A DNA stretch of 31,864 bases, taken from contig CBFFRP010000589.1 of NCBI GenBank assembly GCA_965644295.1, positions 1 through 31,864 on the forward strand, in the 5' to 3' direction. The notes under the pieces were generated by a model. That model saw nothing but the letters and a program-made list of their open reading frames with translations, made no database searches and was not told the origin of the DNA. The position numbers and the translations under genes are program-made. Shown piece by piece: positions 1 through 31,864 of the stretch. This DNA is from Paraphysomonas bandaiensis. Its lineage: Eukaryota > Protista > Chrysophyceae. Positions within the stretch are counted from its first letter, which is position 1. Each line of letters starts with the position of its first letter.

Positions 1-988
1 CGTCTAACTTGTTTTTTGTGATGGGAAAATTTTGACTATAAAATTTTTCTGTGTTGTATTCCATTAAATAACAGTAAAAAGCATGTCCTACCTCGTTATT
101 AAAGCATAGATTACGTAGCCATCCAAAATATTTTAAGTCATTACGTTTTTTACAACAAACATCACAAATAAAATACCTTCTTCCGCATTCCTCATTTAAA
201 CTGTAATTTGCATTAATTAAATAATTATTAATATTTGCAGCCTGATATGTTGACTCATGCTTTTGATTTATTATATAGACGTCGCTCGTCGTATATCGTT
301 TTAATTTAGTATTGATTGCGTCCCAGTCAGCCCTACTTTGTTTTTCTAATTCTTCAAAATATACAAATAATTTACCTCCTAGATCTGAATTAAATTTAGA
401 TGTCAATACGTCCGCGCCAGCCTCTAAACACAGGTCACGACCAAGTACGTAAGTATTCATAAATAGGGATATGGTTGATTTACCTATACCCTGAGGGCCT
501 TTTAAAAATATAATGGATTCATTTTTATTACCCTTTGTCATGTTTGCAAACCACTTTAATAAATATTCATATTGCGCCTGATCATTGGATGCCAATATTT
601 CTTTAATATATGATAAAAACGCCTGTACACCTTCCTTACTCTTATCATCAAAATCTTCATATGGTTTATAGTCATGTGCAAACTGAGCGGCTAAATTTAG
701 TTTCTTTTTATCAGGGAATATACCTTTACCAAGCTCATAAACTATTTTACGAAGGTTTTTAAATTCAGTGAAATAATATTTGGCTATCCGTTTATCCATT
801 CTGTTAAAATACGTTTCTTTAACTTTTTTGTGTTCCATAATGCTAAATGTTTTATGTCCTGTTCTAAGTGCATGTGCGCCGCTTGTAAGTGGGAAAAAAT
901 AATTTGTTACGTAAGCTTTGGACTGTTCATAAGTCAGGTTATCAAGGTGTTCTAAATCAAACTCTTCAAAACTCTCTTTTGTACTCAT
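1..988 (-). CDS. Superfamily 3 (D5-like) helicase, 3' end runs off the window
   Basis: Not in the ORF track because it has no stop in the window. Manual translation from ATG at 988: MSTKESFEEFDLEHL...YEYLLKWFANMTKGNKNESIIFLKGPQGIGKST (Walker A)...KFNSDLGGKLFVYFEEL (Walker B)...NYLINAN (motif C-like)...GRRYFI (arginine finger-like). Confidence 0.88.
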   Translation of the reverse strand, partial: MSTKESFEEFDLEHLDNLTYEQSKAYVTNYFFPLTSGAHALRTGHKTFSIMEHKKVKETYFNRMDKRIAKYYFTEFKNLRKIVYELGKGIFPDKKKLNLAAQFAHDYKPYEDFDDKSKEGVQAFLSYIKEILASNDQAQYEYLLKWFANMTKGNKNESIIFLKGPQGIGKSTISLFMNTYVLGRDLCLEAGADVLTSKFNSDLGGKLFVYFEELEKQSRADWDAINTKLKRYTTSDVYIINQKHESTYQAANINNYLINANYSLNEECGRRYFICDVCCKKRNDLKYFGWLRNLCFNNEVGHAFYCYLMEYNTEKFYSQNFPITKNKLD

Positions 989-1071
989 TAATATACAAAT
1001 ATATATTATTTTTTAAATAATAAATTTTTTAATTTTTTATTTTTTTAAAAATCTAAAGGTTTTTTATAAAT

Positions 1072-2027
1072 TTAATATTGCAATGTTGCAAAACCGTTTT
1101 CAATCAAAATGACTTGATCAAAATAAGCGTATGTATCTATGCGTGCGGTCACAGTGGGGGCACCTGAGGAAAAACGAGGCATAAAAAATATATCGTCAGT
1201 GCTAGAATTATAACCCTGGTATACTGTTTCCATACCTGAGCTGCTGTAACTTTCTAAATCTAAACCTAAATAAAAGTTGGATGATGCTGCACACCCGTCA
1301 TAATCGGCTGCTGTCTCGGTACTAGCATCTGACGCTTGCATATCATAAGTATTTATATTAATGCTTGGTTCATGATTCAAATCGCTTACGCTTCCAATTG
1401 CTCTGATCAATTCGCCGAAAAATTCAGGAAGGCAACTAGGTGCTTTAGTTGGTACGGTCTTACTACCTAATCTAACACTGTATGACTCTAGACCGAAATG
1501 ATTTGATGACAGAGGGAAATAGGTGACTTCTCCAGCGTGTTTATCGCGCATACTGAAAAATAGAGATCTTAAAGAGTTATATTTAGCGGGTACGGGAACA
1601 CTAAGTTCAACGTTAGCGGCAATATTTCCAGTATGTGAATAATTTCTGTAATCTTGTACAACCCACCTTAAAGGTCCATTTGATGCCAAATTAATTTTAT
1701 TCATTGCGTCATCTGATAACTCCATAAAATTACAAACATATTCAACGTCATTAATAGCTATTGATGTTATGGCTTTATTGCAACAAATGCCCTCTAATGG
1801 ATTATTAACCAGAACTATTTCTAGACGTAAAGGCGCGCCGGTCATTGCAAACAGTGGAATATATTTATCACTGTAGCTTAAAAAATTCATTATTGGTACT
1901 GTATAATATCGTTTAGTTGTACTGCCCCCATTTGCAACTTGTGTGAATTCATTAAGTCTTTCACCAACAATTAAACCCTCGTTTGTGCTTGTTGCGCTGT
2001 TAACAATACTGAAACTTTCCGTTCCTG
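1072..2027 (-). pseudogene. PLV major capsid protein, C-terminal part (interrupted by the Gypsy element)
   Basis: Beta-rich jelly-roll-like sequence (KYIPLFAMTGAPLRLEIVL, YNSLRSLFFSMR, FYLGLDLESY, DTYAYFDQVILIENG). It joins in frame to 10943-11346 once the insertion and one TSD copy are removed. Confidence 0.85.
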
Positions 2028-3387
2028 TGTGACCACGTGGCATTTCACATGCCTCAGTCACGTGTCTATAGTAAGTGCAAAACTACTAACTACGGGATGA
2101 AGACAGAGACGATAGAAGTATCAGAAACATATCATTATTACGCTACAGATTACTGAAGAACTAGCACTAGGACTGGAGGTACAATTTCCCATAATCTGCC
2201 AACAGCTCTTCGCCGGCCGCAACTGCCCGAGTGGTCTGCACCCAGACCACGTCCAAGCCGGACTCATCTACTACAAATTCGCAGTTGAAGCGCCAGCCAG
2301 CAGCATGGTCAGAAGGATACACCGTGTTTATATACCTACCATGATTATGAGGCACCCGGGCCAAATAAGCTTGGGACCCCAGCGGCCAAAGGTAACCTAT
2401 GTCCCGAGTGTCCCGCTCCGCATCTATATAGAAGTCCTTAGCTATCTCAAGTATGTATGCTCCCCAGCTAGGACGGGAGGTATACACTTCACCGCTGTAG
2501 AGGCAGAAACGCAGTCCTGGCTCCAAATCCTGTAAGGAGAATAAACCTTGCTGTTCAGGCTTATCGCCCTGCGGGTTGGCAATGTTTAGGCCAGACCGGA
2601 CTTCCACATAGGGATTCACTGTCCCACACCTCTGGTAGAAGTCCAACACGCACTGGTAGACTTCACCTCTTGCATCATACGATGACGAGTGCAAGTAAGG
2701 AACAACTTTGCACAGTTGCTTATGTGCATCAAGTTGTCCCTCGGGGCATCGAACGGAGCGTTCCCACATACGCCTAGCAGCAGCCCTTTCACGGTAGGCA
2801 CACCGATACCGATTGGACCTACGTAATAGAGAGCCCCGTCCCCTACGATTGCGAGGTTTAGGCTTAGTGGAGCCCGCTGCTGGATCTGTAGTGGCAGACA
2901 TTGTTTATGCAGCAATGGATATGATGTATGTATCTGATGTGGACATTGGTTCTTAGTCTGAGATAGTAGATGTAGGAAAAGCATCATACGGTATGCTGCA
3001 CACTCACATACATGTTGGTCCATTGTAATACAGTAGCAGTACTCTGAATACGCAGTATTCAACGGCTAATTTACAAACTGGCGAGTGTGGTGTGTGGTGT
3101 CATCGCGAGTGTGGTGTGTTGTGCTTGTTCTATGTTGCATTGCTTTACAGCTCAGTGTTTTGTTAAGTGTTGTTCTGTTTGTACACTAGTGTTCTGACTT
3201 CACTGGAGGTGGGGTTTGCGCGGTGATTCTTGGAGGGAGTCACTAGTACAAGCTTGCAACGCTTGACATACTGTTTAGAGTAATAATCATCCTGTTCTCC
3301 TGCAATCAGACGTACATATAGCTCTGGTTAACTCATTGTGTTTGTTTCTGCTGCACAGCCTTGGTTATCAAACCTGGCTGTGTCATA
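2028..3387 (+). repeat. 5' LTR (1360 bp), termini TGTGAC...GTCATA
   Basis: Matches 9884-10942 apart from a 301-bp indel and 6 substitutions (visual alignment). Confidence 0.95.
2167..2901 (-). CDS. SET-domain protein (putative lysine methyltransferase), antisense within the 5' LTR
   Basis: SET motifs in canonical order: QGLFSLQDL, CLYSGEV, YIDA, GRYINT (cf. RFINH), NCEF, TTRAVAAGEELLADYG..Y (cf. GEELxxDY). Basic NLS-like N-terminus KPKPRNRRGRG. Confidence 0.88.
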   Translation of the reverse strand: MSATTDPAAGSTKPKPRNRRGRGSLLRRSNRYRCAYRERAAARRMWERSVRCPEGQLDAHKQLCKVVPYLHSSSYDARGEVYQCVLDFYQRCGTVNPYVEVRSGLNIANPQGDKPEQQGLFSLQDLEPGLRFCLYSGEVYTSRPSWGAYILEIAKDFYIDAERDTRDIGYLWPLGSQAYLARVPHNHGRYINTVYPSDHAAGWRFNCEFVVDESGLDVVWVQTTRAVAAGEELLADYGKLYLQS

Positions 3388-3914
3388 GTAATTAATTACT
3401 GAAAAAAGCAGATCAGCGCTGATAGTAATTGTTACACATACAACTCATTTTGCAATATTTGCAACACTTGTTATTCTTGCACATTAGAATACTGAGCTTG
3501 GCCTTTATTAGCCTCCTCGTATTCGAATAGTCCTTAGAGTCTATAGATTGCATACCAGTGCAAGCTTAGGGATTAAGGAGTGATATCTTGCAGTGTTTGA
3601 GAATACATATCCGTGAGCGCGGACTCCGTTAGACTGCGTCGTTAAGAGTGTACCTTGAACACTGCAACAAACTCAACATTTTGGAAAACTGCTCTTATCG
3701 CATTGACAACTGACCGTCTGCGAAATGAGTGGATACCTCAATTATTGAGTGGGTGAGATAGACCTTGTAAGAGACTTGCAATACAATTTTATCGCATAGA
3801 CAACTGACTGCCTGCGAAATACTTGTACAGCAATATCTACATAGTTTGATCTTGCGATAGCTCCAATAAACCTGAGCCCAAGCTGTCCTGTAATTAATAA
3901 GACCGCAATTCAAA

Positions 3915-5717
3915 ATGTCTACTCCTAGTGGCAAAAGGACCAGCAAGAAGCCGTCCACTGCTCCACGGCGTCCTAAACCAGTGGTACAGGAGGACTCACC
4001 AGATAAAATAGATGAGAGTCAATACGAAGAAGCGCCCATGATGCCTTCACCTTCTGCCCCAGCATCCTCAGCAACCCAACAGATTCTGGACTCAGTACAG
4101 GAGATCCAAGGCACCCTGGGACAAGTAGCCTTTGCGATATCCAACCTAGACAGTAGGGTACAAGCTCTGGAGAGTTCTAAGAGAGCAGATACACCTGATT
4201 CACCAGACACCCAGAGTGATGACACACCTGATTCATTCAGTAGCAAGGGCAGTAAAGCAAGTACCACACCCAGGGGAGTCACTAAGCGTGCTAAGAAAGA
4301 CCGACCAAAACCCCGTTATTCCACTTTAGGAGATCTGGCTACATTCAGGAGATTGCCAGAGAAGAAAGAGCAACTGAGTGAGGAGAGCTCCGACTCAGAG
4401 CTTGAGGAAGAGGCAGAAGAACATTTGGGGCGTCTTGCCAGTGTTTTTGGAGAGAAACGTCCAGGAAAGTTCTTCCGGAATTTGAAACGCAGCGCCAAGG
4501 TGGCCCAAGCTAAGACTGTCAATATAACTAGGCTTGAGAAGAAGTGTCACGTCAGGATTGAGACATTCAAACTTGGTAGAGTTTCAAGGGCGATCAAGGA
4601 GATTCTGGATTTCCAAGAAGAGGAAGAAACAGAAGTCCGCATCCAGAAAGTTTTATCTAGAAACCTGAAGGATCACTTGCGTTCCGTCTATGATATTCAA
4701 CACGCAGAATTAGCTAGCATGGACATATCTGACCTCATGAGAATCGTAGCCCTAGAGACGAAAGTTTTCAGCTGTGTTGGGTTTTACAACGAGCTGAAAG
4801 AATCTCTCAGCCATATGAAGGTCATGGAGTGGGATAATGTCAACGCTGTCAATTTTGAAGCCTTCTATTTTCAACAACTTCGTTTGATAGAATCCTTTAA
4901 AAGGATGTTGTCTATCATGTTGGAAAATGAAAGCAACAGGCGTTGGTGTCCACAGGCTGACGACAAGGAATACGGCCTTATTAGGCTATTTAAAACCCTG
5001 AACGACGTCACATATGTGAAATTTGTTCTAGGTTGTATTCCGAAGAAGAAGTTCGACTTTATGGAAGACTTCTTCAAACTATATACGGAGGTACTGTTAG
5101 ACCATTACCAGATCACGATTGCTTATAAACAGTTGCCCTTCAAAGCAACCGTGCAACATCAGGCGAAGTATGAGGAATACATGAAGCGCAAGCGTGAAAT
5201 GTTTTCTAGACCTAAGTCTGGAGTGGCAAAGAATTCCACTAGCACCCACTCTTCTACCAGGTTATTTAACATGGAAGAGGAACAGGCTTCTTTTTCTTCA
5301 AATGAATTTTCTCATGATGAAGAAGATTTATGGGATGCCTATGGGGATACATGGAAAAGCAACAACCACAGTACCGATGTTCCTACTGGCGGCAAACCTA
5401 ATGGCGAGCCAGCGACCGAAACTTCTGAAGAGAAAGATACATCCGACTCAGAAGGAGCTTTGCAAGCTATGGATGGCCAGAATCCATCTCATAAACCCAA
5501 ACAAGAGAAGTATGGGTGCATGAGAAAAATCATGTATGGCAAGTGCGACAAGAGTGATTGTCGTTATAGCCATAATCCTAGAGCTCTCGCCAATACCGCT
5601 TCGGAATTGGCTGAGAAATCCCAAGCTTATTTGAAGACCACTTCTTCAACTTCGGGGTCTCAGGATAAACCTCCTGCTATTTTAAGGAGAGATCGCTTCG
5701 GCGACTCTCGTCCTTGA
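3915..5717 (+). CDS. gag: Gag-like protein (600 aa) with coiled-coil segment and C-terminal CCCH zinc finger
   Basis: Long ORF between the 5' LTR and pol; C-x8-C-x4-C-x3-H motif CMRKIMYGKCDKSDCRYSH at 5517-5573. Assignment rests mainly on position. Confidence 0.75.
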   Translation: MSTPSGKRTSKKPSTAPRRPKPVVQEDSPDKIDESQYEEAPMMPSPSAPASSATQQILDSVQEIQGTLGQVAFAISNLDSRVQALESSKRADTPDSPDTQSDDTPDSFSSKGSKASTTPRGVTKRAKKDRPKPRYSTLGDLATFRRLPEKKEQLSEESSDSELEEEAEEHLGRLASVFGEKRPGKFFRNLKRSAKVAQAKTVNITRLEKKCHVRIETFKLGRVSRAIKEILDFQEEEETEVRIQKVLSRNLKDHLRSVYDIQHAELASMDISDLMRIVALETKVFSCVGFYNELKESLSHMKVMEWDNVNAVNFEAFYFQQLRLIESFKRMLSIMLENESNRRWCPQADDKEYGLIRLFKTLNDVTYVKFVLGCIPKKKFDFMEDFFKLYTEVLLDHYQITIAYKQLPFKATVQHQAKYEEYMKRKREMFSRPKSGVAKNSTSTHSSTRLFNMEEEQASFSSNEFSHDEEDLWDAYGDTWKSNNHSTDVPTGGKPNGEPATETSEEKDTSDSEGALQAMDGQNPSHKPKQEKYGCMRKIMYGKCDKSDCRYSHNPRALANTASELAEKSQAYLKTTSSTSGSQDKPPAILRRDRFGDSRP

Positions 5718-5732
5718 GATAAGGAGGTTAAC

Positions 5733-8700
5733 ATGATTGAGGACCTAGAAGAACATGTGATCAGTGTTTGTGATGGGAATGATGATTGTGATTATCTCCC
5801 AGAGGCTAAAACATTGAATACTACTTCTTCAAAGGTCCATTTCAAGGATGGAGCTAAGCTGTATGCTTCATATCCTTCAGCCAAGAAATTTTCATCAGCA
5901 CATACTGTAGGTAGAGTAATTATAGACAAGAAGTTCGGAGTGGAAGAATTAGTGAAAGTTTTATGTGACACAGGAGCCCTATCCGCTAACTACGTAGCAC
6001 GTGATCTTGTGGATAGATTGCGTACCAAGCTAGAACCTAGCAGGTTCTACAAGGTCAAACACCGTGTGGTTTTGGCAGACAGTAGAACCGTAAAGGATCT
6101 TGACGAAGGGGTTCGATTGAACTTAGTGTTTACCGATCCCAAGAGTCACACTTACCAGTACACTGGTGAGTTCATCGTGATCGACATGTCATCTAATGAC
6201 ATTATTTTGGGACTACCAGCCCTCACTGGGAAGCTATACCCTTTCATGTGTGCTGTCATGGAGCAGGCCCATGAGAATCATCTCGAAGATTCGGCTCAAG
6301 GGAACCATAATTTGAGTGCCCTACAAAATGAGGACATGGAATCCAGAGAGGAACACCGACGTCCCTGGAGTAAAGCGAATGATGCTATCGCTCCAGAAGA
6401 TAACGAGACTGAGTTACCCGTTCAATTCAAAGATGCTTTGACATTCCTCGGAAAGTCTAGAGAGGAAGCTCTTAACGACTACTATGAACAAATAGAAACT
6501 CACGTCAGTCAGGAGATGAAACAAGAGACCAACATTATGGATCTCTTATCTTCCAAAGCTGAGAAGGTATTCGTGCCTGATGAGTGGACAGGAGTCCGAG
6601 GTGTTGACCCTTTGACTCTTAAGTGGAAAGAAACTTTACCTGAAAGAATGAAACCCAGAGCCAGGCCGATCAACCCTAAGCTCTGGGAAGCATCCGAAAA
6701 GGAGTTCAGGAGACTATGTGGTTATTTTTACCAGAAGAGCAGATCTCCTTGGGCTTCATGCTTGGTGGTTGCTCCCAAGGCTACTCCACCTTATATCCGA
6801 TTCTGCGGGGATTATGTTAACATCAACAAGCACATGCAAGTGGGTAATTATACAATTCCCAATGTCAAGCATGAATTGGACAAGATCATCAATTTCCCAT
6901 TGTATATGGATATCGACTTGACCAACGCTTTCCATCAGATACCTCTAGCGGAAGAAACATCAGAGAGGCTTTCTATCCAGACGCCATGGGGCCAATATGC
7001 GCCAAAGTTCATGCCAGAAGGTATTGCGCCGGCTACTGGAATTCTGCAAGAGGTAGTCAGGGAAATATTTGAAGATTTTTCTGACTGGGCCATTGTAATA
7101 TTTGACAACATGTTGATATTGGCCAACGACCCTCAAGATGCGTATCAGAAATTTGAGAAAGTGATTGACAGATGCATCGAGAGGAATCTCAAACTGAAAA
7201 TGCCAAAGAGTTGGCTTGGATTTAGAAAAGTAGACTTCTTCGGATACGTATGCAGACACAAATCCTATGAAGTCAATCCTGAGAAGAAGGAAGCCCTAGG
7301 CAAAATCCCAATGCCTACCAACACCAAACAAGCGAGGTCTCTGCTTGGCAAGGGCGTGTTCTTTTCCAGTTTTACCCCTAGATATTCAGACTTGGTTGCT
7401 CATCTCACAGATTTGACCAAATCGAAATTCAATTGGGACAAGACTACGTGGCGGCACGATTATGAGGCTGAATATCGTCGCTTCATAAAAGGCCTGCAAG
7501 ATTCCTGCGAATTGTTCTACCCAGACTACAATTTGGAGTGGACACTGCGTACTGACGCTAGTGAGCTAGGAATCGGCTCGGTGCTTCTGCAGAAAAAGAT
7601 TCTCGCAGATGGAACAGAGCAGTTGCAACCCATTGCCTTCCTATCAAAGAAGTTTTCAGCTCAGGCTCAGAAATGGGCTACGATAGAGCAAGAAGCTTAT
7701 GGTATTTACTACAGTGTCAAGCACTTAGCGTACTATTTGATTGGGAAGCAGTTCACTATAGAGACTGACCACAATAATCTCTTGTGGATGGAGTCGTCTG
7801 AAGTACCTAAGATCACAAGATGGAGAATTTTCTTGCAATCTTTCAACTTCAGCATTAAACACATATCGGGTGCCAAGAATTGGTTAGCCGATTGGTTATC
7901 TCGGGAGCATCAAGTTGCGGCGTTGTCCGGTATATTCTTAGATGAAGACTATGCCGATGCCTACTTCCTTGGAGAGGACTGCACTGAGGATGAATTTTTT
8001 AACTTCTTGGGCAATTTTATGAACCCAGAAGACAGGGAAGTATCTCCTCATGCGCAAAGTTCAGTCACTCCCGAGGATGCCTTGCAACAAGTACATAATG
8101 CCCGAGTTGGACATCTCGGTGGGCGAGCCACTTGGATTCGACTTAATAAGCAATTCCCCGGCCATGGAATTCCTTACAAAGTAGTCGAAGACTTCATTGC
8201 GAAGTGTCCAAACTGTGTTAAGACTAGATTGGCGATGAAAGAAGCGCTGATCCCTATAGTCCGAAACCTTAAGCCTCCGAGCGCTCGGAGTGCTATTGGT
8301 ATTGATGCGGTAGAAATCACACCCCATGGTGCTGATGGATACACGCACATTAATGTCGTAGTCAACCTGTTCACCAAGTTAGTTTATCTTGAGCCAGTCA
8401 AAGGAGTGACTGCCCTCAACTTGGCAAACACGGTATGGAAGTATTGGAGTTACTACGGACACACTGATCTTATCATCTCAGATCAGGGTCCTGACCTAAC
8501 TTCCGATCTTTTCAAACAACTGACTGAATATATGGGCGTCCGACACACCTTCAGCATAGCCAACAGGCATGCTAATGGTTGTGAACGCATCATCGGTGAG
8601 GTGGTCCGACATTTGCGTGCCCTAGTATATGAAAACAGCAAGCGTGTAGAACGAAAGGATGTTTTTGAGGATCCCAGCTGGATACCCAGCGCTCAATACA

Positions 8701-9698
8701 TTCTGAATTCAGAAGTCTCATCCGAGACGGGGTACTCACCCTTTGAGCTCACTTTTGGCTCTAATGATCTGGAATATTTAACTATGAATATACAGACTTT
8801 GCCTGAGCGTGCACACGCCAGACTGACTGCTCTTAATGAACAGTTAGAAGGCCTACGGGCGGCTTCCAAAACTTACCAGCAGCAGTTAGCGAGTGAACGT
8901 GCTGGGGAGGGAGTTCACCCGGACAAGCAGAACCGATATCAACCGGGCGACTTCATTTTATTTGACAAAGGCGCCAAGGTTCATCCCAAGATGTCACATC
9001 GATACATGGGACCTTTTGTTGTTAAGACCCAGTACAAAAATGACATTGATTGTCAGCACCTTGCTACAGGGCAAGTGGTACGTGTTTCAGTGACAGACGT
9101 CAAACTGTTTCCAGGTGATAGAGAAACTGCGTACAGCATGGCTCTACGAGACCAGGATCAGCATGTCATTGACAAGATTCTCTACTATCGGGGTGACAGA
9201 GAGTCACGCTCCACTTTGACTTTTACTGTGAGATTTCAGGATGGTGATGTCAGAGAAGTGCCTTATAGCAAGGACCTTTTTGACTCAGTGCCTTACGCGG
9301 ACTTTTGTTCCAGCAAACGGTACCTCTACCACCTGATTTATCCAGCGGAGGGTGCCAAGAAATATATCTCGGACATCCGACGCCAGTCTATCACTCAGTT
9401 CAAACCCGGTGACCATGCATATGTTGACCTACGCATTTATGGCGACGTATGGTACGACGGACTGCAGTTACCAGACTCCCACTTACTGACCTATGTAGCT
9501 CCGATCCAGTTCACACACTGGTATCATCGAAGCTCTAGGAGAGTATTATCCGTCAAGGATCTTCTCACTCTCCGCACTTACCGTTATGACAACTACCTCG
9601 TGCATTGTTTCGTTCACCCTGAACTAGACACTAGCACTATGGTACTCGTCGACAAGGACTTGGCTACACGCTACCCTCAAGTCCTTGAGTCCGCTTAG
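5733..9698 (+). CDS. pol: Pol polyprotein: aspartic protease, reverse transcriptase, RNase H, integrase, chromodomain-like module
   Basis: PR LCDTGA. RT RFCGDY, DIDLTNAFHQI, MPEGI, IFDN. RH TDAS, EQEAYGI, TDHNNL, ADWLSR. IN H-x6-H...CPNC, IGID, ISDQG, CERII, GPF. Then HVIDKILYYRG...FTVRFQDG. Confidence 0.96.
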   Translation: MIEDLEEHVISVCDGNDDCDYLPEAKTLNTTSSKVHFKDGAKLYASYPSAKKFSSAHTVGRVIIDKKFGVEELVKVLCDTGALSANYVARDLVDRLRTKLEPSRFYKVKHRVVLADSRTVKDLDEGVRLNLVFTDPKSHTYQYTGEFIVIDMSSNDIILGLPALTGKLYPFMCAVMEQAHENHLEDSAQGNHNLSALQNEDMESREEHRRPWSKANDAIAPEDNETELPVQFKDALTFLGKSREEALNDYYEQIETHVSQEMKQETNIMDLLSSKAEKVFVPDEWTGVRGVDPLTLKWKETLPERMKPRARPINPKLWEASEKEFRRLCGYFYQKSRSPWASCLVVAPKATPPYIRFCGDYVNINKHMQVGNYTIPNVKHELDKIINFPLYMDIDLTNAFHQIPLAEETSERLSIQTPWGQYAPKFMPEGIAPATGILQEVVREIFEDFSDWAIVIFDNMLILANDPQDAYQKFEKVIDRCIERNLKLKMPKSWLGFRKVDFFGYVCRHKSYEVNPEKKEALGKIPMPTNTKQARSLLGKGVFFSSFTPRYSDLVAHLTDLTKSKFNWDKTTWRHDYEAEYRRFIKGLQDSCELFYPDYNLEWTLRTDASELGIGSVLLQKKILADGTEQLQPIAFLSKKFSAQAQKWATIEQEAYGIYYSVKHLAYYLIGKQFTIETDHNNLLWMESSEVPKITRWRIFLQSFNFSIKHISGAKNWLADWLSREHQVAALSGIFLDEDYADAYFLGEDCTEDEFFNFLGNFMNPEDREVSPHAQSSVTPEDALQQVHNARVGHLGGRATWIRLNKQFPGHGIPYKVVEDFIAKCPNCVKTRLAMKEALIPIVRNLKPPSARSAIGIDAVEITPHGADGYTHINVVVNLFTKLVYLEPVKGVTALNLANTVWKYWSYYGHTDLIISDQGPDLTSDLFKQLTEYMGVRHTFSIANRHANGCERIIGEVVRHLRALVYENSKRVERKDVFEDPSWIPSAQYILNSEVSSETGYSPFELTFGSNDLEYLTMNIQTLPERAHARLTALNEQLEGLRAASKTYQQQLASERAGEGVHPDKQNRYQPGDFILFDKGAKVHPKMSHRYMGPFVVKTQYKNDIDCQHLATGQVVRVSVTDVKLFPGDRETAYSMALRDQDQHVIDKILYYRGDRESRSTLTFTVRFQDGDVREVPYSKDLFDSVPYADFCSSKRYLYHLIYPAEGAKKYISDIRRQSITQFKPGDHAYVDLRIYGDVWYDGLQLPDSHLLTYVAPIQFTHWYHRSSRRVLSVKDLLTLRTYRYDNYLVHCFVHPELDTSTMVLVDKDLATRYPQVLESA

Positions 9699-9855
9699 AG
9701 CACGGGACCAATCAACTTACACGTGACCTTCCAACTCCAACGCTCCTCTGCTGCACCTTCGTTTTGATGGCTAATTTTTAGTTCCGTTGAAATTTGTGGG
9801 CCGCAGAGTGACGCCCGTCTTCATCATTTCGCATAATACTTATATCAAACAAACA

Positions 9856-9880
9856 AAAAAAAAAAAAAAGGGAGGCGGGG
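9856..9880 (+). other. Polypurine tract (plus-strand primer)
   Basis: A-run followed by GGGAGGCGGGG, 3 nt upstream of the 3' LTR start. Confidence 0.85.
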
Positions 9881-9883
9881 CAA

Positions 9884-10942
9884 TGTGACCACGTGGCATT
9901 TCACATGCCTCAGTCACGTGTCTATAGTAAGTGCAAAACTACTAACTACGGGATGAAGACAGAGACGATAGAAGTATCAGAAACATATCATTATTACGCT
10001 ACAGATTACTGAAGAACTAGCACTAGGACTGGAGGTACAATTTCCCATAATCTGCCAACAGCTCTTCGCCGGCCGCAACTGCCCGAGTGGTCTGCACCCA
10101 GACCACGTCCAAGCCGGACTCATCTACTACAAATTCGCAGTTGAAGCGCCAGCCAGCAGCATGGTCAGAAGGATACACCGTGTTTATATACCTACCATGA
10201 TTATGAGGCACCCGGGCCAAATAAGCTTGGGACCCCAGCGGCCAAAGGTAACCCATGTCCCGAGTGTCCCGCTCCGCATCTATATAGAAGTCCTTAGCCA
10301 TCTCAAGTATATATGCTCCCCAGCTGGGACGGGAGGTATACACTTCACCGCTGTAGAGGCAGAAACGCAGTCCTAGCTCCAAATCCTGTAAGGAGAATAA
10401 ACCTTGCTGTTCAGGCTTATCGCCCTGAGGGTTGGTGGATCTGTAGTGGCAGACATTGTTTATGCAGCAATGGATATGATGTATGTATCTGATGTGGACA
10501 TTGGTTCTTAGTCTGAGATAGTAGATGTAGGAAAAGCATCATACGGTATGCTGCACACTCACATACATGTTGGTCCATTGTAATACAGTAGCAGTACTCT
10601 GAATACGCAGTATTCAACGGCTAATTTACAAACTGGCGAGTGTGGTGTGTGGTGTCATCGCGAGTGTGGTGTGTTGTGCTTGTTCTATGTTGCATTGCTT
10701 TACAGCTCAGTGTTTTGTTAAGTGTTGTTCTGTTTGTACACTAGTGTTCTGACTTCACTGGAGGTGGGGTTTGCGCGGTGATTCTTGGAGGGAGTCACTA
10801 GTACAAGCTTGCAACGCTTGACATACTGTTTAGAGTAATAATCATCCTGTTCTCCTGCAATCAGACGTACATATAGCTCTGGTTAACTCATTGTGTTTGT
10901 TTCTGCTGCACAGCCTTGGTTATCAAACCTGGCTGTGTCATA
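9884..10942 (+). repeat. 3' LTR (1059 bp; lacks 301 bp present in the 5' LTR)
   Basis: Direct repeat of 2028-3387; junction GGTTGG|TGGATC at 10435/10436. Confidence 0.95.
10023..10456 (-). pseudogene. Internally deleted, frameshifted copy of the SET ORF in the 3' LTR
   Basis: Same C-terminal SET sequence as 2167-2901. The 301-bp deletion (not a multiple of 3) disconnects it from the original ATG. Confidence 0.82.
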
Positions 10943-11346
10943 CCTGATAAAATTGTGTGTTTGTTAATAAAAGAGTCGTTGGACTGTTGCAAAGCCATTA
11001 ACTGACCAACTAGATTATTATAATTCTGAATATCTGAAAGTAAAGTAGAGCCATGAAATACTCGCACTCTAGAAATTAGGGAATGAATACCGGCCTTATC
11101 CAGTCTTACGAATTCTGCTGTGGTCGCGGGGTTAGATGTTTCTGTGTTTACTATTAAGCTTAATTTTAAAAGTGAATCAGCGCCCGACATTACGAGATTA
11201 CGACCGGTAGGAACATTAATAATTATGGTCTCTCCTGCACCATATGGCCCCAAACCATTTTGTGGAGCTATATTATTCTGATAATTACGCGCATAACTTG
11301 AATTTATATTATTTGTATACAATACGTTTTTTGGTAATCCTGACAT
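10943..11346 (-). pseudogene. PLV major capsid protein, N-terminal part (135 aa)
   Basis: MSGLPKNVLY...IAPQNGLGPYGAGETIIINVP...IHSLISRVRVFHGSTLLSDIQNYN is typical of PLV MCP N-termini. The last 17 aa of the listed ORF are read-through into the LTR. Confidence 0.85.
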
Positions 11347-11394
11347 ATATACTATAAATAGATAAATATTTTTTATAGTATAATAAAATATAAT

Positions 11395-11835
11395 TTATAT
11401 AAATGTGCTATCATCTTGTGTTAACTTAGCTAAAGCTTTTCTTGTGTTGTGTTTTTCTAATTTATTACCTGCGTTATGAGCCTTTTTAAATGCTTTTTTA
11501 CTGTGTTTATCGGCTTTATTATGGAGCTTATGTAGCTTATGTACGCCTTTATGTCCTTCGTGTAATCCTGCTTCCAATAGTCTAGATGCTGATCCAACAA
11601 CGGGCATTGTATTTAATCCTGCTTCATTAATAGCGTGTATAGTTTTATCGCCAACGCCTAATATTTTATCTGCTGTGTTAATTGCTTTTGCTGATTTATC
11701 AAGACCTTTATTTACTCCATGTTGGACCTTGTCTAATACGTCGTGTGTTTTTTGTCCTAGTTTATGTATTCTGTGATCGGCCTTGCGACCTAGTTTGTGA
11801 AATTTACGATTTAGCTTTTTGCCTAGTTTTGACAT
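11395..11835 (-). CDS. Basic His/Lys-rich protein, putative virion core or membrane-active protein
   Basis: 146 aa, very K/H-rich with KLG/HKL repeats and a short hydrophobic centre; lies between the penton and MCP genes. Function is inferred. Confidence 0.6.
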   Translation of the reverse strand: MSKLGKKLNRKFHKLGRKADHRIHKLGQKTHDVLDKVQHGVNKGLDKSAKAINTADKILGVGDKTIHAINEAGLNTMPVVGSASRLLEAGLHEGHKGVHKLHKLHNKADKHSKKAFKKAHNAGNKLEKHNTRKALAKLTQDDSTFI

Positions 11836-11865
11836 GTATATATACTATATTGAGAGAAATATTTT

Positions 11866-12603
11866 TTATTCAATAGTTAATAATAAATTTAAAGACCAAT
11901 GTAAACCGTTTAATTCCAATACATCTGCGTCTTGGTCTAATAATTGGACATGTAAAGTATTTATATTATGTATATCATGTACTAAGCTCTTAATATTATT
12001 AATATTTTTATAATTAATAATAGATCCTGCGTTAACATCAACAGGTACAGAGGTAATAATAGAGGCTTTATTAGGTGTAGCACTATTTATATTATTTAGA
12101 ACGAAATTAGACGATGCTATTAAAACGTTTCTTACTGTAAATAAATTTATACCAATTGTTGATAATAATATTAATGAATCTGAATAATAGGTTATATTAT
12201 CTTCAAATCCTAATAATTCAAAACAGGTTGAAGTGTTTGAAAAAGAAAAATCATAAGTACTATGGGTAAATTGTAATTTATTAGTTGATGAGTTATAAGT
12301 TATTGTAAATCCTGGTTCTAAATTGGACTGTAAAAAACTTATTAATGTTCTAATATTATAATTGGCTTTTGTAATTGTAAGTGAATATGGAACACTATTT
12401 AATGTATAATTCAGTGTGTTATTGGTTGAATTAACATTATAAAAAGAGTATGGTATAGAGGCGTCAATTACTGATATATAGGCTTTATGACGTCGTTTAA
12501 CATCTATCTTTGGCAATATAAAAATACAATCAGTAGTTTTATTATTTAGGTATTGATTAGCTGTCTTGCTGTTTAGAACAATCTGTATTTTCTCCATTAA
12601 CAT
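11866..12603 (-). CDS. Minor capsid (penton-like, single jelly-roll) protein
   Basis: ASIPYSFYNVNSTNNTL, ITKANYN, ITYNSSTNKLQF, ELLGF, QLLDQDADVLELNGLHWSLNL: motifs typical of PLV/virophage minor capsid proteins. Confidence 0.85.
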   Translation of the reverse strand: MLMEKIQIVLNSKTANQYLNNKTTDCIFILPKIDVKRRHKAYISVIDASIPYSFYNVNSTNNTLNYTLNSVPYSLTITKANYNIRTLISFLQSNLEPGFTITYNSSTNKLQFTHSTYDFSFSNTSTCFELLGFEDNITYYSDSLILLSTIGINLFTVRNVLIASSNFVLNNINSATPNKASIITSVPVDVNAGSIINYKNINNIKSLVHDIHNINTLHVQLLDQDADVLELNGLHWSLNLLLTIE

Positions 12604-12772
12604 TATCAGATATTTTTATTTCTGCAAAATCATAGGTTAACATGTCTGTATCTATATTGTTATTTCTGTTTAATTTTGGTGTGTCTAAGTTAATCACTCT
12701 GTCTAAGTCTATAATATTTTTCTTTGAAAATTCATAATTATCATAGTTTATTTCCCATTCTAGGCCGTCCAT
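12557..12772 (-). CDS. Small hypothetical viral protein
   Basis: ATG at 12772 is preceded by the TATATA-type motif seen before neighbouring genes; overlaps the penton start. Confidence 0.5.
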   Translation of the reverse strand: MDGLEWEINYDNYEFSKKNIIDLDRVINLDTPKLNRNNNIDTDMLTYDFAEIKISDNVNGENTDCSKQQDS

Positions 12773-12812
12773 ATATAAGTATATCACATAATATATTTAT
12801 ATATTTTACATC

Positions 12813-12855
12813 TAAGGGATAATTTCCCCGAAAATTTAGGGATTTTTATCCCTTA
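12813..12855 (-). terminator. Stem-loop at the stop codon of the 12853-13137 ORF
   Basis: TAAGGGATAA...TTATCCCTTA perfect 10-bp arms with an inner TCCC/GGGA stem. Confidence 0.45.
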
Positions 12856-13137
12856 TTTCCATCCTACAGAATCACTGCGATATTCACCGTGTAGAAAATC
12901 ATATTTTCTTAATAATTCAGTCCTTTTATCTTCGTCTTTATTTTCATATATGATTAATTGCCGTTCATTTAATAGCTCTACTTGTAACTCTTTCTTTTGT
13001 TTTTGAAGTTCTGATAATGTAATTTTCATGTCTTCTATTTCTCTGTCTAAATTTCTTATCTCTTCCTGAATTTTAGGCATATGTGTTTTTCTAATGCAGT
13101 ACACTTCTCCTTTCAACTTTAATAAATACTCACTCAT
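12853..13137 (-). CDS. Hypothetical coiled-coil viral protein (94 aa)
   Basis: ORF with heptad-like E/K/L pattern and the conserved upstream motif. Confidence 0.7.
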   Translation of the reverse strand: MSEYLLKLKGEVYCIRKTHMPKIQEEIRNLDREIEDMKITLSELQKQKKELQVELLNERQLIIYENKDEDKRTELLRKYDFLHGEYRSDSVGWK

Positions 13138-13192
13138 TATAATATATGACTATATATTTTTTTAAAATTATTTTATATTTTTACATATGTAA
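13135..13192 (-). promoter_or_regulatory. Conserved AT-rich viral promoter/leader
   Basis: Near copy of 14008-14060; minus strand reads TTACATAT...AATATAAAATAAT...AAAAAAATATATAGT...TATTATAATG. Confidence 0.55.
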
Positions 13193-13212
13193 TAATTGAA
13201 ATAAATTATAAT

Positions 13213-13539
13213 TTAACAGTCCTCGTCACTGTCTGTGTCATCATCAATATAAACATTTCTAGTACTTATAGGGAGACGAACCCTATAACGGTCATACCTC
13301 TTGCTGCGGTGCAATTCTAATAGCTGCCCCTTAGTTAACAAAGACATTTTTTTATCTTGTATTTTATTGCGGAGATTAACTAATTCTTCGTTTATGTTAT
13401 TCTGTTTTTCTATTAAAATGTTCAATTTTATTACGTCTTGATCTATTTCGTCCTGTACGTTTGTTTTATGAGAACGTTTAATGCTATAAAATCTATCATC
13501 TATATCCATTGAGTAAAATTTACTTTCGGCCTTTGACAT
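13213..13539 (-). CDS. Hypothetical coiled-coil viral protein (108 aa)
   Basis: ORF preceded by TTATATTATAATG; acidic tail. Confidence 0.7.
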   Translation of the reverse strand: MSKAESKFYSMDIDDRFYSIKRSHKTNVQDEIDQDVIKLNILIEKQNNINEELVNLRNKIQDKKMSLLTKGQLLELHRSKRYDRYRVRLPISTRNVYIDDDTDSDEDC

Positions 13540-13578
13540 TATAATATAACATTACAAAAAAATAATTCTATAATGTTT

Positions 13579-14010
13579 TTAATGCGTTAGTTTATCAATA
13601 GTATTCATTGAATATGCCCACTTATCCGTTTTCATTTTCTTTTTATCGCCGTCATTTTCAATAATATAAACAACTGATTCCCAAAACTTATTTTTAAGAT
13701 AAAATTCATCTAGAACATCATCACCTTCGTTTTCTCTTAAACCTAAATTAATAACAGCTCTTTCACGCCAATCATAATATTCAGGTAAATTGTCTGCTGG
13801 TCTATAAGTAAGAAGACCGCTATTTATAACACTCTCATCAAACCGTCTGTTTAATATATCATTGACTTCATCAGCTGGCCTATTTAACTTATGTTTTAGA
13901 CAGTCAAATGGATCATTATGAATGTACTTTTTATGTTTGTAGTAGTATTTACCATTATGCTTGGAATCAACATTTTCGCAACAACTGAAATATTTTAATT
14001 CTTTTGACAT
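13579..14010 (-). CDS. Hypothetical viral protein (143 aa)
   Basis: ORF with the conserved upstream motif; no family recognised. Confidence 0.7.
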   Translation of the reverse strand: MSKELKYFSCCENVDSKHNGKYYYKHKKYIHNDPFDCLKHKLNRPADEVNDILNRRFDESVINSGLLTYRPADNLPEYYDWRERAVINLGLRENEGDDVLDEFYLKNKFWESVVYIIENDGDKKKMKTDKWAYSMNTIDKLTH

Positions 14011-14060
14011 TATAATATAACTATATATTTTTTTATTATTTTATATTCTTATATATGTAA
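14008..14060 (-). promoter_or_regulatory. Conserved AT-rich viral promoter/leader
   Basis: Near copy of 13135-13192. Confidence 0.55.
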
Positions 14061-14638
14061 AACAGGGAGTAAAATACGGCATGTCTATATATAGTGTTAA
14101 ACAGGTCTGTTGTTCCGTCTATCTGTTGTAATTGTTCGGTGTTTAAGTCAGGGTTGGTTGATTGTTTGGTTGATAGGGTCGGTTGATCGCTGGGGTTAAT
14201 ATGTATAGTATTATTTTATTTTGATTGCATTTTTTTTGACATTTTTTTTGAAAATATTTATTTTGGAATTTATTTTTTTAGAAAAAAGTTTTTTTTAAAG
14301 AAAAATGTTGTAAAAAATGTAGTGTATACTGTTACAGAATTTGTGAAAATAAGATTTTTTTTGCATTTTTTATTGTGAAAGGTGACACGACATTTTTTAT
14401 GCAAAAAAGTGTATAAAAAAATGTAATGTACAATATTGGGATTACTTGCACGTGATACACAGCGATACCATAGGGGTAAGGGTTGGTGTATATTAATAGT
14501 TTGCATGGTCACGGTTAACACTGTACAGGGGGTGAAATCCCCCTCTCCTCTCTCTTTTTTTCAATATAATTGTATTGTAGTTATAATTTGTATCTGACAT
14601 TATATAATATTTACTTATATAATAATTTTTATAAATAG

Positions 14639-15102
14639 TTATTCTAAACTATTTAAGATTTCATTTAACTGTTCATCATCTATTCTACCTAGCTTATTTA
14701 GTCTTTTCAATATGTCTATTCCTTCTTTTAATACTTCATTGCTGTTGTTTCCTGCTCTTATATACTCCCTTGCAATAGTTCAAATCGCTTTAATAAATCT
14801 TCTTCCGTTAGTTCTGGCTCTTTGTATTTCAATTCTGTCTTTGCTCCTGATTGTATCATTATGATGTTAAATAACTTCTTCTCTTCTTCTGTTAGTCGTT
14901 TTATCATTTCATAGTTTAGTTCATTTGTGTCTATTAAGTTTAACAACAACACACTCGCAAACTCTGGGCTTATTGTTCGTGTCTTTATATATCTGCTGAA
15001 TGGTGACCCTGTCTCATATAATACCATTAGCTTATTGTCTAATAACTTCATTACATTTATTTGTAGTTTGTAAAACTTCTTATAGTTCTTTTTAATTGTC
15101 AT
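14639..15102 (-). pseudogene. Viral hypothetical protein with a 2-nt (TA) frameshift near 14760
   Basis: The ORF stops at ...LLQGSI*. Removing one TA from AGTATATAAGA gives ...RFELLQGSIRAGNNSNEVLKEGIDILKRLNKLGRIDDEQLNEILNSLE* (153 aa). Confidence 0.65.
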
Positions 15103-15151
15103 TATTATATAATATACTATTATATTATATTATATTTTATACTATTGAATA

Positions 15152-16552
15152 TTAACCAAATCTAACTCTCATGCTTCCAACCTTTCTGATCTTTAATCCT
15201 TTACCATCTTTTATAATGTCTTCTTGTGGTTCTTCTTTTACTTCATCTTCATCGTCATCTTTTCTTTTCATTTCGTCTTCTTCTCTTCTTATATCGTGTA
15301 TAGTTCGTGTAATTGATTTTCTCGGTTCTCTTGGTTGTTTTGCTTCTGCAATATTTCCTTCTTGTTCTGCTATTCTTTCTCTTAATATTCTATCTATTGT
15401 TCTGATTCCTGAGTCTTTGATAAATTTATATAAACTTTTCTTTTGTATTCCTGTTGCTTTTCCGCCTTTTGGTGTAAAGAGTGGTGCAACTTCATTATAA
15501 GATTTCAAGTCATCTTTATTAACTCGTGTTGAACTATCTTTATATTCGTCTCCTCCTTGATTCAATATTCTAATCAATCTTACCACATTAGCTGACATTG
15601 CCTTCATTTCTTCTAATGTCATGGAATTTACTTTATTTATAGCTCGTTGTGTCTTTTCATCATATACTTCTTTTACTTCTTTTATCTCTTTCTCTTCTTT
15701 CTCTTCTTCATCATCATCTTCTATTTGTTCGTCAAAGCTAAAGTCATAATCATCATTTTCAATATGAAAATCTTCATCTTGATTTGTTATTGATGATATT
15801 GAATCATCGTGATAATCAGAAACTGGGTAATTTTGAAATTGTCTTGTGAAACTTTCTAATGATTTTTTGTCTATCTTTTGTATTTCTGGAACAATTGTGT
15901 CTTCATCAACTTCTTCATCAAAATCAGGTAAATCTGACATTTCATAAGCTTGTTTCACTTTGCTTTCTCCATACTTCTTAATCAATGATTCTAAAGTTAG
16001 TTGCAATGCTTCAAGTCTATCATTTAAATCATTTTTAGTTTCGTTTGATATACCTGCTATATTAGTTAAATGTCGTATTATTGCATCAACTTCTTGTTCT
16101 GATGATAAAAGATTTCTTATTCCTGATGTGTTCTTTTGATTTTCAAGATATCTATATACAAAGTCATACATTTCTTGCGCTCTCACTTTACCTACCTTAT
16201 TAGATAAAGAAGAAAACATACCTAAAAAATATTTGTTAAAGTCAACAAAGTTTTTATATCTACTATTTTTTAATTTATTCAAAAAGTCTTGTGCCTCGTT
16301 ACCGTCATTTTTAAACAACTTCAAAGCGTTCTTTTGTGCTGTCTGTGATTGTAATACTTTATCTTCTTCTTTTTCTGCTAGTGTTCTATTATCTCTTACT
16401 TCTGGTGTAATACCTTGTTTTAAGTGTTGTTGCTCTTCTGATATATTCTTGCTAATGTCTGATAATATTTTTAAGTCGTTTAGTTCCTTTTGTCTAAAAT
16501 ATTTTGCTTTTTCCTCTGGACTTAATCTTCTTATTTCAAAACTTGATAACAT
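15152..16552 (-). CDS. Large acidic/charged hypothetical viral protein (~466 aa)
   Basis: Long AT-rich ORF. ATG at 16552 follows TATTATATATAAAAAT; the upstream ATG at 16600 lies inside the neighbouring Copia-like sequence. Confidence 0.75.
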   Translation of the reverse strand: MLSSFEIRRLSPEEKAKYFRQKELNDLKILSDISKNISEEQQHLKQGITPEVRDNRTLAEKEEDKVLQSQTAQKNALKLFKNDGNEAQDFLNKLKNSRYKNFVDFNKYFLGMFSSLSNKVGKVRAQEMYDFVYRYLENQKNTSGIRNLLSSEQEVDAIIRHLTNIAGISNETKNDLNDRLEALQLTLESLIKKYGESKVKQAYEMSDLPDFDEEVDEDTIVPEIQKIDKKSLESFTRQFQNYPVSDYHDDSISSITNQDEDFHIENDDYDFSFDEQIEDDDEEEKEEKEIKEVKEVYDEKTQRAINKVNSMTLEEMKAMSANVVRLIRILNQGGDEYKDSSTRVNKDDLKSYNEVAPLFTPKGGKATGIQKKSLYKFIKDSGIRTIDRILRERIAEQEGNIAEAKQPREPRKSITRTIHDIRREEDEMKRKDDDEDEVKEEPQEDIIKDGKGLKIRKVGSMRVRFG

Positions 16553-16567
16553 ATTTTTATATATAAT

Positions 16568-16795
16568 AGTCGGAGTATGAGCTCCGTCGCTCCTCTTCAT
16601 TCCATATCGTACTGTGTACTTATGTACTTATGTACTTGTACATAGGTACGATGCTGTCAGGTACACATACGATGGTGTCACTTCACGTACGATGGTTGAA
16701 GTTTTGTCTAGGTTGTTCTTTTCATATCTCACATAATTATAATACATATAATTAAGTTCGATTGCTTTCTCTTGCCTTCACATCATCTGCTTACT
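16568..16795 (+). repeat. Putative 5' LTR of the Copia element (~228 bp, AGT...ACT)
   Basis: Lies between the abrupt composition change at ~16568 and the PBS. No partner LTR in the window, so the boundaries are inferred. Confidence 0.45.
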
Positions 16796-16805
16796 TGGTA
16801 GCGGA
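16796..16805 (+). other. Primer-binding site, initiator tRNA-Met type
   Basis: TGGTAGCGGA (cf. yeast Ty1 PBS TGGTAGCGCC), ~30 nt upstream of the gag ATG at 16834. Confidence 0.6.
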
Positions 16806-16833
16806 TTCTTCACGTTCTACTTGTCTTTCACCG

Positions 16834-18545
16834 ATGCCTCTTCCACCTGCTAGTACTGCAATTCATGAGTTATCTGTCGCTGACTGTGACAGACTCTCTA
16901 CATACCTCGAGAATCTCTCCTTGATGGTCCAGAATTGGACGGTTCCCCAATACCCCGCTTCTATCAGTGACTTCCCTCACTTTGAACATCGTTTTAAGGA
17001 GTACCTTCGTCAGGCCAAGCTTCTTGATATTCTTACCCAGTCTTCTGTCAGGGTACCAGCGGCCCCAGATGACGCTTCAGAGGAGACCAAACTATTGATC
17101 ACTTGGCGACAAGCAATGTACGACGAAAAGAACAGTCTCGTCTACGCTTCTCTTCAGAAAGCCTTCATGGACAACGCTTCGGGTATTGCTCATATCGGAG
17201 ATGTCCAACCTGGGGATGGTTACACTGCTTGGCGTAATCTCATTGCTCATGTGGATCGTGCGAAGTCTTCTGGTGAGCATGCTGCAGACAGGAAAGCCTT
17301 CTACCATGATGCTCAGCGCTCCGATGAGGACATTGCAACCTTTGCTACACGACTCCGTACGACAGCCTTCAAGCAAGGTCTTGGTGAGGCTGATATGATT
17401 CATCAGCTATATTCTGGTTTTCGTGATCCGACAAGGGATCAGCGCGTCAAGAGTATCGTACAAGCACTGAAGGATGGCTTATCTTTTGATGCTCTCCTGG
17501 CTAAAATTGAGAGGATTCTAGCCGACCAGCCTTCCGTTGCCTTGGTTGATCCTAAAGTGCCACGGAAGAGTTACTGCAAATACTGTCATAAACATGTTGT
17601 TCATAAGCCGTCTGACTGTTATCGTAACCCTTCTAATCAGGATTCCTCTGCTGCCTCGAAACGTCAGAAATATCATCATGGTCCTCATTGCATTCTTTGT
17701 GGAAATCGTGGTCATTTTGCTCCACAATGTGCTCTCAAAGTTGCCGGTCAGCAGATTCCTCAAAATCCAGATGGTCGTCATGCCCAACCACAGCGCGCAG
17801 CCGGACATCAAGCCCCACCTCTTCCCAATAACCAAGGAGCTTTCAGGTCACCCCGTCGAGGTCCAGGTCGTCCTCCCAAACGTGGTGGTCGTAGTGGTCG
17901 TGGTCGTGGTGCAGGCCGTGGTGATACACGCTCGCGTCATGTTGCATTCGTCGATGACCCAGATACAATTCATACTTATGATCCAGAGTTTGATGGCTAT
18001 ACTCCAGATGATTCTATTTCCTCTACTATGCTTGCTAATGATTCTGATATTGATGCACATTACACTGCCATGATTACTTCTAATTCGTATGATGCTTATT
18101 ACACAGTATATGACATGTCATTCTCTACAACACCTGATACTACTCCTACACAACCTGATTTCATTGAAGTACATTTGGATAGTGCATGTTTTGATCATCT
18201 CACCAATTGCAAACATGTTTTGTCCTCATATACTCCCAATACAGATCATTATCTATATGTTGCAGATAAGCATCGACTCAGGGCTACTGGTGCTGGGAAC
18301 ATGTCCTTCTTCGGCAACGTCTCCTATTATCCAGAGCTCGGTAAAACTCTGTTGTCAGAAGGCCTTATGTTGGAGCAGGGTTGGCGTTTCAACTATTTGG
18401 ACAACGGCGACAAACTTGCCCTTTATACTCGTGATACAACTGTTCCTAATATTTTATTTAAATATAGGTATCGTTATTGGATAGCGCACTTACCGCTAAA
18501 TGTATCACCTGTGTCCTTTTCTGTGTCCAAAGATTCTGTGGCTAA
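16834..18545 (+). pseudogene. Copia Gag-protease (5' part of the interrupted polyprotein)
   Basis: GDGYTAWRNL Gag motif; knuckles CKYCHKHVVHKPSDC and CILCGNRGHFAPQC; RG-rich tract; protease VHLDSACFDHLT...ATGAGNM...YYPELGKTLLS. Confidence 0.85.
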
Positions 18546-18809
18546 AAGCAAACTTTTTTCAAACTTGGGAAAAATTTCTAAATTTGGGACTTTTTAAAAA
18601 TTTCATCATGAAAACCTCATGTTTATTGTTGATATAATTTAGACAGAGGTAATGAAGAATATTAATGTTGTATAATGATGACGATTCCAAGAAACCTTGT
18701 TTTTACATTTGGTCTTAACCACACTCATTAACCACAGTCAGTAACCACACTTATAAGAAGTAATATATATATTTACGTCCAAATCAATTAAATTTATTGT
18801 ATTACTCTA

Positions 18810-19145
18810 CTAAATAGTACTATCAGAGAGTGTGCTTGCATACACATACAAATCGTTTGCTAGAGTTTGACAATAACCAAAGTACTCAAAATCTTCGGAA
18901 TCGACATTCATTATATGACGATATGCGTTGACAGTGTTTTCTATTATACAACCAAACATAAACAAATAAATTATGCTCTCCCGCCTCACCCAAACGCCCA
19001 TTGCCACCATCCCTGTGTGGTCATACCCTCTGTTTGATTTGCTTGTTGTATTTGTCATAGGCATAAAACAGCTTGTAATATAGTCATCACGCACAGGAAT
19101 ACATATATGATGTCGAGGCCTTGGTTGTCCGCCTCGTATACGCAT
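18810..19145 (-). pseudogene. Possible C-terminal remnant of a DDE transposase
   Basis: W...IIYLFMFGCIIENTVNAYRH...YCQTLANDL resembles the C-terminal helices of piggyBac-like transposases; no catalytic core present. Confidence 0.3.
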
Positions 19146-19312
19146 TACTTAATACTGTATGTTGCTTCCCATCTTTCCTATGAGCGTGCACAACTATTTG
19201 CTTCTTTCTTTTGTTCTATACCCATTCCATTTTCCCCACATATCTACTCCGTGCTGCACCAATCGTGTCAACAACGCAGGAATTGCTTCGGATTAATAAT
19301 CCCTCTACGAAT

Positions 19313-19966
19313 ATGGCCCAAAATGGAGGAATTGCTTGGGTAATGGTAGAAAAAGAGACTGGTTTTGATAAGGTAGTATAATATATATTATTATGTTGTT
19401 TCAAAGTTACATTTTAAATGTTACTTACTAGCTATGGTTTATAGGCTCAGTGTCAATACCAATGGAAGAAGATGTCAAAAGACGATGAAGGTAAGAAGAA
19501 CTGCGTGCCTTTCAAAGAGAAGCAGCCTATTGTTGAAGATTTGGTGTCCGATGTAGTAGAGGAGGAGTGGAAAGTGGGAAGGGAGAATGTTCGCAATGTT
19601 CGCAGTGAGATACTGGATCAGCAGGAGAAGACGATTTTATCGTTGACGGAAATGGTGAGGCATCAACAGGAACAAATTGATGCCCTCATTGCCAAAGAAC
19701 GAGTTCGCCCTGCCGATACTTCTAAGCCGAACTGCTCGCGAAAGAGGAGCGTTCATGATGATGAAGATTCAATAACTTCCGAAGCCGACGAGGAGGACTA
19801 GAGAAGTAAGAAGAATAAATCAAGACGACGAAAGAGGAGAACGAAGGGATTGAAGAAATTTGTTGATGAAGGTACTCTTGTTATGCTTGCTCAACAAAAT
19901 TCAGTAATTGATGATAACTGCAAAATGAAAAAAGAAATTAACCGTTTGCGTTTCTTGCAATCATAA
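19313..19966 (+). pseudogene. Spliced Myb/SANT-like plus coiled-coil gene with an internal TAG
   Basis: A GT..AG intron at 19373-19444 joins MAQNGGIAWVMVEKETGFDK to AQCQYQWKKMSKDD... in frame. The frame continues past TAG (19799-19801) as RSKKNKSRRRKRR...INRLRFLQS*. Confidence 0.5.
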
Positions 19967-20189
19967 GTTTAATGAGTATTGTCTATTGTATTTTGCATGC
20001 AACAATAACAATAAAGTAATAAACTGGTTAAGAACCTAAAAACAGCTTGATAATATTACCTTACTTTTATCAACATCCAAGCTATTGTATATCCTTTTTT
20101 CATCTTAAAATATGTATAGTCAACTAGAAATCATTAATGAAAATATTTGGGAAAAATTTTTTCCCAAGTTTGAAAATAGTTTGCTTTAA

Positions 20190-20943
20190 GAATGTGTCTC
20201 ATTTGTCGTTGTCAATTATGCGTCCAACAGTTATTGAGTCGTTGTGTGATGGTGCAGATACAGATGGATTTGACTCTGGCGGTGATGTAGTCTTGTCCGA
20301 CAACCGTTTTCAGTTTGCCTCTTTTCAACATGTTTGTGATTTTGTGTATACGGACGGTTTTCAGTTTTCACAGTTGTCTGACCCGTATTTTCAGCACATG
20401 TCGACGTACGTAAATGTTGGTTTCCCTTTGGTACAGTCAATTGACCCTTCTATACATAAATGCATTAAGGCCTATTACAACAGCTGTCATGCTGTATACG
20501 CCCATTCTCATTATAGTGAGGCGAATTATTCAAATGATACAGCCCCCTCATTGGCAAGGCAGGCATATCAGTCTTATTTAAATGGTACAGCCCCCTCATT
20601 GGCAAGGCAGGCGTATCAATGTACAGCCCCCAATAAAAGGCAGGCTTCTTATTCTATTATTGCCCCCTCTACAAAAAGGCAGGCAACAATCGCCCCTTCT
20701 TCTAACAGGCAGGCGTCTTCTTCAACGCGTCGCGCGCGTAATGTGTACACAAATATTGTTGTCGATCGTAATTCTTGTCAAGATCAGACTCAATTATTGT
20801 CTAAAGCGATGTATGCTTTCTTAGTTCTTCATATTAAACTTGGTCACCTCTCGTACAACACATTGTACAGTGCACTTCGGGCAGGACATCTTCTCGGTTT
20901 TCCTTATCATTGGAAGAGTATTGATGTCACGCAACTCCCGCAT
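20190..20943 (+). pseudogene. Copia polyprotein continuation: repeat-containing linker and GAG-pre-integrase domain
   Basis: LHIKLGHLSYNTL (cf. WHxRLGH); the expected CxxC and rve core are missing after ...TQLPH. Confidence 0.75.
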
Positions 20944-21346
20944 ATGCACAAACCAGACTTGCGGGTTTGCTCCCAACAAAATATATAATAAGGTGTGAGT
21001 AAACGCTTATTATTACTGTTAAATCACCCAACACGGTCAACGATATCCGCTAGATAACGCCGCGCAGTATTCCCTCTAAGAATAAAGATCGCTGTTAAGA
21101 CAGTGTCAAGTAACTTAAAACAATGACATGCAAGGAATAACATATAGAATGGTACGCATCTACAGAATGAACCAAGTTCATTTTATATCACACACACCAC
21201 ACCGCATGCATTCTTGCATACACCGTGTATACCACACGTATTATGACAATAAAACAAAACTGAATAACAGCGTATGAAACTGAATAACTGCGCATAAAAC
21301 TGAAACTACGCATAAAACTGAAATAAAACCATTGTGATAAAACTGA

Positions 21347-24300
21347 AAAACTCGTACTTTTATGCTACTCAGCCGTTACAAAATATGGCTGTGTGCTATT
21401 GTGATAACATGTTTTTTGATGTTTCGTTTATGGTTCATATGAAAATCCACGTACAATTCGACTGTTGTTTCTGTATAGGGGAAATATGCTACTTTTAAAT
21501 CACTGTAGGATTGTATAGGAGCAATACATATAGGATTGTACAGTATAGCAGTAGTGTATGGGATTGTACAGTGCAGGATGAACCATATGTATATATATAT
21601 AGAATCTAGCTGTTATAGAACCATATCTATATATGAATACGATATACGTCATCCTGTCATTTAACCTCACAGTGAAGTAAGTAGAATACGATACAGTGCC
21701 ATGTGGTCATTTGAGGTCACAATGAAGTAAGTATAGTACGATGCAGTGTGCTGTGTATTATTGATGGCAATATATATCCAGCAATATATAAGAGGAGCCT
21801 CTGATACATAGTCCGTATGATCCTGAGGCATGAGTGTATAACTAGAGTGAAGAGCATTGTGTTTACGCTGAGAGTGTAAGGTGTGTATGTGTGTGTTGTG
21901 TTGCTTTATTATTGATTGATGAGGTGTGAATGATGGTATGATGTCCCCATAGTGAGATGGTCATATGTGGAGGTGCTAACTGTAGTTTACAGTACGGAAC
22001 TACTGCAGCATCCCTGAACATATATTATATATATGATATACCATTCATCCTGTCATTTGAGGTCACAATGAAGTAAGTATAGTACGATGCAGTGTGCTGT
22101 GTATTATTAATGGCATTATATATCCAGCAATATATAAGAGGAGTCTCTGATACATAGTCCGTATGATCCTGAGGCATGAGTGTATAACTAGAGTGAAGAG
22201 CATTGTGTTTACGCTGAGAGTGTAAGGTGTGTATGTGTGTATTGTGTTGCTTTATTATTGATTGATGAGGTGTGAATGATGGTATGATGTCCCCATTGTG
22301 AGATGGTCATATGTGGAGGTGCTAACTGTAGCTTACAGTACGGAACTACTGCAGCATCCCTGAACATATATTATATATATGATATACCATTCATCCTGTC
22401 ATTTGAGGTCACAATGAAGTAAGTATAGTACGATGCAGTGTGCTGTGTATTATTAATGGCATTATATATCCAGCAATATATAAGAGGAGTCTCTGATACA
22501 TAGTCCGTATGATCCTGAGGCATGAGTGTATAACTAGAGTGAAGAGCATTGTGTTTACGCTGAGAGTGTAAGGTGTGTATGTGTGTATTGTGTTGCTTTA
22601 TTATTGATTGATGAGGTGTGAATGATGGTATGATGTCCCCATAGTGAGATGGTCATATGTGGAGGTGCTAACTGTAGCTTACAGTACGGAACTACTGCAG
22701 CATCCCTGAACATATATTATATATATGATATACCGTTACTTTATTTGCAGCAGGGTTGTGAGTGTCAACTACAGCAGGATCATCAAGGTTCTCCACTGGG
22801 TCTTGCCCACCGTGTTTCCGCTTCTTTGGTAATGTGGTGTCTACAGAAATTTTTGCGAACAAGAGTTTAGCTGTTTGTACTGCCATTGGAAGTTTCAGTT
22901 TGAGAACATCTTTGGCTAGTCCAGTATGTTTCCTTGCCACTCCAGTCTCATCGACATCAAGAGCCACTTCACGTAACCCCTCAATGTCATTGATGAGTCT
23001 GGTCATAGTTCGGCAGCGGCTCAAATAGTCTCTCATTGAAGAATTTAGAATATTTCGTTCCTGCTGACCTTGCACTACCAAGCACAAGTCTTCCATCACG
23101 ATGATAGTAATTCAATTGAAATGTGAAATAGCTCAAATTGCTTAATACTGATACTGTGTTAACCGCTATAGTTATGGACACTTTTAGACATCAAGCTATG
23201 GCGATAACAGCACTAGCCTATAAATACACTGTACTACACAATACTGAGCTGTATAATACGGTACTGAACTGTATAATAGAATACTGATCTGTATAATAGA
23301 ATAATGTAGATTGTGGTTTACAATTAGCACGATTTCGACCGTTTACTAAAACTCGTACTTTTATGCTACTCAGCCGTTACAAAATATGGCTGTGTGCTAT
23401 TGTGATAACATGTTTTTTGATGTTTCGTTTATGGTTCATATGAAAATCCACGTACAATTCGACTGTTGTTTCTGTATAGGGGAAATATGCTACTTTTAAA
23501 TCACTGTAGGATTGTATAGGAGCAATACATATAGGATTGTACAGTATAGCAGTAGTGTATGGGATTGTACAGTGCAGGATGAACCATATGTATATATATA
23601 TAGAATCTAGCTGTTATAGAACCATATCTATATATGAATACGATATACGTCATCCTGTCATTTAACCTCACAGTGAAGTAAGTAGAATACGATACAGTGC
23701 CATGTGGTCATTTGAGGTCACAATGAAGTAAGTATAGTACGATGCAGTGTGCTGTGTATTATTGATGGCAATATATATCCAGCAATATATAAGAGGAGCC
23801 TCTGATACATAGTCCGTATGATCCTGAGGCATGAGTGTATAACTAGAGTGAAGAGCATTGTGTTTACGCTGAGAGTGTAAGGTGTGTATGTGTGTGTTGT
23901 GTTGCTTTATTATTGATTGATGAGGTGTGAATGATGGTATGATGTCCCCATAGTGAGATGATCATATGTGGAGGTGCTAACTGTAGTTTACAGTACGGAA
24001 CTACTGCAGCATCCCTGAACATATATTATATATATGATATACCATTCATCCTGTCATTTGAGGTCACAATGAAGTAAGTATAGTACGATGCAGTGTGCTG
24101 TGTATTATTAATGGCATTATATATCCAGCAATATATAAGAGGAGTCTCTGATACATAGTCCGTATGATCCTGAGGCATGAGTGTATAACTAGAGTGAAGA
24201 GCATTGTGTTTACGCTGAGAGTGTAAGGTGTGTATGTGTGTATTGTGTTGCTTTATTATTGATTGATGAGGTGTGAATGATGGTATGATGTCCCCATAGT

Positions 24301-27300
24301 GAGATGGTCATATGTGGAGGTGCTAACTGTAGCTTACAGTACGGAACTACTGCAGCATCCCTGAACATATATTATATATATGATATACCGTTACTTTATT
24401 TGCAGCAGGGTTGTGAGTGTCAACTACAGCAGGATCATCAAGGTTCTCCACTGGGTCTTGCCCACCGTGTTTCCGCTTCTTTGGTAATGTGGTGTCTACA
24501 GAAATTTTTGCGAACAAGAGTTTAGCTGTTTGTACTGCCATTGGAAGTTTCAGTTTGAGAACATCTTTGGCTAGTCCAGTATGTTTCCTTGCCACTCCAG
24601 TCTCATCGACATCAAGAGCCACTTCACGTAACCCCTCAATGTCATTGATGAGTCTGGTCATAGTTCGGCAGCGGCTCAAATAGTCTCTCATTGAAGAATT
24701 TAGAATATTTCGTTCCTGCTGACCTTGCACTACCAAGCACAAGTCTTCCATCACGATGATAGTAATTCAATTGAAATGTGAAATAGCTCAAATTGCTTAA
24801 TACTGATACTGTGTTAACCGCTATAGTTATGGACACTTTTAGACATCAAGCTATGGCGATAACAGCACTAGCCTATAAATACACTGTACTACACAATACT
24901 GAGCTGTATAATACGGTACTGAACTGTATAATAGAATACTGATCTGTATAATAGAATAATGTAGATTGTGGTTTACAATTAGCACGATTTCGACCGTTTA
25001 CTAAAACTCGTACTTTTATGCTACTCAGCCGTTACAAAATATGGCTGTGTGCTATTGTGATAACATGTTTTTTGATGTTTCGTTTATGGTTCATATGAAA
25101 ATCCACGTACAATTCGACTGTTGTTTCTGTATAGGGGAAATATGCTACTTTTAAATCACTGTAGGATTGTATAGGAGCAATACATATAGGATTGTACAGT
25201 ATAGCAGTAGTGTATGGGATTGTACAGTGCAGGATGAACCATATGTATATATATATAGAATCTAGCTGTTATAGAACCATATCTATATATGAATACGATA
25301 TACGTCATCCTGTCATTTAACCTCACAGTGAAGTAAGTAGAATACGATACAGTGCCATGTGGTCATTTGAGGTCACAATGAAGTAAGTATAGTACGATGC
25401 AGTGTGCTGTGTATTATTGATGGCAATATATATCCAGCAATATATAAGAGGAGCCTCTGATACATAGTCCGTATGATCCTGAGGCATGAGTGTATAACTA
25501 GAGTGAAGAGCATTGTGTTTACGCTGAGAGTGTAAGGTGTGTATGTGTGTGTTGTGTTGCTTTATTATTGATTGATGAGGTGTGAATGATGGTATGATGT
25601 CCCCATAGTGAGATGATCATATGTGGAGGTGCTAACTGTAGTTTACAGTACGGAACTACTGCAGCATCCCTGAACATATATTATATATATGATATACCAT
25701 TCATCCTGTCATTTGAGGTCACAATGAAGTAAGTATAGTACGATGCAGTGTGCTGTGTATTATTAATGGCATTATATATCCAGCAATATATAAGAGGAGT
25801 CTCTGATACATAGTCCGTATGATCCTGAGGCATGAGTGTATAACTAGAGTGAAGAGCATTGTGTTTACGCTGAGAGTGTAAGGTGTGTATGTGTGTATTG
25901 TGTTGCTTTATTATTGATTGATGAGGTGTGAATGATGGTATGATGTCCCCATAGTGAGATGGTCATATGTGGAGGTGCTAACTGTAGCTTACAGTACGGA
26001 ACTACTGCAGCATCCCTGAACATATATTATATATATGATATACCATTCATCCTGTCATTTGAGGTCACAATGAAGTAAGTATAGTACGATGCAGTGTGCT
26101 GTGTATTATTAATGGCATTATATATCCAGCAATATATAAGAGGAGTCTCTGATACATAGTCCGTATGATCCTGAGGCATGAGTGTATAACTAGAGTGAAG
26201 AGCATTGTGTTTACGCTGAGAGTGTAAGGTGTGTATGTGTGTATTGTGTTGCTTTATTATTGATTGATGAGGTGTGAATGATGGTATGATGTCCCCATAG
26301 TGAGATGGTCATATGTGGAGGTGCTAACTGTAGCTTACAGTACGGAACTACTGCAGCATCCCTGAACATATATTATATATATGATATACCGTTACTTTAT
26401 TTGCAGCAGGGTTGTGAGTGTCAACTACAGCAGGATCATCAAGGTTCTCCACTGGGTCTTGCCCACCGTGTTTCCGCTTCTTTGGTAATGTGGTGTCTAC
26501 AGAAATTTTTGCGAACAAGAGTTTAGCTGTTTGTACTGCCATTGGAAGTTTCAGTTTGAGAACATCTTTGGCTAGTCCAGTATGTTTCCTTGCCACTCCA
26601 GTCTCATCGACATCAAGAGCCACTTCACGTAACCCCTCAATGTCATTGATGAGTCTGGTCATAGTTCGGCAGCGGCTCAAATAGTCTCTCATTGAAGAAT
26701 TTAGAATATTTCGTTCCTGCTGACCTTGCACTACCAAGCACAAGTCTTCCATCACGATGATAGTAATTCAATTGAAATGTGAAATAGCTCAAATTGCTTA
26801 ATACTGATACTGTGTTAACCGCTATAGTTATGGACACTTTTAGACATCAAGCTATGGCGATAACAGCACTAGCCTATAAATACACTGTACTACACAATAC
26901 TGAGCTGTATAATACGGTACTGAACTGTATAATAGAATACTGATCTGTATAATAGAATAATGTAGATTGTGGTTTACAATTAGCACGATTTCGACCGTTT
27001 ACTAAAACTCGTACTTTTATGCTACTCAGCCGTTACAAAATATGGCTGTGTGCTATTGTGATAACATGTTTTTTGATGTTTCGTTTATGGTTCATATGAA
27101 AATCCACGTACAATTCGACTGTTGTTTCTGTATAGGGGAAATATGCTACTTTTAAATCACTGTAGGATTGTATAGGAGCAATACATATAGGATTGTACAG
27201 TATAGCAGTAGTGTATGGGATTGTACAGTGCAGGATGAACCATATGTATATATATATAGAATCTAGCTGTTATAGAACCATATCTATATATGAATACGAT

Positions 27301-30300
27301 ATACGTCATCCTGTCATTTAACCTCACAGTGAAGTAAGTAGAATACGATACAGTGCCATGTGGTCATTTGAGGTCACAATGAAGTAAGTATAGTACGATG
27401 CAGTGTGCTGTGTATTATTGATGGCAATATATATCCAGCAATATATAAGAGGAGCCTCTGATACATAGTCCGTATGATCCTGAGGCATGAGTGTATAACT
27501 AGAGTGAAGAGCATTGTGTTTACGCTGAGAGTGTAAGGTGTGTATGTGTGTGTTGTGTTGCTTTATTATTGATTGATGAGGTGTGAATGATGGTATGATG
27601 TCCCCATAGTGAGATGATCATATGTGGAGGTGCTAACTGTAGTTTACAGTACGGAACTACTGCAGCATCCCTGAACATATATTATATATATGATATACCA
27701 TTCATCCTGTCATTTGAGGTCACAATGAAGTAAGTATAGTACGATGCAGTGTGCTGTGTATTATTAATGGCATTATATATCCAGCAATATATAAGAGGAG
27801 TCTCTGATACATAGTCCGTATGATCCTGAGGCATGAGTGTATAACTAGAGTGAAGAGCATTGTGTTTACGCTGAGAGTGTAAGGTGTGTATGTGTGTATT
27901 GTGTTGCTTTATTATTGATTGATGAGGTGTGAATGATGGTATGATGTCCCCATAGTGAGATGGTCATATGTGGAGGTGCTAACTGTAGCTTACAGTACGG
28001 AACTACTGCAGCATCCCTGAACATATATTATATATATGATATACCGTTACTTTATTTGCAGCAGGGTTGTGAGTGTCAACTACAGCAGGATCATCAAGGT
28101 TCTCCACTGGGTCTTGCCCACCGTGTTTCCGCTTCTTTGGTAATGTGGTGTCTACAGAAATTTTTGCGAACAAGAGTTTAGCTGTTTGTACTGCCATTGG
28201 AAGTTTCAGTTTGAGAACATCTTTGGCTAGTCCAGTATGTTTCCTTGCCACTCCAGTCTCATCGACATCAAGAGCCACTTCACGTAACCCCTCAATGTCA
28301 TTGATGAGTCTGGTCATAGTTCGGCAGCGGCTCAAATAGTCTCTCATTGAAGAATTTAGAATATTTCGTTCCTGCTGACCTTGCACTACCAAGCACAAGT
28401 CTTCCATCACGATGATAGTAATTCAATTGAAATGTGAAATAGCTCAAATTGCTTAATACTGATACTGTGTTAACCGCTATAGTTATGGACACTTTTAGAC
28501 ATCAAGCTATGGCGATAACAGCACTAGCCTATAAATACACTGTACTACACAATACTGAGCTGTATAATACGGTACTGAACTGTATAATAGAATACTGATC
28601 TGTATAATAGAATAATGTAGATTGTGGTTTACAATTAGCACGATTTCGACCGTTTACTAAAACTCGTACTTTTATGCTACTCAGCCGTTACAAAATATGG
28701 CTGTGTGCTATTGTGATAACATGTTTTTTGATGTTTCGTTTATGGTTCATATGAAAATCCACGTACAATTCGACTGTTGTTTCTGTATAGGGGAAATATG
28801 CTACTTTTAAATCACTGTAGGATTGTATAGGAGCAATACATATAGGATTGTACAGTATAGCAGTAGTGTATGGGATTGTACAGTGCAGGATGAACCATAT
28901 GTATATATATATAGAATCTAGCTGTTATAGAACCATATCTATATATGAATACGATATACGTCATCCTGTCATTTAACCTCACAGTGAAGTAAGTAGAATA
29001 CGATACAGTGCCATGTGGTCATTTGAGGTCACAATGAAGTAAGTATAGTACGATGCAGTGTGCTGTGTATTATTGATGGCAATATATATCCAGCAATATA
29101 TAAGAGGAGCCTCTGATACATAGTCCGTATGATCCTGAGGCATGAGTGTATAACTAGAGTGAAGAGCATTGTGTTTACGCTGAGAGTGTAAGGTGTGTAT
29201 GTGTGTGTTGTGTTGCTTTATTATTGATTGATGAGGTGTGAATGATGGTATGATGTCCCCATAGTGAGATGATCATATGTGGAGGTGCTAACTGTAGTTT
29301 ACAGTACGGAACTACTGCAGCATCCCTGAACATATATTATATATATGATATACCATTCATCCTGTCATTTGAGGTCACAATGAAGTAAGTATAGTACGAT
29401 GCAGTGTGCTGTGTATTATTAATGGCATTATATATCCAGCAATATATAAGAGGAGTCTCTGATACATAGTCCGTATGATCCTGAGGCATGAGTGTATAAC
29501 TAGAGTGAAGAGCATTGTGTTTACGCTGAGAGTGTAAGGTGTGTATGTGTGTATTGTGTTGCTTTATTATTGATTGATGAGGTGTGAATGATGGTATGAT
29601 GTCCCCATAGTGAGATGGTCATATGTGGAGGTGCTAACTGTAGCTTACAGTACGGAACTACTGCAGCATCCCTGAACATATATTATATATATGATATACC
29701 GTTACTTTATTTGCAGCAGGGTTGTGAGTGTCAACTACAGCAGGATCATCAAGGTTCTCCACTGGGTCTTGCCCACCGTGTTTCCGCTTCTTTGGTAATG
29801 TGGTGTCTACAGAAATTTTTGCGAACAAGAGTTTAGCTGTTTGTACTGCCATTGGAAGTTTCAGTTTGAGAACATCTTTGGCTAGTCCAGTATGTTTCCT
29901 TGCCACTCCAGTCTCATCGACATCAAGAGCCACTTCACGTAACCCCTCAATGTCATTGATGAGTCTGGTCATAGTTCGGCAGCGGCTCAAATAGTCTCTC
30001 ATTGAAGAATTTAGAATATTTCGTTCCTGCTGACCTTGCACTACCAAGCACAAGTCTTCCATCACGATGATAGTAATTCAATTGAAATGTGAAATAGCTC
30101 AAATTGCTTAATACTGATACTGTGTTAACCGCTATAGTTATGGACACTTTTAGACATCAGCACTAGCCTATAAATACACTGTACTACACAATACTGAGCT
30201 GTATAATACGGTACTGAACTGTATAATAGAATACTGATCTGTATAATAGAATAATGTAGATTGTGGTTTACAATTAGCACGATTTCGACCGTTTACTAAA

Positions 30301-31864
30301 ACTCGTACTTTTATGCTACTCAGCCGTTACAAAATATGGCTGTGTGCTATTGTGATAACATGTTTTTTGATGTTTCGTTTATGGTTCATATGAAAATCCA
30401 CGTACAATTCGACTGTTGTTTCTGTATAGGGGAAATATGCTACTTTTAAATCACTGTAGGATTGTATAGGAGCAATACATATAGGATTGTACAGTATAGC
30501 AGTAGTGTATGGGATTGTACAGTGCAGGATGAACCATATGTATATATATATAGAATCTAGCTGTTATAGAACCATATCTATATATGAATACGATATACGT
30601 CATCCTGTCATTTAACCTCACAGTGAAGTAAGTAGAATACGATACAGTGCCATGTGGTCATTTGAGGTCACAATGAAGTAAGTATAGTACGATGCAGTGT
30701 GCTGTGTATTATTGATGGCAATATATATCCAGCAATATATAAGAGGAGCCTCTGATACATAGTCCGTATGATCCTGAGGCATGAGTGTATAACTAGAGTG
30801 AAGAGCATTGTGTTTACGCTGAGAGTGTAAGGTGTGTATGTGTGTGTTGTGTTGCTTTATTATTGATTGATGAGGTGTGAATGATGGTATGATGTCCCCA
30901 TAGTGAGATGATCATATGTGGAGGTGCTAACTGTAGTTTACAGTACGGAACTACTGCAGCATCCCTGAACATATATTATATATATGATATACCATTCATC
31001 CTGTCATTTGAGGTCACAATGAAGTAAGTATAGTACGATGCAGTGTGCTGTGTATTATTAATGGCATTATATATCCAGCAATATATAAGAGGAGTCTCTG
31101 ATACATAGTCCGTATGATCCTGAGGCATGAGTGTATAACTAGAGTGAAGAGCATTGTGTTTACGCTGAGAGTGTAAGGTGTGTATGTGTGTATTGTGTTG
31201 CTTTATTATTGATTGATGAGGTGTGAATGATGGTATGATGTCCCCATAGTGAGATGGTCATATGTGGAGGTGCTAACTGTAGCTTACAGTACGGAACTAC
31301 TGCAGCATCCCTGAACATATATTATATATATGATATACCGTTACTTTATTTGCAGCAGGGTTGTGAGTGTCAACTACAGCAGGATCATCAAGGTTCTCCA
31401 CTGGGTCTTGCCCACCGTGTTTCCGCTTCTTTGGTAATGTGGTGTCTACAGAAATTTTTGCGAACAAGAGTTTAGCTGTTTGTACTGCCATTGGAAGTTT
31501 CAGTTTGAGAACATCTTTGGCTAGTCCAGTATGTTTCCTTGCCACTCCAGTCTCATCGACATCAAGAGCCACTTCACGTAACCCCTCAATGTCATTGATG
31601 AGTCTGGTCATAGTTCGGCAGCGGCTCAAATAGTCTCTCATTGAAGAATTTAGAATATTTCGTTCCTGCTGACCTTGCACTACCAAGCACAAGTCTTCCA
31701 TCACGATGATAGTAATTCAATTGAAATGTGAAATAGCTCAAATTGCTTAATACTGATACTGTGTTAACCGCTATAGTTATGGACACTTTTAGACATCAAG
31801 CTATGGCGATAACAGCACTAGCCTATAAATACACTGTACTACACAATACTGAGCTGTATAATAC
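21347..31864. repeat. Higher-order tandem array; at least 6 units (2001, 1655, 2001, 1655, 1639 and a truncated 1567 bp)
   Basis: Units start AAAACTCGTACTTTTATG at 21347, 23348, 25003, 27004, 28659 and 30298. They are nearly identical, and each holds 2 or 3 copies of a 346-bp subrepeat. Confidence 0.96.
22692..23099 (-). CDS. 135-aa ORF or gene fragment repeated in every array unit (also 24347, 26348, 28003, 29658, 31297)
   Basis: Protein-like composition in the more GC-rich part of the unit, with an NLS-like PKKRKH. The last ~13 codons run into the 346-bp subrepeat, which suggests truncation or splicing. Confidence 0.45.
   Translation of the reverse strand: MMEDLCLVVQGQQERNILNSSMRDYLSRCRTMTRLINDIEGLREVALDVDETGVARKHTGLAKDVLKLKLPMAVQTAKLLFAKISVDTTLPKKRKHGGQDPVENLDDPAVVDTHNPAANKVTVYHIYNICSGMLQ

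Follow-up and report, generated by a model that had tools for sequence, protein, structure and literature searches.

A Ty3/Gypsy retrotransposon in the major capsid gene of a probable polinton-like virus, with a predicted SET-domain frame in its LTR

We analysed a window of 31,864 nucleotides (the whole stretch of DNA under study) from Paraphysomonas bandaiensis, in which the major capsid protein (MCP) gene of a viral block is interrupted by an LTR retrotransposon. The most probable explanation is that a Ty3/Gypsy element inserted, likely recently, into codon 135 of the MCP gene in one copy of an integrated and likely multi-copy polinton-like virus (PLV) of a marine protist host, with no targeting of the virus. 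The insertion would have proceeded by ordinary integrase action, duplicating four target bases. The break in the capsid gene exemplifies an already published phenomenon, that of retrotransposons residing in PLVs, coding genes included. The more unusual part, and the one that matters more, is a SET gene located in the LTR of the element.

The interrupted capsid gene and the inserted element

The retrotransposon occupies positions 2028-10942 (8,915 bp) and interrupts the MCP gene, which is read on the minus strand. The 5' part of the gene (10943..11346) carries codons 1-134 and part of codon 135, and the 3' part (1072..2023) encodes residues 136-451 and the stop. These parts measure 404 nt (11346-10943) and 952 nt (2023-1072), summing to 1356 nt or 452 codons, and neither contains an internal stop when each is read separately. 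Against a natural, intact MCP of 451 aa (P0001), the N half is identical at 133 of residues 1-134 and the C half at 312 of the 316 residues 136-451, giving 445/450 for both halves together. Codon 135 is the sole MCP codon cut, and 90 of the 93 aligned sequences have Gly at this position. The joined MCP of 1356 nt and 451 aa proposed in an earlier note on this DNA is borne out, as the halves are collinear with P0001 and free of internal stops. A second natural allele, P0121, is likewise intact and 451 aa long.

All parts of the element described here lie on the plus strand. The left (5') LTR (2028..3387) is 1360 bp long, and the right (3') LTR (9884..10942) is 1059 bp long and lacks the 301 bp found at 2580-2880 of the left LTR. 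Between them lie a 600-aa frame (3915..5717), called gag-like by its position and with only a weak match to a CCCH zinc finger, and pol (5733..9698, 1321 aa), which is in the gag frame with one TGA between the two. A purine-rich tract at 9855..9883, just ahead of the right LTR, is likely the polypurine tract. Pol contains a protease-like DTG near residue 80, RT (377-505), RNase H (573-704), H2C2 (782-831) and rve integrase (857-944) domains, and its last 265 residues gave no Pfam match at E ≤ 0.1 to a chromodomain, which chromoviruses have at the C-terminus of the integrase. The order protease-RT-RNase H-integrase is that of Ty3/Gypsy elements, which also share with this element two direct LTRs and a target duplication of 4-6 bp. 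Canonical LTRs end in TG...CA, which is typical but not universal, whereas both LTRs here have TG...TA ends.

The earlier proposal of a recent insertion agrees with the similarity among family members, since Pol is 99.6-99.85% identical to that of six full-length members and the two LTRs are 99.4% identical. Two MMETSP transcript proteins match Pol with 99.6-99.7% identity, in line with a marine protist host. We rejected dating by LTR divergence (0.57%) because the differences, which comprise 6 substitutions and the 301-bp deletion, cluster and recur as family variants: all 6 substitutions lie in a stretch of 175 out of 1059 bp (P = 5e-4), three right-LTR alleles are the majority alleles in the sequencing runs, and run X7 also has the 301-bp deletion. 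The LTR differences probably arose by recombination or gene conversion with other copies of the family, and not through age.

Retroelements of the Ngaro type in Cafeteria burkhardae prefer endogenous mavirus-like elements (EMALEs) and intergenic DNA; 91% of type 1 Ngaros lie within EMALEs, and of 20 sites reported there, 7 are in genes and none is in an MCP gene (PMC8547959). This precedent, together with a second, Copia-like element adjoining the same viral block, could suggest that the family studied here targets or prefers endogenous viruses, as Ngaro types 1 and 2a do in Cafeteria, and uses them as a shelter or shuttle, the MCP insertion being one outcome. We regard this as unlikely. Summed LTR depth is many times the MCP depth in runs X1 and X7, and although depth is no copy number, this is a poor fit to most copies lying in viruses, provided that depth follows copy number in any way. 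Among 19 related viral loci, distant relatives on 16 contigs, none has the gag, pol or SET gene of this element, a search with Pol in the viral contig set returned no relative, and an insertion in the MCP gene would be self-defeating for a shuttle.

We therefore prefer an insertion without virus targeting, for which there are closer counterparts than the Ngaro elements that the earlier note had put forward. That parallel holds in that, in both cases, a marine protist carries a retroelement within an endogenous DNA virus (PMC8547959). It is looser in that Ngaro elements, as other DIRS elements, have a tyrosine recombinase and split direct repeats, whereas the element here has an rve integrase, plain LTRs and a 4-bp duplication, with no preference shown. 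A closer case is the Ty3/Gypsy LTR element described within a PLV of the chrysophyte Hydrurus foetidus, for it too lies in a polinton-like virus that is endogenous to a protist; the passage describing it mentions no cut gene, whereas here the MCP is cut and both the duplication and an empty allele are shown (PMC10120064). Closer too are the GC-rich RT elements of 4-9.5 kb with direct repeats that lie inside coding genes of cryptophyte and ochrophyte PLVs, among them a Copia element in a Guillardia theta PLV, for which loss of activity is expected and help in trans is discussed (PMC12220804). The examples in the relevant sections of that paper concern integrase and tail-fibre genes and mention no LTR cargo gene, in contrast to the MCP gene here.

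Empty and filled alleles

The empty-site allele, for which the earlier note had suggested a search, is present in the sequencing runs. In contigs of runs X5 and X7, positions 1869-2027 continue directly into the sequence after 10946 (159 + 68 and 159 + 34 letters, respectively), and run X3 has just 10 letters of that sequence behind 2027; among the matches listed, 3 of the 4 runs thus show the empty-site continuation. The element in the window is flanked by CCTG at 2024..2027 (left copy) and at 10943..10946 (right copy), both given on the plus strand. A 4-bp match has a chance of about 1 in 256, and the repeat is by itself weak evidence, but the duplication is real, as the earlier note had it, because the X5 and X7 contigs pass the empty site with one CCTG.

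The left virus/LTR junction is crossed by none of the 32 pieces listed of 5,280. Because no listed contig crosses it, the filled allele is represented by this assembly alone. This is what an assembly artefact would produce, if a collapsed high-copy LTR family had been stitched into the capsid gene or if LTRs of different copies had been combined, and the LTR pair does differ at variants common in the family. We nevertheless find such an artefact quite improbable, as both flanks are parts of one gene, the four duplicated bases are single in the empty allele, and a target-site duplication is not expected from a mis-join.

The MCP part has 32 listed variant positions in the runs, and these, with the LTR depth compared to the MCP depth, indicate that the virus is likely multi-copy. 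Since intact alleles persist, the MCP gene is lost in one copy only. The statement that the capsid had been knocked out is correct for the MCP gene of this copy, which is broken, but does not extend to the virus as a whole, given the intact alleles and the many MCP variants in the runs.

Capsid fold and the viral block

The capsid fold was modelled on P0001, the natural intact protein that is 99% identical to both MCP halves. The model (pLDDT 91, pTM 0.89) is a double jelly roll, and in Foldseek it matches the MCP of an iridovirus (E 2.6e-18, TM 0.60), PBCV-1 Vp54 and, at rank 39, Sputnik (E 2.4e-14), so that the double-jelly-roll match anticipated earlier was found for the intact natural protein. 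An atlas match for P0001 scored 0.98, with recognition below the usual level, and is a lead only. In Pfam scans, PF16903 was found in 5 of 5 MCP homologues (4 at E ≤ 1.7e-5) and was not detected in P0001 or in either MCP half; Capsid_N covers about residues 30-215 in the homologues. The C half had no match in PDB sequences at E ≤ 1 and, as a single query, no relative in the viral contig set.

The break falls inside the first jelly roll, and therefore neither the 152-aa ORF (10888-11346), which extends the capsid 5' frame by 18 codons into the right LTR, nor the 323-aa ORF (1072-2043), which has an in-frame ATG at 2043 inside the LTR end, should fold into a capsomer. That the split MCP still functions, through splicing out of the element or a capsid assembled from these two pieces, is very improbable in spite of the lesion-free halves and the in-frame ATG, as clean halves are explained by youth alone and the ATG lies in sequence common to both LTRs. 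The filled virus copy would instead make no full capsid protein and would be capsid-dead in cis; it could be packaged only in trans, with the capsid of intact sister copies and with the burden of an extra 8.9 kb. With the marked pair of filled and empty alleles, such packaging of capsid-dead PLV copies becomes a question that can be addressed.

Viral DNA makes up no more than about 7.6 kb of the window, since the virus extends past the window start, which lies inside an SF3/D5-like viral helicase ORF (DUF5906; 2..988, minus strand). The AT-rich block continues on the minus strand at 11395..16600 (GC 0.29), where most ORFs have no assigned function. The ORF at 11866..12603 (minus strand) is likely the minor capsid (penton) gene, as homologues lie directly upstream of the MCP gene in related viral contigs (14 of 15 loci); Pfam gives DUF5901 only. 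PLV-like relatives occur at 15 loci on 14 contigs with 33-40% identity. A Pox_A32 ATPase is present in related loci L002, L006 and L015, rve in L015, and the helicase family of the window in L002 and L005. The viral block is also found in marine metagenomes, again in line with a marine host; no RNA data set was listed as containing it, which says nothing about its expression. Three capsid motifs were not found in the one supplement of PMC7805220 that was searched.

The description of this virus as otherwise intact goes beyond what the window shows. No A32 packaging ATPase was found in the window, where a profile of the ORFs at the ATPase position of relatives gave E 0.62 at best. A viral integrase, a terminal inverted repeat and any long inverted repeat were likewise not found there, and the block borders on a Copia-like element. 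The 17 ORFs of the window gave no match to a maturation protease, and no tRNA or Rfam match was found in it. The window includes no host gene and no viral end, so that integration is inferred from the transposons around the virus. PLVs have a double-jelly-roll MCP, as does the block here according to the P0001 model, besides a minor capsid gene, an A32-like packaging ATPase, and genomes of 14-40 kb with terminal inverted repeats and their own integrase, longer than the viral part of the window. Virophages (mavirus, Sputnik, EMALEs) have a virophage-type MCP and a maturation protease; Sputnik ranks 39th by fold here.

A predicted SET-domain frame inside the LTR

The left LTR wholly contains an antisense ORF of 244 aa (2167..2901, minus strand), which did not figure in the finding of the earlier note. 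The frame is broken in the right LTR because the 301 bp are missing, leaving a remnant of 92 aa (10023-10301). The ORF matches PF00856 in Pfam (E 1.2e-4) and EHMT2 in a profile search (E 1e-9), and its structure model (pLDDT 93) has a predicted SET fold. In Foldseek the model matches MLL1 and SET7/9 at E of about 2e-7, with a range of 2e-7 to 4e-6 when SETD8 is included; an atlas match for SET is a lead only. The SET gene would be LTR cargo, transcribed antisense and copied at every transposition.

SET lysine methyltransferases have the catalytic motifs GxG, YxG, RxxNH and ELxxDY. The ORF of the window has 99 relatives at E ≤ 1e-10. A family alignment conserves Y135 (61/63), G137 (59/63), R189 (58/63), N192 (61/63), E232 (62/63) and Y237 (60/63). 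In 59 of the 63 sequences, Thr or Ser stands where the NH motif has its His, making catalysis uncertain, and the protein of the window has Gln in place of the first Gly of GxG. We checked 8 variants from the reads in the SET frame, and 5 of them alter a residue; purifying selection is thus not seen within the family, and is suggested by sequence conservation between distant relatives.

SET cargo is known from protist transposons of another class, namely oomycete DNA transposons including a proto-Helentron (PMC4067079) and HarbingerS and MuDR (cited in PMC12730594), and escape from silencing has been proposed for such carriers. These are DNA transposons in the accounts given there, whereas the gene here is antisense in a retrotransposon LTR and its family is without the NH-motif His. 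For the comparable TET/JBP cargo, the corresponding part of PMC12730594 reports that no retrotransposon was found, and our literature search, which covered sources other than Repbase, found no published report of SET cargo inside an LTR. By analogy with these carriers, the predicted protein would most likely be a lysine methyltransferase, or else a mimic that binds without catalysis, and would aid escape from host silencing, a role to which we give somewhat less than an even chance. It is rather doubtful, by comparison, that this Ty3/Gypsy lineage has an LTR encoding an active chromatin-writing SET enzyme, from a family that has passed between the Helitrons and the LTR elements of marine protists, and that this enzyme overrides host silencing, perhaps also for the silent endogenous virus hosting the element. 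If true, an anti-silencing enzyme would be built into a retrotransposon LTR. Being young and high-copy, and having a small SET protein of one domain, the element offers a direct way to test anti-silencing by retrotransposons in protists. The SET alignment found no relative in the genome contig set; near distant relatives, gag or pol was present at 0 of 4 metagenome loci (three under 2.4 kb), and one distant relative adjoins Helitron genes.

The split capsid gene

Comparison of the window with itself shows two long direct repeats, at 2028-3387 and 9884-10942, which bound an 8,915-bp Ty3/Gypsy LTR retrotransposon (2028-10942), and immediately outside each repeat stands one copy of the target-site duplication CCTG (2024-2027 and 10943-10946). 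The two pieces of the major capsid protein (MCP) gene on either side lie on the minus strand at 11346-10943 (404 nt, the N half) and 2023-1072 (952 nt, the C half), amount to 452 codons, and have no internal stop when translated separately. A search with the C-half protein found 121 proteins with a natural, intact protein of 451 aa (P0001) as the top match, to which the N half is identical at 133 of 134 positions (residues 1-134) and the C half at 312 of 316 (residues 136-451). A second natural MCP allele, P0121, differs from P0001 by 6 residues. The cut residue, 135, lies within the first jelly roll, and 90 of the 93 aligned MCP sequences have Gly there; the 93 were kept from 120 listed homologues by leaving out those shorter than 400 aa. 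These results establish the insertion site and its duplication, and confirm the split at the coordinates that the earlier note had assigned to it.

The same note had called the split protein a capsid. This is borne out by the predicted fold of P0001 (pLDDT 91, pTM 0.89), for which Foldseek matches include an iridovirus MCP (E 2.6e-18, TM 0.60) and PBCV-1 Vp54, with Sputnik ranked lower; a search of a viral structure library with this model was consistent with these matches, and we regard the predicted fold as established. Pfam Capsid_N was found in all five MCP homologues scanned, at about residues 30-215 and once weakly, and was not matched in P0001, the N half or the C half.

Empty and filled alleles

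The viral block is partly present in 20 of the 24 sequencing runs listed, which include four organisms and marine metagenomes. We compared the assembled contigs of four runs (X1, X3, X5 and X7) with positions 1100-2950 of the window. Loose contig ends past 2027 match the sequence after 10946 for 68 letters in X5, 34 in X7 and 10 in X3, the last being too few for a bridge, and none does so for X1 among the rows listed, beyond which there are 98 others. An empty site, with a single CCTG and without the element, therefore exists: the allele that had been proposed for a search is present in contigs of X5 and X7, and an intact allele elsewhere is established. None of the 32 contig pieces listed, out of 5,280, crosses 2027/2028; pieces from X3 and X5 start exactly at 2028, as expected of an LTR with many different flanks. 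The filled allele therefore rests on this assembly. Variant positions (32 in the MCP part among 40 listed of 72) and summed depth in X1 (about 21,000-72,000 for the LTR vs 1,000-3,900 for the MCP, depth not being equal to copy number) would fit several copies of the virus and a far larger number of LTR copies.

The split capsid gene is real, and is a fresh example of a phenomenon already known. PMC10120064 describes a Ty3/Gypsy element embedded in a Hydrurus polinton-like virus (PLV), with Ty3/Gypsy frequently close to virus insertions, and 10.64898/2026.07.28.741278 describes MULE and LINE elements inserted into PLVs and virophages. According to PMC8547959, Ngaro elements occur in about a quarter of endogenous mavirus-like elements, with 7 of 20 sites within genes and none in the MCP gene. 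That the element targets viral DNA we consider unlikely. It is also improbable that the split is an assembly artefact, despite the filled allele resting on one assembly, given the CCTG on both sides. We instead infer insertion by ordinary integrase action, which would leave this viral copy without a capsid. That the split gene still functions is unlikely, its cut lying inside the first jelly roll, even though its halves are stop-free. Packaging in trans from intact copies may be possible. PMC12220804 reports PLV coding genes with RT elements inside, for which inactivation is expected and supply in trans is discussed.

The viral block and its surroundings

MCP relatives at 33-40% identity occur in 15 viral loci on 14 contigs, and a homologue of the window ORF at 11866-12603 lies upstream of the MCP gene in 14 of the 15 loci. 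Among 30 ORFs scanned from five related loci we found three Pox_A32 ATPases, one rve integrase and two helicases of the family in the window. The gene set of these loci and the window is, judged from sequence, a polinton-like architecture; PLV core genes and stramenopile hosts are covered in PMC7805220. On one 32-kb contig (loci L006 and L007) the ATPase-penton-MCP block is present in two inverted copies, resembling a PLV hairpin or inverted dimer.

Viral DNA in the window comes to about 7.6 kb, with a GC content of 0.33 and 0.29 vs 0.46 for the element. A tblastn search of the window with 274 ORFs of related loci and an ATPase profile recovered only the helicase, the MCP and a penton-like gene, and no long inverted repeat was found in the window. 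The virus had been described as otherwise intact-looking; intactness is not demonstrable, since the window start falls within the helicase ORF and neither ATPase nor long inverted repeat was found. Inside the block, about 600 bp of AT-rich sequence (14040-14640) lack any ATG-started ORF of at least 80 aa and could mark the end of a virus or the place where two viral pieces meet.

The block ends near 16,600, and a Copia-like element reaching to about 21000 lies immediately upstream of the final viral ORF, with a gag bearing zinc knuckles and a Pol_BBD protease (16834-18597) and a weak GAG-pre-integrase match near 20760-20905. A 1.65-kb insert, bounded by inverted ends of 36 bp (18542-18577 and 20155-20190), interrupts it, and a higher-order tandem array (21347-31864) truncates it. 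The array is made of 1655- and 2001-bp units with two to three inner 346-bp repeats, 98-100% identical. The array has no Rfam match, and the 134-aa ORF in each unit has no Pfam match.

The retrotransposon and the SET gene in its LTR

The element encodes a gag-like protein of 600 aa and a pol of 1321 aa, in which RT, RNase H and integrase follow one another as in Ty3/Gypsy elements. The Pol sequence shares 99.6-99.85% identity with six full-length members of its cluster and 99.6-99.7% with two proteins from MMETSP transcripts, which points to a young, transcribed family in a cultured marine microbial eukaryote. Among Pol relatives, the nearest are stand-alone ORFs of around 1300 aa, and remoter ones reach 1700-2100 aa. 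Gag and pol share one frame, with only a single TGA and five sense codons between them (5715-5735), so that read-through may be possible. Within the 15-nt spacer, 4 nt ahead of the pol ATG, stands a perfect 9-mer of the bacterial Shine-Dalgarno type, possibly by chance. The LTR ends, TGTGAC...GTCATA (2028-2033, 3382-3387, 10937-10942), form a 5/6 inverted pair in which TA replaces the usual CA.

Between the left and right LTRs there are a 301-bp deletion and 6 substitutions, all 6 within 175 bp next to the deletion (P=5e-4 for six sites drawn at random from 1059). Because of this clustering, and because right-LTR alleles at three positions are the majority in the runs and the deletion recurs in X7, the differences look like exchange with other copies rather than age.

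Entirely within the left LTR lies an antisense ORF of 244 aa (2167-2901; Pfam SET E 1.2e-4), of which the right-LTR copy is broken. It has five relatives at 43-96%, one a complete ORF of an MMETSP transcript, with 76 members in the closest cluster, and a profile search gave 99 representatives at E<=1e-10. The model built from an alignment of 63 sequences (the window, the five relatives and 57 of 150 listed representatives chosen for long coverage) has a pLDDT of 93 and matches MLL1, SET7/9 and SETD8, which establishes the predicted fold. The residues of the SET motifs are kept except for the NH His, where 59 of 63 sequences have Thr or Ser. The gene may be expressed antisense, with an anti-silencing role.

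The SET gene in its LTR likely makes the capsid-splitting element a new variant. Among papers screened by title and start of abstract we found no SET gene in an LTR retrotransposon, and subscription journals, Repbase and supplements may hold one. Oomycete SET cargo is reported for a Helentron (PMC4067079) and for HarbingerS and MuDR elements (as cited in PMC12730594). SET and Pol proteins elsewhere have the same sizes of longest contigs (7909, 7868), which is only a hint that they are co-located there. None of four metagenome loci with SET relatives of about 30% carries gag or pol, three of these loci being shorter than 2.4 kb. In the fourth (L016, 4006-10693) a Helitron-like element (DUF6570, Helitron_like_N, PIF1) is directly followed by a 237-aa SET relative at 31% identity.

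Follow-up and report, generated by a model that had tools for sequence, protein, structure and literature searches.

An intact Ty3/Gypsy retrotransposon from Paraphysomonas bandaiensis carries an antisense SET-family gene inside its long terminal repeat

Introduction

What is a gene for a putative lysine methyltransferase doing inside the long terminal repeat (LTR) of a retrotransposon? LTRs are normally non-coding, and the retroviral LTR ORFs nef and MMTV sag are exceptions. We analyzed a 31,864-nt stretch of DNA from Paraphysomonas bandaiensis (CBFFRP010000589.1 of GCA_965644295.1), referred to here as the window, for which an earlier note had reported a SET-domain gene encoded antisense within the LTR of a Gypsy element.

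Results

Structure of the element

The window contains an intact Ty3/Gypsy element that carries an antisense SET-family ORF inside its 5′ LTR (Table 1). Its class was recognized from the domain order in pol, the two LTRs, the target-site duplication (TSD) and the polypurine tract. In pol, the Pfam models RVT_1, RT_RNaseH, Integrase_H2C2 and rve matched in that order, the protease domain gave a weak match (E 0.18), and the closest solved relatives were the Ty3 enzymes (Ty3 Gag-Pol, E 1e-43). The TSD is 4 bp long, CCTG, on both flanks. The gag-like ORF, whose ATG is separated from that of the SET gene by 1014 bp, has 13 relatives, its own family at 99% and 12 others at 34–47%. The element was detected in 20 of the 24 runs listed, which represent 11 studies and mainly marine metagenomes. 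Among the named sources of its relatives are MMETSP transcripts and small size fractions of Tara, and its host is likely a small marine protist.

Table 1 Features of the element and its insertion site in the window.
Feature	Position	Strand	Remarks
C-terminal part of interrupted target gene	1072..2027	-	no Pfam, PDB or IMG/VR match
Left TSD, CCTG	2024..2027	+	junction inspection
5′ LTR, 1360 bp	2028..3387	+	ends TG...TA (TGTGAC / GTCATA); blastn against 3′ LTR and junction inspection
Intact SET-family gene, 244 aa, ATG start	2167..2901	-	Arg/Lys-rich N-terminus, helix, SET domain
gag-like ORF, 600 aa	3915..5717	+	weak CCCH finger near C-terminus; divergent from SET gene
pol, 1321 aa, PR-RT-RH-IN order	5733..9698	+	in frame with gag behind one TGA
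Polypurine tract	9855..9880	+	precedes 3′ LTR; same tract before LTR in runs X1 and X15
3′ LTR, 1059 bp, 301-bp deletion in SET gene	9884..10942	+	self-comparison; deletion joint also in RNA run X16
Broken SET copy	10023..10456	-	starts with the ATG at 10456; frame shifts after codon 7; rest of the SET-coding part at 10023-10435
Right TSD, CCTG	10943..10946	+	junction inspection
N-terminal part of interrupted target gene	10943..11346	-	reading phase same as part at 1072-2027

No TGG was found directly after the 5′ LTR as part of a tRNA primer-binding site, and a search for self-priming found no complement of at least 8 nt, inside the LTR, of the 33 nt downstream of the LTR. A perfect 12-bp palindrome, GTAATTAATTAC, lies at 3388–3399, directly after the 5′ LTR, in the position expected for a tRNA primer site. 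At the gag/pol junction (5715–5735), the two ORFs share a common frame and are separated by one TGA and five codons, followed by the ATG of pol; possibly, gag-pol is expressed by stop read-through or re-initiation.

The catalytic motif of the reverse transcriptase reads IFDN in the window and in the relatives L058 and L060 and LFDN in L057, and YxDD is absent. This Asp-to-Asn change at a normally essential site is shared by the window and all three RT-bearing relatives with long open frames, so it appears to be a trait of the lineage and not decay. A similar 25-nt motif starting with TGACGCCCGTC occurs at 9809–9833 of the window, before the polypurine tract, and on the minus strand of the relative L004 near 190–215, upstream of its SET gene.

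The SET gene and its two copies

The 244-aa minus-strand ORF reported earlier was confirmed; it begins with ATG and lies wholly within the 5′ LTR, starting 486 bp inside the LTR 3′ end and stopping 139 bp from the LTR 5′ end. At the composition of the LTR, the probability of such an open frame of 244 codons by chance is about 4e-6. The protein has a predicted long helix (residues 22–50) and a SET domain (about residues 97–239), without the post-SET zinc cysteines. All of the SET motifs listed in the earlier note are present. The SET model of Pfam (PF00856) matched residues 119–238 with 22.8 bits, narrowly above the cut-off of 22.4, and four relatives scored 23.3–38.9 bits.

The ORF had also been described as duplicated in the 3′ LTR. 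This holds for the SET-coding part (approximately codons 108–244); the 3′ copy is not intact, as the 3′ LTR lacks 301 bp corresponding to 2580–2880 of the 5′ LTR, and its SET remainder has no in-frame start before codon 153. We rejected a separate element nested in one LTR, as the SET-coding part is in both LTRs and neither inverted ends nor a TSD were seen around the ORF. An assembly artefact was also rejected as the source of the deletion because the same joint recurs in a contig of the independent RNA run X16. The LTR pair differs by six substitutions, all at 2398–2572, and the other 370 and 507 bp are identical. This clustering suggests recombination or conversion between two LTR variants, not ageing. 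If the gene lies in U3, this copy would likely pass the deleted form on to its progeny.

Three different deletions in the SET gene circulate: 301 bp (X16), 211 bp (X16 and X1) and 302 bp (X1). In X16, the depth was 86.5 for the contig with the 301-bp deletion, compared with 43–47 for contigs spanning the intact segment; in X1, deletion joints made up less than 1% of the depth, and a DNA contig of X10 carries the intact ORF. An RNA contig of X15 departs from the SET gene at 2684 into at least 255 unrelated bases, representing an LTR variant with an insertion or rearrangement. The protein cluster to which the ORF belongs has 76 members; among the 15 listed, nine are full length and three are 150-aa calls with both SET motifs, so that 12 keep both motifs, and three are truncated or frameshifted.

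Within populations, 13 variant sites were identified in the SET gene, 12 from run contigs and one from the LTR comparison. Nine were nonsynonymous and four synonymous (about 3.2:1 expected if neutral), and the gag N-terminus had seven and two, respectively (about 3.5:1 expected if neutral). With these small numbers, neither region has a purifying signal at this scale. None of the nine nonsynonymous SET variants falls in the 29 columns conserved at 80% or more.

The SET family and its active site

The ORF is a member of a stand-alone SET family: a six-sequence profile, searched against 1.84 billion entries, matched 352 representatives at E ≤ 0.001, and 99 clusters remained at the stricter limit of E ≤ 1e-10. 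An alignment of 70 sequences was made of the window's protein, four earlier relatives and 65 of 148 new matches, picked for coverage. Members combine a basic N-terminal segment with a downstream SET domain, whose signature is PPNYGRYxN[TS] ... GEELLxDYG; Arg and Lys account for approximately one quarter of the first third in most full-length members. Pfam SET was matched at E ≤ 0.01 by 62 of the 70 aligned members.

The catalytic-site columns are kept throughout the alignment: Y135 in 66/70 rows, N192 in 68/70, Y237 in 67/69 and G238 in 63/69; R189 is found in 62/70 (K in five). The earlier remark that the DY tyrosine is retained thus applies to nearly the whole family. At the motif corresponding to ELxFDY, E232 is present in 69/70, L234 in 63/70 and D236 in 53/70 rows. 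The His of RxxNH is absent from all 69 rows, which have Thr (40), Ser (25), Cys (3) or Gly (1). The earlier note had taken the Thr in the window as a caveat to activity. The change is real; it is a family-wide trait, and the doubt is largely answered, because the active enzyme LegAS4 also lacks this His, so that its loss excludes the canonical SET subfamilies but not activity. PRDM9 is a second His-less SET enzyme that is active. In the PDB profile-search alignment, LegAS4 reads RYINF at the His site; the canonical motifs are described as RFINH and ELxFDY (PMC3980110). LegAS4 is described as methylating H3K14, and its basic NLS also drives its nucleosome binding (10.64898/2026.05.29.728679).

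The residue preceding DY is V, A, I or L across the family, not Tyr. Under the Phe/Tyr-switch rule, a non-Tyr residue at this position allows multiple methylation, and the residue found here would therefore allow di- or trimethylation. Motif I of the window's protein is QQG, not GxG. The cysteines in the columns of window residues 144, 147 and 183 occur in 34/63, 37/68 and 42/70 members, and the window's branch lacks them; these three SET-I cysteines, present in about half or more of the family, are a possible metal site.

The AlphaFold model built from the 70 sequences had a pLDDT of 94.1 and a pTM of 0.85, compared with a pLDDT of 41.6 for an earlier, unusable model from six sequences. SET enzymes occupied the top rows of Foldseek (E 4e-7 to MLL1). 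In VIA, Set1, ATXR5, SET8, MLL1 and SET7/9 were tied at Z 10.7–11.0, the best having a Z of 11.0 and an rmsd of 2.3 over 115 residues. Together with the Pfam match, the model upholds the SET identity claimed earlier. The substrate cannot be read from the predicted fold because several SET subfamilies tie in VIA Z; SET7/9 (with TAF10 or ER peptides) and SETD6 (with RelA) are among the neighbours.

Of the 70 aligned sequences, 33 also matched the PRDM2_PR model at E ≤ 0.01, the best of them at 4.9e-7. This model did not match the window's protein, which ends six residues after DYG and has no C2H2 array; these results do not place it in the PR/SET (PRDM) group. In a quick SET tree, 26 of 68 inner branches were open, and the tree supports no origin. 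Full-length open frames with fixed active-site residues persist at 40–55% identity between relatives, and these comparisons argue for purifying selection on SET between families.

Linkage of SET to gag and to other mobile elements

We compared the listed sizes, a partial set, of contigs bearing SET clusters (68 values) with those of contigs bearing gag clusters (69 values). Exactly equal sizes were found for 5 of 4692 SET-gag pairs; at 200 other offsets, the mean was 0.345 and the maximum was 3. All five matches fall in two cluster pairs. The window's own SET and gag clusters share the sizes 7909 and 8086, serving as a positive control, and the sizes 5671, 6409 and 8470 occur in both SET cluster P0023 and gag cluster P0205. 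P0023 is 40% and P0205 45% identical to the respective proteins of the window; SET and gag thus diverged to a similar degree between the two Gypsy families. Co-inheritance of SET with gag in a second, diverged Gypsy family is strongly indicated by the equal contig sizes, if indirectly. For the 11 remaining gag clusters out of 13, no contig size equalled that of any listed SET.

Four loci with SET relatives (L001–L004) were available as DNA, of which L003 was too short for context. In L002, a SET relative of approximately 30% identity and a second ORF are divergently oriented across 938 bp, an interval that contains the LTR-end-like TGTCACA. This gag-like ORF scored 30.0 bits against gag P0208, above all of 500 plain and 500 block shuffles; its comparison with the window's Gag alone was not significant. 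The claim that the window's SET ORF belongs to the element, and is not a one-off capture, was thus strengthened by a second Gypsy family with SET and gag and by a third locus with the same divergent layout. In L004, SET is convergent on another ORF, which had no convincing match to the gag set and no Pfam match.

In L001, the SET relative lies 446 bp after Helitron RepHel genes. A shared sequence of 45–120 bp stands at the starts of three ORFs near these Helitron-like genes (550–673, 3400–3521 and 10899–10943) and is possibly an element-specific promoter. A 122-bp inverted repeat in L001 was considered as Helitron ends and dropped, as the repeat sits at gene starts.

In L057, whose pol is 50% identical, the initial 280 bp of the LTR are AT-rich and contain no SET, and none was found in its assembly. 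Assemblies G001 and G002 had no SET match, and G001 also had no LTR match; this absence shows little because both are bacterial bins with stray contigs. The eukaryotic SSU rRNA model had two matches, and it also matched in all 14 prokaryote controls. L055–L060 are contigs of the Gypsy lineage mis-binned or mis-joined into two bacterial GTDB assemblies, and L056, a bin contig in which part of a gag is fused to bacterial DNA, gave no LTR.

Searches in IMG/VR and GTDB genomes saw only sequences containing the patterns used. Within this scope, 181 pattern stretches of IMG/VR and 34 of GTDB contained no confirmed SET relative, a further IMG/VR search had no matches, and 50 further GTDB matches reached a best HMM E of 0.042, which is chance level. 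Queries with gag, RT and the capsid-like protein described below returned nothing in IMG/VR. Judging from the loci and clusters above, mobile elements appear to carry this SET family as cargo: some Gypsy families of the lineage have it, and Helitrons probably do too.

RNA cover and depth over the LTR

Four of the 20 element-bearing runs were compared over 1990–4800. The LTR was covered by RNA contigs from two studies; these contigs carry neither strand nor level. The leader and gag had little or no RNA cover, and a DNA run of the X15 sample continues there. The pattern over the LTR fits an antisense SET transcript starting near 3200, and LTR-rich, gag-poor cover fits 3′-biased sense genomic RNA equally well. 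We gave no weight to the gaps in RNA cover over the leader and gag; X1 has single-base gaps along the whole stretch, which are likely read errors. The earlier note expected the gene to persist in solo LTRs; the DNA contig depth of the LTR relative to the internal region, a weak measure of this, was only about 1.4–2 to 1. For the SET relative P0004, a 915-nt MMETSP transcript contains the complete ORF, which hints weakly at a discrete SET mRNA. A bacterial promoter scan gave chance-level scores, and bacterial models are not applicable to this DNA.

Insertion site and remainder of the window

The element interrupts an AT-rich minus-strand gene, the two parts of which total 451 codons. A clean insertion with a 4-bp TSD predicts a common reading phase, and both parts share the same phase. 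This gene is presumably that of the major capsid protein of a Polinton-like virus; neither part matched Pfam, PDB or IMG/VR. Its neighbours are genes for DUF5906 (helicase-like) and DUF5901 proteins with 26–35% GC. The AT-rich block around the insertion is likely an endogenous virus of the kind we take to be Polinton-like. The minus-strand block (1–2027 and 10943–16600) encodes the DUF5906 helicase-like, the capsid-like, a His/Lys-rich basic and the DUF5901 proteins.

Further downstream, a Copia-like gag/protease ORF at 16834–20988 (Pol_BBD, weak gag_pre-integrase) is interrupted by an insert of 1.65 kb, whose 36-bp inverted ends lie at 18542–18577 and 20155–20190. The rest of the window (21200–31864) is a higher-order tandem array with units of 1655 or 2001 bp, each of two or three 346-bp subrepeats, and contains six copies of an identical 134-aa minus-strand ORF.

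Discussion

We propose the following function for the SET gene. Antisense LTR promoters are known (HTLV), and such a promoter would produce the SET transcript. The product would be a small protein imported into the nucleus, where its basic N-terminal arm is predicted to grip nucleosomal DNA and the enzyme would di- or trimethylate a histone lysine. The mark might keep copies of the element active or block a silencing mark of the host. As the product would act in trans, LTRs with gene deletions could ride on intact copies, and the deletion variants observed fit this. That the product is an active lysine methyltransferase is predicted with good probability; the complete chain, an LTR-borne, trans-acting histone lysine methyltransferase that counters host silencing, we rate at slightly less than an even chance.

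Two alternatives would deny the gene such a role. A SET gene from another mobile element or the host may have been trapped once in an LTR and be decaying without use, as the broken 3′ copy, the three deletions in circulation, the neutral-looking polymorphism and the patchy presence among gag and pol relatives might suggest. Decay is difficult to reconcile with full-length frames that keep fixed active-site residues at 40–55% identity, with the similar divergence of SET and gag between two families, and with the intact ORF in the X10 DNA contig and the rarity of deletion joints in X1 (<1% of depth). We regard such a passenger as quite unlikely; the SET gene is very probably maintained cargo of the Gypsy element. 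Many PR domains are inactive, and a catalytically dead SET fold might serve as a histone-tail binder or as a decoy that blocks a host methyltransferase. The nearly invariant Asn192, Tyr135 and Tyr237 and the existence of an active His-less enzyme (LegAS4) argue against this, despite the missing RxxNH His (69/69), the QQG in place of GxG in the window's member and the 33 of 70 members that match the PR-type model, and a dead fold is very unlikely.

Other alternatives keep the activity and change its target or its use. The substrate may be Gag, Pol, a host silencing factor or a protein made by the Polinton-like virus or by the giant virus that helps it. The tied VIA scores single out no histone-specific subfamily, and SET7/9 (TAF10, ER peptides) and SETD6 (RelA) are fold neighbours; nevertheless, the basic N-terminus points to the nucleus and chromatin, and a family member also lies beside a Helitron, which has no Gag. 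A non-histone substrate is thus unlikely, and a histone remains our preferred target. It is also conceivable that a C-terminal extension of the integrase reads the methyl mark set by the SET protein and steers insertion to marked chromatin, such as endogenous Polinton-like viruses. The extension is conserved (42% to L057 over 90 columns), Chromo clusters are among its Atlas neighbours with scores of 0.84 and 0.83 (below 0.9, a lead only), this copy sits in an AT-rich virus-like gene block, and Ngaro types 1 and 2a are described as preferring endogenous virophages in Cafeteria (PMC8547959). We consider such a writer-reader pair improbable, given that the extension has no Chromo match in Pfam or PDB, that a single insertion site was seen and that the extension is also present in L057, where we found no SET.

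A broader reading, which we offer as doubtful, concerns a whole lineage of protist Gypsy elements. Their LTR would have become an antisense gene complete in itself, encoding a histone methyltransferase from a new SET family that is specialised for transposons and also used by Helitrons. Any LTR, whether solo or one of a pair, would in that case write chromatin marks wherever it moves. A chromo-like reader on the integrase might direct insertions to endogenous viruses that bear the mark, and LTRs with deletions would be cheaters that depend on intact copies.

If active, the protein would give an LTR retrotransposon a histone-writing enzyme of its own, and its gene would be an enzyme gene lying wholly inside an LTR; in the open literature that we searched, we found no published case of either. 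Each replication places a gene in this position at both ends of the element, LTR-LTR recombination leaves it behind, and annotation that masks LTRs as non-coding misses such genes. The RxxNH His is absent across a whole SET family. A small protein predicted to fold well, with about a hundred diverged relatives, offers a test of whether transposons use their own writers against histone silencing, and the same system could show which histone mark transposons choose.

Chlorovirus vSET is a small stand-alone SET protein that methylates host H3K27, and the earlier note had drawn a parallel with it. Viral SET folds do match; at 9–21% identity and with no relative confirmed in IMG/VR, the parallel is an analogy only. 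LegAS4/RomA of Legionella resembles the window's protein, as far as it is described, in its minimal SET domain, its missing His and a basic region, which in LegAS4 is an NLS that also binds nucleosomes. Unlike LegAS4, to which identity in alignments is 22–30%, the window's protein has no ankyrin repeats. LegAS4 and vSET are both used by a parasite to rewrite host chromatin; the window's SET protein would at best work like them, and is not a member of either.

The insertion itself has a counterpart in Cafeteria, where Ngaro retrotransposons are inserted in endogenous virophages (PMC8547959). In both cases, a GC-richer retrotransposon is nested in an AT-rich endogenous virus-like element. Unlike the window's Gypsy element, Ngaro has a tyrosine recombinase and split repeats, as described in the same source, in which the word "methyltransferase" occurs 0 times.

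Antisense ORFs are also described in plant Gypsy elements (Grande gene23, RIRE2 and Retand), located between pol and the 3′ LTR and without clear database similarity (PMC7264820). As in the window, the extra gene is antisense to gag-pol and kept by the element, and some of the plant products are described as nuclear; unlike these ORFs, the window's gene is wholly within the LTR and has a recognisable enzyme fold. The extra ORFs described for bdelloid elements lie in the internal region (PMC5408684).

Capture of modifying enzymes by Gypsy-type elements has been described for DAM-LTR and EpiLTR retrotransposons, together with DNMT-bearing Gypsy, DIRS and LINE elements (10.64898/2026.05.21.726589), and for an orchid Gypsy element with an m6A demethylase (PMC9289625). 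Like the window's element, DAM-LTR, EpiLTR and the orchid element captured and kept a chromatin- or RNA-modifying enzyme. As described, their enzymes modify DNA or RNA and sit in pol or an added ORF, in contrast to a SET protein encoded in an LTR; the string "SET" is absent from the main text of the EpiLTR preprint (10.64898/2026.05.21.726589).

The closest precedents are oomycete transposons with a SET lysine-methyltransferase gene of their own as a separate ORF. Such genes are described in the HarbingerS and MuDR DNA transposons of Phytophthora (Kojima and Jurka 2014, cited in PMC12730594) and in Phytophthora Helentrons, where they are described as Clr4-like (PMC4067079). The relative L001, which adjoins Helitron RepHel genes, recalls the Helentrons. 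Unlike these DNA or rolling-circle elements, the carrier in the window is an LTR retrotransposon with the gene antisense inside the LTR; the NYGRYxN[TS] motif marks the window's SET family, which is set apart from the oomycete SETs by their descriptions only. The earlier note, which knew of no LTR-encoded SET family, had overlooked these oomycete genes; within the open literature, the scope of our search, its statement stands for the LTR itself, as we found no description there of a SET gene carried by an LTR retrotransposon or located within an LTR. Transposon-borne chromatin writers are thus already known, and what is new here is the carrier, the position of the gene and the SET family.

Follow-up and report, generated by a model that had tools for sequence, protein, structure and literature searches.

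A predicted SET-domain lysine methyltransferase encoded antisense within the LTR of a Ty3/gypsy retrotransposon of Paraphysomonas bandaiensis

Related elements in other genomes

DNA methyltransferases and chromodomains have already been described in retrotransposons. The EpiLTRs, or DAM-LTRs (bioRxiv 10.64898/2026.05.21.726589), are LTR retrotransposons that combine a chromodomain with a methyl-writing enzyme, as does the element described here, a Ty3/gypsy retrotransposon found at nt 2028–10942 of the window (the whole stretch of 31,864 nucleotides analysed). Their enzymes are, however, DNA adenine and cytosine methyltransferases, the main text making no mention of SET, whereas our element bears a predicted protein-lysine SET as a separate antisense gene within the LTR. 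EpiLTRs are defined by the presence of DAM, DNMT and chromodomain together; in our element neither gag and pol nor the ORF of the LTR matched a DNA methyltransferase family at E≤1.

SET cargo in transposons was already known from proto-Helentron-Pi of Phytophthora (PMC4067079), where the gene is intronless and forms an ORF of its own, as here. As described there, proto-Helentron-Pi belongs to the rolling-circle DNA transposons; its SET is Clr4-like and does not lie in an LTR, and it has no integrase or reader. Among protist elements, the oomycete Chronos (PMC5348765) is likewise an integrase-chromodomain gypsy retrotransposon, for which the sections available report no SET cargo; it has a dual RNase H with an archaeal-type domain, whereas a single RNase H was found in our Pol (residues 573–704), only ~78 residues ahead of the integrase zinc domain starting at residue 782. 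Chromoviruses such as MAGGY (PMC3350952, PMC3605345) have in common with our element the gypsy order and a chromo-type fold following the GPY/F domain, a likeness of domain order and predicted fold. They differ from it, as far as these sources describe them, by the additional predicted Tudor-like domain, and by the 4-bp duplication, the TG...TA ends and the RT motif IFDN that we observed. Finally, a GC-richer retrotransposon nested in AT-rich viral DNA, as in our case, was reported for Ngaro in the endogenous virophages of Cafeteria (PMC8547959), but Ngaro belongs to the tyrosine-recombinase class and its preference was described over 80 copies, against the single insertion available here.

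What is new is a SET cargo borne in LTRs, found in several lineages within a single gypsy family. Our literature search found no earlier description of an LTR housing a methyltransferase of the histone type.

Anatomy and insertion site of the element

The element is bounded by a 4-bp target-site duplication (nt 2024–2027, repeated at nt 10943–10946), and the corresponding empty-site joint (2023 to 10943, with 4 letters in common) was retrieved from sequencing run X18; empty sites without the insertion were also present in runs X1, X10 and X14. The 5′ LTR (nt 2028–3387, forward strand) is 1360 bp in length, with TG...TA ends and 48% GC. The 3′ LTR (nt 9884–10942, forward strand; 1059 bp) lacks 301 bp matching nt 2580–2880 of the 5′ LTR, and the remaining differences between the two copies amount to six sites, every one of them inside nt 2398–2572 of the 5′ copy. 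A polypurine tract (nt 9855–9880, forward strand) precedes the 3′ LTR. No tRNA gene was found in the window, and the primer-site region revealed neither an LTR complement of at least 7 nt nor an unusual fold (z 0.33).

Two ORFs were detected on the forward strand between the LTRs. The first one (nt 3915–5717), coding for 600 aa with a weak CCCH finger close to the end, was considered gag-like from its order ahead of pol and from a match with Pfam PF25542 (E 0.0046, below cut-off). The second one, pol (nt 5733–9698; 1321 aa), codes for a protease motif, RT, RNase H and integrase, a PR-RT-RH-IN order between LTRs that is typical of Ty3/gypsy, as in the chromovirus clade; the best PDB sequence match of Pol was the Ty3 RT (E 5.5e-44).

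A gene on the reverse strand is interrupted by the insertion, with the C-terminal part at nt 1072–2027 and the N-terminal part, recognised from ORFs and the empty-site joint, at nt 10947–11346. From Atlas comparison and its neighbours, it likely encodes the double-jelly-roll major capsid protein of a Polinton-like endogenous virus. The C-terminal piece scored 0.97–0.98 with Atlas clusters having Capsid_N, Capsid_NCLDV or DJR-like annotations on 10–18% of their members; the recognition value of 1959 lies below the 2300 of the tool, thus making the capsid identity only a lead. This piece had no sequence match in PDB and no relatives at loci in the viral contigs scanned.

The contig depth of the element was well above that of its flank in runs X1, X2, X10 and X14, and these depths, which are not copy numbers, agree with a multi-copy family. 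One more insertion flank, from two contigs of run X10 (agreement 0.72), was AT-rich, which is not evidence of preference.

The antisense SET gene and its distribution

An intact SET gene of 244 aa (nt 2167–2901, reverse strand) was identified within the 5′ LTR by Pfam (PF00856, E 1.2e-4, 22.8 bits against a gathering cut-off of 22.4) and by family alignment. The encoded protein is minimal, consisting of a basic N-terminal part (16 K/R among the first 60 residues) and a SET domain at residues 119–238, with neither pre- nor post-SET zinc modules and with the post-SET cysteines absent. Lying inside an LTR, the gene is present in two copies per element. The copy in the 3′ LTR, overlooked by the original prediction, is a remnant ORF of 92 aa (nt 10023–10301, reverse strand) retaining the C-terminal part only, residues 8–108 being lost; a second deletion form was seen in a DNA run.

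The protein belongs to a family of ~100 or more divergent members, with 352 representatives at E≤0.001, 99 of which at E≤1e-10. In an alignment of 72 sequences, picked as near-full-length matches, Asn192 (69/71), the predicted catalytic Tyr237 (68/71), Tyr135 (67/71) and Glu232 (70/71) were conserved, while in the Asn-His motif the usual His was replaced by Thr (40), Ser (26) or Cys (3 of 71). PR-type SETs are likewise not known to carry this His, and PRDM2_PR was matched in 22/72 members, Pfam SET at E≤0.001 in 62/72. The family profile matched G9a (E 9e-11), and the best PDB matches of the protein (G9a, MLL, SET8, PRDM and bacterial SETs) belong to several substrate classes, so that no histone site is indicated. 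A structure model built from 6 sequences was poor (pLDDT 41.6). From its residues we predict a lysine methyltransferase, in which the Ala at the Phe/Tyr switch, a small residue, would favour multi-methylation. No SET relatives were found in the viral contigs or prokaryote genomes scanned. For one relative, a transcriptome record of 915 nt contains the complete ORF, and the SET ORF itself is covered by RNA-run contigs from two studies, a coverage that gives neither strand nor level.

SET-like genes were detected in 6 of the 48 relatives having at least 800 nt after pol (4/24 clusters at 90% identity), a count that leaves out the 31/79 loci with less than 800 nt. An antisense SET in the same position after pol was found in locus L001 (Pfam E 4.8e-11) and in L031, L032 and L074 (hhalign 79%, 85% and 90%, respectively; E only 0.04 for L031 by hmmsearch), and blastp to L032 added an antisense SET after pol in L069 and L070, the latter scoring 0.7% when compared alone with the family profile. 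The antisense ORFs of L038 and L068 were rejected as SET (score 0.2%) and had no match in Pfam or PHROGs. Loci L031 and L051, a sister pair with and without SET, respectively, have ~89% in common at both LTR ends, with an unrelated middle of ~1030 bp between them. In a tree restricted to family members, taking in 29/79 loci and 18/46 proteins (the proteins unscored), the presence of SET changes state at least 4 times among the 30 scored rows. SET is a replaceable cassette in a mid-LTR slot, which sister elements fill with other DNA. Some SETs scored as absent may be too divergent or spliced for detection, and all of the seven known SET contexts (7/7) were found by way of the integrase tail; a SET produced in trans in the same host could also serve the SET-less sisters.

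We favour, with about even confidence, a reading in which the LTR-borne predicted methyltransferase acts in trans on chromatin, where it likely opposes silencing, and likely does so without relying on the integrase tail. The gene would be expressed from the LTR slot as a separate short antisense mRNA, and the basic N-terminus of its product would serve nuclear localisation and nucleosome binding, with histones as substrate and the chromatin at the element's copies as site of action. By analogy, the effect is likely directed against host silencing, in an activating direction. Sister elements with and without SET offer a natural test of histone-mark editing to escape silencing, and the SET proteins, being small and intronless, should be easily assayed.

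Methylation might instead fall on proteins other than histones, whether Gag or integrase of the element itself or a defence protein of the host, and so aid particle assembly or block restriction; a minimal SET devoid of zinc modules and PDB matches spread over substrate classes would be in keeping with this. We regard this reading as unlikely, since a conserved basic N-terminal helix, its basic patch being present in 49/51 long family members, fits chromatin binding and the pol ORFs are intact in SET-less sisters. Alternatively, SET might be a passenger cassette riding in a permissive LTR slot and maintained by selection because it benefits itself or the host, not the element. Deletion forms are indeed common, the slot is occupied by unrelated sequence in sisters, and the other long antisense ORFs, those of L038 and L068, occur at a similar place; but catalytic residues are retained among SET proteins 24–50% identical, the gene keeps its place and orientation in several lineages, and 10 of the 15 members listed in the nearest cluster span the full 244 aa, which makes this explanation rather improbable.

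The predicted three-barrel integrase tail and its relation to SET

The original prediction paired the SET gene, as writer, with a chromodomain-like integrase tail, as reader, in one element. Both parts are present. An AlphaFold2 model of the tail from 47 sequences (pLDDT 89) predicts a fold of three barrels, namely an SH3-like, a chromo-like and a Tudor-like one. The integrase C-terminal SH3-like (GPY/F) domain (Pol ~1067–1127, nt 8931–9113, forward strand) contains a GPF-type motif at residues 1091–1097 and aligns to foamy-virus integrase 3oym (Z 7.2, rmsd 3.4, 67 aa).

The motif proposed to start at nt 9162, after the GPF-type motif, was confirmed on the sequence, where it corresponds to Pol residue 1144, and the AlphaFold check gave a predicted chromo-like fold (Pol 1144–1196, nt 9162–9320, forward strand), modelled as a three-stranded sheet with a C-terminal helix. 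Among the best 50 VIA-align matches, all 6 covering the domain were chromo-family chains: cpSRP43 3ui2 (Z 5.9, rmsd 1.7, 48 aa), the HP1 chromoshadow domains 8jzw and 9cea (Z 5.8 and 5.7, rmsd 4.3 and 3.6), Chp1 3g7l (Z 5.5, rmsd 2.9, 48 aa), and the Chp2 chromoshadow domain 6fto and Chd1 9n6k (Z 5.5 each). The match is modest, the Z values being middling and tied. Pfam found no chromo family in Pol at E≤1, and the PDB sequence search of the domain gave nothing below E 0.67. The chromodomain pattern used by the original prediction was matched by 1 in 5000 Pol shuffles, a weak test because the pattern was derived from the same sequence.

The suspicion that the aromatic cage is degenerate was well founded. 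Placing the cage positions (Y24/W45/Y48, as defined in PMC3350952) on the sequence, His, Phe and Gly were assigned to our element; among 125 relatives, position 1 is aromatic in 84 and His in 41, position 2 is Phe in 97, Tyr in 26 and Trp in none, and no aromatic occurs for position 3 (residues 1169–1173; 0/125). The Y-W-Y cage of group I chromodomains is thus absent in this family, and group II (PMC3350952, PMC3605345) lacks the first and third aromatic and keeps the Trp, whereas here the first aromatic is frequent and the Trp is missing. Near the putative peptide groove, D1140 (125/125), Q1143 (122/125) and D1181 (122/125) are conserved.

After the chromo-like domain, and overlooked by the original prediction, a third domain (Pol ~1217–1298, nt 9381–9626, forward strand) was predicted from model and alignment as a Tudor/Spindlin/KOW-like barrel. 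Foldseek top matches of the whole tail (SETDB1 triple Tudor and MBT repeats, rmsd 16–28), as well as its viral matches, were rejected as an effect of the tandem barrels. The Atlas placed the tail in unnamed clusters only, all under 0.9, and the viral contigs scanned contained no relatives of the tail or of the LTR end.

The writer-reader pair was not borne out. Across the family SET is patchy and the chromo domain near-constant; the cage is absent; and the 3′ LTR copy of SET is deleted in this very element. A cage-less chromo-like fold and a cassette-like SET suggest that SET and tail likely work separately. In our preferred reading, the older, fixed tail would tether the intasome either to DNA or to a protein of the host, with no need of the SET mark.

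Should coupling exist, the Tudor-like, aromatic-rich domain would be the better candidate reader, and coupling in trans may occur. Such a domain, reading a methyl mark from SET or from the host, would steer new copies to marked chromatin. It aligns to the methyl-lysine readers Spindlin-2B (5lug; Z 6.2, rmsd 2.9, 67 aa) and BAHCC1 Tudor (8ye8; Z 5.7, rmsd 2.7, 59 aa) and carries a cluster of conserved aromatics (W1240 116/123, Y1254 122/123, W1263 96/107, with further aromatics at 1236 and 1241). These Z values are nevertheless lower than 8, Spt5 KOW barrels align across the same range, the aromatics are possibly core residues, and SET-less elements retain the domain; the positions that we take to form the Tudor cage, compared by hand, are mostly non-aromatic in it. 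We consider this reading quite improbable, and give the same low credit to its wider form, in which the LTR of a widespread protist gypsy family would be an exchangeable slot for histone methyltransferases of its own, repeatedly acquired or swapped, with the mark read by the Tudor-like rather than the chromo-like domain. A SET mark read by the tail would mean a retrotransposon that writes and follows its own chromatin address.

The chromo-family domains of cpSRP43 are not known to be methyl readers. Chromoshadow domains, according to PMC3350952, are not methyl readers either, and both are among the structural matches of our domain. Reading of the SET methyl-lysine by the chromo-like domain, leading to integration into silenced viral DNA, is very unlikely despite the predicted fold, the conserved groove region, the two cage positions aromatic in most relatives and the copy in a likely capsid gene, as the cage lacks Trp and third aromatic throughout and has His at position 1 here, the domain is constant where SET is patchy, and the targeting proposed originally was based on one insertion with silencing assumed. 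Between sister elements that have SET and those that lack it, only 3–5 of the 51 residues of the chromo domain differ. The predicted three-barrel tail and the IFDN motif mark a gypsy lineage deserving its own description.

An antisense SET gene inside the LTR

Both a SET gene (recognized by Pfam) and an integrase tail with chromo-family matches are present in the Ty3/gypsy retrotransposon (nt 2028–10942, + strand), as originally predicted. The SET ORF (nt 2167–2901, − strand; 244 aa) narrowly exceeds the Pfam cut-off and lies within the 5' LTR (nt 2028–3387, + strand). The protein has five close relatives, and a family of 352 representatives at E ≤ 0.001 (99 at ≤ 1e-10) was retrieved by profile. 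Asn192 (69/71), Tyr237 (68/71), Tyr135 (67/71) and Glu232 (70/71) are kept in the 71 aligned relatives, and the position after Asn192, usually His, is T, S or C in the family. The structures matched by the profile (G9a, MLL, SET8, EZH2 and PRDM) point to no clear substrate class. Multiple methylation by SET domains is governed by the Phe/Tyr switch; two residues before the catalytic Tyr, SET8 has Tyr, G9a has Phe, the SET protein here has Ala and its family mostly Val, Ala, Ile or Leu, a small residue that, judging from sequence, would allow multiple methylation. A basic N-terminal patch occurs in 49 of 51 long family members; the predicted structure of the protein is poor (pLDDT 41.6).

The copy of SET in the 3' LTR (nt 9884–10942, + strand) lacks residues 8–108 and, if the ORF lies in U3 as its position suggests, progeny of this element would inherit the broken form. 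Another deletion, of 211 nt, was seen in one DNA and one RNA run. Six differences between the LTRs all fall within nt 2398–2572 versus 10254–10428 (175 of 1059 bases), adjoining the deletion, a clustering reached in 133 of 200000 random draws, and two of them are common alleles of the SET protein cluster. Copies may have recombined or undergone gene conversion, or the assembly may be mixed.

Distribution of SET among related elements

A metagenome scan retained 79 of 128 confirmed loci. The SET family profile picked out L001 alone among them, and Pfam likewise detected SET only in L001 among the ORFs tested. SET motifs were also found in long antisense post-pol ORFs of L031, L032, L069, L074 and L070. 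In profile comparison to SET, L031, L032 and L074 reached 79%, 85% and 90%, and two non-SET antisense ORFs 0.2%; L070 alone scored 0.7%, being tied to L032 by blastp (E 5e-8). In L001, L032, L069 and L074 the ORF lies past the polypurine tract and TG start, thus inside the LTR, as is likely for L031 and possible for L070.

Co-occurrence of SET and chromodomain across the family is patchy, SET being present in 6 of the 48 loci with ≥800 nt after pol (4/24 clusters at 90% identity). L031 and its SET-less relative L051 match at ~89% on both flanks around an unrelated LTR middle of ~1030 bp, a pattern repeated between L032 and several SET-less sisters. The tail tree requires at least four changes of SET state among 30 scored rows, gain and loss not being separable. 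SET could act in trans.

Other antisense ORFs were noted: one of 279 aa after pol (L068:1655–2491, −), with Cys, His and Asp spaced by eye as in papain-type proteases and no Pfam or PHROGs match, is possibly a further cargo type; another of 295 aa (L038:6127–7011, −), with an acidic tract and no family match, has no counterpart in the near-identical sister L034.

A literature search found no paper on an LTR-encoded SET among its top-ranked matches, a result that is not proof of absence as coverage of subscription journals and Repbase was weak. SET cargo is known in a Phytophthora Helentron (PMC4067079), and EpiLTRs combine DNA methyltransferases with chromodomains (bioRxiv 10.64898/2026.05.21.726589, whose supplements could list further domains); PMC8547959 and PMC5348765 were also drawn on. 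What appears to be new here is a recurrent, swappable SET gene borne by an LTR.

The integrase tail and its relation to SET

The tail, with 46 relatives at 39–100% identity, was modelled (pLDDT 89) as three small beta domains, the first matching retroviral integrase SH3 domains. For the second (from nt 9162; Pol 1144–1196), only chromo-family chains appear among the top 50 structural alignments of the model, the best being middling and tied: cpSRP43 (Z 5.9, rmsd 1.7), HP1 chromoshadow (5.7–5.8) and Chp1 (5.5). The expected chromo-like fold was predicted. An aromatic cage defines group I chromodomains (PMC3350952, PMC3605345). The corresponding positions, placed from sequence, are here His/Phe/Gly; among 125 partly redundant sequences (46 proteins and 79 loci), 84 have an aromatic residue at position 1 and the other 41 have His, Trp never occupies position 2, and no aromatic stands in Pol 1169–1173, where the third position would lie. 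With these residues missing, the domain fits neither the group I nor the group II description, although conservation is strong on its groove side. The third domain of the model aligns to Spindlin-2B and the BAHCC1 Tudor, with conserved aromatics, and is a better reader candidate than the chromo-like domain, though KOW barrels align there too.

We give about an even chance to a reading in which SET is an accessory lysine methyltransferase with an antisense transcript of its own and acts in trans on the chromatin of element copies, likely to counter silencing, while the integrase tail is an independent tether. A non-histone substrate, for which the profile matches leave room, is unlikely. Slightly less probable still are coupling of SET to the tail through the Tudor-like third domain, and, equally, SET being a passenger cassette. 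The original prediction, in which SET writes a mark that the chromodomain reads to direct insertion into putatively silenced viral DNA, is improbable: the cage is absent, the proposed targeting was based on a single insertion, and the chromo domains of SET-bearing and SET-less sisters differ at only 3–5 of 51 residues, so that the supposed reader is fixed and the supposed writer optional.

Element anatomy and surrounding DNA

The LTR termini at nt 2028 and 10942 are TG…TA with a 4-bp duplication, not TG…CA with 5 bp. Twenty sequencing runs contain the window (14 labelled marine/seawater, one hydrocarbon metagenome, five coded organisms); a marine protist is the probable host. The empty site is present in one RNA-labelled and three DNA runs. 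Both gag (600 aa) and pol (1321 aa) form uninterrupted ORFs in the same frame; at their junction (nt 5715–5735) TGA is followed by TAA as a further stop and, 15 bases past gag, by a new ATG. RT, RNase H and integrase score over or near Pfam cut-offs (rve 31.0 versus 32.6 bits), and Ty3 is the top PDB sequence match for RT-RNase H. The RT YxDD motif, aligned to YLDD of Ty3, reads IFDN (nt ~7098–7109; Pol 456–459); Asn at the second Asp impairs other RTs, and here it is a family-wide trait (45/46 relatives). No tRNA-type primer site follows the 5' LTR (nt 3388–3399), where a 12-bp AT-rich palindrome lies instead, and no self-priming complement was found for the primer region.

GC content is 42–50% in the element versus 26–35% in the DNA of the interrupted gene. 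This gene resembles a double-jelly-roll capsid in Atlas, by whose own measure the match is a lead, and neighbours a primase/helicase-like and a DUF5901 gene; the interrupted DNA is probably a Polinton-like endogenous virus. A copia-like remnant (nt 16600–21000), split by unrelated DNA, abuts the viral region, with a gag with Pol_BBD (nt 16834–18597) and a weak gag-pre-integrase (nt 20137–20988). Nt 21350–31864 form a near-perfect tandem array of ~1655/2001-bp units with 346-bp subrepeats, holding six copies of a 134-aa ORF.
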